Positions 1 to 64,000 of a stretch of DNA of 64,000 nucleotides are shown here, piece after piece. The notes under the pieces are model-generated. The model was not told the origin of the DNA. It saw only the letters and a program-made list of their open reading frames with translations, and did no database searches. Position numbers and translations under genes: made by a program. Numbering within the stretch: the stretch's first letter is position 1; every line of letters starts with the position of its first letter. The stretch comes from Iphione sp. A-MEVVRFRX5. Taxonomy: Eukaryota. The stretch is taken from positions 7,502,001 through 7,566,000 of the forward strand of contig OZ320317.1 in assembly GCA_976226885.1 (NCBI GenBank), written 5' to 3'.

Positions 1-430
1 ACTGAGGCTGGAGCTGGGTGCCTAGAGGGACTAGTGCTGTAGATTGATGCTGGAGCTACGTGCCTAGAGGGACTAGTGCTGAAGACCGAGGCTGGAGCTG
101 GGTGCCTAGAGGGACTAGCACTCTAGACTGAGCCTGGAGCTACATGCCTAGAGGGACTAGTGCTGTAGACTGAGGCTGGAGCTATGTGCCTAGAGGGACT
201 ATTGCTGTAGACTGAGGCTGGAGCTATGTGCCTAGAGGGACCAGTGCTGTAGACTGAGGCTTGAGCTGGGTGCCTAGAGGGACTATTGCTGTAGACGGAG
301 GCTGGAGCTGGGTGCCTAGAGGGACTAGTGCTATAGTCTGATGGTGGAACTGGGTGCCTAGGGAGACTTGTGCTGTAGACTGAGGCAGGAGCTGCATGCC
401 TAGAGGGACTAGTGCTGTAGACTGAGGCTG
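1..430. repeat. 39-bp tandem repeat (gtgcctagagggactagtgctgtagactgaggctggagc...), about 11 units, truncated by the window start
   Basis: The unit recurs every 39 nt and reads as a 13-aa repeat on the minus strand. Confidence 0.9.
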
Positions 431-542
431 TAGGGATGGGCTCCAGTTCTGAGAGAGCTGTCTGGCCGTCTGTGCACCTCCCTCCTGAGTCTGAGTCTGA
501 GTCTTCATGTGAGTGAGCACTAGTCACAGTTAGACTGGGATT
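123..542 (-). CDS. Putative exon encoding a Ser/Pro-rich 13-aa repeat (SVYSTSPSRHPAPA)
   Basis: Open frame in the ORF track (123..605) with an acceptor-like cttactctcccattcAG at 543-544 and a unique acidic lead-in (HEDSDSDSGG). A TAG replaces a Tyr codon at 123-125, while the repeat frame continues beyond it. Confidence 0.35.
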   Translation of the reverse strand, partial: NPSLTVTSAHSHEDSDSDSGGRCTDGQTALSELEPIPTASVYSTSPSRHAAPASVYSTSLPRHPVPPSDYSTSPSRHPAPASVYSNSPSRHPAQASVYSTGPSRHIAPASVYSNSPSRHIAPASVYSTSPSRHVAPGSV

Positions 543-2828
543 CTGAATGGGAGAGTAAGTGCGAGCCACATTGTACTTTTTTGAAAGTACAGTACTTTTT
601 TTCACAGTTTCAGGATTTTGTACTTTTTTGTACTTTTTAAAAGTTTTGTACTTTTTTTGTACTTTTTTTCATCATTTCACAAACTGTTTTCAAGAAATCT
701 ACTATTTTTGTACTTTTTTTGTCCTTTCAAAAAAACCATCTGTTAATATGTGATTTAAAGGGTTTCTTTCAGAATGACATTCTGGTCTCTATCCATACTG
801 AGTGTTGACAACTGTTTGCCATGGCAACTGTATTTCCAATGCTTTCTGTAGATGACACCTAGCCTCAAGAATATTTTGGTGAGTAACAGAATCAGTCTGC
901 CATCAGTGTTTGAAATTAGACTTTCAAACAATGTATCCATTAGGCTCTGAGCTTTGATATATACATACACATGAAAGTATTTCCATGTACTTTCCAAGAA
1001 AAAAGCTGTTTATTCTGTCAAAATTATTTACACTGCCTGGCAGTATGCTTCTTCAAAATGTATATCTGATGTCAAAAAGTGAATACCAGGTTCAGGTTGC
1101 AGGCTTAATTTTGAACACTGCTGAAGGGAGTTGTTTATAGTTGGATTAGAACAAGATCCAAACTGTATCTGGCAATAAAAATTATGACTAGAGAAAAACA
1201 AATTTCCAACCCTAGGATTAAAGCCACACAGCATACAAAATGTGCATGAAAATGAAGAAACATGGATCATTTATAAGGCATTTGTTATCACTTGGCACTG
1301 AAGTGAAATAAAACATGAAGGATAGAAAGAAGTGGACCAACAATTTGCATATTATGGAGGATTACTGAGTGTCAGGTCATCCTTCTAGCACAATTCCTGA
1401 TCAGATGATGACATGGAAACACCAAATGATTCATCATTTTATACAACTTCAAAGGAAAAACTACCTTGCACCACTCTTCTGAACAGTGGATCTCTAGATA
1501 TTATTTCACAAAGATTTTTGTTGCTGCCTCATCAGAACTGGATGAAATTCTATCATATTTTTAGGAGTGCTATGGCCATATCAAAATCCCAATGTCATCA
1601 GATATCTGAGTCATTATTTTCAGCACAAACAACTGATGAAAGATACAGATTGAAGAATTTGTATACACAGACAAGGATCAAGGACTGATCTGATTTGTGC
1701 CAAGTCACACATAAAACTTATTACTAAGTGTGTGGTGTCCAGTGACTATCAGTAACTATTACTGATCCGTCCATGTATAATGTACCCATAAGTGGTTAAT
1801 TGTGATGGTGAGAACCAGTGAATAATATTAATAAAACATTTTTTGTTTTTTTAGCCATGTTATAACCAAGGGCACTTGAACAAGGCAACAATTGTCATGG
1901 CTAGACTGGACTGAAACACTCAGTATGTTGTGAGAGACGTCATTCACATTTTGACCTAATGCAAGTATTATCCCAATTTAATGCCTATTAAACTTCAGCA
2001 AGGTAAATTATGAAGCGTACTTTTTTTGTACTTTTTTCAAGTTCATTTTGTACTTTTTTTTCACCAATTTCTGTACTTTTTTCTGGCAAAGAGTCTGTGG
2101 CAACACTGGCCTTAGTGTGAGGGAGTGAATGTGTCTGTGTGTTTGTTGTCCACTTTCTCCTGCTAGTCTGGATGTGACTTGCTTCACCATTCGAGTGCAT
2201 GTATTGTGCTATTGCATACATTGCATCATAGAACACAAACCATTGTTACATCATGAACAACGTACATACATGTATATTTCCTGTGTCTTGTAGTCGGACA
2301 TATCCGTCATACTTGACCCCGTGACCTTTCCAGGTGATGGGACACACACCAAGCCTCATGTATAGGTATCTTTTCACATATTGCACACGTGACATGAGCC
2401 TAGAGGTAATATGTAGGGAGACTGACACACCTACACTGGTTGGAGTGCTTCGAGAGGGAGGATTGAGCTCACACTAGAGGGAAATGACTTAATAAACTCA
2501 GCCATATCGGGTGAAATTGCCAGCTGCTACCATCCATATGAAGATGTAGGTCCTGCACGTAAAACTTAGTCTTCCCAGTTCCCAAGAAAGACCTCTATGA
2601 AAATACACAGGCACCCATTGGTCTGTTCCACAGGATCTCAGCTCAGTCCTGCACTACTGACTCTAGATGGCGCATGTGAAGGGCAACTGCTCTGAGGTCT
2701 TGACTTCGTTAAGTCACCTACGCCTGGTTATAATGCCGGCAACATGAAACCAGGCCATTTTCCTAAACAAATTTTGTTTTGTTTTTAATCGTTTCAAATT
2801 GTGAACAATTCTCTCCAACCAGCAATTG

Positions 2829-2988
2829 CAGGCCCGTAGCCAGGGCTTTTTGTGGGGGGTATTGGACGATACCCCCAATACCACAGAGGTGGAACTAATT
2901 TTTAAAAATCCATATAAGGATCTATAGTAATCAATCTCTTTGGGGGGTATCGTCCGATACCCCCGATACCCCCTTGGCTACGGGCCTG
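2829..2988. mobile_element. MITE / non-autonomous DNA transposon (160 bp)
   Basis: Terminal inverted repeats caggcccgtagcca ... tggctacgggcctg, with internal palindromic ggggggtat...gataccccc motifs. No clear TSD. Confidence 0.7.
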
Positions 2989-3299
2989 GATTGGGAAGGC
3001 TTCCTAAGCCAGGGTGAGAAGTTAATGAATAGCATTAACACCGTGCCAACTTTTATCTTATGTCATGCCTGAGGACATATGTTCAAAACCTAGTGTGTCA
3101 TATTTCACAGTAAAAGCTAAATCTATTGATTCTTGATCATCACCTAGCAACATCCTCTCGTGAGGTCAAGCAGGTTTTCTCTTCGAAGTAATTCTCAAAT
3201 CACCAAAATCATAGTCGCTAGTGATGTACATGTAGCATTTTCTCTGCTTAGAAAGGAAAGACCAGAGCAGACTGGAGGTTGATGAACATTCCTCAATCA

Positions 3300-3530
3300 T
3301 CGCACTACAGCCTCAGGAACATCAGGGGCCTTCATAGTAGTGCAGCCGAAGCCTTGATGTTTAGAAAATGGTAGCTAAGGGTTTTAAATTTTAATACATT
3401 CAAGACCTCAGCAGACAGGTTGACCGCCATTACCAGCTTATCCCACTACAGGCTCAGGAACATCAGGGGCCTTCATAGACCTGTAGCCAAAGCTTTCACG
3501 TTCAGAAAATCATAGCAGAGGGTTTCAAAT
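3300..3530. repeat. Two-copy direct repeat, period about 145 bp
   Basis: cactacag(c/g)ctcaggaacatcaggggccttcatag occurs at about 3303 and 3445. Confidence 0.7.
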
Positions 3531-3799
3531 TTGAATATATTAAAATTATATTAAAATGGTAGTAATTTATTAATAATCTTAGTTTAAGGAATTTTTTGCA
3601 ATATTCCATGGCCCCAATATAAATGATAGGAAACGGACACATGAATAAAGTGGTAAATAGTACACAAAATCAGCACAAATAACCGTTCAGTTTTTTCAGT
3701 GTAAAGCTTTATTTGACATAATCTGCTCACTGGGCCCTCTATAAAGGCACACGGTAATATTCCTGTACACAAAATCAGCATAAATATCAATTATTTAAC

Positions 3800-4445
3800 G
3801 TGTACACCAAGGCCCCTGAAACAACCACAGGAGCTGGATGGTGCATGGATGGAATCAATCAGAAAATACATGACGAAATTAATATGCCATTGATCACATT
3901 CATACCACATGGTTCCTTATGTAACCTATAGCCACATAGAGTGTTGCTGTACATAAGTTAGCTTGTACACCAAAGCCCCTGAAACAACCATGGGAGCTAG
4001 ATGGTGCATGGATGGAATCGATCAGGAAATACACATGACAAAAGTAATACGCCCTTGATCACATTCATACCACATGGTTCCTTATATAACCTAGAGCCAT
4101 ATAGAGTTGCTGTACATAAGTTAGCTTGTACATCAAGGCCCCTGAAACAAGCATGGGAGCTGGATGGTGCATGGATGGAATCAATCCGAAAATACATGAC
4201 GAAAGTAATATGCCCTTGATCACATTCATACCACATGGATCCTTAAATATAACCTATACCCATATAGAGTGTTGCTGTACATAAATTAGTTTGGACACCA
4301 AAGCCCCTGAAACAACCATGGGAGCTGGATGGTGCATGGATGGAATCAATCACATGACAAAAGTAATATGACATTGATCACATTCATACCACATGGACCC
4401 TTATGTAACCTAAAGTTACACAGAGTGTGGCTGTACACACATACG
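3800..4445. repeat. Tandem repeat of about 163 bp, 4 copies
   Basis: gcccctgaaacaacc...ggagctggatggtgcatggatggaatc...ttgatcacattcataccacatgg recurs at about 3812, 3975, 4138 and 4303. Confidence 0.85.
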
Positions 4446-5553
4446 TTAGCTAGTATTCGTGTTAGTACCTGACTTGAGCGGCTGTGACTTGGCCACCGTT
4501 GAGCATGTTGGTGCGATATATGAAACTCCCTAACCTCTGTTCAACGACCTCCCAACAATAAAAGGAATGTATATAACCAGTCATACTGAATAAATTCTCT
4601 CCCCTGGGCTTCTTCGTGAATGCTCATCGTGTATACGATTTTGACTTGCAGTGCAAGAACTTATCCCAATTATATGGGAAAACTATCAATTCAGTCAATC
4701 TGTTCATCGACTCTGTACGTTATAAATATTACATGTAAGAGTGAAATGTTAATTTGGCTCATTTCTATAGCAACAAAAATTGGACGGCATTTATGAACTG
4801 CGTAAGAAACTGCGTTAACAGAAGTCGACAAATACTGACTATATTAAAGAATAAAACTGCCAGTTCCATGCAATCAATAGGTAAGGATGCTGTACATTGC
4901 AGGGAAGGACTTTCGTAAGCACGTCTATATTTAAGGGGTTTGGCTTCGTGTACAATGTACTAGGAAAAGGAATAACAGTATCAACTAACAACTTTAGTTA
5001 TACTGTCGCACACTAGGTGTCCTCCTGAGATAGGTGTACAGGTGGCGCCACTGCAGACAGCCTGTGGACGCATTCAGTAATGCTCTGTATGCCTACCCGT
5101 TTTAGACAGAGGTTGAAGACAGGAACTGCTCAAAAGAATAGAATTAATTAAATGTCCTACCAGACTCTAGACAGCTGTCACCATAACCAATGGACCGAAC
5201 GCCTTTTTACCTCATACAGTGCTCAATGACTTGAAATGGGTAGAGAGGCTATGACAGCCAACTACAACAGCCCACATGCTGCTAGTAAAAAAGCCAGATA
5301 GGAGCCGTCTTTCCAAGCCCAAAACACCCACTTCTGCTATCAGATTTTTATAAACCATATATCAGATGAAAGCTAAGAACCTAAGGAAGAAGATGAGCTA
5401 CCGCTTGTCTCTCTAGCTTAATTTACAAGGAAATTACAGCCATGTAAAGTCTGGTGCTCACTTGGTGCTTAACCATCGCTCACCAATCAAAAAATATCAA
5501 CACTTTGATTTAATGCCGTAATGACGTAAAACGGTGATCAGTCCATTGACTCC

Positions 5554-5756
5554 ACTTCACTGCAAGCTTACATCGCTCTTACCATAGCCGACTCGCTCCA
5601 CGTGTCACTTGAATGCTGCAAGCTGATGTCACAGATCCACAACTCGGATGCACTTCACTGCAAGCTTACATCACAGGTGGCTCTTACCATAGCCGACTCG
5701 CTCCACGTGTCACTTGAATGCTGCAAGCTGATCTCACAGATCCACAACTCGGATGC
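5554..5756. repeat. Two-copy direct repeat of about 100 bp
   Basis: cacttcactgcaagcttacatc...ctccacgtgtcacttgaatgctgcaagctgat...cacaactcggatg is duplicated. Confidence 0.8.
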
Positions 5757-6544
5757 ACCTCAGAGAGTAAGGAACTTACGTCACAGGAAGCTCTCACCTT
5801 AACCGACTCACACAGCTTGCAACTCATACCACTACAAGCCTTCATCACCAGCAGCTGATTCTCTCTCACTGGATCAGATCATCTTTCCATACTTAACTTC
5901 CAGGATTCTTTCAAGAAAGTGTCTGATATTTGTTATGAAAACAAGAGACAAATAGTCCACTAGTATGCCAAAGGATGACGTCATTCTTCAGCGACTTTGC
6001 TGCATGATGCTAGATGTTGCGGGTGATACACGTCCGTGAGAGAGAAGCAGGTTATGACAAGAACTGTCCTGTTCACAGCCGAGTTCCCAACCTTTATTAA
6101 CAAGTATGCCAGACTGAAAACCCATCAGAGCTGAGGAGTGACTTAGAGTTGCATAGTTAAGAGATTTTCCCTGAACTGTATGCTACAATTAGTTCGCTTT
6201 TAAACCACTGGTCCGGGTCTCTGCAGTGGGCTCATCAGTGTTTGATATCGTACAGATGTCTGCCTGAAATGAATACACACACACACACGAAGGAGCTAAT
6301 ATACTCTGACATCCAAGATTAAAACCCAAACTGACACTTCTGAGATGCTTGCAGTGCATGTATTTGCATCCGACAGCTAGTTTCTATTGAGGTGATGGGT
6401 TTTCTTGCCAGCTGTCACCATCCACATCTTCTCTTTCTGACAGGTAAGTATCGCCCTCCATTTCACAGATCTGCAAGTATCAAGGAGTGCATTCGTGCAA
6501 GCAGAAAAGTCGCGGAGCATGATATGAGAATTGGGTGCAGTGGT

Positions 6545-6775
6545 GAAGTGGGACGAGTAGTTCAGGCACAGGGACACGTGGTCAGCATGGCCAGAGCACG
6601 TGCTCACAAGGTAGCTCAGGCACAGGTACGCATGGTAGGCATGGCCAGAGGACATGCTCAGGAGGTCGCTCAGACAGAGGTACACGTGGTAAGCATGGCC
6701 TGAGGACATGTCCACGAGGCAGCTCAGGCACAGGTCAGTGTGATCAGGATGGCCGGAGCACGTGCTCAGAAACCA
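6545..6775. repeat. 57-bp degenerate tandem repeat, about 4 copies, just 3' of the RABL2 stop
   Basis: ctcagg(c)acag(a/g)gtac(a/g)c(g/a)tggt...gcatggcc recurs every 57 nt. Confidence 0.7.
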
Positions 6776-6866
6776 GATACCACAGACTTCATTGCATGAC
6801 AACAAATATGTACAGAAAAGAATGATCGCGCACATTCGTCACCACACCAAGCATGAAAGACTGCCA

Positions 6867-9800
6867 TCACGAGCAGGCGCTGTCTGTGCCATTCTTATCC
6901 GCATCATCCTTCTCATCTTTACCCTCTGACTGGGTGGTCGAGTCAGTGCCACTCTCCATATTCTGAAAGAGAACATAGACAATAGGCATACACACAATGT
7001 ACACTACACATGTAAACAACATAGAAGGACTCTAACCTTTAATGGTCTTCACAACAGAAAGTGTTTTGTGAGCAGATCAAGAGACATGATGGAGACTATA
7101 CACTGAACAAGAAAACTCCGGTGCTATTCCTTTCAAAGCAAAAAGTGAAATTGTGCATTGGTGCATACATATAGAATTAGATTGTAAACATTCGTAAGTG
7201 CTACAGTTCGGTAGAGTATGTGTCTACCTTAGTATGTTATCTACGTATGACCAGTAACATATACTTCCGATAAAAAAAAAGTTGATTCATTTATCAGGTT
7301 CATTACAACACATTTATTGTTCTTTAACTCAACCATCGCTGGTCAAAGATACGCTTGAAATATCCAAAACATCCAACACAGCAAAATCTACAGTTGAAAG
7401 GAGAACTTAAAACTATGGTTTCGCTCAAGAAAAGAGAGAGCTGTTGATTTAAAGCTAAATACCTCTAGCTCTTTCATGATTTCATCCGTGAAATCTGTAG
7501 GATTATTTTTGTAGGCCAATGCCGCTCGGATCGCATCTCGGAAACACTGTTGTAGAAACGTGTCATGCTCATTGAGTATACTCAGCATAAATTGTCTATA
7601 TACACAGCATAATTTTCCCAAAATTCGTTTTCTATCGTTATCAAATGTCATCTCTCCTACTAAAGGATATCACAAGATTAAGATCAAATGTTGATTCATA
7701 ATAAGTAACAAGATTCTCATGGTACGTACCTTCACTACATTGGTACCATCCGAGGCCGAGACAAAGTAGAAAGGCATGTGGTTCTTTTTGGAAAAGCTAA
7801 AGCTCTTCTTAGTTACGCTATAGTCAACTGAAAAGAAAAGTTATAACATTAATCCAAGAAAACATTAGACACCTTGTGTCCGTTCCAGGTACTAAAGTCA
7901 TCGTTAAAGTTACGTCTGAAGACTAGACTAGAGCACCAGACATTTGTGACACAATCACAGATATCTTTAAGAAGCGGTACTACTCAGTGTTTCTAATACA
8001 CCGTATACCTTACAATAACTATGGCAGGTATTTATTGAGGCCTTTTATACATTCATATAAAAGAATACACGCTCCATGTACCTCTGGACCAAACCTGCTG
8101 AGTATCACTGGATTGATGACTGACCCTGCTCTTCTAAGAGGAGCAAGTTTCTGATCTTCATTCTTGTATTTTTGTAATTCTGCAAGACACAATGTGTCCT
8201 CACCTCACCCTCCATTCATCCCAAAAGACTAAAAACTGCTGGTGAGTCACATGACCCATGATAACCCACAGATCATCATGGGACAGAGAAAAAGTGAACA
8301 ACTGTTGAATACCAAATAAATGATACCTGCGAGCCACAACAGGCAAAACCCTGAACCCCATGCCACCTGTAGCGACAACAGTTACCAACCACACTAAGAA
8401 AAAACAGTAAAATAATGGACTGTCTGCCATATGCGGTTAGCAACAAATATTGTTGGGAAAGTAACCAGGGTGGTTGCCAGGATATCCATTAAGATACCCT
8501 CACAGAGCATGACTCACCCCAGCAATAACCCCACAGAGAATGACTCAGCATAGCGATACCCCGACAGAGCATGACTCAGCATAGCAATACCCCCGCGGTG
8601 TATGACTCACCATAGCAATACCCCCACAGAGCATGACTCAGCATAGCAATACCCCCGCGGTGTATGACTCACCATAGCAATACCCCAACAGAGCATGACT
8701 CAGCATAGCAATACCCCCGCGGTGTATGACTCAGCATAGCAATACCCCCCCGGAGCATGACTCAGCATAGCAATACCCCCCCGGAGCATGACTCAGCATA
8801 GCAATACCCCCATGGAGCAGGACTCAGTGTAGCAATACCCCGACAGAGCATGACTCACCATAGCAATACCCCCACAGAGCATGACTCAGCATAGCAATAC
8901 CCCCATGGAGCAGGACTCAGCATAGCAATACCCTCACAGAGCATGACTCAGCATAGCAATACCCCAACAGAGCATGACTCAGCATAGCAATACCCCCGCG
9001 GTGTATGACTCACCATAGCAATACCCCCACGGAGCATGACTCAGCATAGCAATACCCCCATGGAGCAGGACTCAGTGTAGCAATACCCTCACAGAGCATG
9101 ACTCAGCATAGCAATACCCCCCACAGAGCATGACTCAGCATAGCAATACCCCCGCAGTGTATGACTCACCATAGCAATACCCCCCACAGAGCATGACTCA
9201 GCATAGCAATACCCCCATGGAGCAGGACTAAGCACAGCAATACCCCCATGGAGCAGGACTCAGCATAGCAATACCCTCACAGAGCATGACTCACCATAGG
9301 AATACCCCCACAGAGCAGGACTCAGCGTAGCAATACCCCCACGGTGCATGACTTACCATAGCAATACCCCCACAGAGCATGACTCAGTGTAGCAATACCC
9401 CCACGGTGTATGACTCAGCGTAGCAATACCCCCACGGTGCATGACTTACCATAGCAATACCCCCCACAGAGCATGACTCAGCATAGCAATACCCCCATGG
9501 AGCAGGACTCAGCATAGCAATACCCTCACAGAGCATGACTCACCATAGCAATACCCCCACGGAGCATGACTCAGCATAGCAATACCCCCATGGAGCAGGA
9601 CTAAGCACAGCAATACCCCCATGGAGCAGGACTCAGCATAGCAATACCCTCACAGAGCATGACTCACCATAGGAATACCCCCACAGAGCATGACTCAGCG
9701 TAGCAATACCCCCACGGTGCATGACTTACCATAGCAATACCCCCACAGAGCATGACTCAGTGTAGCAATACCCCCACGGTGTATGACTCAGCGTAGCAAT

Positions 9801-12800
9801 ACCCCCACGGTGCATGACTTACCATAGCAATACCCCCCACAGAGCATGACTCAGCATAGCAATACCCCCATGGAGCAGGACTCAGCATAGCAATACCCTC
9901 ACAGAGCATGACTCACCATAGCAATACCCCCACGGAGCATGACTCAGCATAGCAATAATATGTCAACAGAAGCAATGACTTCACTTTTCAAGGTAGCACG
10001 CAATTGTCTGTTTGTTTCCAGCCATGTTTTATGACTCAGCTTCTGATCTCCTGCCGGTCTTCTTTAAGCAAAATGGAGCAATGCAATTCTGATCTGCTCC
10101 CGGTCAGACGCAGTGGAGATGAGAACAGCCACCTCACACCTCTCATAACAAGATTGTAGTCCCACGAGGTCTATTGTCCCCCGCCACTAAGTGCCCATTT
10201 CATGCTTGACTGCACCTCCCTTGGTCAAAGAGTGTGAGTGAGTGAGTGATTGAGTGTGTGTATGTGTGTATGTGCATGCATGTGTGTGTGTTAGCAAAAG
10301 AGTACATTGACATAATTTTATCTTTAGCATACTTGAATTACTACCAAAATTACCCAGTTCCATGGGTCCATGGACATAAGTATCATATATCAAAATTGGT
10401 TCATTTGACTGATGGGTTTTAGAGTTATAAGACCCACAAGAGTGGGATGGAAGGTAGGATGGTCAGACAGCACCATTCCTAAGGTCTCCCCATCCATGAG
10501 GTGGGGGACAATAGACCGATCGCCAGCCCCAAAAGAAACAGGTAGCGCGGATGTAATTTTTATGAATTATTATGTCATGGCGTGAATCCACCAATCAAAT
10601 AGCTTAAAATTGCAACAATGTCCTACTTACGTAAAAATTACGCCCACGCTTCCCGTTTCTTTCGTGGCTGGCGATCGGTCTATTACAAGACCAAGAACCC
10701 TACTGCAGCCAGAACATTTGAAACTGAGTATTAGAAAAAAAAGTCATACGTGTACTCTTCTTGACAACAGCAGAATAAAACTGTCCATTCACTGCACCTA
10801 CCATCTATTTTATTGGCAGCACATAAACACGGTATTTCTGGTCGATATTCGCGCAGCTCGGAGTACCACATGGGAAGATTTTTGTATGTTACCTTCCTAG
10901 TCACGTCAAAAACCTGGACAATAAGGAATACAACAGAATAATGTTTATCACTTAGATATTGTATTTTAGTAGAAGGATTTAAATGTATTCTTTACTCCAT
11001 AAATGGTATTACAAAACCTACAAAGCAATCATCGGATGATGCATGAGACAAAGTATTACTACTTATTAGGGACAGAGTAGGCAGAGCGATGTCATTGTTT
11101 GAGGGGGTGATTATTTGTACACTTAGTTTGAGGATAAACTCTGGCCATCTGGAACTTTAAAAAAAAAAGGGTTTCTTGGAGAACCCATAGCAAATGGAGA
11201 GTGGCGATTTTCCAAACTGCTGGTATCCACATACTTCACGACACACCCGTCTGCCTCACAGGCCATTTCACCGTGGAAGGGGGAATTAATGTGGTAAGGT
11301 CATTGTGAACACATACAGACTGGCAAGTTTCCTCGTTCGTCCAGGAATGATACTTACTAATATACAGGCATGTGCTTGATAGTAGTAGGAAGGGTGCATA
11401 CTCGAGAAACGTTCCTGTCCTGCAGTATCCCAGAAATCTGTAACCATCAATATATCGTTATAAACAGCTTTACTAATATCATACATGTATATATACATTA
11501 TAAATATAGTTATATAGAGAGCCCTTAAATCACGTCTATGCAATAAACAACATGTGATTTCATTGGCTATGACATGATATTTCCAAAAAGGAAACTAATA
11601 ATCTATAGATATGAATATAAATGTCATACATACTATTACATGATTATAATAATACATACATATATATATATATATATATTGTTTAATGAAACAAGGCTGT
11701 TATTGAGGGTTAGAATGCCTCCGGTCCAGAATGCTGCATGTTTCCCAGAGCAGAGGCTGAGTGGAGTAGGTTAAGGAAGGGGTGTATATAAGGTGGCATC
11801 CCATGGCGTCCATGTGTATGATAAGGTATGGGTGAAGGCCTACTCCATCCTAATGTCAGCTATACATAGCTTCATTGTGGAAGCTGTAGATTGAGGTTTT
11901 ATATGGTTACACTGGACTTAGATTTGAAGCTGTGGTACGAGGATCCTTGTCAAGCTGTCGCTGGTTAATTCAATAAGCAAAACATTTGCATCAAACTATA
12001 GAGGTGACTCCGAAGTCCGAACACTTGAAAACCAAACTTTCCCTAAACCGAACGATTTTTCTGGGAACCAACCATTTCCTATATATAGCTACTCAGATAT
12101 CTAAAATATTCAATTTCCGAATCTGAACTCTGTTATTTTGTTTAAATTAAGTTAAATTATATTAAAAAAACGAATGCTCTCCCCCAAGTTTATTATAAAT
12201 CAAAGGGAAGTGCTACTGTTTGATGAGCTGGCACCTCCTAGAGCTGACTGTGGGTTGTGACAACCTAAAGTAAGAGAACAAAGCGCAGAGCGTCTAACAT
12301 AGGTTAAAAGTCGTTTTTCGGCAGTTTCTCCATGGGATCTGCCACTATGCAAAATCCGAATTGTTGAATGTTCAGTTTTGGAATTCACTCTGTATATCCC
12401 TTTATAAGAAACATTTGTCAATGGATAGCCATAGCAAAAATATGGATTTCTGGGTGAATTCCCAGATAACTTAGCCTTGAGAGGAAAAGGGGCAGAATAC
12501 TATGTACGATATGGTAGCCCTGGGGTTCCATAGTTGCATATGAGTAACAAATTAAGGGATAAATGTCAACAGACATATGTATCTGAAACATGTACTAATT
12601 TAAGCATGTATGGGTATTGTGTTGATAAATGGTATCACTGAAATAAACTATCATAGACGCATATGTGTTGTGTATTTAGAAATGCATACTTACCCACTTG
12701 AACTTCTTGATCATCTATCGTTGTCTTGTATTTAAATAAAGTCAATGCATATGTAGACAATTGCTGTGGCTGGCTATCGAACGGTTAAGGAAAATGTATA

Positions 12801-14552
12801 TACAATATTCTTAAATCATACGTAGTCGCTATATCAAAATCTTTGTGAACTACTTATTTTTTGTTGTTAATGTTTTGTTATAACTCTATTCAGCAGTTTG
12901 ATATAAGTGCATACACACGCACACACGCACACATGCACAAATTTATTAAAGATGGGTCATAACTATGTAAAGCCGTGCTGGTTTTATGCAAATAATAAGC
13001 AAATTGATATTTTCTACACTGCCTCAGCCACCTGAGCTGCCAGTTTCACCTCTACTACTCTGGAGTGCATAACGCAGTAGAGTGAGTGCAACCAGTGAAC
13101 CACTGCTTGATCAGCTGGCTCGAGTTTGTGTATTTTCATCTGGCGGACTTACTGGCTTCGAAACCAAATGACTGTATTTCACATAACAGATCAAAAATGA
13201 ATTAAAGGAAAAAAACATATGACTCTTTTGCCATGCAAGTTCTGTAACACCGCTGACTGAGTATTACATGCTAATTAGCATCAGTTCTAGTTTTCTAGAT
13301 AATATTACACAGCACTTTTTCCCACTTTATCACCATTAAAAAAATCCAGTCCTGACATGTTATTTTAATTCTACTACATAAATATTTCAATGTAATTTAG
13401 ATAATAAATTGGTCAGTAAACTTATCAATTCATCGACTGCCTTTTATGACTGACAGCTGAAGTTAACCAACCACAGTGCATCTTGCCAAAAGTGTGGCAA
13501 TATGATTCATTGACAAACAAAGCTGTCTAGCATTGGAGTCAATGGGAAGGTTAGATTTCTGTGTTAATATTATGGATAGAATTATTTGCTTTTAAATGTA
13601 TAAAGGAAATATCCTAACAATCATCTATAACAAATTTTGTTATTTTGTTGGTCAAATAGTTAATAAGTTACAAGGGTTCGAAGGTGAGTCTTTAAGCATT
13701 GGAAAGGCCTAAGGAGGCTGCAGGATGTCTACGCTGGACGCATGTGCAGAGATGCTTCTGTATGGGTAGAGCAATCAGTTAAAAAACTTTTGGTGAAAAC
13801 AGCCCCCCCCCCACCTCTTAGGAGATACACAAAAGAAGTATATATCACCCGAAAGTCTTCTTTGTGTTAGATGCACTGAATCTCCAAATGATATTCATGA
13901 GCTTATTTTGAAGACAGTATGAATGAGAAACATGTTTGTTGCTAATTTTCAGCAGTCTTTCCAGTGTAATATAATCTCTAGGCTAAACCAGTATGTGACC
14001 AAAACGTTGCAGGAGTGAAACCGACATAGAAAGCAATAAATGCTGCCCGTTTTGTCGCATCGTGATGTGTGTTGTTCAAAAGGATACTATCCATCCATTA
14101 AAAAACGTTCAACTAGCCTGGAAAGGGGAAAAAACAGAAGGAGCTACTGTCATGGCTAAATCATAGAATCCCGGTTATCTGACACGATAGACAAGCTGAT
14201 CCTTCTGTGTTGTCACTGCTGATTTGCATCTTTTCAAGACCAAATAGAGGGCATTTATCAGCAAAACCTACATAAAAGATTTTTAAATTACTCCGAAGTT
14301 ACATCTTTGTCATGATATGTACGAATACATGCATTTTGATTGGCATCAAAGGAAACAGGGTGACTGCATCATAGCAACGCAGTCATTTTCAGATAGTTAC
14401 ACTTCCGACAGAACCTGGAATGCTTGTTTTGTCCCAATAGGAGTGACTTACTTTGATTTTCCCACAGCACTATCTCCAAGACATATTACTTTCACCTTGG
14501 GTACGGCCTCGTCCGACTTTGATTCATACGACGGGAGTGCGGAGTCCGCCAT
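6867..14552 (-). CDS. RABL2: Rab-like protein 2 (RABL2), ciliary/IFT-associated small GTPase, 8 coding exons, 226 aa
   Basis: All exons have GT-AG boundaries: 14452-14552 (MADSALPSYESKSDEAVPKVKVICLGDSAVGKS), 14088-14117 (LVERFLMDG), 12694-12773 (QPQQLSTYALTLFKYKTTIDDQEVQV), 11358-11437 (DFWDTAGQERFSSMHPSYYYQAHACIL), 10802-10913 (VFDVTRKVTYKNLPMWYSELREYRPEIPCLCAANKID), 7730-7827 (DYSVTKKSFSFSKKNHMPFYFVSASDGTNVVK), 7463-7546 (CFRDAIRAALAYKNNPTDFTDEIMKELE), 6867-6962 (acidic tail and TGA). Phases join to 681 nt, and the peptides match human RABL2A/B motifs as I recall them. Confidence 0.95.
8507..9958. repeat. Intronic minisatellite, 31-33-bp unit (gcatgactcagcatagcaatacccccacaga), about 45 copies with higher-order blocks
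   Basis: Continuous array within RABL2 intron 5. Unit length varies in the C-run, so it is non-coding. Confidence 0.95.
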
Positions 14553-14642
14553 CTTGCCGCTAACAAATATGTCCGCTAGGGAACCCTGGGATACGTGCGC
14601 CAGATCGAGGCTGCTTCCGGTCAAAGTGGAGCACGCTTCGCT

Positions 14643-14654
14643 GTTCTCAGCAAC
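14643..14654. promoter_or_regulatory. Candidate RFX X-box (GTTCTC-AGCAAC) about 90 bp upstream of the RABL2 ATG
   Basis: Half-sites GTTCTC and AGCAAC with zero spacer. Ciliary genes are typically RFX targets. Confidence 0.4.
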
Positions 14655-15576
14655 GGAAAGCGAGGAAAAAACAGGAAAAGGTGTTCAATATCTTATCTTG
14701 TCGGTAGTTCTAATCGGTAAAACTGTTAGTTGATAAGTCAAGGAATGTTTTAACGGCATGCTGTAGAGACAAGCCTTCTATATACCGTCGTTTTCTTCTT
14801 GGTGAAGTACACGGAAGCGCTGAGTCTGTCTACAACGCGCGGGAAACTGACTCGGATATTCATGCAGACTTGTTTCTAAATGCTTGAGAATATGCACACT
14901 CTGGGGGGATGGTTAGAAGTCAGGCAGGGAGTTAATGCTTTCAATGGTGGACACACTCTTGCATTGTGTATTCAGGAGGTCGATTTTACTTTGGGTTTGT
15001 TGTGAAAGGCTTACTCGTCGTGGTATACTAGTGTTGGTCAATTTTTGCTGCTACAAATGGCGCCAAACTTCTCTGGGCAGTTTTGAGGCCTTCTGTGCTG
15101 GGTATGGCCGCCATATATCGGTCGTAAGCCTGGTTTTGGTTCTGTTCTCACCTGGTACTTTGGTACAGTTTGGTACTTAGACCTCAGCCTGTCCTTTAGT
15201 TCTAGTTGATAAGTAACAGGGAGCATGGCTCATCTACGTCAGTTGAGTTTGCAACTTGATAAGTCAAGCTGTACCCAGCAGCTAGCCCCTGAAGGTGGTC
15301 AGGCTGCTGCTCGGTGATGGATAAGCTACACAAGATATTCCAAACAATATTTGTGATGAATCTCCCCTTTTCCTAATTGCCCTAATCTGAGTCTCAGTAC
15401 CGTATTTCTTTCTTTGGTTTGTGTTAATTCGTTGGTTTTTTTTACACTTTGAACCATATACGAATTACCCATTTTCATGGCTTCTCAGCACAATTTGTTC
15501 CTTACCCTAATTACATTTAGTATCACCTCATTCATCCACACAAGTTCTATTGGAAGCTCCATTGCATACATACATA

Positions 15577-15756
15577 CAGTAGAAACTCTTATTTGCACCC
15601 ACTCCTATTTATGATCATTCTTGCGAATATGACCACATGAGGTGGGACCCAAAGTCTTGATACTTTATATTATCAATAACTGATTTGTGACCATTCTCGC
15701 TATTTTGACCACTTTTGGTGGGAACCAACGCATGGTCTCAAATAGAGGTTCCACTG
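15577..15756. mobile_element. Tc1/mariner-pogo-type MITE (180 bp)
   Basis: TA|cagtagaaactcttatttg ... caaatagaggttccactg|TA: imperfect TIRs flanked by a TA duplication. Confidence 0.6.
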
Positions 15757-16362
15757 TATAAAGCCAGTACCAATGCAGTTATATTCATTTGCAATTATAA
15801 CAATTCAAAAATTGTCTCCTGCCCATCCTAGATATGACTGGCTTGGAGCCTGACACAAAGCACATGGAGCGTCGGTATGGTGACGCCTGTAAAACCACAG
15901 TTGTATCCATGTGCAACTGGCGATGTGGCATGATGATAATGCAACAGTGCAACACTGGCAAAGGTCTCATCCTCTGACAAGTTGGATCAGCATATTTTAA
16001 AGAAGAAACACCGTTCAGTGTGTGTACAAACATACAACATACTGCAGTGCTCTTTTGACAGGTCAGACAGAAGTTATGCTGGCTGCCCAGAGCTGGCTGT
16101 CAGTACTTAAAAATACTTGGCCTACCCTGAGCCAGACTCCAAGCGACCCAAGGAGGAAACAAGCCGCTGGGGCGGAATGGGGAAGTACATAAGTATTGGA
16201 CGTTTGAGTCCAAGACGTTACCAACTATAATGGATGAGCTTTGCTCCTATGGTCTACAAACCCAGGGCATCTATTACACGTACAGTTTTACTGTGTGCCA
16301 AACAAGAGTATATATAGCCTGATTGACTTTGTCTTACGCCGCACAACAACTACATTGCGACA

Positions 16363-17841
16363 ATGGGACAAACCTGGACTAACTTCGTCGTCGGGGACCT
16401 TGAGGACCAAGCTCATTCTTGGGATGAGATATGCGACTGTTACACAAGACTGCTGGCGACCGATGCCGCCTACTCGGCCATCATGCGTAAGGGCATTGTG
16501 GCCTTCCTGCGGCTGCGCATGGAGGAGACGGACAAACCGCAAGAAGTACGCCAAGCATTTCATGACCCCAGCTGGGTACAGTGGGTACGACTCTCTGGCA
16601 GTATAGCCGACGGTGGTGGTACATGCCGGTGGTTCCGTCACCGCCAGCCGGACTTTGAGATAGACATGCTCTATCAAGTAGGTATAATCAGCAGCGCCCA
16701 GCAGGATGCCATTGTGGTCTTCATGCCAGAGAAACCTGGCTATGTCCAGGTGAGGAAGCGCCCCGAGACCTACCTCTCGCTGCACCCGCTCTTACGCAGG
16801 GACCGTCCTGAGCTGAGCGAAGAATTCAACACTGAGGGCCCCAGGGAACAGTTTGTCAATACTCTAGACATGCAGAAACGTGTGGCCGAAGTATTTCCGC
16901 ATCGAGATGGGGATGGTGAGATCGACAGACTGAGTGCCGCGCTGATTGAGGTGAACGAGTCAGAGCTGCAGGTCTTCGCGAGTGAACTCATCAAAGGTCC
17001 CTCGTGCATGACAGAACTTGTGGTGTCTCTCAAGAATGACCCCAAGATTCTGTTCTCCTGTGATAGCGTGTTGGCCTTCAAGCTGGAGCGATGGCTTCCG
17101 CTGCTGGACCAGTGGCTCCATCGAGAGGGAAGACATTGGCCATCGGAAGTGATGATTACAAAGTGTTATGAAGAGCGCTGCCATATTGTGGCCAAGAAAT
17201 CTCCGACCGAAACAGTGATCAACACCGAGTGGCGGCTGTCTTTCTCCGCCATGGAGACCCTCCTCTTCAACTCTTTTAGCCAGGACCAGAAGGTATGCTA
17301 CTACTTCCTCAAGTCACTCTTCTACCGTCACCTGCGTGGTATTGAGGATGGGGAAGAGCAGCACCTCCAGTCTTATGCCATGAAGACGGAAATGTTCTGG
17401 ACCCTGGAACAGACGCCAGCTTCTGAGTGGGCAGAGGCTGACCTCTGCACCAACGCCCTTCGCGTGCTGACCAGATTGGACCAAGATTTGCACCGTGGCA
17501 CTATCCCTAACTATTTCCTCCCAACCATGAATCTTATCAACCCTGCAATTTATGATCGCTCGCTGATTAACCGCATTGCCGAGCATGTGCATCTCCTCTG
17601 TAATGACCTGGAAGCAGCTGTGCCGCAGGACCTGGAGAAGATGCTGCGACTTGGTGAGGCCATCATGTCTGTGCTGCGCTGTGTGCTCATCTACATTCAA
17701 GTGAAGATGGCCCAGGTCATTCAAAAGCGCCGAGAGGGTGCAGGTGCTCCACCACTGCCTCCCATGTTAGCTGCAATGCAGGCCTTCAACCTAGGACTGG
17801 ATGGACTATTCCAAAGTCTCCAGGGAGACCAACAGCAGTGA
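16363..17841 (+). CDS. Mab-21-domain cGAS-like receptor (cGLR) nucleotidyltransferase, 492 aa, intronless
   Basis: SGSIADG...DFEIDML (GS plus ExD), a third acidic residue in CDSVLAF, and Mab-21 motifs WP...CHIVAK, EWRLSFSAME, LQSYAMKTEMFW and IPNYFLPTMNLI. Confidence 0.92.
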   Translation: MGQTWTNFVVGDLEDQAHSWDEICDCYTRLLATDAAYSAIMRKGIVAFLRLRMEETDKPQEVRQAFHDPSWVQWVRLSGSIADGGGTCRWFRHRQPDFEIDMLYQVGIISSAQQDAIVVFMPEKPGYVQVRKRPETYLSLHPLLRRDRPELSEEFNTEGPREQFVNTLDMQKRVAEVFPHRDGDGEIDRLSAALIEVNESELQVFASELIKGPSCMTELVVSLKNDPKILFSCDSVLAFKLERWLPLLDQWLHREGRHWPSEVMITKCYEERCHIVAKKSPTETVINTEWRLSFSAMETLLFNSFSQDQKVCYYFLKSLFYRHLRGIEDGEEQHLQSYAMKTEMFWTLEQTPASEWAEADLCTNALRVLTRLDQDLHRGTIPNYFLPTMNLINPAIYDRSLINRIAEHVHLLCNDLEAAVPQDLEKMLRLGEAIMSVLRCVLIYIQVKMAQVIQKRREGAGAPPLPPMLAAMQAFNLGLDGLFQSLQGDQQQ

Positions 17842-18049
17842 TTTCTCAATATCACATAATGTCGATTGTTGACGAGAATTCAATGGCTGATCCAATAGGA
17901 GGGTATACAGCTGAGGGCTACTTGCTACCCTTGACCTTATAAGATGACATTGGCTGCATAGGAGTAGTTTCTATGCCTGTGTATACCGTGTAGTTTTCAG
18001 ATTATGAAAGTTCCTATAATTCACCTTGTATGGTAGACAAAGGAGAACT

Positions 18050-18760
18050 TCCCTTCTGTTTGTGACCTTTTTTAATTTGAGCTTGCGTGCCATTGGGTCA
18101 TTGTGTTCCAAGTCCAACATTGCTGGAGTGTTCATGAAGAAAGACAAGGAAGTTATAACAGAGGACACATGCACTAAGGGGCCATTTTGAAGCTGAGTGT
18201 GCTTCATGCCTCCTCCAACATGATGAATATATCGGCACCCGAGATGCTCTTGAAGCTAAGTGACCTGCCCAGTATTGGCAGCATCACTCTCCATGTTGCG
18301 TCTCCATCTGGGTGATGTCGGCCAGTGACTTGACTTACAGTACAACATGCTGCCATGTATGAAGAAATCATTGATGGCAAGGTTGTGCCTTGTGTCCTGA
18401 TGTTTAGGACTGTCAGGGTGGTCTACCCCATCCTCATGGGTGCGGGCAGTGCCTGCAAGACGTAAGATATCATTGTTTTTACATAAATTCCACAACCTCA
18501 CGTGGCCGGTTCTGGAGATAGCATGGTATTCTCCTGGTGTATGCCTTGTGGAGTGTAGATGCCCTGGTGTTCTTCTGGACATAGTGCCAGCATCGACTTG
18601 GTACAAACTCGGTTACCTGGGGGGACAACATGCTGCTGACTGTGCCTATGCTGGAAACCTTCCAGTGGAAATAGTTATGCATTGCCTCCACCCCATTAGC
18701 CATTGTTATCTGGACATGGAAGCCAGGCTCCAGGAATGCTGAGCTCCATAATGCAAACAA
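18050..18760 (-). pseudogene. Degenerate MULE/CaRF-like transposase with a trace of a SWIM finger
   Basis: NGVEAMHNYFHWK...VTEFVP...YTRRIPCYLQNRPREVVEF resembles the C-terminal half of CaRF-like MULE transposases. Many stops and frameshifts. Confidence 0.45.
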
Positions 18761-18767
18761 TTACATA

Positions 18768-19467
18768 ATGTTAAACAAAGGTAACCATGGTTTCGAGAAA
18801 CAAGTGATTTCATACAGCAAATGGTCTGATGCTGATCTGTGTGACATGCACAACAAACTAATAAGAGGGGAAGGTATCCTAGATACAGTTGGGGATCATA
18901 AGGCCAAGTGGGAGTCCTTCGAAAATTCCATTCGTAACTATCTGGAAGAAACCTGTATGCAGAAAACTGTTGTGGTAAAGAAAGAGATGGATTTGTTCCA
19001 AGTCAGCACTCTGAAAGAGATGATCATGGATAGAAAATATTCCTTTCGTAAATGGAAAAACACTGGCGCTATTGACAGTAGAAGAATTTTCAAGTTCTTA
19101 AAAAGGTTAGGATTGTCCTGATGTTTGAACGTCACTCCTATTGGTGCAGTTGCTTTTCTGAGGTAGAGGGGGGAAACAAAAGCAAGTTGGGGTCTACTGA
19201 ACAAAGCCCGAGGTAGTAAATCTGTAAGCAACAAACTCCCAACTAACCCCCCCGCTGGTACTTGTAGCCTGGCCTCTGCTTTTAATAAGTATTTCCTGGA
19301 AGAAGTCTCAAGGTTACTAAGTGATCTGGATCAACTGGGTATAGGCCCGATGAGCAGGAATCTCATCCATAGCTATGTAACTGACCGAATTCAAAGTGTT
19401 GTCTGCAAAGGGGTGGGGTCTTCTTATCTAAGTATGGAGTCCCTCAAGGTTCCATCATGGGACCTAG
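18768..19467 (+). mobile_element. CR1/L2/Jockey-like LINE, 5' part of the RT gene (interrupted by the Gypsy element)
   Basis: Post-endonuclease linker (KWESFENSIRNYLEETC...DRKYSFRKWK), then LIHSYVTDRIQSV and GVPQGSIMGP directly before the LTR. Confidence 0.8.
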
Positions 19468-20355
19468 TGTGGGGACGCCCTTCTTCCTATCGGTCGGCCT
19501 CACAGTGGTGGGGCGCATCGCAGTCACCGTGGGTCCTCTGTGGGGTGCTAGGCCACACCGGCGGTTGAATGCTGAAGGTCCCACCTTCTCTACTTACACT
19601 TACATAATAATGGGGGTTTCCCCAATAACTTCACACAACAAGTTAGTGCATTTCAGGCGAGCCTCAGTCCTTGGTCTTTCTGTCTCGTCTCTGGTTCAGC
19701 AGCCACTCGCGTCGGTACGTCTGGGAGACCCTCTCTCCGAAGTGTCTGTCCAGTGTCAGTCTGCTCTCTTTTTATTGCGATTTTGCTCATTACATAAAGA
19801 TCACACCACTACTTATTATTCATCATGCCATATTGTCATTGGTTCACAAACATCGGATGACCATGAGTTGATACACCAAGCTCCGCCCTCATACCACATT
19901 GCTGTCGTTTCACAATCATCGGATGACCATGGGCTGACACATCACATTTTGTACCAGGATACAATTTCGTGTCATGCTGAACTAATCGGTACTCCCCTCG
20001 TTATGTTATCAATACTGGGCCTAAACTTTCGATGAACCCCCTCTTTATGCTGGTCAAACCCTCGTATCCTGTTTCTGATATGTAGCTCTGCCCCTCCAAC
20101 GATTGTTCACTGATTACCCTTGATTATGACGGATTGGTCTATAATTATCTAAGCCGCTGGTCGAACCCTCGTATCCTGTTTCTGATGTGTAGCTCTGCTC
20201 CTCCAATGATTGTTCATTGATTATGATTGCCCTTGATTATGACGGATCAGTCTATAATTATCTAAGCCTGCCTATGTGGGTATGATCGGCTACCTTAAAC
20301 TCTATACATACATTTCTTACCATAAAACTCAATATTCTAGTCCCCATACTTTACA
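19468..20355 (-). repeat. 3' LTR (888 bp)
   Basis: Differs from the other LTR by about 6 substitutions and 2 small indels (by-eye alignment). Internal ~110-bp direct repeat in U3; AATAAA on the minus strand near 19780. Confidence 0.97.
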
Positions 20356-20366
20356 TACCCCCCCCA
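20356..20366 (-). other. Polypurine tract (GGGGGGGGGTA) abutting the 3' LTR
   Basis: The plus strand reads aca|tacccccccccc immediately inside the LTR. Confidence 0.85.
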
Positions 20367-20403
20367 CTTAAGATTTTGGAATCGGTATTCCAATATCTAC
20401 AAC

Positions 20404-21261
20404 CTATTCTCGAGGTGGCGGCGGAATTGTTGCCCCCTGGGGTATGCCCTCGGCTCCGCGGCGTTCAGACCGTATAGCTTCTCTTCTGGGCGTTTCTCGG
20501 GTTAGCACGTGGTGGACGCTTAGGCTGACACGAGGAGTCATAGTGCCATCATCCTCAAACATGGCGTCGCATTTAGGACATCCATCCCAAGCATCTACCA
20601 CGCTCCAGAAACATCGCCCATGTATTATCGCACCACAGCATGGCATGCGGCTTGCCTGCCCAACATGCCACCCGGAGTTTTGCACATACACTATTTCTTT
20701 TCTACAGATACAGCACACTGTGGTCTCATGCCTGTTTTTGTAGAGCCTACTTCGTTCAACACTCCGCAGTACCGATCGAATCTTACTTTTCGAGAATGCC
20801 CTATGGGCTTGATGATTTTTGATCTTTTGGATAAGGTTCTCCACCGAGTACCTTGCGTGTGCTGCTAGTAGACTAAGGGTAAGGGAGCCGCGAGGACTCT
20901 CCGTACCATATAGCTCGAGGACTTCTCCCAGGAAGTCATGGGCCTGCGTTGGTTGGTGGGTTATGCCATACTCCAATAAGTGTTCGAACAATTTATCGCA
21001 TGCAAAATAGTTAAGGAACTCTACGTACTTGCTAGCTTGGGAGTCCCACATGCGAGCCCATATTCTCGCCGTCACCTCTTGATCGCTAGTATCTGATCCC
21101 AATATCTCTAGGGCCTTGGTGTACTCTCCTTCATCTAATATTGGGGGTAACTCACAGATACTCGTTTCCTCGATGTTATCATAATGCAGCAAGGCTTCGA
21201 AGTACTTACTTCGTTGCGCTAACTGCTGGACATCAGTCTTACCCAATTTTACTTCCCCCAT
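20404..21261 (-). CDS. Accessory ORF4 of the Gypsy element: putative BTB/POZ-like N-terminus plus RING-type zinc finger, 285 aa
   Basis: Intact ORF with a strong Kozak context (atcATGG). BTB-like LAQRSKYFEALL...ELPPILDEGEYTKALEIL...FLNYFACDKLFEHLLEY. Zinc-ligand string CCIC-x22-CCGAIIHGRC-x10-CPKC. Confidence 0.75.
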   Translation of the reverse strand: MGEVKLGKTDVQQLAQRSKYFEALLHYDNIEETSICELPPILDEGEYTKALEILGSDTSDQEVTARIWARMWDSQASKYVEFLNYFACDKLFEHLLEYGITHQPTQAHDFLGEVLELYGTESPRGSLTLSLLAAHARYSVENLIQKIKNHQAHRAFSKSKIRSVLRSVERSRLYKNRHETTVCCICRKEIVYVQNSGWHVGQASRMPCCGAIIHGRCFWSVVDAWDGCPKCDAMFEDDGTMTPRVSLSVHHVLTRETPRREAIRSERRGAEGIPQGATIPPPPRE

Positions 21262-21619
21262 GATATATGATACTTAACTAAATTGGTTACACACAGGTTA
21301 AACTAAAAAAAAAAGAATGAGTAAATACCGTTATGGATACACTTGCTGCAGTGTGCTAACAACAATAGGAGGACAACCACTAGTTGTATATAACACGTCA
21401 CAGACTTAACCCAAAACAATCAATAGACAGTGAGATCAACAACCCTCAACTCGTAGTGGTAATACACTAGGCTTGTGCGGTTTTGAATTGAATAGGCGCT
21501 ATCCTATTCTTCACGGGGATGAACCTGTAACCTCCCAATAGTGCATCCAGACACAATGTACTACAGGTAACTGAATAGGCGCTATCCTATTCTTCGCGGG
21601 GATGTAAAACTAGTTACAC

Positions 21620-23808
21620 CTACCAAACATGCGTGCGGGACATGTCCTCGTCCCCATCTTCTGACATCAAATACTCACTGGGGATAACACCTACTGTTGA
21701 TACACTTCCGCTCTTAGGTGGTAGCGGGATCGGCAAGCTACCTTTACCTTTGGATTCGGACAGCAGGGAGACTTGCGTGGATCGGACGGAATCTTCTCGT
21801 GAGACTGTGCTACACCCAGTTTTAGGGGTAGGAGGCAAGGGTCTCTTTACTCCTGAAGCGGCCAGATCCCGGAGTTCCATTGTAGACCTTTGCCTGCCTA
21901 CTACCCGTCCAACTGGCTTAGTCCATTGACTTGTTAACCATCGTTTCTTCTTACATACACAACATAACACAATCGCGGTCAGAACACCTAGGATGGAAAA
22001 ACTTGAGCCCACGGAAGAGCCTATTATTAACTTTTTCTTTTCAAATGTTGGTGGTTTTACCCATAATGCCTGCGGGTCCCCGGCTTTTAACGTGAGCGGT
22101 GCATGCTCCACGAGCCTTTTTACCTTTTTGAAGTCCTTCAACTGTTCAATTTTGAAGCCAAATCAATGGTTTCCGCAGGTTTCGTTTCCTCAACATTATC
22201 TAATGCAATCTGTCGAATATACTCCCCAGCAACCCGCCATGAATCTGCTTCCGCTAGGCACCCAGGCCCTAGTTGGAGGATTCTTATTCTTCCGATCTTC
22301 TCACGTTTTTCCTGTTGACCCAAGCAATGTATAGAAAACTCTGAACCATTTCTTCCAGATAGTAAGTATGTGTTCCGTCTTAATTTATAGGCCACATTGG
22401 CCCGAGGGTCCGAAAATAGCCTAATTGTACAAGCTTTTAATTTCTCCTGTTGTCCAATAATAATACCCGTCACACATTGCTCATGTTGGTGGTGGACCGC
22501 CGGTGGGCAAACCACGGGTCGGTCCCCATAACACTCTGAGATACTGATTATCCCTCCCCTCCTGGTGTTCCAACCTACCTGTGCTGGAATATCCACAGTT
22601 TCCCGCCAGACATTCTTTGTACCGGTGTACACAGGTACGCTCCTGATAGTATACAATATGTATTCCTCATTGTTAACGGTGGGAACGGCTGCCCTGTATA
22701 CAAATTCGTTTTGTTTCATCCATAAAAGTTCTACCCCCACATTTCTGTAATACCAATGTAATGGGAGGGAGTGCGATGTCAGTTCCCCCTCCTGTCGTGC
22801 CAAAATGTCACTCAGTTGTTCAGGGGTAAGAAGGTCGGCCGTCAACCATCCGCGATCGAGTGCGCGCTGTTGATCAACGAATAGTCCATGGCGGTCCTTC
22901 CAGTCCCTATAAATGACTTCTAATTCATTCAACACCCTATCCACATCCTGCATAATTTCTAACTGAGTTATTCGCTGTATACCTGCCGCCAACCTATTTT
23001 GCAACTCCGAGGCTGCTTTCTCTAATGTTCGTATATGTTTTTCATCTATCCTCATCTGGTAACCCTGCTGGTTAACAGTAGCTATTGTCTTATTTACCAG
23101 AGTCACCAGTTCATTGTGCGAGTGCACCAGTTCCTCTTGCGTTGTCCTCAGTACGTCCACGGTTTTCTGCAAGTCCTGTACCTCTGCCTCAGTTGCCGTC
23201 CCAAACAACCAGTTACTCAGTCGGCCTACCCCGTCGACCACGCCACGTTTCTGCCGAGTAACTGTACGGGGGTGACCAGACAAGGCGTCCCTCATCTGAT
23301 CCACCCGATCGGTCCACATCTGGTGGGTTCGGTTTGATGCTTTACCCCGCATGTGCTCGAGGTAAACTTGCACCAAACTAATCGCCTTCTGCACATCTGT
23401 TGGCATGGGCCTCTGAATTGCTACCAGAACAGTCCATGTCCCTACAACTTCTCGCCCGGCTCCTGTCTATGTTACCAGGACGCCGTCCTCTTCTAATAAC
23501 GACGCCGTACTGAATACGGCGGCACAGAGCATGAACACCGTCCTACACAGTAGACGCATGGTCGTTTGTTGGTCGGTTGCGTCTTCTTGGCCTCCCGTGT
23601 TGGTTGCCGAACGCTTCCTCAGAACAACTGGTTCGGTCTCGATCTGCTCTAGCCCTGCGTTTTCTGTGAACGTTGGTCCACGTTGTCTCTTTGCTGTCGC
23701 GCTGTCACTGTCAGGGGCGAGTGGTTCCCCGCTCCTTTTATGGCCTCCGCGTCGGGGTGGTGGCAGAGTCCAATCAGGGTCGTCTTCGTAGCGGCCAATG
23801 GGTCTCAT
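21620..23808 (-). pseudogene. env: env: baculovirus-F/errantivirus-like fusion glycoprotein, disrupted by one TAG (23467-23469) and one frameshift (about 22140)
   Basis: Signal-like MRLLCRTVFMLCAAVFSTA; furin site RQKR followed by fusion peptide GVVDGVGRLSNWLFGTA; heptad repeats; Cys-rich ectodomain; TM LIIGSSVGSSFSILGVLTAIVLCCVC-KKKR. ORFs 23467..23877 and 22138..23406 are in the same frame. Confidence 0.88.
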
Positions 23809-26800
23809 TTTAGCTGCGCGTGGCAGATAAGTCCTCCCCTTGGCTTGACGGGTGGTAGCGGTGATGGGACGTCCCAAACGAGGTCCCTCGGGATGATCCG
23901 AACTTGTGACTGGTTAACCGTTTTAATAACCCCCGACTTCTGATGACGGCAGCGTATGACCGGCCCCTGAACCCGGATAACTTCGAACTCTGGGTTCCAC
24001 TTAGGATCGAACTGTGCCTCCCGGTTATTGCGCAACACGACCGTGTCCCCTGGTTGAACTTCCTGTCGTGTAGCACGTGCTTCCAGCCGTCTCTGGTTGA
24101 ACTCTCGTGACTCCTGCGTACGTCGTGCCGCATCCTGGAGTGCCCTTGCCAAGGCGCCCAACCGATCGCTCACTATTGTAGGGTCCTGACCTTCCACGCG
24201 TCGCAACATTGACGTCACCGGGATCTTTGGTCTTCTCCCATACATCAGGAAAAATGGTGTGTAGCCTGTCACTACTGAGGTGGAAATACGGTGAGCTAGA
24301 AGGGCGTTTCCCAGCTCATCTTCCCACCGACTGATGCACCCGTTCACCAACTTTCTGATCAGTTGCTTAAGTGTACGATGAAACCTCTCAACACGACCAT
24401 TACTCTGCGGATGATAGGGTGTCGTTCGCCGATGCTCAATATCCATCTGTTTCATGTAGCTGCCCAGTGCTTCGCCATTGAACTCACCTCCTTGGTCAGT
24501 GATGATCACTTCTGGAGTCCCATACCGTGGAATGAACTCCCTCTCAAGGAAGTTCAAGACGTTCTGCTCCCCCTTGGTTGGTATGGGTTTAGCCTCCACC
24601 CAACCAGTACAATGGTCAATGACAGTTAATATGTACCGGTTACCTTCTGAAGAAACCTCGAATGGGCCTGTCAGGTCCATTCCTAAGATCTGCATCGGGT
24701 ACGTGGCTATGGGCATCTCACCTGGGCGGGCGTGTTGTTGGGTGTCCCTATGCATTGCACATTTGGTGCACTTTGCTAACGTCGTCTTGACATCTCGTCT
24801 CATGCGCGGCCACTTATATGCCTCCTTAATGCGCCATAAGGTCTTGTTCACTCCCTGATGCCCGACTTCCGTATGGGCACGCCGGATGACTCTCCATCGG
24901 TGCGAAGGCGGTAGAACCAGTCTTGGGTAGGGTGCAGCGCCGCTTTCTTCTGTGATGTCGTACAAGAGTCCTCCTGTCAAGACGTATTGTTCATCATCTC
25001 CGTCTTTTGCTTTCTCATACTCTTCCATGGTTGCTTGTTCTTCCCGCAACTGGTCCATGTCCAAGCCGTCTGTGTCCCAGGGTATGGGCGTGTCATCTTC
25101 TGTTGCTTCCTGCGGGCTGGCCCATGGCATTGCGGGATCAAAGATGCACACTTCAGGTGGCGCCCTGATTCGGCTGAGCATATCGGCACGTATGTTGTGT
25201 GATCCTTGTCTGTATTCTATAGGGGCTCCATATTCTTCGAGTAGCACGGCCCATCTCTGGATCCGAGTGTTAGCTACCTCTTGCAGAAATAGGGATTTCA
25301 GTGGTTTATGGTCGGTCAGGATGGTAAACTTAGCCCCATACAGATATGGTTGTAGTTTCTTCAAACAGTAGATCACCGCCCATGCTTCCTTCTGGATCAC
25401 TGCCCACTTCTTCTGTCGGTCATCTAACTTCTTAGACACGTACTGCACCACTCGCTCCACCCCCTTCACTTCCTGTACCAGGATGCCACCAATCGCATAG
25501 TCACAGGCATCCGTGTACAGCTTGTACGGTTGACTGGGGTCAGGGATGGTCATGACATGAGAGCTAGTCAGGGCTAGCTTCAGTTGATCGAACGATCGTT
25601 GGTGTCGGTCAGTCCACTCCCACTTCTTATTCTTCTTTGTCAGTTCGGTGAGGGGTGTAGCAATCGCAGCAAAGTTCTCTACACACTGTCTGTAATAGCC
25701 GGCCATCCCCAGAAAGCTCCGTACTACTTTCACACTTTCAGGCCTACCCAAGTCGCGGATAGCGGTCACCTTGTCGGGGTCTGACTGGATACCGTCTTGT
25801 GACACTACGTACCCCAACAGCTTCACCTCCCTGGCATCGAACGTACACTTGGATGGTTTCAGTTTGATGCCAGCTTCAATCAGGCGCTCCAATACAGCTC
25901 GGGTGTTCTGCTCGTGTTCTTCATCGGATTCAGAGTAGATTACTATGTCATCCAGGTACACCATCACACAACGTCCGATAAGATCACGGAGCACTTCTTG
26001 CATCAGTCTCTGAAAAACAGCCGGGGCGTTGCACAACCCAAATGGCATCACCAGGAACTCAAATAGACCTCTATGGGTCACAAACGCTGTCTTCTCGATT
26101 GATTCGGTGCTCATCGGTACCTGCCAGTATCCACTTTTCAGATCCAACGTTGTAAGCTTGGTACTGCCACCCAGCTGGTCGAAAATGTCTTGCACCAAAG
26201 GTAGCGGATGACTATCTTTGACGGTGATGGAATTCAGTCTGCGATAGTCAACACAGAACCTTGTGGATCCGTCCTTCTTTGGTACCAGGGTGATTGGAGA
26301 CGCCCACGGTGACTTGGACGGTCGAATCACCCCATCTGTCAGCATCTTGTCGAGCTCTTCCTCAACAAGTCTTCTTTTGTACAAGGGCATCCTATAGGCC
26401 CTAAGACGGAAGGGTCCCTGATCTGCGGTATCACTAGAACAGGTGGTCTTGACTCGCCCCAGAGGCTCTGACTCGTTAGCAAACACCTCGGGGTATTCTG
26501 TCGCCCACCGTGTGTCCCCGATGACACACGCCACTGGAACTCCCTTTGTCGTCCGGAAAGGATAGTCCTTGTCCGCTATAGTCATGGTTCGTTGATCATA
26601 GTTGATGATCCCTCCTCCATCCCTGAGGTAATCATCCCCTACAATAACTTCATGGGGTAGTCCCCTGACTACCACGGCAGTTAACGTCCTCCCTCCATCT
26701 ACGGGCAATGCCACCTTTCCCAGCACGTGAAGGTGGTGCCCCGAAACACTGCACAATGCGGGTGAAGCAGAGAGCATCGGTTGACGATGGACTCTGCTAC

Positions 26801-26930
26801 AGACGAAACGAAAATGTTTTTCACTCACCAGTGAACAGGACGCTCCCGTGTCGACCAAAGCCACCGTGTTGACCCCGTGGATGGATAGACGGATGGTCGG
26901 TCGCTCTGGCAACACGGTGCTTAGTTTCCC
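23805..26930 (-). CDS. pol: pol polyprotein (protease-RT-RNase H-integrase), Gypsy order
   Basis: LVDTGAS (protease), YLDDIVIYS (RT), LYTDACDYAIGGIL (RNase H), HTEVGHQG...CTKC (HHCC), MDLTGPF...ITDQGGEF...NGRVER (DDE). Open for more than 1036 codons. Confidence 0.97.
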   Translation of the reverse strand, partial: GKLSTVLPERPTIRLSIHGVNTVALVDTGASCSLVSEKHFRFVCSRVHRQPMLSASPALCSVSGHHLHVLGKVALPVDGGRTLTAVVVRGLPHEVIVGDDYLRDGGGIINYDQRTMTIADKDYPFRTTKGVPVACVIGDTRWATEYPEVFANESEPLGRVKTTCSSDTADQGPFRLRAYRMPLYKRRLVEEELDKMLTDGVIRPSKSPWASPITLVPKKDGSTRFCVDYRRLNSITVKDSHPLPLVQDIFDQLGGSTKLTTLDLKSGYWQVPMSTESIEKTAFVTHRGLFEFLVMPFGLCNAPAVFQRLMQEVLRDLIGRCVMVYLDDIVIYSESDEEHEQNTRAVLERLIEAGIKLKPSKCTFDAREVKLLGYVVSQDGIQSDPDKVTAIRDLGRPESVKVVRSFLGMAGYYRQCVENFAAIATPLTELTKKNKKWEWTDRHQRSFDQLKLALTSSHVMTIPDPSQPYKLYTDACDYAIGGILVQEVKGVERVVQYVSKKLDDRQKKWAVIQKEAWAVIYCLKKLQPYLYGAKFTILTDHKPLKSLFLQEVANTRIQRWAVLLEEYGAPIEYRQGSHNIRADMLSRIRAPPEVCIFDPAMPWASPQEATEDDTPIPWDTDGLDMDQLREEQATMEEYEKAKDGDDEQYVLTGGLLYDITEESGAAPYPRLVLPPSHRWRVIRRAHTEVGHQGVNKTLWRIKEAYKWPRMRRDVKTTLAKCTKCAMHRDTQQHARPGEMPIATYPMQILGMDLTGPFEVSSEGNRYILTVIDHCTGWVEAKPIPTKGEQNVLNFLEREFIPRYGTPEVIITDQGGEFNGEALGSYMKQMDIEHRRTTPYHPQSNGRVERFHRTLKQLIRKLVNGCISRWEDELGNALLAHRISTSVVTGYTPFFLMYGRRPKIPVTSMLRRVEGQDPTIVSDRLGALARALQDAARRTQESREFNQRRLEARATRQEVQPGDTVVLRNNREAQFDPKWNPEFEVIRVQGPVIRCRHQKSGVIKTVNQSQVRIIPRDLVWDVPSPLPPVKPRGGLICHAQLK

Positions 26931-27891
26931 TGATGTTCTTGTCGGGCTTCAGCTACTTGGTTCCTCATTCCTCCACTGCACTCCCTTCCGATGTGGCCCA
27001 GACGTCCACATCGAAGACAGTAGGGGGTACCGTCTTCACTCCATCGTCTCCGATCAGCCTGCGGTCGCGTGGCCCTAGGCTGGTCAACCGGGATTGGCTG
27101 TCGTGGTGGTGGTACTGGCTCTTTCTCCTTTCTACTAAGCTTCGTTACTTGCTTTTGCAACCCCCTCACCTGCCTCTGTAGCTCCTCCATAACCTCGACT
27201 ACTGACTTTCCATCTTTTGTCTGTCTTCCCGCATCGAAGGCATTGACGTCCATTGGTTCGTTCCTTACCTTGTCTTGCGTGGTGGCCCATGGCGCCCCAT
27301 TTCATCTTTAGCCAGGGCAATAGAGCGTGCCACGTCTCCTGCTTGAGCCATGGCTATTTGTACGGTAGTCGGCCGGGTCAGATATACCCTCTCCATAATG
27401 CTTCTGTCGTTTATACCTTGGATGTAAAACCGAACCAGTCTCTCCTTCGTTAGCTGCTCCTTCAATTGCTCTGGCGTGTAGGCTTGATTCATGGCCTCAA
27501 GAAAGCCCTGTCCATATTCCCTTACCGACTCGTAGGGCCGTTGCCTCATCTTCTCTAACTCGTTTCTTCTGTATTCCATTTCATCTTCTTCAAGGAATGT
27601 GGTTACCATGTGTTCTTTGACCTGTTCCCAGGTTCCAGTCCTTCCTGGCTGTGAAGCCAGGAACGTCTGGATGCTAGACCGGAGTGTCCCCTTTGTCAGG
27701 TAGCCCAATATCGGAACCAGCAATTTGTCCTCGATAACTAGCCATTGCTTGATCGAATCTAAGTCATCGAGGAGCCTCCTTACTTCGTCCCTAGACTTCC
27801 CATCGCATGGGGTCATTCGTTTCGTGTATTCTCGGATGTGAGCTTGTATTTGTGGGGCCTCGGCCTTGTCTTTTACTTGCGCCTGTGCCAT
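26921..27891 (-). CDS. gag: gag (capsid-like domain plus CCHC zinc knuckle), split by a single-base frameshift near 27290
   Basis: The 208-aa ORF (TWEQVKEHMVTTF...RQRPYESVREY...RFYIQGI) continues in the -1 frame to EPMDVN...CLRCGRLGHIGREC. Confidence 0.85.
26924..26930 (-). promoter_or_regulatory. -1 ribosomal frameshift slippery site G GGA AAC at the gag/pol junction
   Basis: Gag ends CAG GGA AAC TAA, and pol is open in the -1 frame across the heptamer with no ATG of its own. Confidence 0.85.
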
Positions 27892-28129
27892 GGTTACTAC
27901 TTTCTTTTCCTTCCCCTTCTCCTTTCTTCTCTTCTTCTACAATAGCTGCTTTCCTCTTCTCTTCCCTCTTCTATCTTCTACGGCAATTTCTTTTCCTCTT
28001 CTATCTCATATGGTTCGACTTAATTCACTTACTTGTCACTCATCAGTGGCCCTTTTTGTGCCTCGTTTGTGGGTCTGGAAGATGTCTCTTCCTTTGGGTG
28101 CTCGTGTTCCTCTCACCAGGTCGCATCAG

Positions 28130-28147
28130 ATCCCATCCTCGTCGCCA
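28130..28147 (-). other. Primer-binding site complementary to the 3' end of tRNA-Ser(GCU)
   Basis: The plus strand reads ATCCCATCCTCGTCGCCA (18 nt, ending in CCA), 4 nt from the 5' LTR. This matches the 3' end of metazoan tRNA-Ser-GCT as I recall it. Confidence 0.85.
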
Positions 28148-28151
28148 AATC

Positions 28152-29043
28152 TGTGGGGACGCCCTTCTTCCTATCGGTCGGCCTCACAGTGGTGGGGCGC
28201 ATCGTAGTCACCGTGGGTCCTCTGTGGGGGGGCTAGGCCACACCGGCGGTTGAATGCTGAAGGTCCCACCTTCTCTACTTACACTTACATAATAATGGGG
28301 GTTTCCCCAATAACTTCACACAACAAGTTAGTGCATTACAGGCGAGCCTCAGTCCTTGGTCTTTCTGTCTTGTCTCTGGTTCAGCAGCCACTCGCGTCGG
28401 TACGTCTGGGAGACCCTCTCTCCGAAGTGTCTGTCCAGTGTCAGTCTGCTCTCTTTTTATTGCGATTTTGCTCATTACATAAAGATCACACCACTACTTA
28501 TTATTCATCATGACATATTGTCATTGGTTCACAAACATCGGATGACCATGAGTTGATACACCAAGCTCCGCCCTCATACCACATTGCTGTCGTTTCACAA
28601 TCATCGGATGACCATGGGCTGACACATCACATTTTGTACCAGGATACAATTTCGTCGTGTCATGCTGAACTAATCGGTACTCCCCTCGTTATGTTATCAA
28701 TACTGGGCCTAAACTTTCAATGAACCCCCTCTTTATGCTGGTCAAACCCTCGTATCCTGTTTCTGATATGTAGCTCTGCCCCTCCAACGATTGTTCACTG
28801 ATTACCCTTGATTATGACGGATTGGTCTATAATTATCTAAGCCGCTGGTCGAACCCTCGTATCCTGTTTCTGATGTGTAGCTCTGCTCCTCCAATGATTG
28901 TTCATTGATTATGATTGCCCTTGATTATGACGGATCAGTCTATAATTATCTAAGCCTGCCTATGTGGGTATGATCGGCTACCTTAAACTCTATACATACA
29001 TTTCTTACCATAAAACTCAATATTCTAGTCCCCATACTTTACA
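28152..29043 (-). repeat. 5' LTR (892 bp)
   Basis: Near-identical to 19468-20355; bounded by the PBS and the CTAG TSD. Confidence 0.97.
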
Positions 29044-30050
29044 CTAGCGCGTTCTCCATTGGCATTGACATCATCTGAGTTTTTCCATCCGGGTGTTTCC
29101 CCATTCTCTATGCTGATGACCTTACAGTATATGCTGAAAATATCTTCCAACTCAGGGATATTGCAATAAGTGTACTCAATAAGGTATCCCAGTGGTGCAG
29201 TGAGACAGGGCTGTTATTGAGTAAAGACAAATTTTTGTACATAACCATAGGCAAGACTTTCGGATTCAATCTTGATCTTATCATAGGCAGTGATCAACTT
29301 TGTAGGGTCCCTTGTGCAAAAATCTTTTGATACCATATCTCATCTGATCTGGGTCCAGTTTACACTTTGAGGTATCTAAAGAGAGCCCTTTTGACTGCAA
29401 GCCTCAGGATTGGTAGAACTAAAGAACTATTGCCAGTAAGTGCAAAGAAGATTTTATTTTCTTCCTTGGTACTGACTCATCTAAACTACCACTCGATATT
29501 GTTATTTGACATGTCAAAGAGCCAGAGATCAAGGGTCCAATCTCTCCTGAATAGGTGTGCTTGAGTCTGTTTTCAGACTGGTGACTGCATTCCAGCATGG
29601 CTGCTAGCTGAAAGGTTCTCCGTACCTGACATATCCTCATCGGTTTACAACAGAGGTACAAAAGTAATTGGCAAACTATTAAATCTGGGTCTTATCCCTA
29701 CTGCCACAACAACGAAAACTCAATCAGGTTCTGTTGTTTGAGGTGGTGTTCCAAATCCTAAAAGTAGTAAGTTCAGGCACATTCTGTGTTTTAAAACAGT
29801 TGTACAGTGGAATCTCAAATTGCTCAGTAAAACGTAACTTGTTGGGTTTGACTTGTGATGCTGATTATTATATTTCATAGAAGAATTACTTTTCATCTTT
29901 TGTGTCATGTTTATCCCACATGTTTCTTCCATTTCTATGGATATCGTCTCTCAATGTGCTAAATATTTCTGGGAACAGCTGTCTGTCTCAATACTTCTTT
30001 ATGTACTATTTACTCACTGAAGTGTCACATGTGTAATGTTAATAAATTTT
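29044..30050 (+). mobile_element. LINE, 3' part of the RT gene (continuation of 18768-19467)
   Basis: SAFSIGIDII, ILYADDLTVYA and KILFSSLVLTHLNYHS follow the TSD. Stops are present; aataaa near 30040. Confidence 0.85.
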
Positions 30051-30649
30051 TGAAGTACGCACTTAAAGACTAACTCAGATGAAAGTTTGAAAAATTAGCT
30101 ACTATTGTTTAGCTCATACAAAATGTTTCTTCATAATTACTCAGCACTAATATGGTACAGATTTTCAAGTGAAATGCTGAAGCATTGCAACATATTGTGT
30201 TCACAAAGCGTGATGTTTTTCTGCTTCTTGACCTTGTCCAGCACTGTTGTATCTGTTCTTCAATATTTATTTCCAAGGCAAGCTCCTAATTTTGTATTAT
30301 GGAGAAAGAAATGAAAATCTTGAAATCTATCAAATACAGGTACTTAAAAAGTATCAAACTACAGAAAAAGTAAATAATACATATCAGTACCCAAAAGAAG
30401 CCAAAGTACCTCTTTAAAAGACTTCAGTGACATGATCTATCCAACCTGTAACACAGTTGTCTAGCATTTCGGTGACATTCAATCCTGAAATAGCATTAAA
30501 ATCCATGTTTTCCTCCCTTTTGAAATGTATTGTACCGCATGGGTTTAGGGATGAAAAGAATGGGAAGCTTCCCATCTCTAACAACATTGATTGCACTGCT
30601 GACTGGTGAGTAAAATTGGAACTAGAGTGCTTGAAGTCACTGGAAGGCA

Positions 30650-30900
30650 GTACAACCATTCTTCATCCTTGCATTCGACAAGCCTCAGAAATAGTTACCT
30701 CAGAATGTGACAAAGTGACATTGACTTCCTGCACTTTTTGAATCTGCATGGGTTTTGAAGTGCCCATAGCTGGACACTTGTGACATTACTTACCCTTGGC
30801 TGGGCATGGATCAGGCCCAGGAGAATGATTTGTATTGCCGCATAATGTCACTGATTATTCATCCACATAATTGAACTGGTAATGAATCAAGTTCAGGTAG
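30650..30900 (-). pseudogene. Trace of a Gypsy-type gag zinc knuckle
   Basis: CPAKGK*CHKCPAMGHF resembles CPAxGKxCxKCxxxGHF. Confidence 0.35.
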
Positions 30901-31049
30901 CCTGCCCATCAAGCTGTTGGCAGAATATGCCTATAGTGTGCAGTAATTCTGGCAAGGCTGTAATCTTTTGTCTTATACTGCGTTTTTGCTTTAGCTTATC
31001 ATGTCTGAGAATGGCTTGACATTAAAAACCTGAAAGCAGTTTTGTTCTT

Positions 31050-31600
31050 TTTTAATGTCTCCTTAAACTGGAAAGAGTTCTGGTGTTGTTGGCTTACCAC
31101 TGTATGAAGGCATCTGTGAAAGACCTCAAGATAATTCATTCTCTTTTGTCCATTCTGCAGGCACAACAGTGATCACCTAGTGGGGTCCCATAGTGGCCTC
31201 TGCCATATGATCCTCATCATTGTCCCCTGTTGTCATGCAATTTGATTCTTGTAGAAGCCAATATATGTTCTTTCAAGTCTCTGAGGTAATCTTGAAACTC
31301 TTTCGTCAGGCCTTGTTCATTAATAATGGCCTTGATATCTGTATAGGCCCCATGAACATCACTTGGGACAAAGGTTACAGCAGTTAGCATATTCATATAT
31401 CTTTGTTTCTCTGCATCTTGTGTGTAACCACTATGCAAGCTGCGTTGCACAGGTTTCTCCAGTTTGCCTGGGCAAAGTGGAAAATACAGGTTCACTGGAA
31501 GCTGGAAGATTTCCTGGTCAGGCTGATGTGATGCCATCTCCATGTCTGCCTTAAAGACTTCCACTTGTGGCTAGACATTATGAGGAGGCAACTTATCTAA
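31050..31600 (-). pseudogene. MULE transposase remnant
   Basis: DMEMA...MLTAVTFVPSDVHGAY...EFQDY and downstream RMNYLEVFH (RTNNxLEGFH-like). Confidence 0.55.
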
Positions 31601-32099
31601 TGACGTAAAATCTAGAAATCAATTCTCTTTATTGAGTTGTTGACATGTAGACGGATCAGATATCATGCAGGGATATCTCATTGAACTGTATGACATCATT
31701 TCTCTCTAATAGTCCTTAGAAATGCAATATTTTCTAGTATTTATTTGATTAACATAATTTTGAGAATGTAGAAATTGTTGTTTTACATGTGTTTCAGTAC
31801 TATTAAGTCAATACACCTTGACCACTCAATTAGTAAAACAATATATGGTATAAATTGTTCAGGTATATAAAAAAGAATACATATACAATTACGAAAGCAA
31901 CCATTCCTACAAACCCAGTCAAGACCTCCATTTTGTTTATTGCATGAGATGGCATTGCAACAACATCCATCAATATCCGAGGGAGTCAGTGATCTAACAT
32001 GCCCACAAAATACTTCATTTTTGAATGCTTTGGTAACTTAACTCCTGCAATATGGAAGGGGTAGGAAGAATCTGATTATATCCCGCCTCTGGTGATGCC

Positions 32100-32470
32100 A
32101 CAGGAAAGAGGATCTGCCCATCAGCCACATCAAGGTCGTCACCTTGGCCACCATAGCCTTGTGGTCCAACAGTGGCCCAGTCTCATGCATGCTGACCACC
32201 TCAAGCAAAAGCAAGGAATCTAACTCTTTTTGAGGTGGAGGATCTCTGCCAGCTGCTTCTCCCGGCTGATGTCACTCTCTTTGAGGACCAACTCAGGGTT
32301 AAATCTGGTCCTTTTGAGGACCTTCAAATTCTCTGGCCTTTCCAGAGTGTTGTTAATTCCTTGGCCTTACCCCTTGTGAGGGGGTAATTTGAGTATGTGC
32401 AAACTAGGTTTGGTCCTCCTCTGATGGCTTTTCTGCATGAAACTCTTGCAGGCAGCTACTTTTTATACTA
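32100..32470 (-). pseudogene. Possible DIRS-type ORF1 remnant
   Basis: RPENLKVLKRTRFNPELV resembles the RPENxxxLxxxxVNPEIW motif. Confidence 0.3.
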
Positions 32471-32499
32471 AGGCACAAGTGGATTCCCCCATATTTCAA

Positions 32500-33520
32500 T
32501 CCAAGAGAAGTTTTGCATACTCAGGTTCATGCAAATGAGTCAGTCTGTTGTTCATCAAATCCAGTGTGGTTAATCCATCTGTCTTCACAAAAGTAGGATA
32601 GCTGTTGAGATTTCTGTGTGTGCAACTTATTAATCTCCATACTGTCAAACATTCAGAGTGTAATCCACATTTGTATCCAGTGGTAGTTGTCACCAAACAA
32701 AAGAAAAAATAGAACCACATTATGACAAGTAGATAAATCTGTCTCTGTTCAAACACCTTTTCAAAAGCAGAAATGTCATTCAGTGCAGCTGGTCTTTTTA
32801 TAGATGCAAATGCTCTCTGACACAGTTGTTTAGCTACCTCTCTTTGATCATTTCTCTTTTTATCTTTTAATTTGCTATAATAATACCAGGAGGGAACTTT
32901 TTTCAGATGCAAGGCCTAGTCAGTAATGGATCCTTCAACAGTCTGAGAGGAAACTTGCCAATCCTCTGATGACATGAGCTTTAGCCCATTGCCTTGATTC
33001 TCAATTTCTACCATAGATGTCTTTTGTGGTATGGAATTACAGGGTCCCTCCACATAAGTGAAGTAACAAGCTGCTGCACCTTTTGGGGAGTTCTATGGTT
33101 GCAACATCAATACGAAATTCATCAGACATAGTCAAATCCTGATTGTTATTTAGTACATTCTCGATTGTTTTTATGACTTATCTGCATTCAACTGCTATAA
33201 GGGACAAAGAGGCACAATGACAGGATTGTCTAAGGCTGGATGATGAATGAAAATCCTTTTGAGATCATTGCCTACTAAGTTAACTCTGACCTCTCTAATG
33301 ATTCTGTCAAACATGTTATGGAGTAAGTCATACATATCTATAATCTGTGAGCCATGAAAGTCATTAAATTTTACCTCATATGTTGTATCGATGGCTCCAT
33401 TCTTTATGGAAGCTCTCTGATGTCTTCTCATGGTGTAGGGTGGTTCTGGTGCTAATGTTGGTGCATCAAACTGAAGCTTTCTCTTCTTCAATGGAAGTTC
33501 ATGAGCCACCAGGTCATCAG
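32500..33520 (-). mobile_element. Maverick/Polinton polB N-terminal region remnant, copy 1
   Basis: YEVKF...DLLHNMFDRIIREVR...DLKRIFIHHPALDNPVIVPL; YSKLKDKKRNDQREVAKQLCQRA...ALNDISAFE; a YFCE-like motif. Confidence 0.6.
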
Positions 33521-34989
33521 TGATTTGCCATTTTGATTAGATACAGTTTGATCCTAGTAAGCATTCCTTTCCCATTCTCCATCATCAAGGAAAGTATTCA
33601 TGAGCTCTTCAATTGAGTGAAAGTATAAAAGATACCAAAAGGAATGATAAATTTACTGTTCACTTTTTATGGTGATACATTTCAATGATCAAGATGTAAT
33701 CATAATTTGACCAATATGGATAGAGTAATAACTTGGAAAATAGTAGTCTGACAACCATACCTCTGATAAATGTTCTTGAAGATCCTCACACATCTTGTTT
33801 TGATCTCGTAGTGACTCCCTACAATCATCTGCCAACTTGGTAGGAGTCTGGAACAGCATAGCAGCAAAGAAACGTCCTTCCTTTTTTTTGTAAACAAAGA
33901 CACATAGTGCTGGATTTCAGTTAGGCTCATGGGCGAATGAATTAGCCACGTTTCATTCATACCCATATATTTCTGTAAATATAGGTTAGGTAGGATAAAC
34001 ATGACAAACACACCAATTTCAAACCTGTCATTTTTAAAAAGAAACATATATGTATGTCTGTGTGTAGATCTTTTACGTTGTCTTCATCCATTGTATGCTT
34101 CGTGAGCTATTCCACCGATTTTTATCAGGTCTTCCAGATAAATCATGTTATATGGGGAGAAACCCTTAATGTGAAAAATAATTCATGAAGCAACCATTTC
34201 TTCAATATAGTGGAGGTAAATATTATAGAAGAGTGGCGCTATAAAAAGGTCAACTGTACCTCATGAACAGAAGGATTGAATATGTCATCCACATCCATCA
34301 CATTCAACATGTCAAGCACATTTTGGTTAAACTCTTCTAGAGTGTCTGAGGACGTGGAATAACTTATGTGAGAAACATAATTTGTATTGTAGGGTAGGTG
34401 TAGTAAATGTCAGAGAAAAGACCACTCCTAATCATCGTATCAACATGATTCAAAGTTGTGTTGAAAGCTAAGAGTCTTCTCATTTTGAATATTGCACTGG
34501 TTGAGCTTATCTTTAGTGCTAATATCTGAAAACGGCGAGCAGATTCACAGATTGGCCACTGTGTGAGCGGCATAATGTATGTTTAAGGGTGGGTCTACTA
34601 AACTAGGTATAAAGACCACTTCTTATCAGACTCGACACCTGTAGCACCTTGTGATCATTGTGTATGGTTGGGTCACAAGGCAGCATCTATGTGGGCTGAG
34701 TTCAATCTTGCAACAGCATAGCTCAATCTGGGTCCCTACTGCTACTAACCATATTGGTTGTCCTTTCTGGAAGATCCTACTGTCTTCTGCACTGTTGTTT
34801 CCCTCTTCACTGTCAGAGTCTTCAGCACTGTCACTGTCACAATCAGAGTAGTCACTGTCGTCTTCATCTTTTCATCACTTCAGTCAACTTCAATGTTTGC
34901 CACACCATGATTCCATCCCTGCTTGAGGTATCTGCCCTGCCAACTTAAGGGCGCTCAGTGGCAGTATCTGGCAAACTGCATTCACATTG

Positions 34990-35690
34990 CTTCTAGTGTT
35001 TGTGTTGATCTCCTTAGAATTTGTGCAAGCAGTTCCAGGGCCTTTTCCACAGGCTGATCCTTCTTGCGACGTTTCTCCCCGTGCTTCTGTAATTTCTGCC
35101 TCAGACTTTTGATGGAAGATGGTGTTGTTTCACGTTGCATGACGTTGTGGAGAATGCAGGTGGCCATCACCATGTTTGTTACCACATCTGGGTCCACCCA
35201 TATTTTTGAGTGGTACACTTGCCAGCGTGTGGCAAAAACATCAAATGTGGACTCCAGCATACGCTGTGCCCTGGAAAGTCAGTTATTATATGCCGACCCA
35301 GTGGGGTCTATTGTCTTCCCTGGGTAGGGCCTCAGTAGATGCCAGAGCATGGGGAATGCAGCATCCCCAACAAAAACGTATGGGAGGGATCCAAGGTGTG
35401 GCTCATCTGGCAGCAACTCATCTGGTGGAAGATGCAGGTTATTGTCCTGAAGAGCAATACCAAAGGGGCAGTTTGCAAAGATCCCGACATTGCTATTGTG
35501 GCCATACAGACCAATCTGCACATACAAAAACTGAAAGCGGGAGTCCACAACTGACGCACTCTTTGGTGGTGCAAAGTGCAAAATGTGTTTGCCATCAATT
35601 GTCCCCAGGCAGTGAGGGAAGTTCCATTTATCTTCATAAAGTTTGTGGCCACTAACTTCCACTCCTCGCCTGTTGTGGGCATCTTCAGGT
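34990..35690 (-). pseudogene. PIF/Harbinger (HARBI1-like, DDE_Tnp_4) transposase remnant
   Basis: WNFPHCLGTIDGKHI...VFVGDAAFPMLWHLLRPYPG...YNN*LSRAQRMLESTFDVFATRWQV...ATCILHN. Confidence 0.9.
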
Positions 35691-36720
35691 TCCAGTGTGG
35701 TAAATCCATCTGTCTTCACAAAACTATTCCTGTGTTCAACTTATTAATCTCCATACTGGGAAACATTCACAATGTAATCCACATTTGCATCCAGTGGTAG
35801 TTGTCACCAAACAAAAAAAAAGATCCACATCATGACAAGAAGAAAACTCTGTCTCTGTTCAAGCAAATTTTCAAAAGCAGAAATGTCATTCAGTGCAGCT
35901 GGTCTTTTTGTAGATCCAAATGCTCTCTGACACAGTTCTTTAGCTAGCTTTCTTTGATAATGTCTCTTATCTTTTAATTTCTATAATGCCAGGAGGGAAC
36001 TTTTTTCAGATGCAAGACTTGGATGCTTCAACAGTCTGACAGGAAACTTGCAAATCCTCTGATGACACAATGTGATCTTTAGCCCACTGTCTTGATTCAC
36101 AATTTCTACCACAGATGCCTTTTGTGCTGTGGAATTACATTGTCCCTCTACACAAGTAATGTAACAATGCGCTGCAACTTTGGGGAATTCTATGGTTCCA
36201 ACATCAATCCGAAAGTCATCAGACATGGTCAAATCCTGATTGGGATTCGGTACATTTTTGATTGTTTTCATAAGTTAATCTGCATTCAACTGTGCGAAGG
36301 GACCAAGAATGATTGGATTGTCTAAGGGTTATCTGCATTCAACTGCTCGAACGGACCAAGAATAATTGGATTGTCTAAGGTTCAATGATGAATGAAAATC
36401 CTTCCGAGATCATTGCCTACCAACGTACCTCTTACCTCTCTAATGACTCTGTCAAACATGTCATGGAGTAAGTCATACATATCTGTAGTCTGAGTCATGA
36501 AAGTCGTTAAATTTTACCTCATGTCAAATCGATGGCTCCATTCTTCATGCAAATTCTGTGAAGTCTTATCATGGTGTAGGGTGGTTCTGGTGCTACTGGT
36601 GGTGCATGAAACTGAAGCTTCCTCTTCTTCAATGGAAGCGGTGGTGGTTGTGATGATGTATCGAAGGCCTCTCCTGAGCAGGCAGGTTGTCAGGTTGGTT
36701 CAAGTGAACGTTGGCTCCTG
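35690..36720 (-). mobile_element. Maverick/Polinton polB N-terminal region remnant, copy 2
   Basis: Diverged duplicate of 32560-33520, with DFRIDVGTIEFPK...SVVEIVNQD. Confidence 0.6.
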
Positions 36721-38889
36721 TTCTTGAAAGGACCTTTTTTCTTGGGAATGTGATGACCTCTGCCAGTCAGACTCAGCTGTGTTGATGTAAAGGAATAAAA
36801 GGAGACCTATAATAAAGATATGCTTTATTTATATAAAAACAAAGTTCTGTTCACCTTTAAATCATAGAATACATATTTAGTACCATGTTCATGAAACTCT
36901 AAAAAATTCAAAATGAAATTCTCTAACGTCTTAAAATCACCCCCTCCCCCCCTGTTCATAGGATACATTCTTAACTTGATCAATACCTTATTTTTTGCCT
37001 TGGTTGTTCCAATGATTGTGGTGCACTTGTACTCGATTGATCCCAGGGCTAGGCAGCAAGACGATTCTGTCAATTAAGAATCCATAAATATTTCTTAAAA
37101 GAGAGAGAACATAAGAAAATGTGATATGATGTACTTCATTCATTTGTTGAAGTGGCTGCCATTTTGGTGGTGGCACTTCATCAATACAAACATGCAGCTT
37201 CCTCATTTTCAAAGGAAGTGGTGGCTCATTTTTCTTCTGAACATCTTGCCACTCCTGTCCTTGATACAGGCATTGATGAGCTCTTGAATGTAATGTAAAT
37301 TAAGATATATTAATAAATAATGCTATACAGAATACAATCCACAAACAAGATCATGTCATGAAAATACATTCATGTAATAAAAATAAAGATATCTTTATCC
37401 ATCTACATGTAAATACCTACCTCTTCACTTGGTTGCTCCTTGTGCTCGTCAGTAGACACCACTGGATCATCCTCCCATTCACCATCGGCCATAAGGGCAT
37501 CAACCAATTCTTGGATAGACTGAAACAATGTAAGAACATTTTCTGTAAAGATGTATATCACACACACAAAAGAGAGAGGCAAAAAGTATTTAGAAATTTT
37601 TCCACCTCTTGATTGTCCACAATATGAAAAATGTTTTATTGTGTGGAATTCTCATTCATCATAATTTATAACAGAATAGTACATAGCAGTCTATTAGGAT
37701 ACATGCAAATTCAAGATTCCACATCTAGCAGGGATTTGCAAAGTGTGTGTGAAAAATAATTCAGGTAGGCGTGATGTTCACAAAATCAATCATAAAGCAT
37801 TTTTGGCTTGCCACAGCTCATCCTCATGCCATCATTTGCTTCACAGAGCTTGTTTTGGTTAACCATCCACCGTACCTTCCTCTGTTTTGGTGCAACCCTC
37901 TCTGTAATTGCTGCAGGAAATATACATTACATTTTTTTTCTCTGTGAGTGAAGTTTTTCTGAAAAAATCCTAGGTAGAAAAGAATACCTGTGGTAGCTTA
38001 AGGTAAAGCCAGTGAAGAAAGGTCCAGAGATGTGTCTCTGGTAGAGCCAAGCCAGAAAATGACAGATTCAAAACTGAGACCTCCAGAGCAACTCGTATCG
38101 CTGCCTTGAACATCTATTCAATTTGATATCACTTTTATCTGGAAGACACACCTGGACATCCCAGGTTCTCTTTGTTCATGACCAGGAGCTGCCCGCCGCA
38201 TTACAATCAGGTAAACCGCTGACTAATTGCAGGCACTTTTACTATAGGTAGTAGTGCTATAGCTCGTTGGAAAGACAGGTACATGTCTCTCTGCAAATGA
38301 ATCATCTCTTGAGAGACACATTCCTTGTCAATTTTCACCAAGACATCATCAATGTCTGTCATTCGCTGTTCCTGGTTCAACCAGTTCTGTAGGTTAAGGG
38401 TCACTCACTTCTCTGGGTGTGGTTGCCAGATATCTTGACTGACACCTATCCCCCATAGTCGGATGGACAGTGTACTATTGTTACAGGTCACCTTGACCCA
38501 ACTATCTTCTCCAGTATCGACACACAATGGAGAATTGATGATGCCCTCTCCCACATCATCTGCCGCAATTTCAGGATCATCCTCTTGTGAGGTGGAGAAC
38601 CCATCACAGCTTCAGTAGACATTGTGCGCTTCATTCTTAGTATCAATGTATAACTGCGTGTACCAATGTATAGCAATGACAATACTGCATCACAAAGCAA
38701 CAAATGCAACCTACCTGAACCAATGACATTTGAAAAGCAGGGATGGTAGGCTGAATACTGTCAATATTGGCAAAAGAATGTCATACTTGTATCATACTCC
38801 ACATTATATGGTCCTAACTCCGTAGCTACTCAGGGAAAAAACTAGGGAAAACTAGGAATATATTGACAAGAACCAGTGCACACACCTGT

Positions 38890-39080
38890 AAGATCAGGTA
38901 AGTGCACCTCTGCTGCTATCGTTGCCCACGCCTGGACAATTTTTACTGTGTCCTTGCGATCGGACCTGCTGGAGTCGTATAAGACACTGCGATGTTCAAC
39001 TGCTTTAATGAAAATGTCTAGCATATTATCTGAACATTGTGTTAGTGGATCCGGACAGTGTGGCATTCCTGAATGACGTG
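38890..39080 (-). pseudogene. MADF/Myb-SANT-like domain fragment (Harbinger partner type)
   Basis: FIKAVEHRSVLYDSSRSDRKDTVKIVQAWATIAAEV. Confidence 0.65.
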
Positions 39081-40896
39081 GCATTGTTGATTTTCCCATG
39101 AACAATACAAGTAAATACAAAAACGACTGGGTCTGGTCCAGGCGGGACACAAGGAGGTCGTAAACACAAAAAAATGTGTCAGTCGTGCAAGATATTGTGA
39201 CCATGTGATGCCAACATGTCCCAGTTAGTGCCAAAGAAGTACTCGTCTGCGGGAAGACTGGATAAACACCGATTGATGCTACACACTCGGATCCGGCACC
39301 GTGAAATATGTAAGCATGTGTCGGGACTATTAAAATTTACTTCTGTCAGACTTCCCAGAGTCCTGGCCCCGTGTGTGTTTGGGAATAATACATATGTATG
39401 GAAAGACCACCTTAGGGTTAATGAGCATTGATTTGGTGTTAACAGCAGCCGTCACTGGATCTGATTTGATCTGATGATCAGTTAGTCTTAATACATATAC
39501 ATCTATGATGACCAAAATGATATTCCATTTGCTCTAAAGTTAGAAAGCAGTTTTTGTTATTTGATCTCTATGAACATGATAATTGATAACGCAACCTTTT
39601 ATATAAGGAGCTCTGAAGTTTGAATAGTGTAATGGTGATTGTAATATATACATTTGTTTACTATCATAGTTGTATGCACCACATAAGGAAGTTGTGGTGA
39701 AACCTGCTTGCAGATTCAATGTATTGTATAGAATGTACAAAACAAAATAAAGATTTATAATGATAATATCCCAGAGATGCAAGGGTATTACCTGCTTTAA
39801 ACCAGGAGTATGTTCTTTTCTGTGGAGTACACGATGCTATTGATTGTGGTGTAGCTGGAATCTGTCTTGCTTGCTACCTTTATTCTGATGTACCGGAATA
39901 CTTGTGTAACTATCAGTGCAATGTCAGCAGCAGCCGTTACACAACCATTTCACAGTTTCACATTTGACAGTCAGTCACAGTTGCACTTTCCCCTTATTTG
40001 ATTCAATGAATTGACTTGCATATGCGTATACAGCTACTTAATACAATTCCAATGGAAAATGTGGAAATAATTTGCCATGTCCTCTGTGCTATAAAGGGGA
40101 AGGCCCAACTGAAAAATAAATGATCCATAAGGAATGCAAGGCAAGAAGTTTTAAAAAGTTGGTCTATATGGTGGGCTCAATTAAAAATATGGTAGGCATA
40201 CAGTAAGTGAGGGTGAATAGTGTTTCCGACTAGTATAATTAATGTCATCCAAAATTTGTGGAATGTAAGCATAAAATATGAACAGGAGGGGATTTTTGCT
40301 TGGCTTGGTGTGGGACAAACTATAATTGATTCATATAAAAATATGACATGCTATATATTTCACAACGTTTTTTTGGAGAAATGCAATTTAGTAATTATAG
40401 GAAATGAAAATATGCAGGTTTGATTTATGATAATACGGTAAAGTGGATATATAATACCAACTTATTAATACAAAGTGATAAAGGATCTTCTTAATCAGAA
40501 TCCTGAGTAAGGAATAAATTTACACAAGTGAGAAATCAAACAACAGGACTTTCAAAGCGGATGCACAAGAACACTTCTAATTCCCTTAGATGCAAATTAG
40601 CTATACCTGTTCAGTGCTTTGATCTTGGCTGTATCCATGTCCCTATGGGGATAGACAGTGGTCACAGTCACTTTCACGTACTTGGACTGAAACTGTTGGA
40701 AATATATGCTTTTAATCAAAATTACATTATATGAGGCATACACTTACTTTGCTCCCAAAGGACAGTCATAAATTTGGCAGCATAATGACAAATCTCATGA
40801 GACTTGTATTGCAACATCTGTGTTCATGGCATGATGCGATACCTTTGACAGTATGTTTAAGTGACAGGCTACATACATAATTTTCTGCAAGTCACA

Positions 40897-41790
40897 CTAC
40901 CAATAATATAATGGACTTTTACTCACTTCTCCAACCAGTTTCTGTAAATGATCAAAGACAGTCTCAGGGGCCTTCCTCCAGTGCAGGTCATTGCCAGCTA
41001 GAGCAATGATGATATGGTTCTCTGGGTCCTCTGGTAATGTAGTATCCATTACTGTGAGGCCTGGCTCAGAGGCGTCATAGAAACCTACAGTTCCCAGCCA
41101 GGCCAAAATCGAATCACCCTATATAGCAGTCATCTGCAACAAATATTAGGAAGTGCTATAGTACATGAGGTTTTCATAGTAAAGGTGTGAATAAAATGAA
41201 GAGACGGAGAGAGACAGACATACAGAGGAACAGTGGAGAGACAGAGAGACACAGGAAGGGAGACAGAAATGTGAAGAGACAGAGACAGAGGACAAACATG
41301 GAAAGACGTGGGAGACACAGATATATATCAATATGGCTTACTGGGTCCTCTGGTAATGTGGCATGCATTACTGTGAGACCTCGCTCAGCTCTAGGTGTTG
41401 TAGAAACCTACAGTTCCTAGCTGGGCCAAAATGGAATCACCGAATATAGCAGTCATCTGCAACAAATATTAGGAAGTGCTATAGTACATAAGGTTTCAGG
41501 GAAAACGTGTGAATAAAATGTAGACAGGGAGAGACAGAGACATACATACAGAGGAACATGGAGAGACAGAAAGAAGCAGGAAGGGAGACAAATGTGAGAG
41601 ACAGAGAGACGGAAAGACATGGGAGACACATATATATCTATATGGCTCACTGGGTCCTTTGGTAATGTAGTGTGCGTTACTGTGAGGCGTGGCTCAGAGG
41701 CATAGAAACCTACAGTTTCCAGCCGGGCCAAAATGGAATACCCAATATAGCAGTCATCTGCAACAAATATTAGGATGTACATAAGGTTTT
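40897..41790 (-). repeat. Three tandem ~300-320-bp copies of an SGNH/GDSL-esterase-like exon start, separated by CT-rich spacers
   Basis: ttgttgcAG-ATG at 41133, 41456 and 41757. Consensus MTAIFGDSILAxLGTVGFY...PGLTV; the last copy extends to IIIALAGNDL. Confidence 0.5.
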
Positions 41791-42139
41791 CAGAGAAAGG
41801 TGTGAATAAAATGTAGACGGAGAGAGACAGACAGACATAAAGAGGAACAGAAACAGGAAGGAAGACAGAAATGTTTCGAGACAGAGATAGATTGGCAAAC
41901 ATGGAAAGACATGGGAGACACAGATATATATCTATAAAGAGGTAAAGAAATTGGGTAATAGGGGTGTCAAGGTAGGCACATACTAGTTTGTACAGTCTGT
42001 CTGAACAGTGTGGGAGAGGAAAGAACAAATATCTTTGACACATACATAGGGTGGTAGGGGTGTCAAGGTAGGCAGATACTAGTCTATGCAGTCTAAGTGT
42101 TGTAAAGGAGGGAATGAATATTTTTTGCACATACCTAGG

Positions 42140-42650
42140 GTACCACCCACATACATGATAGGAGTGTGAGATTGATGAAGTACTACCACCCACATACGAT
42201 AGGAGTGTGAGGTATATGAGACTTCTACCACTCACATATGATAGGAGTGTGGGGTTGATGCGACAACTACCACTCATACATGATAGGAGTTTGAAGCATA
42301 TGAGACTTCTACCAGTCATACATGATAGGAGTGTGGGGTATGTGGAACTACTACAACCCACATATGATAGGAGTGTGAGGTTGATGAAGTACTACCACCC
42401 ATACATGATAGGAGTGTGAGGTATATGAGACTTCTACCACTCACATTTGACAGGAGTGAGGGGAATATGAGACCATTTATCTACATAGATGATATGAGTG
42501 TGAGGTATATGAGACTTCTAACACCCATATATGATAGGAGTGTGAGGTTGATGAGAGTACTAACACCCATACATGATAGGAGTGTGGGGCAGATGAGACT
42601 TCTACCACTCATATATGATAGGGGTGTGGGCTTTATGAGACCATTAACCA
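42140..42650. repeat. Tandem repeat of about 39 bp (catacatgataggagtgtgaggtatatgagacttctacc...)
   Basis: The unit recurs about 13 times. Confidence 0.9.
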
Positions 42651-42699
42651 ATTTGTTTTGTAAAGCTGGATGCTTTGATAATTATCCTGGAAACTAATA

Positions 42700-42775
42700 T
42701 CTAGTTTTCTTACTTATATATATCTAGTTTTCTTACTTATATATATCTTATAAATATCTAGTTTTCTTACTTGTA
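42700..42775. repeat. Short tandem repeat (atatatctagttttcttactt), 3-4 copies
   Basis: Direct inspection. Confidence 0.75.
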
Positions 42776-43806
42776 TAGAACAGATAACTCGCTGAGGGCA
42801 TTTTCGTGTAATAGTTGGTTTATTATTAATAAAATGATTTCAAAAACTGTTGCCCAGATAACAAAATGTTTCCCATCTTCTTTACATTAGCACTTATCTT
42901 ATTCATTGCAAACTAGCCATGTAGCTTCTTACATTTTGGAGTAAATTCCAGCCTGCTGATGTTGTTCCATGTTTCATGCTCAACATCTAATACTGTGTTA
43001 ACTGCACATAGTAGCATGGTCCTCTTTTAAATACAGATTGGTATGTAATCGTTGGCTCCCTTCCTAGAGACACAAGTCCATCTTTGGAACTATGAAATAC
43101 ACACAAGCCTCTACAAAGAGACAGACATGCATAATCATTTACATTGCATGACAGGCAACCCACTACACTGCAAAAAGGGCATTCATTGTGGGAAACTCTG
43201 ATGAACTTTACACAGCTGCTAAGAGCCCACAAACTTCAAAAAAGACTAAAGCTAAACATTTATCTAGAGGGTATACCTTGAAAGGTACTCATTGCCCTAT
43301 TATGGACATCAACCAGAAGTAGCCTGTTGGCCCACCACATAATATGAGGGAGAACCATGAGACACCCTCTGTGGTAACAACCCAACACATAACTAGCAAT
43401 GTTCTCCTGTCTGAATCAGTGAAATCAAGAGAGATGTACACTCTTTCATGACTGAACTATGATGCCTTTAGAATCTTAGGGAATACCTAATCGGTGCATG
43501 AACAGGCCCCTCACGAATAACATCATCAACAAACACAGCTGCTACAATAGGGTAACAGTACAATTTATGGGAACAAATGGTTTGTAAATATTGTGTCCAG
43601 CTAGACAAAAGTAGAGAGTTCATTTGTACCACCAAGTCCAGATTTGATATAATGCAATGTGGTAAACCCATCATTACATCTGACAAACATATGAAATATG
43701 ATTTATATAGGGCATCAGTTTTGTTTTATTGACCATCAGTTGGCCATCATAATATTTGATTGGTGTCTGGACTTCAAAATTCTTCATCTATCATATGACA
43801 TCTTGC

Positions 43807-45370
43807 TTACAACATCATTTCAGCTGCCATGGCTTGCATTGCTTCTTCCTTCTTGCCTGTCATCTCATTCCAAATATCAATAAAGAACTGTAAATAAAAG
43901 ACAAAGTGGACCTTATTCATAGATCTGGCACTGTACTTGATTTTCTGAATGTATGAATTGAACTGTTCACACACCTCACTGTTGATGCCACTTTCCAAAG
44001 ATGCCAATCTGGTGGACTTGTACACAAAGGGGCATTTGTGGGAAAATCCATGAAAAATATGGAAAAAGTGGTACTCCTTCCAAAATGCTGGTTCTCTGTT
44101 GAGGCAATATTCCTCCAGCTGACAACTAAAATCATGAAAAAGCTCACTGGGTGGCTCTTCCAAGTAAAGGAAGGCTGATGATGCTGGGTGTTTCCTTCCT
44201 TCACTGCCAGTTATGGTATGAAAGCCATAGCAATGCCCATGTAAGGGGCAAAACCAAAGGAATAGACAAGTAACCCTATTCTTGGTTGCCTCCTTGAAAA
44301 CTTCCTGGCATCTGCTGGATGTTTCACTTTCCTTTGATAGTCTATACTGTGGGAGGTCACACACTCTGCCTCCATGTTTCGTGAAATAATATGCTTTTCC
44401 TGATTTTATGGGGTTGTAGTCTCCCAGACGACGAGCTGGTTGAGGATGTGGGTCATTTTGATGGACATCTTCAGCGTTGCCAATTAATGTAGCAAAGAAA
44501 TCCACAAAAGGTGTTAGTTCTCTGGATGTCATGGCCTTCTCCAGAAGACAAAATATTTCTTTGAGGTCCTTTTGCAGATCGTAGATTGATTCCTGGTGGG
44601 ACTGGAGTTTCAGGATCAATGGAAAAAATCTTACATTGATCAGGGAGGTGATGGGAGATGTAGAACCCAGTACCTCCATAATTGGGTTCAACTTGGCCAT
44701 AACATTTTGGTTGTATTCAAATTGTAGATATTTTCTGAATACCTCTCCCATTTCAGGTGGAATACACTTGAGGATAATTTCTTTTCTCTCATTTTCGTTC
44801 CTCCTCAGTTCAGCTTCATTCTTTGCATTGGTTTTTTTCCATGTCTGGATGTTGCTTGTGTACTTTGCTGCATAATACAGGAGATCAGACTGTGCTTGTC
44901 TCATAGGGTCTCTTATTTCATCTTTGAATAAGCAAAGAGCCTAGAGGTTGTTCGCTGTCCAGGCATTTCAGGCTCCACAGCAGTTGTAGGATGTTCCATT
45001 GGACTGATATCGGCAAATCGCAGGAAGATGCCCAGCTTAGTGCCATCACATGCAAGGACCTTTGGATTTGTCCCACAGCTTTGACACTGCTTTCTGAAGT
45101 CTTTTCTGAAATTGGCCATCCATGAGAAGATCCAATTTACAAAAATTTGACGGCTCATGAAGTTGGCTTTGGTGTAATATCTGTGACCTGTTATGGAACA
45201 GTAGGCAGAACAAGAGACTCATGCCACTTTAACATGATTGATGAAGTCCCAACCAACTTCATCACCTGCTGCTGTCTGGCTAGAGAGGAAGTGAATGGCA
45301 TCCTGCTCACCAGTATAGACTACTCTACACTCATCATTCTCTTGCAGACACTCTCGGTTGTGCACCTAAA
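43807..45370 (-). pseudogene. KDZ/Zisupton-like transposase (one frameshift near 44910)
   Basis: AGDEVGWDF; CQSCGTNPKVLACDGTKLG; WFCPLHGHCYGFH...EGRK; FHDFSCQLEEYCLNREP; FHGFSHKC; NSEVCEQFNS. Confidence 0.65.
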
Positions 45371-46579
45371 GAAATAGTCATATTGAAGAAAACTAAATAA
45401 CAACCATGTACATAAATGAAAACAACAAATATGGAAAAAGTGGTGGTACATGAATACCTGACTTTCATTGGCAGGTGGCCAACAATGACAGCATCTTTTT
45501 TATTGGTAGTCTGCCATATTTTAGTAGACAAGAATGAAGAATGGGGGGGCTGGTAGTAAGATGTTATAAACTGTCTCATGGATAGTGGCATGGCGGCGAT
45601 GGTCGTGGCGGTCCTGGTAGACCTAGCCAGGGCCCCTACCGGGTCAACTGCCCTCTCCTCTTGCCGGCTTAAGGTTGTAGGCTGGATCCCTGGGATCCAG
45701 CCCATACTGTGCCATCTGGAAGAATGCAATAGGTTATTACACATACACTGTACCCAATAAAAATCCATGAGGTAATAATAGTACACTAAAGGCAAACAGG
45801 TAGGCACTGTGGGATGGTGCAACTACATGTCAAAAGCAGTCTACTGCTGCCTAATTTACAAATTAGATCACTTGAATAGGTCAAATGCAGGGGGTAGTAC
45901 AGTACAATAATACTACAGTATTACAGTAAAGTTAAATTTGAACCAAAGTACACTATTGCATCCAGTGCTACAGCAATAGTACAGCATTGCAATGCATACA
46001 AGACAGGAGGTAGCCGAATACATGCTGAACAGCAGCCCTTGATACCTACCTTGGTGAATCTGGGTTTTGTTGATTTCTTGACTAGCTCTAGGTGTCAGCA
46101 GAAAGCAAGCACAATTGATCATCAAAATAATCACTTAAATGAAGCTAAAACTCATGCAAATGTTAGTCTACTAGTGCTATAGGGATTCATAAACAAGTAT
46201 ACAGCAAACACATGGATGAAATCAAGGCAGTGACTGAAATGGAAGCAAAAAATTGCATCAGAAAGCACACAGCATCTCCATACCTGCAAATAGCTGACCA
46301 TGAAGTAGAAAGGTTGAACCCTTGCATTTGAAGACAACATGAAGCATCTAGACAACTTGGCTTGTCCTCGAAGATTTGCGTTGTCGAGTATGGACATATT
46401 TCTAGGAAATGATATGGCCACACCAGGCTCAGTGTCCTTAGGCCGGACAGATTCAGTAAATTGAAAAGCGATATGTCCAAACTCGACATCTGTGTGTACC
46501 TTATGACCAATTTATAGTTTTCTACCAATGTTATATCAGTTTGGACAGATTATATTTTGCACAGACAAACTCACCTGAG

Positions 46580-46740
46580 GCTTCCACTCCTACTTCGCGC
46601 ACGATGGCGTCCCATGCTTTTGCTTGTTTAACGAGGTCTTTGTAGTCCCTTCTGGACTGATCATAGAGGCATAGGCCTTTTTCCACTGCTTTGATAAGAC
46701 CATCGACATGTGCTGTTTTTGCGCACAGATTCTTTGTGGT
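46580..46740 (-). pseudogene. Second MADF-domain fragment
   Basis: LIKAVEKGLCLYDQSRRDYKDLVKQAKAWDAIVREVG. Confidence 0.65.
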
Positions 46741-46799
46741 AGGCATGTTGCCAAATTCATCCAAACACTGCTGATTTTGTCTGACCTCCCTTGAAAATG

Positions 46800-48060
46800 A
46801 CCGTTTGAATATGTCTGAACTTGAGCCTTAGTGAGCAAGGGATACCCACCCGAGTTAGTAACAAACGCATACCGTGAGGTATGTAAAAAGCAACGGAACC
46901 ACCTCCTAACGGCGTCGAAAAAACCCACTGATAGGGAAGACGCTTCCATATTGGTGACCACCTACCACCCGTCTTACGACGGGCTTAAAAAGAGTGTCAA
47001 GGACAACTGGGACTTACTAGGCAAATCATGTGCCACTAGAGACACTCACAAAAATGGGTTTAAGTGTGGATTGAGAAGACCCAAAAATCTCCGGGACATC
47101 CTGGTAAGAGCCAAATTGGATCCTCTCTCCGACACACGTACTGTAGCTACCCGCATCAACACGTGCACCACCCACACGTGCAGATACTGCCCCAAACTCA
47201 ACAAGTCGGGAGCTATAAAGAGCAACTACAGTGGCCGCACCTATGCGTCCAAAATGAATGTAAGCTGTAAGAGCTCTAATCTAATCTACTGCATATCATG
47301 CACTAGATGCGGCCAACAATATGTAGGCCAAACTAAGAACAGGCTTATGGACCGGTTCCAAAGCCACTTCGGGAGCATCAAGCGCTGTACTCCCAAAACC
47401 ACGGTAAGTGAACACTTCAATTCCACTGATCACCTGGGGATCAGCGACATTGAAATCCACATAGTCGACTTCATACATGCGGACCCCACCAGCGTGAGAT
47501 CAAAACGACTGTGTGATAAAATCGAGTACAACTGGATCCACCGGTTGCAAACGGTGGCACCCATGGGACTAAATGTCATGGATGCCCCGAATTATTGAGT
47601 GCATCGCCAGACCAGGGACACCATTTGACATAGCCACGTACACAAAAATTGACCCTGTACCTCAAATGAGTGCCCCTACTGGACTTACGAGCACTCCAGG
47701 GAGTCTCACCATCCGGTGAGAGACAGTTGGAACATGTACCTTGCCTGACAATTCGGGATCGGGTTACATGATTTTCCTGGGACCCCATGCCCACACAATT
47801 TGGCCGCCAAGGCCATGGAGGACAGCCAAAAACTGGTGTATTGACTGTTAGGGGCACCTCACACCCATTTGTGTAGCCCCCTTAAACCCTCCTAAGCTCA
47901 GCCATCATGACTGACACCGTGACCAACTGTCAAAGCACAAAAGCATTATTTTTGGTGCCTGATGAGACTACAAAGTCGAAACCGTAATTTTATATCTTGA
48001 GACATATTCAGGATATCAAATTGTCACCTTAAAACAAAAATCTATTTTGTTTTCAATGAC
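46800..48060 (+). mobile_element. 5'-truncated Penelope-like element: RT C-terminus, GIY-YIG endonuclease (ORF 46831-47598) and 3' pLTR/UTR
   Basis: KGYPPELV...LVTTYHP...RRPKNLRDILVRAKL; NLIYCISCTRCGQQYVGQTKNRLMDRFQSH...EHFN...EYNWIHRLQTVAPMGLN. Confidence 0.92.
47954..48028 (+). ncRNA. Candidate type I hammerhead ribozyme in the Penelope 3' region
   Basis: CTGATGA-GACT-acaa-AGTC-GAAAC, a long stem III hairpin (aattttatatcttga / tcaggatatcaaatt), a GTC triplet at 48023-48025, and an imperfect stem I (ggtg/cacc). Confidence 0.65.
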
Positions 48061-48479
48061 ATCACAATGGCCATGGAAGTGTTACCTGAACAACCCATGC
48101 AGCATCTTCTCCTCTCCCTGACAACTGGGTTCTATCCCAACTGTCTCCAGCAGTTTGAGACACACTTGACACGGTTGCACCACGTCGTACTGATTTGCCG
48201 CGTTTCGATCGAACTTGGCAATTTGTGTATTGAACACACTGTAAACATCCGGTCACTACATATGGCATCTCTCCAAACTGGGTCACCACGCATCTTGTGG
48301 CCTGGTTTGACCCACTCCCTTCACGGTTACGGGTCCATATTGTACGGACATGTGAACAGAGGTGTGAGACGTACCTGTCCAGATTTTTTACGGTTACAAA
48401 AAACCGGATATGTGTACACCGCCTAAGCTCATTAAGTGGTGGATAAGTGCATGCCCCTGGTACTGGACCAGGTCTTTTA

Positions 48480-51290
48480 CCCTAGGTATCCCCAGTTTTG
48501 CCTGAAGCAGATTAGGGCTCTGCCTTTGGTTTGTCACTACCGCTACGTGGAAGCAGCAATTGACAATTTACCTGCAGCCTAATGAGGTCCGAAGATCCAA
48601 GTCCGTATTGCATGCTGGCAACATAATTCAGATGTGAAAGGATAAGTGCCCAGAAAAGCATCACCCTCACACCAATCGGCAGTTTTTTCTTTACACAGGA
48701 AAGTTGTATTGATGGGGTCCACATCCTGGAGGCAACCTGCTTGGCTGCACTTTTAAAGGCCAGCCTTGAGTCTACCTGGAAACCCAAGAGTTTGGCCTCA
48801 GTGACCAGCATCGATCTAGACTAAGCCAGATCCTCGACCCAGTGGCATATGCATAAGTTATTTGATGCTGAGGATAAGCCCCTGGTCTGAGCACCAGTGT
48901 GCTATCCCCTCAAGAGCATGCATTGCATTGCCACGCAACCTGAGCAGATCTCTTGCCTTGATCAGGAGTGTGACATCATTGGCATCTAGGATTGCTTCCA
49001 TCTAACCTGGCAAGCCATTAATGACGGTGTTAATAACCAACAGAAACCCAAGGGGTCCGAAAATGGACCCCTGCGGTTCACCCAGCCTGACTTCCCTGAT
49101 AGCTGACTTTCTGACCTTCCCCTGTCACATTCTACAAATTGACTCTGATCCATCAGATAATTCTTGATCAGAGCAACGGTTCTGTTGACTGCCACTAACC
49201 AACTGAGCTCATGGACCACCATACCCCCTGTTGACAAGGTTGAACTCTTTGGTGAGGTCAAGCTTTACTATACACGCATACTGCCCGAGGTTTAAACACT
49301 CCCATGCATCAAATACCAGTTTTCAGATAGCCGTGTCAGTACAGTGCCCCCCCTTCCCCGGAACCCATGCTGACAGTGCGGTAGAAGATTTTGGTGTTCC
49401 AACTCACACGATAGGGCTCCACAGAACAAGGCTTCACATTTTTTTCCCAGGAGGGGCAAGATACTGACAGGCCTGTAGTTGTTCAGCACATTCTTACCTT
49501 TCTAAAAAACAGGACAGACCCTGGCTGTTTTCCAACGATTTGGGTATTTCCCAGTGCCCAGGCACATCTCACACAACCATGTCATAAACTCAACTTTATC
49601 TAACATGAGAGACTTCAAAATCCTAGTTGGGATACCCGGTACCTCTGGTGACTAACTGACCTTGATTCTCTGGATTAACTTTCTGATAGTCAACCTTCAG
49701 TGGTTGGATTTCAAATGTGACGGTCGGAGCAATTACCGTCCCCCTTGATTCAGTGACATTTGATAATAGCCGCTCCACTTCATCAATCAAATGGTCATTG
49801 AAATGCAGAAATGGTCATTGAAGTTGCATTTCCCATGGCTGTCATCGCTGGGCAGATGCTCCGCTTTCCTCCCTTTACCCAGACACTGATTCACAACTTC
49901 CCAGAGTTTTGTGCATTTTTTTCCTGTACTTTGGCATGCCAAAAGCATTTCTCATCCGAGGCAATGTCCTTCCGTAACCTGCCATTAAGATATTTGAATA
50001 TGTTCAGATCATCAATATCACCCTCTTCTTTCCATTTTTTAAGGAAGTACAACCTGTCTGCTGCTAACTCTTTGGCACCTCTGCTAAGATGGAACCCATC
50101 CCTCCTTTCCTGTGCCTTATCTTTGATGGTAGGACACTGTTGCTCTAACTCATCCCTAACAGCATTCTTGAACTCTTCCCATTCCCATCTGGCCATATGA
50201 TCTCCGGAGAGATTGGACGTGATGTTATGGACAACATCACCTAATTTTGTGACGTGCCCTGGACCACACTCTTACCTGAAGCTCACTCCTCACTCCTCAC
50301 ATACTAGCCATGCCTTTCTTGATTGTTACCCGAACTGGTAGATGGTCACTAACACCCGAACTTCCCACCACCCCTCCTAGATGACCAGTGAAATTGACCC
50401 ACAGGTGGTCATTGCAATTTCCACCACTGATCATTGTTGAATCTGTAATTAAATGACAGAAACCATGACCACTTAATTGTTGTGATAGAACACTCGAACC
50501 CCTCCCATCACCTCCAAAAGCTTTGACAAAGTAAGGAGACATGTATTGTTCATTGAAAAGTCTTTATATAATCGAAACTCATTCATTGTTATTGTATGAA
50601 TTTAAATCCCTAAAGTAAAAGGAAATTTAAAGGTTAACAGGGTTTACAGATAAAATGTCCATTTAGTCCCAAATTTCTTGTTCTTCGGGCTCTGTCTCAG
50701 GCCTGCATCCCGCAAAGCTCAGCCTAAGCTGTTCTCTGTGAATGTCGAAGTCAAATGAAAAGAAATATTGGGTATAATCCCAGACGTCACTTTGAGCTGC
50801 TGTTCTCAAACTCATGCCAGTCCTTAAATGTTGAAAAGTGAGTAGGATGATGGAATCCCATGCGGGGTAGTAGTGAGGGGGCAGGTTGGGCTCCTGCCCT
50901 TTCTCCATGTACGTGACCACCAAACTAATAACTGTTTGGTGGACCAAATTGTTCTGAAGGTGGAAAAAGTTCCCTCTCCATGAGGGAAGGAGGTCCAGTG
51001 CCAATGCTAGATATATGTGAAATGTATGAGACAGTCTCAATCATTTCTTTTCTTTCCCCCATTGAAACTTTTGGGTGGTTGATCCCTGTGTCCTTTCGAA
51101 GTAGGTACCTCATGTGGTGGACCTTACAATCCTGTGTGGTTGGTCGTATGCTTCTGTTTAACTGTTTTCCTCGTTGGTGGGCCCTCTTCATCACTTTGGA
51201 TGGCATCCTGTTTTGTCTGAAAAGTTTATTTTTTGTGTTAAAAGGAGTTCCCCTAGTGATCTTCGTGGAAGTTTGGAAAGGATGAAAGGG
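48480..51290 (-). mobile_element. Degenerate near-full-length CR1/L2-like LINE (ORF1 trace, endonuclease, RT)
   Basis: SDHLPV (APE endonuclease end); NNYRPVSILPLLGK...QHGFR; PQGSIFGP; LLGFQVDSRLAF...ALILSHLNY. Many stops. Confidence 0.85.
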
Positions 51291-51329
51291 ATGAGATAAA
51301 GGTTGTACTGGAATTCTCTAAGGCATTCT

Positions 51330-51360
<31 letters not shown>

Positions 51361-52449
51361 GGATTTTAGCAGCTCCTGTGTGATTTGTTAATTTGATTCT
51401 TCCATTCATATCTCTACTTGTAGTCTAGGTGTGATCATGCATAATGGTGCTGAACTGACTGAACACTTCTTTACTTGCTGATTTATGAAGAAGCGATAAT
51501 GAAGGTACATAAGCCAAAATAGATAAATTAAAGCTCCAGTTCTAAAGGTGAAGGTAGTCTGTATCACAGTTAATTAACGCTATCCTCCCAGAAGGTGGAT
51601 AAAGATTGGCGTCTTATATGGCCTCTAGGCTGCGCCAACCTATAGTTCTGTTTTTTCTTAAAGGAAAGGAAAAACTGCTGGAGTTAATCACTGCTTATTA
51701 GATGTATACTTTGAAAAGAATAGAGGATGTGTCATGTCTTACAGGCCTCTAGGCTGCAAAATCACTCCTCTCTTTTGAGAACTCTTCATCAGTACATGAC
51801 TTAGTTTTGGTAGATTTGAAGATGGAATAGAAAGAACAGGTGAGTTGATCAGGCTCTTCTGCCTTCCAGTAGAACATGCCTCAAATAATTTTGCATATTA
51901 TTTCTACATAATTCCATGCTGAGGTGAGACAGTACTAAACATACAATTTGCAAAACAATCATTTGGCAAAATAAGGCTAAGTAATTAAAGTATTATTCCA
52001 ATAATGTATCAATCTATCCTGATATATACTAACTCATGTAAAGTTTGAAAACATACTGTTTCAAAACCACATTAACTGTATAAATCCTTTGAATTTTCTA
52101 TCTTTCTTTTACTGATTCATTTCTGGTTCAACTTGCTGGTATACCAGTTTTTCTGTGCAGATAAAACATGTACTTTTGATCTTCCTTATAATTAATCCAC
52201 ATACTGGATCTGATATCTGATATGCTTTACCTATGTTTTTTTTCTTTCTCTGCAGTGATTCAATATCCTGCCAGGAAAGTTTTAGTTGTATGAAGGTGTC
52301 TTTTGGCCTCAAGCGTGAAAGAACCATTCACACTAATCATATTATAAATTCAATCTGTGTTCTGCACATTACATCACTTTTTGGTCAAATTAATTTATCC
52401 TAGCATTTTACAAGTCAATTTTGAGTGTGTCCTTAAACACACCTTATCC

Positions 52450-53650
52450 CAACTTCTGATCATAACAAAAGACCTTATGCCTATGCTTTTTGCCTGAGTA
52501 ATGTCTATTACTTATCTCCCTTGAACCTGGTGGTAGTAGTCATGCCTGGAATCCAAGATGATGTTTCCACTGGCATCACATTCTGAAAAAAAGAAAAGAG
52601 TATGCACTAAGTGTTTGGTCTAGTATATATAAGACTTTTTCTAGTAAAGTATTTGTTAGTATCAGTTCATATGGAAACATATAAAGAACCAACTATTTAA
52701 AAAAAAATATCTTTCAGTACTCATTTAGGTTGGGATGGAAGTTTCAAGTGGCTGTATCACTAAAATATATGCCTACTACTTCAAAGGGTAACACATGTCA
52801 CTTGATGATGGTACTTATTTTCTCTGTCATATCAGTGAACGGTCATCAGGGATAAGATTTTGCACCTACATCATTACAATTTGTCAGAGGTTACTTAATG
52901 ATCGGTCAAATATGTAAATACTATGATCTTACTTAGGTAAAATGCCTTGTCCTCAGCAATCAATGATTAGATGGATGTCTCCCATGCCTTTCAAGGACAC
53001 TTTATTTCTAGGACCCTGGGTACTGTGGTCCTTGCCTCTGGTGTTTGGAAGGACAGGTTTTCACACTGTAATGTGCTCCTTGATACTAGGCCCCTAGTGC
53101 ACCATTTCATGGAGCCAGATACCTGAAGTTAATTACAAATTGGATGACATAAGAATTGGAATAAAATTTTTGGCAGTGAACTGTCATGTGTTGAAGATAT
53201 GCATTTACATTTCACTACCACAGCAATCTTTACTGTAGTAATTTAAGTGTTCATCTTTTCACCCCAAACACAGTGTCCTACAAAGGGTTTATAGCTACAA
53301 ATATGTAAAATCATGTTAAGTATTTGTGGTAAATCTATATAAACCTACAAGATTGCTTTTACTGTTTTCATAAAATGATTGTGTATGACAAAGTGTACTC
53401 TGTAAAATCTGTGTAGGTATAGCTTACCAGATGGTTCCACACTGGTTCCAACCCCAGCTGTTCATATGCCTTCAGAGCATCCTTTTCATGGTGGATGCCC
53501 CATTGTATGAATTGAATGCTGGCATCTTGGAAGGATGTTGTCAATTTCTTTTTAAGTGTCTCTGGAAAACTAGAGTTATCAAAGCGAAACACACCATAGC
53601 CCAAGCCATCAGATTGGGCACCAAGAGGAACAGAGAGTCGGTTCTCACCA
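52450..53650 (-). pseudogene. Intron-containing YqaJ-like (lambda-exonuclease family) gene remnant, ISL2EU-type
   Basis: IQWGIHHEKDALKAY (53400-53480), GIWLHE...VLEIKCP (about 53000-53120) and HDYYHQVQG (about 52520-52585), separated by intron-like AT-rich stretches. Confidence 0.65.
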
Positions 53651-53659
53651 AGTTCCACG

Positions 53660-54810
53660 CGTTCTCTTGAGCCTACAGTTTCAGCCCGGTGGAACCGGGA
53701 GTGCGCCCGTCTGTGCCTTCATAGCCCACTACACACAAACGCGTCGGCCCGCTCCACCACAAACACCGTGGGGGGGCACTGGCAGACAGTGACATGCTCC
53801 ACCTAGCCTAACTCGCCAGGCTGGTAGTCAATGCCCTCAAAGGCCTCGCCAGGCTCCGAGAAGCCCCCACGGCGCCCAAGCCTGGATTCCCAGGAGCTGC
53901 TCGGCCAAGTCTGCCGTGCCATGGGAGACGGTCCAGACGGCGCAGCCATCATGGCAGGGCTCCTACTACAGTTCCAATCATTGCTGAGGCAGGGACACTT
54001 CTACACACGGAGGGATCCATTTGACCCCTCCAGACAGATCACCAGGGGGGACATGCGGCTCGCCCCGACTCCATCGAGCTCTACGTAAGGTGGACCAAAA
54101 CCAGACAAGACGCCCGGTCCGCATTCAAGCTTGCAATCCCGACGCCCCCAGGGCATCGCTGAGGACAGCTGTAGAGAGACTGCGGGCATCGGCCCCCACT
54201 CTCTCGAACTGACAGCCGCTCATCTCAAGACCAGACGGCTCCCCGCTTCCGGTTTTAGTGGTGTCCCGGAGATGGGACAAGGCATTCGAGTCCCTTGGAG
54301 TCCCGGGAGGCGTATACCCTCCACAGCATCCGCCATGGAGGGGCGAGACACGCCCTGTGAGGAACCATGCTCAAGGATGTCCTAGCCAGGGGGGACTGGC
54401 GCTCCACAGCTGCTGCCAGGTACTTCCCTCAGGTGCCCCCACACGAGATCCAACAACTATCCACCTTGGGCACAAGAGAAAAGGACACTGACAAGAACAA
54501 TCAGTAACTCACCATCACTCTAGTGGACTCAGGCCATAGGCCACACTTGAGCACCCTAGTTTAGTCTTGCACATGTTTGTTACCTCTCTGTATTGCTCAT
54601 GTACTGTCTCCATGAATAAAGCCTCATCTCCACTCACTTTCCTGTGTTGTAATGTTAGCGCTGGGGAGCATGCGCAGACATTGCAGGAGGAAAGGGAGGC
54701 CCTGGAGCATGCGCGGAGTCAACATGGAGCACCCTCACGCTGGAGTTCTTCACTCTGCTCCTCCATAACAAAGTCCCGCCCACCCAGGTTATTGAACATT
54801 TAAGAACAAT
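53660..54810 (+). mobile_element. DIRS/Ngaro-type element 3' end with a tyrosine recombinase pseudogene
   Basis: FQSLLRQGHF...VRWTKT...YTLHSIRHGGA...RGDWRSTAAARY (R...HxxR...Y), followed by aataaa and a gtcccgcccaccc terminus. Confidence 0.8.
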
Positions 54811-54979
54811 ACTACAAGACTGTTCATTGCCTCACAATACAACTACCACAGGTCGTATTCCGATCGGTGCACAAAAGTATTATCAATGATCTTCTAAGAA
54901 CATTGACATAAACTTCTTAAATAAATGACACACAAGAACTACCTTTTGACCAAATCTAAAGTTTGCAGAAAGCAATAGA

Positions 54980-55900
54980 AAGCACAGATACTAGTACATG
55001 TACACATGTTGATGAGTCTCATGAACAAAAGTGAAACTGAGCGTTGTTTGCAAACAAAACTTGCTTCTTGTGACTACATAAAGAGTGATTATATGGGTGA
55101 AGAAAATAAGTGAAACATCAAAAGTGGTTGTTGAGTATGTGGACAGAGAGCGTCAATTGGTAAAAAACCGTGTCCCGTTAGGTACAGGAAGAAAAATGAC
55201 AAAAGGCAAGAAGTGTGAGTGAAGAACCGATGTAGTTTTTGAATGTTAGAAACAATACTTCTAGCTATTCATTGACTTACAAAACTATCACAAGTCTGAA
55301 GTTCCAGGCATTTGCAATCGTGATAAATACACAAATTGCTTTAGAGTGTAGTCAGATTAATGCAAAAACACAGTATAAGTGCTCTTATAAGGACACTAAC
55401 ATGAACTCCTTATTGGATGACTTAAGTGAAAAACGAAAACTACCTTGGGACCATATTTGAAGTTTGCGGAAAGGAACAGAAACCACAGATACTAGTACAT
55501 GTACACATGTTGGAAGGTCTCATGAACATCAATAAAACTGAGGGTTGCTTGCAAACAAAACCTGTACACTGTGACTATATGAAGACTGATTATAGTGCTG
55601 AAAGAAGTGTAAGTGAAATATTAAATGTGTCGTTGAGTGTGTGGAAGTTGAGCATCTGTAGGTAAAAAGCCTGTCCCTTTAGATTCAGGAAGAGTAGTGA
55701 CAAAAGGCAAGAATGTACGTGAGGCATCAAATGTAGTTGTTGAACATTTGACAACACTACTACAAAACTGTTCACTGCTTTAGACACAAAACACAAGTAT
55801 ACTATTATTGGACCATATCTAAAGCCTGCAAGATCACAGAGAGCATAGATATTAGTACATGTACACATGTTGTGGCCCTGTTGAACATTAGTAAGACCGA
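54980..55900. repeat. Three diverged copies of an AT-rich unit of about 360-500 bp
   Basis: acagatactagtacatgtacacatgttg or a close variant at about 54985, 55485 and 55845. Confidence 0.6.
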
Positions 55901-56739
55901 CCGCTACTACGCACCAGATTTGCGCACTATGACTACGTGAAGAGTGATGAAAGGGCTCGAAGTGTAAGTGAAGCATCAAGCAAAGTTGTTGAGTATATGG
56001 ATAAGTAAGTATTAGTTGAGAAAGAGGCCTGTCTCTTTATATTTATGAAGAATGATCACACGGGAGAGAAGTGTAAGTGAAAGATCAATGTAGGTTGAGC
56101 GTTCCAAGCAATATACTACAACACTGCTACTGTTTTACAAAAGAATCATTTTCGTTCACAATAAACGCTTAAACGTGAAGTAGACGATAAGTTTTTCAAA
56201 AAACCTTATCCTTTTTCTCAGACACTTCCACATGAGCTATGTTCCTTTATATCAGACAGTTTTACTATATACCAACACAAGCTTGTACTTGAACACAACT
56301 TCAAGAATTTTACATGTCGCCTTACCCGAAAATTGAATTACATGTTCAGCTATTCAGACGAACTTACGCATCATTGTTAATGGACAAACATAATACACAA
56401 ATCGCACTACAAAAGCAAACAAGTAGGTACAAATTTTAAGGTGAAAAGTTACGTAACGAATATAGAAGCACGTAGTCCTTAAGATCAATCCTAGAAATGT
56501 GTTGTAGTCTCCGTACACTGTACTAAAAGTCCAAATATGTTCATAATAAATGAACGGTATCTTACACCTTCCAACAAATGAACATGTCGCACATCAGATA
56601 CATTGCAATATAGTCACATTACTTTGATGAACATATGGGTCAGCTTAAGTGTACTGACATAGTCGTAGTCGTGTTGCTTAAACGGACACACTATTTGTTA
56701 TAGAAGATGTTGTATAGATTAACTGATATAGTAGTTGTT

Positions 56740-57300
56740 GGAAACATATGTCGGGTTTCATTAACATACATAGTAGACGTCAGGTTGCATGAACGAACAT
56801 AGTAGAGCGAATATAGTAAACGTCAAAAGAAATGAACGAACATAGTACACGTCAGGTTACATGAACGAACATAGTACACGTCGGGTTACATGAACGAACA
56901 TAGTACACGTCGGGTTACATAAACGAACATAGTCGTTGGTGTACATGAACAAACATAGTAGACGTCGGATTACATGGATGCAGAGTAGATGTCAAAACAC
57001 ATTATGAACACAGTAGACACCAAGTCACATGAACAAACACAGTAGACATCGAATTACATGAACAAACATGGGAGACGTTGAGTTACATGAACAAACATAG
57101 TACACGTTGGATGACATGAACTAAAATGGATGTCAGGTTACATGAACGAACATAGTACACGTCGGGTTACATGAACGAACATAGAAGACGTCAGATTACA
57201 TGAACGAACATAATAGTTGTTGTGACCTTACCATACATTGGGTTGCATGAACAGCTACTAATTGTCGGAAACATTGTAGACGTCGGGTTACTTGAATAGA
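56740..57300. repeat. 29-bp tandem repeat (catgaacgaacatagtacacgtcgggtta), degenerate
   Basis: Direct inspection; more than 15 units. Confidence 0.85.
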
Positions 57301-60300
57301 CACATTAGTTTTGGAAACAAGCTGCACTACACATAACAGTCGGCGTCTTATGAAGCAAACTACCTACTTTTTGACAACTGTTACCTTAATTACATAATTA
57401 TATGTTTCCACAACACATGAACATTGCAGTTTTGAAAATACGTACATGTTGTATTTAACTGCAGCTATGAACTTAACATAAAGTTCAACTGTTTTGCAAG
57501 AATCGCTTTCATGTTGTTACAAAAATATAACCAATCGAGCTTAAAAAACATACCTAACTTCTCTTGAACGAAATAAAACAGTTTGTGATCTACAAAATCT
57601 GTAAGTAGTCTTGGTATATCATTTTTGTTAACTGCAAAAACATAGTTGAACTTCACACAAGCTTGTATTCATGCATCTTGCATACGAAAGAGTGAGACTG
57701 ACTTGTGGACCAGTACACTACTGTTTCAACTGTTTTGACTTTTTCAAGAACTAAAACAGCAGATCCAAAAATTTTACTTGTCTTACTTATTTTTCTAACA
57801 ATTGCACAATACGCACACAAATAACACGTTACTACTCATTACACATACACAAAAACTTCCAGAACAATTTCGAAGTTGAGCAGAAAGATAACAAATGCAT
57901 TAGTTTATACTTTTAGAATATACAAAACTATGAATCTGTACTCTACAACAAAGTGTACTGCCAATATGGTTATGCAATCAAAACTCTACCTCAAACCAAT
58001 TTAGTTTTTTTCGAATATCAATAAATCACTATAGAATAAAGTTTCTTTGGCGTATTCCAGAAAACGTGATGCTTTTTAAGTTACTTGGCTGAGTAGTACA
58101 AGTTACGGTGACACTTAAAGCATGAAAGATACACAATTTTTTTTAGAAGGAAGACCGAAAGTGACATTCTGCACATGTGTATAACGGATTATTTCCCGTT
58201 AAACATGTTTAGTGAAGGAACGACCGAAAATCTGTTTTAAATACATGTGCATTAAAGGGACATTTCAACATGAAAGAAGTTCATAGTATAATTTCAAAAG
58301 AAAAGCCGAAAACTGACAATTGCGCAGCGCACTGACATCATATATCTACAACTTCGCAACTTTGTTGTAGTTGAAAACTACCTGTTTCTTTGAATTTTCA
58401 AAGAATATTACAATGTAGAATGTACAATACAATGTATAAGAACAAAGAGACACTACAATGTGTTCTTTGTATGAACATGTTGAAGAAACAAGTTTTAAGG
58501 GACGATTACTTTGAGTACACGACTCAACTCCTACAGCGTGTTCAATATATAAGAGAAAGTTGAACTGTTTTTGTTTTGATATACTGTAGAATGCAGTACA
58601 AACTCAACAGATCCTTCGAAACAAGCGTCCTTTCTTACAAGACACATTGCGAAATGTTACGTACATGCTCCAGTGTTATTCGAAACAGTGGAAAGTATCA
58701 CATAGTGATTGTTTAAACTATGCACTGTGTTAATATATAAGAGGAGGTTGGACTGTTATAGTCTTCTTATACAATAACATGTAGTAAGAACTCGATGAAT
58801 AGTCAGACAAACGTCCTTTGTTACATGACACATTGTGAAAAGCTACATGCATGTTTTAGTGCGTAATTGGATGTTTAAGAACCTAATATGTGGTGCTGGC
58901 CAGCACCACATATTAACTGTTTAAACTATAAAAAGCAGCTCTAGAATATGTGCCAGAAACAAATTCTTTATCATAAGTTCTGGTGCCTAACTAGGCCAGT
59001 TCTATATTTATACATGCAATCACTGTCAACTGGTTGTTACTGACAATCTGCTAAGTTTTAAAATATTGTACCATCATCTGTTTAGACTTAACACTCCAGT
59101 TTTTGGTGTACAACGCACTTACTACCACTTTCACTGCAATACTACTCAAAAAAAAAGAATACAATATTTCAATTTGTACAGACTAAACTCCAACTTCTAC
59201 TGTTTAGTACACACAAGCTATGTCGTACCATACAAGTAGTACGCTAGTTGTAATAGCACTAGTGAAAACAGTACCGAAATCACCTCTTCGGCAGTTTAAA
59301 AAAGAACTAAGTGCTGTAAACCACAGTGACACAGTGGATAGTACTTGTCCAATACCTCAACACCCAACCTAGACTAGCTAACCCTAAGACACACTCATTG
59401 TAAAAGGGGAGAGCTACCCACATACAAGCAGTTGAATATTCAACCTTGTAACTATCAGCAGATGTTGTACAAACATGAAGTCAAACTCCATTGTTATACA
59501 CCTATACCACAAAAGATATAACAGTTCACTTTGCCAGTCTAACAATATAAGTGTTAAAAAAGCATGACAATAGACCGAAAGCACTGACCTAGACAAGTAG
59601 AGACAAAGTAGTACTTGCTTTCAGAGAAAACATGCACTTCCAAGTACAATTTGGCAGTGTATATTGATTTTAAAATAAACTTTTGTGTGGATCTATACAA
59701 CTTATGTTGTCCCTTCTAGAGTATATACCTTTTGTGGCAACCTTACAACAAAAATCAATTTTTTTTTTCCTTTTTTACGAATTTTTCCAACACTAAATGT
59801 TCTTGCATATGTCGTTTACTATATCTCGTTTTACTATTTAGTGAAACAAATATAATTAATTCGCCAGTTCTAAGAGTATAACAATATTATGCCTGTAAAA
59901 GTTCCATGTATTTTTTTTTTTTTTTGCACGTTACCTGACACTAAGTAGGCTACCTAAAAACTCCTGCATATATCATTGTTTTCAACCAGCATTTTGCTTC
60001 ATACTACTGTACTTTGACTTGAACGTACTGTGATTACTATTACTTTTACAGAGATATACATGATCGCCTTCAAAAAGTACACTGTCAAACATTCATATAT
60101 CTGAAAACCATATACTAATTGCTCCCACGTTGAATAATGGTTTTCTTCAGTTTTAAAAATAGTGTTCTTCATACTTTTACGTCAAAACATTTTTGAAAAT
60201 ACTTTAGTTCCGTTCCAACGTGTTACCGAACGATAGATTAGTTCAAGCACATTCAAGAAAGTGATAATTTTCCCATAATTTGTTACATACTGAAAAAAAC

Positions 60301-60605
60301 TTCAATATTATATTCACCAATTGCTAAATGTCTCTTTCAACAAAACAGGCTTTAAGTACCAGTTTTACTAAATATGACTATGAACTCTGTTTCGTCTGTA
60401 GAGTGCTTCATAATTTGCAGGTTTTTTTTTTTGCATTTTACATAAGGAATACTCATTTTAAATACTCTTGCATATGTTAATGTATAGATCAGCGCTTTGT
60501 TACATTTTGACTTATATTAAGGTACTATAACGTACTATTGTTTAACGACTATGCATATTTAACTACTCTCACGTTGTACATTGAACTTTATTTAAACTTC
60601 GAAGT

Positions 60606-61430
60606 TTACTTTAAAGAGTGGATATCGGCAGTAGCCGAGGAAACAGCAGCCGAACTTGCCATCTCACTAGCATCACCATTTTTACAGTTCCCATCAGCTA
60701 TGTAGGTTAAACTATCAGCCAACATGGCTCGGTAAACCACACACCGAGAACATGAACATCGACTAGATTTCTTACTCTTTTTTTGTGTGCTATTACTCTC
60801 ATTATCGTTTTCATGACTGACTTTGTTGCCGTTAGTTGCTGTACAAAGTCCAGGTTCAGTCATTTCTTTCCCAGAGTGGGAAGAAGTTGAACTACAATCA
60901 CGTTTTTGTTTAACAGACATGTCTGAACTCCGAGGAGATCGTACACCAGAACTTCCTGCAACGGGACTTTTCCGCCGTGTCTTTACTTCCGGATTTTGTT
61001 CTCTATTTTCCACAAAAACGTCCGGTGATAAAGAATGAGAAGTTGCTTTAGAATGTTTCTTTGAACTTGTATGCCAACGATATCTTTGCCGTTGACCTTC
61101 ATCTTCTGAACCGTCACTGGCTGAACTAAGCAGTACCGGTTCCTTTCCTGAACTCAAAGAGACAGATACCTTCTTTGAAGATGAAAATTTACTAGTACCT
61201 TTTAAAGACTTCCTTGTACTACCACAGCCACCATTGGATGATTCTCGTTCATGGGAAGATTGTACGCGATGCTGCATACTGTAAGAAGAGTCGTGAAGAT
61301 CGTCAACTTCTGCCATTAAGGCCCTGCACCTACACCGACAACTGGCTAGATGCCGTCCATCTATAGACCTCGCTGCCTCTCGATCGGCCTGAAGACAGGG
61401 TTTACGTTTAGTTACGTAATAGTCGGACAT
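60606..61430 (-). CDS. Hypothetical Ser/Lys-rich protein, 274 aa
   Basis: Long open frame in AT-rich DNA, preceded by ttttattttttgcAG. Low complexity, with two Cys clusters and no family recognised. Confidence 0.4.
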   Translation of the reverse strand: MSDYYVTKRKPCLQADREAARSIDGRHLASCRCRCRALMAEVDDLHDSSYSMQHRVQSSHERESSNGGCGSTRKSLKGTSKFSSSKKVSVSLSSGKEPVLLSSASDGSEDEGQRQRYRWHTSSKKHSKATSHSLSPDVFVENREQNPEVKTRRKSPVAGSSGVRSPRSSDMSVKQKRDCSSTSSHSGKEMTEPGLCTATNGNKVSHENDNESNSTQKKSKKSSRCSCSRCVVYRAMLADSLTYIADGNCKNGDASEMASSAAVSSATADIHSLK

Positions 61431-61727
61431 TTAAGCTGCAAAAAATAAAAACATGAAGTAAGTAACACAGTAGCACTGGTTGGAATGAAAGAGAACACCT
61501 CTATTCTAACCAAACTACTCCTATTCCAACTAAACCGCTTGCGACAGACTCAAGAGGAATGAGTTGAATAGTGAAATTAACCATTCCGGTTTTGAAAAAG
61601 GCAATACTCAACCATTCCACACGCAAATATTTTCCCAGCCCGCGGCCCGAGTGGCTTAAACTCTCGACCTTTCCCTCTATGGGACCCCGCCGCCCAACCT
61701 GCCCCGTTTCCCCACAGGAAAACGCGG

Positions 61728-62192
61728 TTGCTACCCTTCTCAAAAACTCCCATGCGCACAATCCCAGAGGAGCATCTTTCCCTGGCAATCCTGGTTTCTC
61801 CAACAGAACAGGATCTGCCCATACCTCCTCGACTTGAGGAAGCGGTGGACCAAGGAGCGGCCCTGTCTGAAGACGACCAACCCGATACCGAGGACCTTGG
61901 CATAGGATTCGCCAGGCCCGAAGTATATAGGGGGAGTGAAGAACCTCCCTCGTCTATCCAAGAGGAAGATGAGTCATCTTCACGGCCCCCTTCTCCCGAA
62001 GCTGCCACTGCCCCAGGAACTCCCATGGCCGAAGGCCCTAACAATGAGGGTGTGATCCGCTTCATGGAGCGGACTCGGAAATCGCCCTCCCCTGCCCGAA
62101 CTAAAGAGGAAGACAGCATGAATTCTGTTGTCCGTCTGGAAAAATTTTCCATTCCCCCAGGGACAAAGAAAATAAGTCTGGAGAAACCCTAA
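61728..62192 (+). CDS. Hypothetical acidic/Pro-rich ORF in an unclassified C-rich element
   Basis: ORF track; composition shifts abruptly at about 61500. Confidence 0.3.
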   Translation: MLPFSKTPMRTIPEEHLSLAILVSPTEQDLPIPPRLEEAVDQGAALSEDDQPDTEDLGIGFARPEVYRGSEEPPSSIQEEDESSSRPPSPEAATAPGTPMAEGPNNEGVIRFMERTRKSPSPARTKEEDSMNSVVRLEKFSIPPGTKKISLEKP

Positions 62193-63347
62193 TGAAGACC
62201 CGGAGGGTCGCGATCCACTTATCTACCCCGGACCTCCAGAGCCACAGACCCGTGACACCAAAGCACTCCAGCCTGAAACAGCTTTGAGTCCACTGGGTGT
62301 CCCTGCACTGCGTCGGTCACGACGCCTGCGATCTTCAGTCAACACCCTGATTACAAAACCGATCTCCCGACCATCAGCCCCTGGACATTCCCTTACATCT
62401 CGATGGAAATCCCTCACCCGAAAACTGTTTGCAAAACATTAAAATGCTCCCATAGAACCCCTTACTCCATCCCTCTTTCCTCCTCCCGCTGGAAGGAACA
62501 CCACATATCCCACTGTAGTATCTAACAGCACTCAACAGTTTCATAAAAATTCGCTGCACTATGCTATAACTCACACCCCTGGGAAATGAACGAAGGGAAA
62601 AGTTCACGCAGACTATTAAAAGAGCTTGGCAAAGACGCTGCACATTAGATAGTCCTATCCCCTCGCAGACCGGCCGAACATTTCACGCATACCAAGGACA
62701 AGGGGAGTGCCTCCTCTGCCGGAGAGAGCACTAATAAATATAGGGGAGGGGTCACGCCCCCTAGAGGGTATTATCCTCACCTTCTATGTCACAAGGGACC
62801 AGAAGGACAGTGAAGAGGTGGCACTACTCACAACATTAGGATTCCCCCAAAACCCCAAACGCCACCCTAGGATAACAAAATTAGAGAGAGAATGGGTTGA
62901 TGAAATAATGTGCACAAAATAAAAGTAAAAAGAGAAAGAGAATCAGTACGCTCAGCAAGGGACCAGCAAGGGTTTTTTTATTAAGTAAAAGAAGGTCCCT
63001 AGCTGTCTCGTCTCCCTGCCTCGCTCTGCCCCAGTCGTGCGCTCCTCCCTATTGCCTTATCTCCCTACCTGACGCGTAAAAACCACGGGTCCTAGCCTGC
63101 GATCCAAGAAAAGGCACTAACCCCACGTGGGAGGTGAAAAGCCTAGCTACCTCTTCATCCTCCTCCGGCGTGTCCTCCCATAAAAACCTCAGATATAAGT
63201 ACAAAGGCCGGAACCTAGGGGAGTCCCAATGCTGCGACCTCAGCCGAGGAACTCAAAACCCAGCCGAGTACACCCCCCCCTTTTTGTAAGAAAAACCAGA
63301 AATATATCGGGAATCCACCTCGTCCTTCCAGTACCATATACCTATCC

Positions 63348-63968
63348 ATGAATACCGCTACTAGCCATCAGTTTTCCTTCTATTCCTATCTCAATCAACA
63401 GGCCATGGCCTCCATCTATCTCCGCGAACAAATACTGGAAAGAGGAGCACCTCCAACTGTCGCTGACTGCATTCCTCAGCTCTCTCCGCTATTGTTTAAA
63501 CCAACAAAAGGAGTGCGGCACAAGGACGTCTCCCACACTGACCGACAACACCTCCTGCAGAAACTCGCTCTCCAAGTCAACGAACCTGGCATGTCATTCG
63601 TCAGATGGACCCCCCATTTCTTCAATCTGGAATCATCACTCGTACAGCACGCTCTGAAGCAACTTATTACATCCTACTTGAAGCAACAACTGGAGCCTAT
63701 CTTACCTCAACGATTTCTTCCGGTCTGGGACACCCTAGCAATGCTTGCTCTACACGAAGAATGCTGTCAAGTTCCCTACGGCCCCCTATACAAGCAACGA
63801 GCCGCTGCTCGAGCCATTAAAACATACCTTGAAAGATCAGGGTCCCTACCCCCGTGCCCCAGCCTATATGCTAAATCGAATACTCCTCAAGAGACAGGAC
63901 ATGAGGATACATGGGAAGCCCTGGTGTGGCCCCCATCCCCGAAGGAAAATATAGACACAGTAGGATAA
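63348..63968 (+). CDS. Hypothetical protein, 206 aa, unknown family
   Basis: Open frame with globular-looking composition; no motif recognised. Confidence 0.4.
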   Translation: MNTATSHQFSFYSYLNQQAMASIYLREQILERGAPPTVADCIPQLSPLLFKPTKGVRHKDVSHTDRQHLLQKLALQVNEPGMSFVRWTPHFFNLESSLVQHALKQLITSYLKQQLEPILPQRFLPVWDTLAMLALHEECCQVPYGPLYKQRAAARAIKTYLERSGSLPPCPSLYAKSNTPQETGHEDTWEALVWPPSPKENIDTVG

Positions 63969-64000
63969 ATAGCTATTTTTCTCATAAGCACTATACAATA

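Follow-up and report, generated by a model that had tools for sequence, protein, structure and literature searches.

Errantivirus-like elements of invertebrates are generally depicted as having a simple genome of gag, pol and env. In the window considered here, a 64,000-nucleotide stretch of Iphione sp. DNA, an env-bearing element of this kind carries a fourth gene, ORF4, raising the questions of whether this copy is the complete and potentially infectious element of the original prediction and of what its fourth protein might do. Since the element class is known and the window copy is very probably dead, the original observation, taken as worded, is unremarkable, and ORF4 is what matters here. 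Its nature is the new part, env-bearing Ty3/gypsy elements being already well known. For the escape of such elements from host silencing, ORF4, as a predicted partner of Cullin-3, would offer a direct handle, and the proteins that it binds could reveal the restriction factors of a host group that has received little study. The overall account that we favour, as reasonably probable, is that of a young, broken copy whose ORF4 would be a Cullin-3-hijacking accessory protein comparable to vaccinia A55.

A young env-bearing element in an old repeat

The element spans positions 19468-29043 on the minus strand, with the gene order gag, pol, env and ORF4, and is almost certainly an LTR retrotransposon of the Ty3/gypsy class whose env is of the F type. 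Its 5' LTR (28152-29043, minus strand, 892 nt) has TG...CA ends, while its 3' LTR (19468-20355, minus strand, 888 nt) contains AATAAA at 19776. The low LTR divergence originally claimed was recovered exactly, with six substitutions and two indel events (four gap columns) over 888 aligned columns. The flanks display the perfect CTAG duplication at both element ends, as also claimed (left copy 19464-19467, right copy 29044-29047), and a 4-bp target duplication accompanies nine of the ten family copies tested. The primer-binding site (28130-28147, minus strand, 18 nt) is complementary to the 3' end of tRNA-Ser(GCT) plus CCA, and the G-rich polypurine tract (20358-20369, minus strand) lies two nucleotides before the 3' LTR; both are present, as claimed. 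The matched tRNA is a genomic gene, called tRNA-Ser gct at three of four loci, and the same primer-site 12-mer is typed Ser_GCU in the available part of supplement 1 of PMC13524379. From what is known of the family, reverse transcription would be primed by tRNA-Ser.

Flank comparison with related loci places the two parts of a single LINE-like repeat on either side of the element (18870-19467 and 29044-29958, plus strand), its LINE identity resting on RT-like motifs judged by eye. At three of five related loci the two flanks are directly continuous, with 68-78% identity. The element would thus have inserted recently into an old LINE-like repeat. The recent insertion already proposed agrees with the seven loci whose LTRs are 96-100% identical, the window LTR pair being among the most diverged of its subfamily.

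The env gene (21620-23559, minus strand) follows pol and was correctly recognized. Starting from a signal peptide Met at 23559, it encodes a furin site (RQKR, 23256-23245), a fusion-peptide-like stretch (23244-23200) and a TM helix (22003-21953, from hydropathy), and it matches Baculo_F with 24.5 bits, for a cut-off of 24.1. The env profile matches PDB 9w4c/9w4d, a "fusion protein" (E 5.6e-6); a word-index search of protein databases with the env piece gave no match, and a fold model of this piece, built from the single sequence, was unusable (pLDDT 39). The gene is not a stray insertion, as its location is identical in the three subfamilies and its dN/dS is 0.10-0.20. Its RT kin also carry env, the F-type profile being matched in 17 of 18 RT-neighbour stretches sampled; the RT tree, a quick one, comprises own-genome copies. 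In open copies, as expected from the family, furin-activated Env would perform class I fusion.

The available text of Chary and Hayashi (PMC13524379) lists 1,512 env-bearing Ty3/gypsy elements and indicates that invertebrates commonly carry young Gypsy elements with env. The F-type env "ancient errantiviruses" of non-insect invertebrates described there share with the window family the gag-pol-env arrangement, a Ty3/gypsy pol, an Env with signal peptide, furin site, fusion peptide and TM helix, a tRNA primer site and multiple young copies. In contrast to these elements, the window family has a conserved fourth ORF after env, and the window copy is not intact. In the available main text of that paper, "RING", "accessory", "extra ORF" and "additional ORF" do not appear as whole words. 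Host markers gave 44 matches to innexins and none to arthropod cuticle domains, molluscan haemocyanin or haemerythrin; such blanks are no proof of absence, but the host is probably an invertebrate other than an arthropod.

Coding state of the window copy and its siblings

The window copy had been described as complete, with four ORFs. The four coding regions are indeed present, but gag, the tail of pol and env (twice) are broken in comparison with siblings, leaving ORF4 as the sole whole frame; measured from stop to stop, whole sibling frames reach 331-339 aa for gag, 1151 aa for pol, 694 aa for env and 289 aa for ORF4. The gag region (26921-27891, minus strand), with a Retrotrans_gag domain and a CCHC knuckle at 27019-26978, is divided by a frame change near 27.27-27.30 kb into pieces of 223 and 126 aa in two frames. 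The pol region (23805-26948, minus strand) encodes protease, RT (YLDD at 25958), RNase H and integrase, with a bridge of about 107 aa from the Pfam RNase H to the integrase zinc domain. Contrary to the claim that it is open, pol ends at 1047 aa because its tail shifts frame past the integrase core, putting about 100 C-terminal residues out of frame. Env is interrupted twice, by an in-frame stop at 23467-23469 and by a shift of frame near 22.14-22.16 kb. A GGGAAAC heptamer following the X XXY YYZ rule (26924-26930, minus strand) immediately precedes the gag stop; it recurs in all seven gag ends examined, covering three subfamilies, and from its sequence is likely a -1 ribosomal frameshift site into pol. 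Expression of pol through a -1 frameshift from gag would be in line with the family.

None of the break positions is shared by any close-subfamily sibling covering them, and none of the four breaks lies within a homopolymer longer than 5 nt. Private substitutions amount to 0.8% of internal columns, compared with 0.68% between the LTRs, a similar load that fits neutral decay since insertion. The window copy is thus very probably coding-dead, the gag, pol-tail and env frames having presumably been lost after insertion while ORF4 stayed open. The opposite reading, a complete and potentially infectious copy whose breaks are assembly errors, could appeal to the full set of structural features, from the LTRs and primer site to the polypurine tract and the target duplication, and to the breaks being known from the assembly sequence alone. 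Nevertheless, this reading is hardly credible in view of four mutually independent breaks, which include a stop codon and involve no long homopolymer, of the siblings with whole frames in the same assembly and of the agreement of private mutation load with LTR divergence.

The siblings with open frames anticipated by the original prediction were found, all four frames being open in two of seven close loci and pol in three. Six of the ten sampled copies of a second subfamily are also open, although the counts in the second and third subfamilies lean toward open ORF4, as 16 of their copies were taken from the top ORF4 matches (about 30 of the 75 ORF4 match rows were retrieved in all). The copy nearest to the window one is 98.2-98.6% identical, but deleted; near-full-length copies are 97.3-97.8% identical. 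For errantiviruses, the available text of PMC13524379 asks for copies more than 98% identical over more than 98% of the three ORFs, together with uninterrupted gag, pol and env; the latter are found in two of the seven close loci and in six of the ten sampled copies of the second subfamily, whereas the window copy has interrupted frames.

ORF4 is a conserved gene with unnamed relatives

ORF4 (20404-21261, minus strand) is an open frame of 285 aa, in which a BTB/3-box-like helical region (approximately aa 10-175) is accompanied by a RING-like finger. This protein is under purifying selection: of eight pairs compared across subfamilies or lineages, seven have a dN/dS of 0.12-0.17, and the remaining one, the window copy against an older close copy, has 0.26, dS being near saturation in several of these pairs. 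For comparison, env has values of 0.10-0.20 and pol of 0.04-0.07 (the gag and pol rows of one nested locus were left out), and the RING and tail of ORF4 have values of 0.11-0.24.

An exhaustive HMMER search of 1.84 billion representatives retrieved 27 ORF4-related proteins at E<=0.001, and no names occur among the cluster members listed for them. Setting aside one repeat protein of 1373 aa, they are 148-358 aa long (n=26), and the present reading of ORF4 would give a lead to the function of about 26 unannotated protein clusters. A word-index protein search with ORF4 gave no match, and the 28-row profile retrieved only one protein, already known. Scanning metagenome and viral contigs with the ORF4 alignment revealed no ORF4-related loci; one outside homologue lies on a 1.87-kb contig without gag, pol or env.

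ORF4 is absent from sister env-bearing families of the same genome and from one young copy, and the latter suggests that its action is in trans and that an element can do without it in cis. In the window's subfamily, the primer site is followed by a donor-like site and ORF4 is preceded by a poly-T/AG acceptor; these splice signals are not kept in the other two. The literature searched, which mostly lay outside subscription journals and Repbase, contained no description of an LTR element with a RING or BTB accessory gene.

A RING-like finger beside a BTB-like region

The finger has eight conserved zinc ligands, C183, C186, C208, C209, H214, C217, C228 and C231, seven of which are invariant in the 28-row alignment, with C208 present in 27 rows. 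The ORF4 profile matches RING E3s in the PDB, namely Hrd1 (E 9.5e-6) and Pirh2 (E 9.5e-4). The Pfam RING match falls below the cut-off, the C-C-x4-H spacing is atypical for a RING and the E2-contact Trp occurs in only 17 of the 28 rows. The RING could recruit either a substrate or an E2.

The idea of a BTB domain first came from a motif spotted by eye. In profile-profile comparison, ORF4 aligned to 17 host BTB-BACK domains in the correct register with a score of 30.4 (P 4e-4), for a maximum of 12.8 in 20 column shuffles and 9.3 with the reversed profile. The 24 outside homologues alone scored 31.5 over 146 columns, and none of 120 block shuffles reached 30.4 (maximum 24.2); P is 3-4e-4 over the two comparisons. 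The four own-genome rows alone gave a different register (aa 98-139). The HH probability of the match is only 35-41%, and no Pfam BTB or BACK match was found at E<=1 in the 28 ORF4 members. The AlphaFold model (pLDDT 60, pTM 0.52) is all-helical over aa 40-175, has a pLDDT below 50 in the RING and contains no BTB beta-sheet. The top PDB rows of Foldseek are the BTB-BACK Cullin-3 adaptors KBTBD2, SPOP and KLHL11, and poxvirus BTB-kelch proteins recur in its viral library, in both cases non-significantly; a wide structural search gave nothing clear, its best hits being unrelated helical proteins (Z 6.2). The S-x-Y-F helix and the D/N-Y/F-F helix of ORF4 align in register with those of KLHL11, SPOP and KBTBD2. 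In contrast to these adaptors, to which it has no significant sequence or fold match, ORF4 has neither kelch nor MATH domains and carries its own RING-like finger.

Predicted binding to Cullin-3

The modelled complex suggests that ORF4 is probably a Cullin-3 binder. With human CUL3 20-390 as a stand-in for the host Cullin-3, the prediction scored 0.75, the best of three controls reaching 0.11; at least 88% of contacts are common to the runs and the partner pLDDT is at least 70. Among solved complexes, 51 of 78 attain the pass mark, as do two of 108 mismatched pairs; for eukaryotes the figures are 71 of 105 solved complexes and two of 126 unrelated pairs. BTB-Cul3 complexes have already been solved, and a pass may therefore reflect this likeness rather than binding by ORF4.

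The predicted interface places ORF4 aa 19-39, 84-89 and 117-124 on Cullin-3 residues 49-66 and 118-135, the canonical site used by BTB adaptors, and the ORF4 residues Y20 and P39, which take part in it, are conserved in 26 of the 28 rows. It includes CUL3 residues 53, 54 and 125, which are A55 contacts in the available text of PMC6484134. A phi-X-E-like I30-E31-E32 lies outside the confident contacts; the phi-X-(D/E) position reads I-E-E, I-D-E and L-S-E in the three subfamilies, and the loop is variable in the outside homologues. Going by the available parts of PMC6484134 and PMC6498060, ORF4 would resemble vaccinia A55 and other poxvirus BTB-BACK-Kelch proteins in placing a BTB/3-box on the same Cullin-3 surface, and these proteins likewise have low identity to cellular BTBs. 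In contrast to A55, ORF4 is borne by an LTR retroelement, its BTB-like region is much shorter, and its C-terminus has no kelch propeller, a RING-like finger being found there instead.

Possible roles of ORF4

Complex retroviruses and poxviruses turn cullin ligases on host factors. By analogy, ORF4 could dock on the host Cullin-3 through its degenerate BTB/3-box region, turning the bound ligase against a restriction or silencing factor of the host, and the RING-like end might help to send host defence proteins to ubiquitin-mediated destruction. This degradative role is plausible, at somewhat less than even chances. If true, the combination of a BTB-like region and a RING within a single small protein would be uncommon among E3 architectures.

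The BTB profile match and the complex prediction would equally fit a decoy that degrades nothing and sequesters or blocks Cullin-3, shielding element proteins from host BTB adaptors. Indeed, beyond its BTB-like part the protein has no kelch, MATH or any other domain known to bind substrates, and sequestration has been proposed for A55 (PMC6484134, in the available text). However, the eight-ligand finger and the tail are conserved (with the low dN/dS given above), implying a second binding or catalytic function, and we consider a decoy unlikely.

A little less likely still is a stand-alone RING E3 whose VPS/clathrin-like helical repeats bind a substrate or a membrane-trafficking partner, the Cullin-3 fit being coincidental. 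The helical model and the Hrd1 and Pirh2 matches agree with this idea, as do the top ESM Atlas hits, the helical-repeat-plus-RING proteins VPS11/18/41/8, with the ten top families in one clan. Nevertheless, the Atlas scores (0.83-0.87) are under the 0.9 mark, at levels often reached by shuffled proteins, ORF4 scored 8.8 (P 0.66) against six host clathrin-repeat pieces in a comparison of low power, and the Cullin-3 prediction passes where its controls do not exceed 0.11. Finally, a Rev/CERV-like regulator of the export or expression of element RNA, with a nucleic-acid-binding finger, would suit the basic stretches that flank the finger and the need of the Gypsy-class Cer1 for an accessory cysteine-finger protein in genomic RNA export (PMC10309623, in the available text), but is very improbable given that the finger resembles RING E3s and not C4 fingers, that sister env-bearing families do without ORF4 and that the predicted Cullin-3 interface favours a ubiquitin role.

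Comparison with other accessory genes

The retroviral accessory proteins Vif, Vpx, Vpr and Vpu redirect Cul5, Cul4 or Cul1 and have known targets; ORF4 is similar to them in its proposed logic, but not homologous. Under the Cullin-3-hijacking reading, we tentatively propose, as a possibility rather than a probability, a widespread BTB-like and RING accessory family through which invertebrate env-bearing Gypsy elements would hijack Cullin-3 against silencing or antiviral factors. Such elements would be analogues of "complex" retroviruses, with a Vif/Vpx-style counter-defence arisen independently outside vertebrate retroviruses.

The likeness of ORF4 to the baculovirus RING proteins HOAR and IE-0 is weak and non-significant: HOAR ranks first among the viral Foldseek rows (E 0.03, TM-score 0.17), and Baculo_IE-1 weakly matched one of 11 ORF4 members (E 0.55). 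Extra genes are carried by other Gypsy elements, such as CERV of Cer1 (PMC10309623), sORF2 of Drosophila MDG1-group elements (10.1101/2025.03.14.642691) and the GDSL/DEDDy ORFs of bdelloids (PMC5408684). For these and for planarian Burro (PMC6431247), the available texts do not describe a separate BTB-like and RING gene after env; in Burro, RING, MATH and ubiquitin-like motifs are located within the polyprotein.

Structure and decay of the window copy

On the minus strand, the element extends from 29043 to 19468. The LTRs (892 and 888 nt) start with TG, end with CA, have CTAG on either side and are 6 substitutions and 2 indel events apart, so that the divergence and the perfect target duplication given in the original prediction proved exact on realignment. 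The primer site and the polypurine tract were likewise found in place: an 18-nt site at 28130-28147 (minus strand) corresponds to the 3'-terminal part of a genomic tRNA-Ser(GCT) gene with CCA appended, and a G-rich tract lies ahead of the 3' LTR. Each LTR contains an internal tandem duplication of ~110 bp with 88% identity (28737-28956 and 20049-20268). The element sits within what appears to be an old LINE-like repeat, and three of five related loci pass uninterrupted from the left flank to the right.

Pfam recognizes a gag with a CCHC knuckle, a protease-RT-RNase H-integrase pol and an env matching Baculo_F barely above the cut-off. The copy had been described as a complete four-ORF element with pol open; neither its coding completeness nor the open pol held. 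Measured stop to stop, whole sibling frames span 331-339 aa (gag), 1151 aa (pol), 694 aa (env) and 289 aa (ORF4). In the window (all on the minus strand), a frame change interrupts gag near 27.3 kb, the pol frame is lost after the integrase core and measures 1047 aa, and env is hit twice, by a stop codon at 23467-23469 and by a shift of frame near 22.15 kb, leaving ORF4 as the sole whole frame among the four genes. As read in the assembly, the window copy is thus decayed, with gag, pol and env not intact. No break is common to any of the close siblings spanning those positions. Private substitutions amount to 0.8% of the internal columns, similar to the 0.68% between the LTRs; the damage is therefore explained by neutral decay since insertion.

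Judging from hydropathy and positions, the env frame has a hydrophobic leader and a TM helix, as well as a fusion-peptide-like stretch that follows a furin site. Its profile, in which two of the five rows were taken from another family of the same genome, matches two PDB "fusion protein" sequences (E 5.6e-6). The dN/dS of env between subfamilies (0.10-0.20) and the presence of its profile in 17 of the 18 fetched RT-neighbour stretches argue that env is native to the lineage rather than an unrelated insertion. According to a survey of invertebrate errantiviruses, 1,512 elements of such kind are catalogued, of F-type and gB-type and mostly multi-copy (PMC13524379). The element class is therefore already known, and our element is a further member, decayed in the window.

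With 44 innexin matches and no match to an arthropod cuticle domain, the host is probably an invertebrate outside the arthropods. Several young env-bearing families occur in this genome. One sister Gypsy family (stretches L088, L089 and L091 with L106-L108; RT 61-62% identical) presents, in place of ORF4, a ~367-aa extra frame 5' of gag that is not related to it. Another Gypsy family with an F-type env, unrelated and with its RT at about 50%, lies inside one sibling and beside another (L005-L006, L014).

A young family with intact siblings

Genome-wide mapping retrieved six further loci matching the window LTRs at 96-98% identity; a second and a third subfamily also bear ORF4. In the close subfamily (n=7), gag is whole in five loci, pol in three (leaving out a nested unrelated element), env in three, ORF4 in five and all four in two. 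The second subfamily (pol 82-83% and ORF4 60% identical to the window's) has four open frames in 6/10 sampled copies and LTR pairs without difference over the compared part in 6/10, while the third is further decayed (whole pol in 0/6); these copies were sampled from the top ORF4 matches and are biased towards open ORF4. Siblings with all frames open thus exist elsewhere, as anticipated, and the family is young. A 4-bp target duplication flanks 9/10 tested family copies. The heptamer GGGAAAC stands just ahead of the gag stop in all seven printed gag ends, which points to -1 frameshifting from gag to pol. A 2.4-kb derivative of the window's subfamily (L004, G000:C17:69708388-69710816) consists of an LTR, a partial ORF4 and an LTR.

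ORF4 is a conserved gene with BTB-like and RING-like parts

The fourth gene (20404-21261, minus strand, 285 aa) has a dN/dS of 0.12-0.17 in seven of eight pairs, the eighth, which is the closest pair, giving 0.26. In a quick RT-RNase H tree of 34 rows, own-genome copies only, the ORF4-bearing subfamilies form a single clade (support 99). The ORF4 profile has no match in any of 20 stretches fetched as RT neighbours; ORF4-free stretches include sister families with both LTRs seen, and two lie inside the ORF4 clade, one a young copy and one truncated. An exhaustive protein search gave 27 matches at E<=0.001, 26 of them plausible relatives (21-39% identity), and no names were found among the listed cluster members. 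Some of these clusters comprise several members, fragments among them, and the contigs concerned span 0.3-2.3 Mb, a pattern that a mobile gene would be expected to leave. Overall, ORF4 is a genuine conserved gene.

Its C-terminal third carries eight zinc ligands (C-x2-C-x21-C-C-x4-H-x2-C-x10-C-x2-C), seven of them invariant over the 28 aligned rows and the remaining one in 27. The profile matches the Hrd1 and Pirh2 RINGs in the PDB (E 1e-5 to 1e-3), and Pfam RING models stay below the cut-off.

In the N-terminal part, a S-K-Y-F-x-A-L-L helix followed by E-L-P resembles the arrangement in BTB domains. Against 17 host BTB-BACK domains, the ORF4 profile scored 30.4 (P 4e-4) in the correct register, with 20 shuffles at 12.8 or less; the 24 outside homologues alone gave 31.5 over 146 columns, with 0/120 block shuffles reaching 30.4, and the own-genome rows alone (n=4) a different register. 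The AlphaFold model has a pLDDT of 60, with aa 41-170 helical at 63-83. Searches with it placed BTB-BACK Cullin-3 adaptors in the top PDB rows and poxvirus BTB-kelch proteins in a viral library, both non-significantly; a wide structural search had no clear match, and ESM Atlas favours VPS-type helical repeats with scores under threshold.

That LTR elements can carry additional ORFs is, as such, already known (PMC6431247, PMC5408684, PMC10309623). Our literature search found no description of a BTB-like-plus-RING fourth gene in LTR elements, nor is one described in the main text of the survey (PMC13524379). What is new here is this gene, not the element class.

Predicted docking on Cullin-3

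The complex predicted between ORF4 aa 1-180 and human CUL3 20-390 scored 0.75, the top of three controls reaching 0.11, with at least 88% contact agreement between runs and a partner pLDDT of at least 70. The pass mark is met by 51/78 solved complexes and 2/108 mismatched pairs (for eukaryotes, 71/105 solved and 2/126 unrelated pairs). Because BTB-Cul3 complexes are already solved, reaching the mark indicates resemblance to a BTB adaptor rather than measured binding. The predicted CUL3 surface (residues 49-66 and 118-135) includes 53, 54 and 125, which are named as contacts of the BTB-BACK-Kelch protein A55 of vaccinia virus (PMC6484134). On the ORF4 side, the predicted interface comprises Y20 and P39 (26/28 rows each) and N84, which faces CUL3 125, whereas A55, KLHL11 and SPOP have an aspartate there.

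Open copies probably follow the Ty3/gypsy mode of replication and may pass from cell to cell via the putative Env. ORF4, supplied in trans, would likely dock onto Cullin-3 and may steer the ligase to a host silencing or antiviral factor. Alternatively, it might block Cullin-3 instead of redirecting it, or act as a RING E3 in its own right; the redirected ligase is the reading we favour. A young second-subfamily copy without ORF4 (L100, G000:C19:22811800-22821700; LTRs 99.9% identical) indicates that transposition is possible without an own ORF4, as expected for a trans-acting accessory gene. That Cullin-3-based counter-defence is a widespread accessory function is conceivable, on the doubtful side.

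Other ORF4 copies and neighbouring features

Open ORF4 homologues (L015:1574-2437, L016:7165-8028, L017:7202-8065) lie in three repeats of at least 9.6 kb that are 99.6-99.9% alike, with 72% identity and a dN/dS of 0.14 relative to the window. These repeats have short pol remnants only, lacking gag, env and an LTR pair, and may represent a co-opted copy or else a deleted relic inside a larger unit that is itself duplicated or mobile. A frameshifted homologue (L079:771-1688) occupies a 1.87-kb contig with overlapping ends and an internal 119-bp tandem repeat, which could be a circle, a tandem unit or a collapsed LTR.

Elsewhere in the window, an uninterrupted 504-aa frame (16327-17841, plus strand) with Mab-21 and Mab-21_C domains, of the cGAS-like receptor type, ends ~1.6 kb away from the element's 3' LTR. 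Remnants of a KDZ transposase (43807-44940, minus strand) and of a GIY-YIG endonuclease, presumably Penelope-like (46825-47598, plus strand), are also present, as are minisatellites at 8373-9900, 1-504 and 56637-57310 with units of 31, 42 and 29 bp, respectively.

Follow-up and report, generated by a model that had tools for sequence, protein, structure and literature searches.

In the conflict between vertebrate retroviruses and their hosts, a central role falls to accessory genes by which host ubiquitin ligases are redirected. To our knowledge, nothing comparable has been described in the much older env-bearing Ty3/gypsy elements of invertebrates. An env-bearing Ty3/gypsy element within the 64,000 nucleotides of DNA analysed here (the window) carries a fourth open reading frame, which we call ORF4, and the locus raises the question of what this additional gene is and what its protein might do.

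The element spans 9576 bp (19468..29043, minus strand) and is bounded at both sides by a 4-bp target duplication, CTAG (19464-19467 and 29044-29047). The 5′ LTR of 892 bp (28152..29043, minus strand), which carries internal tandem duplications of ~110 and 56 bp, and the 3′ LTR of 888 bp (19468..20355, minus strand) are 98.9% identical over 892 alignment columns, and both have TG..CA ends. Direct reading of the sequence places a PBS-like sequence that begins with TGG 4 nt past the 5′ LTR (28130..28147, minus strand); a search of the 64-kb window for tRNA genes found none. The polypurine tract, AAGTGGGGGGGGTA, adjoins the 3′ LTR (20356..20369, minus strand). The LTRs, the target-site duplication, the PBS and the polypurine tract, together with the PR-RT-RNaseH-IN order of pol, agree with a Ty3/gypsy element. 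The ratio of observed to expected CpG is 0.74-0.82 within the element and 0.2-0.55 in the flanking DNA, and this higher internal value fits a young insertion. The retroelement is a young endogenous retrovirus, an env-carrying Ty3/gypsy member in an animal genome that is depleted of CpG. A Mab-21 gene is its host neighbour.

The gag gene (26921..27891, minus strand), which contains one frame change, encodes a Retrotrans_gag/Ty3 capsid (PF03732, 9.5e-11) and a CCHC zinc knuckle (zf-CCHC, 1.9e-3). It is followed by an uninterrupted pol of 1036 aa (23805..26915, minus strand) that encodes protease, reverse transcriptase (RVT_1, 3.4e-38), RNase H (RT_RNaseH, 1.4e-34) and integrase, the last with both its H2C2 portion (Integrase_H2C2, 1e-15) and its core (rve, 2.7e-13). 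The env-like region of ~750 codons (21620..23877, minus strand) is interrupted by a single in-frame stop and a single frame change. Its likeness is to class I or F-type fusion proteins, as judged by a Pfam match to Baculo_F (1.3e-5) whose 24.5 bits are barely over the 24.1-bit cut-off, a match to the heptad region model CoV_S2 (2.9e-4), and 'fusion protein' chains among solved structures (E = 0.05). The metazoan 'ancient errantiviruses' of the Metaviridae share with this element the LTRs, the 4-bp duplication, a CCHC gag, a PR-RT-RH-IN pol and, behind pol, an env-like gene of the F type (PMC13524379). Those elements are described as having gag, pol and env only, with no mention of an ORF that is accessory, encodes a RING or is related to ubiquitin (PMC13524379), whereas the present element has a fourth gene, which is placed after env and ahead of the polypurine tract.

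ORF4 runs from ATG to stop over 285 codons (20404..21261, minus strand) and is oriented like gag, pol and the env-like region. The original prediction, which named no strand, had placed a 285-codon frame at exactly these coordinates, downstream of env and ahead of the polypurine tract and 3′ LTR. Its stop lies 48 nt from the 3′ LTR, with the G-rich polypurine tract immediately downstream, and the remaining five frames of the interval 20404-21261 each contain 6-23 stops. When the stretch from the end of env to the LTR was shuffled 2000 times, the longest ORF had a mean length of 74 codons and a maximum of 232. The original prediction had also drawn attention to ORF4 being intact where gag and env are damaged. 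The breaks in gag and env were indeed counted, but three breaks in ~7.2 kb of coding sequence correspond to only 0.36 expected in ORF4, and therefore its intactness beside damaged neighbours carries no statistical weight. We rejected an argument for selection on this basis, as an intact ORF4 is expected by chance (P ~0.7); the intact state of the single copy is no evidence of selection.

We also considered whether ORF4 might be a separate nested insertion. Repeats flanking it on both sides were looked for and none was found, and its base composition and CpG content are like those of gag, pol and env and unlike those of the flanks. A nested insertion was ruled out for these two reasons.

Features of the surrounding DNA suggest how ORF4 could be expressed. 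The T-rich spacer between env and ORF4 (21262..21619, minus strand) contains two 36-bp direct repeats (21486-21521 and 21569-21604) and, 41 nt upstream of the ORF4 ATG, a polypyrimidine tract with a terminal AG (21303-21320, minus strand) that may function as a splice acceptor. In the leader upstream of gag, direct reading reveals a splice-donor-like site, CAA/GTAAGT, with the putative cut after CAA (28027..28035, minus strand). A spliced subgenomic RNA, which joins the GTAAGT donor-like site in the leader to the polypyrimidine-AG, would then serve as the ORF4 message. A gene downstream of pol or env with a probable spliced message is also a property of other LTR retrotransposons with extra ORFs, such as those carrying the ORF3 types of bdelloid rotifers (PMC5408684), and the same is reported for plant aORFs (PMC7264820) and for CERV of Cer1 (PMC10309623). 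The products described for such ORFs are GDSL lipase, DEDDy exonuclease, dUTPase, coiled-coil/TM proteins and an RNA-export factor (PMC5408684, PMC7264820, PMC10309623). The terms RING, BTB and ubiquitin do not occur in PMC5408684.

An exhaustive HMMER search of 1.84 billion representatives recovered 26 true relatives of ORF4, which are divergent, stand-alone proteins of 148-358 aa with identities of 21-39% and E values from 5e-41 (best) to 7.7e-4. ORF4 is not a one-off. With ORF4 included, the family alignment holds 27 sequences, and the mean pairwise identity is 16-27% for every region. A protein of 1373 aa with 12 matched stretches (P0017) proved to be an SdrD-repeat protein and was discarded as a spurious relative. 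In a word-index protein search, ORF4 and the N-terminal domain alone each gave 0 matches and the family alignment gave one member; because the exhaustive HMMER search recovered the family, these blanks reflect low sensitivity at 20-39% identity. An NCBIfam scan of ORF4 gave no match, and cluster look-ups of the relatives returned neither protein names nor accessions. The ORF4 family was previously unannotated in public databases.

The nature of these relatives bears on the possibility that ORF4 is a passenger, that is, a gene of the host or of another mobile element that was recently captured by one lineage or copy and has no role in the element. Capture of extra ORFs is known, and some ORF types are common to unrelated retroelement classes (PMC5408684). 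Codon usage offers no help in judging this possibility, since ORF4, when its RSCU is set against that of gag, pol, env or the host gene nearby, shows correlations of ~0 throughout, which are uninformative at these lengths. However, the 1.84 billion representatives searched contain no cellular relative that is longer or has several domains. None of the relatives has a protein name, and most derive from raw assemblies and not from annotated proteomes, a situation that would be unusual in a host gene family. Several are also multicopy, with one sequence present on 6 contigs and truncated copies residing on eukaryotic contigs of 0.4-2.3 Mb. Since ORF4 in addition shares the composition and CpG content of the element and lies exactly in the gap that separates env from the polypurine tract, without bracketing repeats, we regard a passenger as quite improbable. 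The evidence supports ORF4 as a real and conserved gene, the fourth in this env-bearing Ty3/gypsy element, and its relatives may be carried by retroelements as well. The zinc ligands conserved across the family, described below, and the multicopy relatives lend indirect support to the view that ORF4 may be a stable accessory gene of a retroelement lineage.

The ORF4 product is a soluble protein of ~33 kDa without a membrane domain. AlphaFold applied to the single sequence gave a useless model (pLDDT 42.5), and therefore only the AF2 model built from the family alignment was used (pLDDT 92.9, pTM 0.78). The protein can be divided into a BTB-core-like portion (residues 1-88), a helical extension resembling a 3-box/BACK (89-150), a linker helix (158-176), a RING-type C4HC3 finger (178-236), and a further helix (256-270) that is followed by a proline-rich tail.

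The finger is the best conserved portion of the protein in the 27-row alignment. Its eight ligands (C183, C186, C208, C209, H214, C217, C228 and C231) are retained in 26-27 of the 27 rows and form the pattern C-x2-C...CC...H-x2-C...C-x2-C, a C4HC3 set in cross-brace order. When compared with solved structures, the family profile matched the RING domains of Hrd1 (1e-5), Pirh2 (4e-4), gp78/AMFR (6e-3) and RNF165/Arkadia (0.04-0.3); only RING domains were matched, with no PHD finger at E<=10. Models of RING domains are likewise the commonest weak Pfam matches across the family, none of them at the gathering score (best E 0.036), and when the two halves of ORF4 were scanned separately, the C-terminal half gave sub-threshold RING matches only. 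The finger region is modelled with a pLDDT of 90-97, and Foldseek pairs the ORF4 model with the NMR structure of the Hrd1 RING (probability 0.98, target-normalised TM 0.57) and with the TRAF6 RING (probability 0.80). A RING-like character of the C-terminal half is therefore well supported by profile comparison and by the predicted structure.

The best profile and fold matches to residues 178-245, Hrd1/synoviolin, gp78/AMFR and Pirh2/RCHY1, are RING-H2 ligases, with which ORF4 shares a cross-brace ligand order in which the fifth ligand is His and the sixth is Cys. ORF4 differs from RING-H2 in lacking the fourth-ligand His, whose position holds a non-ligand residue, and in having a conserved extra Cys just before the third ligand, which creates a CC dyad, and its lack of a membrane domain also sets it apart from this group of ligases. 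Canonical RINGs have the spacing C-x1-3-H-x2-3-C/H-x2-C at ligands 3-4-5-6. This spacing is absent from ORF4, which has CC-x4-H-x2-C with ligands 3 and 4 adjacent. RING E3s often have Arg or Lys directly behind the last ligand, and they have a Pro after the seventh. Neither residue is conserved at these positions across the ORF4 family.

The poor conservation of these features, which are usual in E2-binding RINGs, would suit a protein whose finger serves as a structural or a reader module, for example a PHD, rather than as a ligase, and whose N-terminal domain serves oligomerisation only. ORF4 might then bind chromatin, nucleic acid or a host factor, in roles such as countering silencing, guiding integration or exporting RNA. 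The C4HC3 order and the PHD-like gap, in which 4 residues separate the histidine from the fourth ligand, are in keeping with this reading, as are the match of two family members to PHD_ash2p_like (2.5e-4) and weak matches to further PHD models. Non-enzymatic accessory proteins also exist in LTR elements, CERV of Cer1 being a reported example (PMC10309623). The restriction of structural profile matches to RING domains speaks against a reader module, as do the predominance of RING among the Pfam matches and the identity of the zinc-finger fold matches, which are the Hrd1 and TRAF6 RINGs. Taken as a whole, a reader module of this sort appears unlikely, and we favour a RING derivation of the finger.

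In the N-terminal part of the model the elements are E2-5, H11-17, H19-27, E35-38, H44-54, H60-73 and H76-85. Their order agrees with that of the BTB core fold, B1/B2/A1/A2/B3, A3, A4/A5 (PMC1257465), with B2 not called. For residues 1 to ~170, the closest folds in the PDB are the SPOP BTB, the Cul3-bound BTB-BACK protein A55 of vaccinia, KBTBD2 and KLHL11, and the best viral neighbours, from BFVD, are kelch-like proteins of poxviruses and BTB proteins of giant viruses. All BTB fold matches in both collections are weak (E 0.02-0.5, TM 0.25-0.39, rmsd 6-10 Å). With a threshold as loose as E<=10, PF00651 and related BTB models matched none of the 27 family members. Nor was any solved BTB chain matched by the family profile or by residues 1-175 alone. 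Such an absence does not exclude the fold, because identity between BTB families is <10% (PMC1257465). ORF4 and the BTB-BACK adaptors have, in the model, the same order of core elements followed by a helical extension; they differ in that no sequence relationship is detectable and TM stays <0.4, and in that ORF4 carries a RING-like finger in place of a MATH or Kelch substrate domain. We consider a BTB domain in the N-terminal half plausible on the basis of the model. Thus, of the two domains originally predicted, the C-terminal C4HC3/RING variant is supported by its ligands and by its profile and fold matches to Hrd1. For the BTB domain, the quoted motifs are present and the core order and top BTB-BACK neighbours agree, but the matches are weak and lack the backing of any sequence model.

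The same fold neighbours are Cul3 adaptors composed of BTB and 3-box/BACK, and they include the complex of vaccinia A55 with Cul3. This raises the alternative that ORF4 engages Cul3, as a binder or a decoy, much like poxvirus BTB-BACK proteins, with a finger that is substrate-binding or auxiliary rather than catalytic. Residues 89-150 of the model occupy the location of the 3-box and BACK helices (PMC3597819). Given that the BTB likeness is weak and without sequence-model support, and that the finger is the most conserved feature of the protein and resembles catalytic RINGs, we view this alternative as improbable.

Proteins with RING domains are also encoded by other viruses, among them the IE0/EXON0/PE38-type proteins of baculoviruses, the wsv222-like proteins of nimaviruses and ICP0 of herpesviruses. 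Some RING proteins of large DNA viruses occur among the weak BFVD fold matches of ORF4 (probability 0.15-0.47), and none has a sequence match to it. ICP0, Vif and Vpu were absent from the matches of all sequence and fold searches with ORF4; their likeness to it is one of proposed role only.

We propose that ORF4 is an accessory gene whose product combines a RING-H2-derived C4HC3 finger with a BTB-like domain and acts as a RING E3 or a RING-bearing Cul3 adaptor, a proposal that we hold with confidence and doubt in equal measure. In the most likely model, the protein would be a RING E3 ligase that is self-contained and dimeric, or else a Cul3 adaptor that bears a RING. Its C-terminal finger would most likely recruit a ubiquitin-conjugating enzyme, and the BTB-like and helical domain would most likely serve oligomerisation, the binding of a host partner (Cul3 or the substrate), or both; ORF4 has no recognisable substrate-binding domain. 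The product would attach ubiquitin to a host protein that restrains the element, or perhaps to one of the element's own proteins. In this scheme, binding of E2 or Cul3, ligase activity and the target are what we infer for the protein. The broader notion that a whole lineage of invertebrate env-bearing Ty3/gypsy elements has, as a conserved fourth gene, a BTB-RING ligase that removes a host restraint factor is tentative and, in our judgement, somewhat doubtful.

Literature searches agree with the original statement that no BTB-RING accessory gene has been described in this group, and a BTB-then-RING architecture is not among the BTB families catalogued in PMC1257465. On a cautious reading, ORF4 still defines a new protein family that is structurally well predicted and without public annotation. 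If the proposed function is correct, the Metaviridae would gain in ORF4 their first accessory gene of the E3 type, and a single-chain BTB-RING architecture, uncatalogued among BTB proteins, would join the repertoire of the ubiquitin system. A conserved RING protein borne by such elements would mean that env-bearing Ty3/gypsy elements manipulate the turnover of host proteins, and would hint at the restriction or silencing pathways that these elements face.

The gene of interest here, ORF4, is carried by an LTR retroelement on the minus strand (19468-29043). Its LTRs are direct repeats at 19468-20355 and 28152-29043 that are 98.9% identical over 892 columns and, on the minus strand, both start with TG and finish with CA; the target duplication CTAG is present at both flanks. 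A TGG-initiated sequence resembling a primer-binding site comes next after the 5′ LTR; at the other end, a G-rich polypurine tract adjoins the 3′ LTR. In Pfam searches, gag was found to carry a Ty3-type capsid and a CCHC knuckle, and the uninterrupted 1036 aa pol to carry protease, reverse transcriptase, RNase H and integrase. Within the env-like gene, the largest piece matched the baculovirus F protein family barely over the family cut-off, with a second match to a coronavirus S2 heptad region, and the gene gave a weak match to solved 'fusion protein' chains. Because of the LTR pair, the primer-binding-like site and polypurine tract, the gag and pol domains, and the F-type env-like match, its sequence identifies the element as env-bearing Ty3/gypsy type, a kind that is now known to occur widely among metazoans (PMC13524379).

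The CpG observed/expected ratio of the element is 0.74-0.84 against 0.2-0.55 in the depleted flanks, and this contrast together with the LTR identity marks it as a young insertion. The host DNA (window 1-64000) has ratios of 0.18-0.58 in most 4-kb bins and an excess of TpG and CpA, which suggests a methylated animal genome. Both LTRs also contain an internal tandem duplication of approximately 107-113 bp that is 88% identical (20049-20268 in the 3′ LTR, 28737-28956 in the 5′ LTR) and a 56-bp pair that is 79% identical (19823-19944 and 28574-28629, respectively), which could be duplicated regulatory modules.

The original prediction placed an open reading frame at 20404-21261, and this observation was confirmed: ORF4 lies on the minus strand and extends for 285 codons from an ATG to a TAG. 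The five alternative frames of the interval contain 6 to 23 stops each, and when the 1264-nt stretch from the end of env to the LTR was shuffled 2000 times, the longest ORF had a mean length of 74 codons and did not exceed 232 in any shuffle. ORF4 has the orientation of gag, pol and env. It begins 358 nt past the env-like region and stops 48 nt short of the 3′ LTR, with the polypurine tract directly downstream. In base composition and CpG content it matches the element rather than the flanks, and a search for repeats bracketing the gene found none. That ORF4 is intact whereas gag and env are damaged holds as an observation, as there are no breaks in ORF4 or pol, one change of frame in gag, and one change of frame plus one in-frame stop in the env-like gene. 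However, at three breaks per approximately 7.2 kb of coding sequence, 0.36 breaks would be predicted for 858 nt, and even in the absence of selection ORF4 should therefore be intact in about 70% of cases. As an argument, intactness consequently carries no weight.

The spacer between env and ORF4 is T-rich, and a polypyrimidine run ending in AG is located 41 nt upstream of the ORF4 start codon with no ATG between. Because the leader also contains a donor-like site (CAA/GTAAGT) upstream of gag, it is plausible that ORF4 would be expressed from a spliced subgenomic RNA. Two 36-bp direct repeats that are 94% identical (21486-21521 and 21569-21604) also reside in this spacer.

A word-index protein search with ORF4 came back blank, whereas an exhaustive HMMER search against 1.84 billion cluster representatives gave 27 matches at E<=1e-3, the best at 5e-41 and 39% identity. 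One match of 1373 aa was rejected as spurious, being an SdrD-repeat protein. Each of the 26 true relatives is a stand-alone protein that aligns along its full length, sizes spanning 148-358 aa (mostly 270-330), and no longer, fused or multidomain relative was present among the representatives at this threshold. None has a name or accession; the source assemblies are those of ENA, Logan and JGI. In some clusters, multiple copies lie on large eukaryotic contigs: the four near-identical members of one cluster are on contigs of 0.58-2.2 Mb, and a second has eight members, with one sequence on six contigs and truncated copies on contigs of 0.4-2.3 Mb. This pattern is that expected of a gene carried by a repeated element, and is indirect evidence of such carriage. 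The existence of a conserved, unannotated family is solid.

Pairwise identity among the 27 sequences is low throughout the alignment, averaging 16-27% per region. The columns of C183, C186, C208, C209, H214, C217, C228 and C231 are conserved in 26 or 27 of the 27, the exceptions being two short members that are probably decayed. Other well-conserved columns include one Ser and one Tyr within the first helices, Leu-Pro at the second strand, Ser-x3-hydrophobic-x3-Leu-Arg-x3-Arg in the linker helix, and two Arg in the C-terminal helix. That last helix is family-wide and, in ORF4, belongs to residues 256-285 (20404-20496, minus strand), which finish with a proline-rich end of hydrophobic-P-P-P type. 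It is modelled at a pLDDT of approximately 94, as if packed against the protein body, and the helix and tail could serve as a latch within the molecule or as a short motif for binding.

The eight conserved ligands form the pattern C-x2-C-x21-CC-x4-H-x2-C-x10-C-x2-C, which is indeed the C4HC3 arrangement first proposed. Against solved structures, the family profile matched the RING-H2 domains of Hrd1 (1e-5), Pirh2/RCHY1 (4e-4) and gp78/AMFR (6e-3), with weaker matches to RNF165/Arkadia, RNF126 and EL5, and matched no other zinc fingers; ORF4 alone matched Hrd1 at 8e-4. In a Foldseek search of the PDB, the NMR structure of the Hrd1 RING was in the top five (probability 0.98, TM 0.57 by target), with the TRAF6 RING ranked after it. 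The predicted RING-like C-terminus is solid. Ligand 3 of RING-H2 domains aligns with the second Cys of the family's CC pair, but the ligand 4 His stands opposite a non-ligand residue, and therefore the extra Cys before ligand 3 probably replaces this His. RING models are the commonest weak Pfam matches among family members, none reaching its cut-off. Two members match a PHD model at 2.5e-4, and a minority alternative is that the finger is a PHD and ORF4 a PHD-like reader or regulator; the profile matches to solved RING-H2 domains and to no other zinc fingers speak against this. We conclude that the finger is a variant derived from RING-H2.

The N-terminus had been proposed to be a BTB domain, and here the sequence methods were uniformly blank: no Pfam BTB match was obtained for any of the 27 members at E<=10, and no BTB was recovered with the family profile against solved structures, nor when residues 1-175 on their own were compared with solved structures or the word index. 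The AlphaFold model computed from the family alignment is confident (mean pLDDT 92.9, pTM 0.78) and has a strand at 2-5, helices at 11-17 and 19-27, a strand at 35-38, helices at 44-54, 60-73 and 76-85, and four further helices reaching residue 147. This follows the order B1/(B2)/A1/A2/B3/A3/A4/A5 by which the core BTB fold is defined (Stogios et al., PMC1257465), although B2 is not called in the model. Approximately 30 of the first 35 PDB fold matches are BTB plus 3-box/BACK proteins, including SPOP, vaccinia A55 with Cul3, KBTBD2, KBTBD4 and KLHL11, with approximately 170 columns aligned. In a viral library, a kelch-like BTB protein from a poxvirus gives the best match (E 0.02, probability 0.97), and many BTB proteins of giant viruses and poxviruses come next. 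All of these BTB matches are weak (E 0.02-0.5, TM 0.25-0.39, rmsd 6-10 A). Identity between BTB families is below 10% (PMC1257465), and so the sequence blanks are compatible with a BTB fold. We modestly favour a BTB-like N-terminus, although it is not established. The original reading is partly supported: its RING-like half stands and its BTB half is plausible.

Metazoan env-bearing Ty3/gypsy elements have been treated as gag-pol-env in a paper that does not mention accessory, RING or ubiquitin-related ORFs (PMC13524379), whereas the present element also carries ORF4. Extra ORFs of rotifer LTR retrotransposons encode GDSL lipase, DEDDy exonuclease, dUTPase and TM/coiled-coil proteins (PMC5408684), and others are plant aORFs (PMC7264820) and CERV of Cer1 (PMC10309623); no RING or BTB protein is among them. 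Literature searches found no description of BTB or RING accessory genes in errantiviruses or retrotransposons, in agreement with the initial statement that none was known in this group. Likewise, a BTB followed by a RING is absent from the catalogue of BTB architectures that Stogios et al. compiled (PMC1257465). The suggested analogy to ICP0, Vif and Vpu extends to the proposed role only, as none of these matched in any search.

Elsewhere in the window, an intronless 492-aa ORF (16363-17841, plus strand), 1.6 kb from the 3′ LTR, carries Mab-21 nucleotidyltransferase and C-terminal domains and has 'cGAS-like receptor 1' as its best solved relative (4.6e-14); it is likely to be a host innate-immune sensor gene. 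Other mobile elements are represented by a KDZ (Kyakuja-Dileera-Zisupton) transposase domain in a 365-aa ORF (43807-44904, minus) and a GIY-YIG nuclease domain, possibly Penelope-like, in a 255-aa ORF (46831-47598, plus). Together with the Mab-21 gene, these two ORFs indicate that the host is an animal. A 31-bp unit is repeated 47 times with 85% matches at 8494-9957 and is strongly asymmetric between strands (GC skew -0.26, AT skew +0.30), and further minisatellites reside at 1-430 (42 bp x10), 3801-4437 (163 bp x4), 42141-42641 (42/209 bp) and 56832-57216 (29/84 bp). Stretches within 56-64 kb are, like the element, not CpG-depleted (0.73-0.79), and the 62-64 kb stretch, given its GC content of 0.50 and marked skews, may be another young insertion. 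ORFs of 191-302 aa without a Pfam match are located at 60606-61430 (minus), 61577-62152 (minus), 63348-63968 (plus) and 41453-42361 (minus).

Certain positions of RING E3s often contact the E2. These are poorly conserved in the family, which, with the unusual CC dyad, speaks against a classical catalytic RING. Further alternatives are that ORF4 is a decoy for Cul3 like poxvirus A55, or a passenger gene without function. A scan of the ORF4 protein for a membrane span found no hydrophobic segment of sufficient length. In the best-supported reading, ORF4 would be a soluble accessory protein encoded by the element, in which the BTB-like module would provide self-association, a partner-binding surface or both, and the RING-type finger would recruit an E2. 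The analysis shows the domain likenesses; with activity, partners and targets that we infer, ORF4 would then act as a small E3 ligase or as a Cul3 adaptor that bears a RING.
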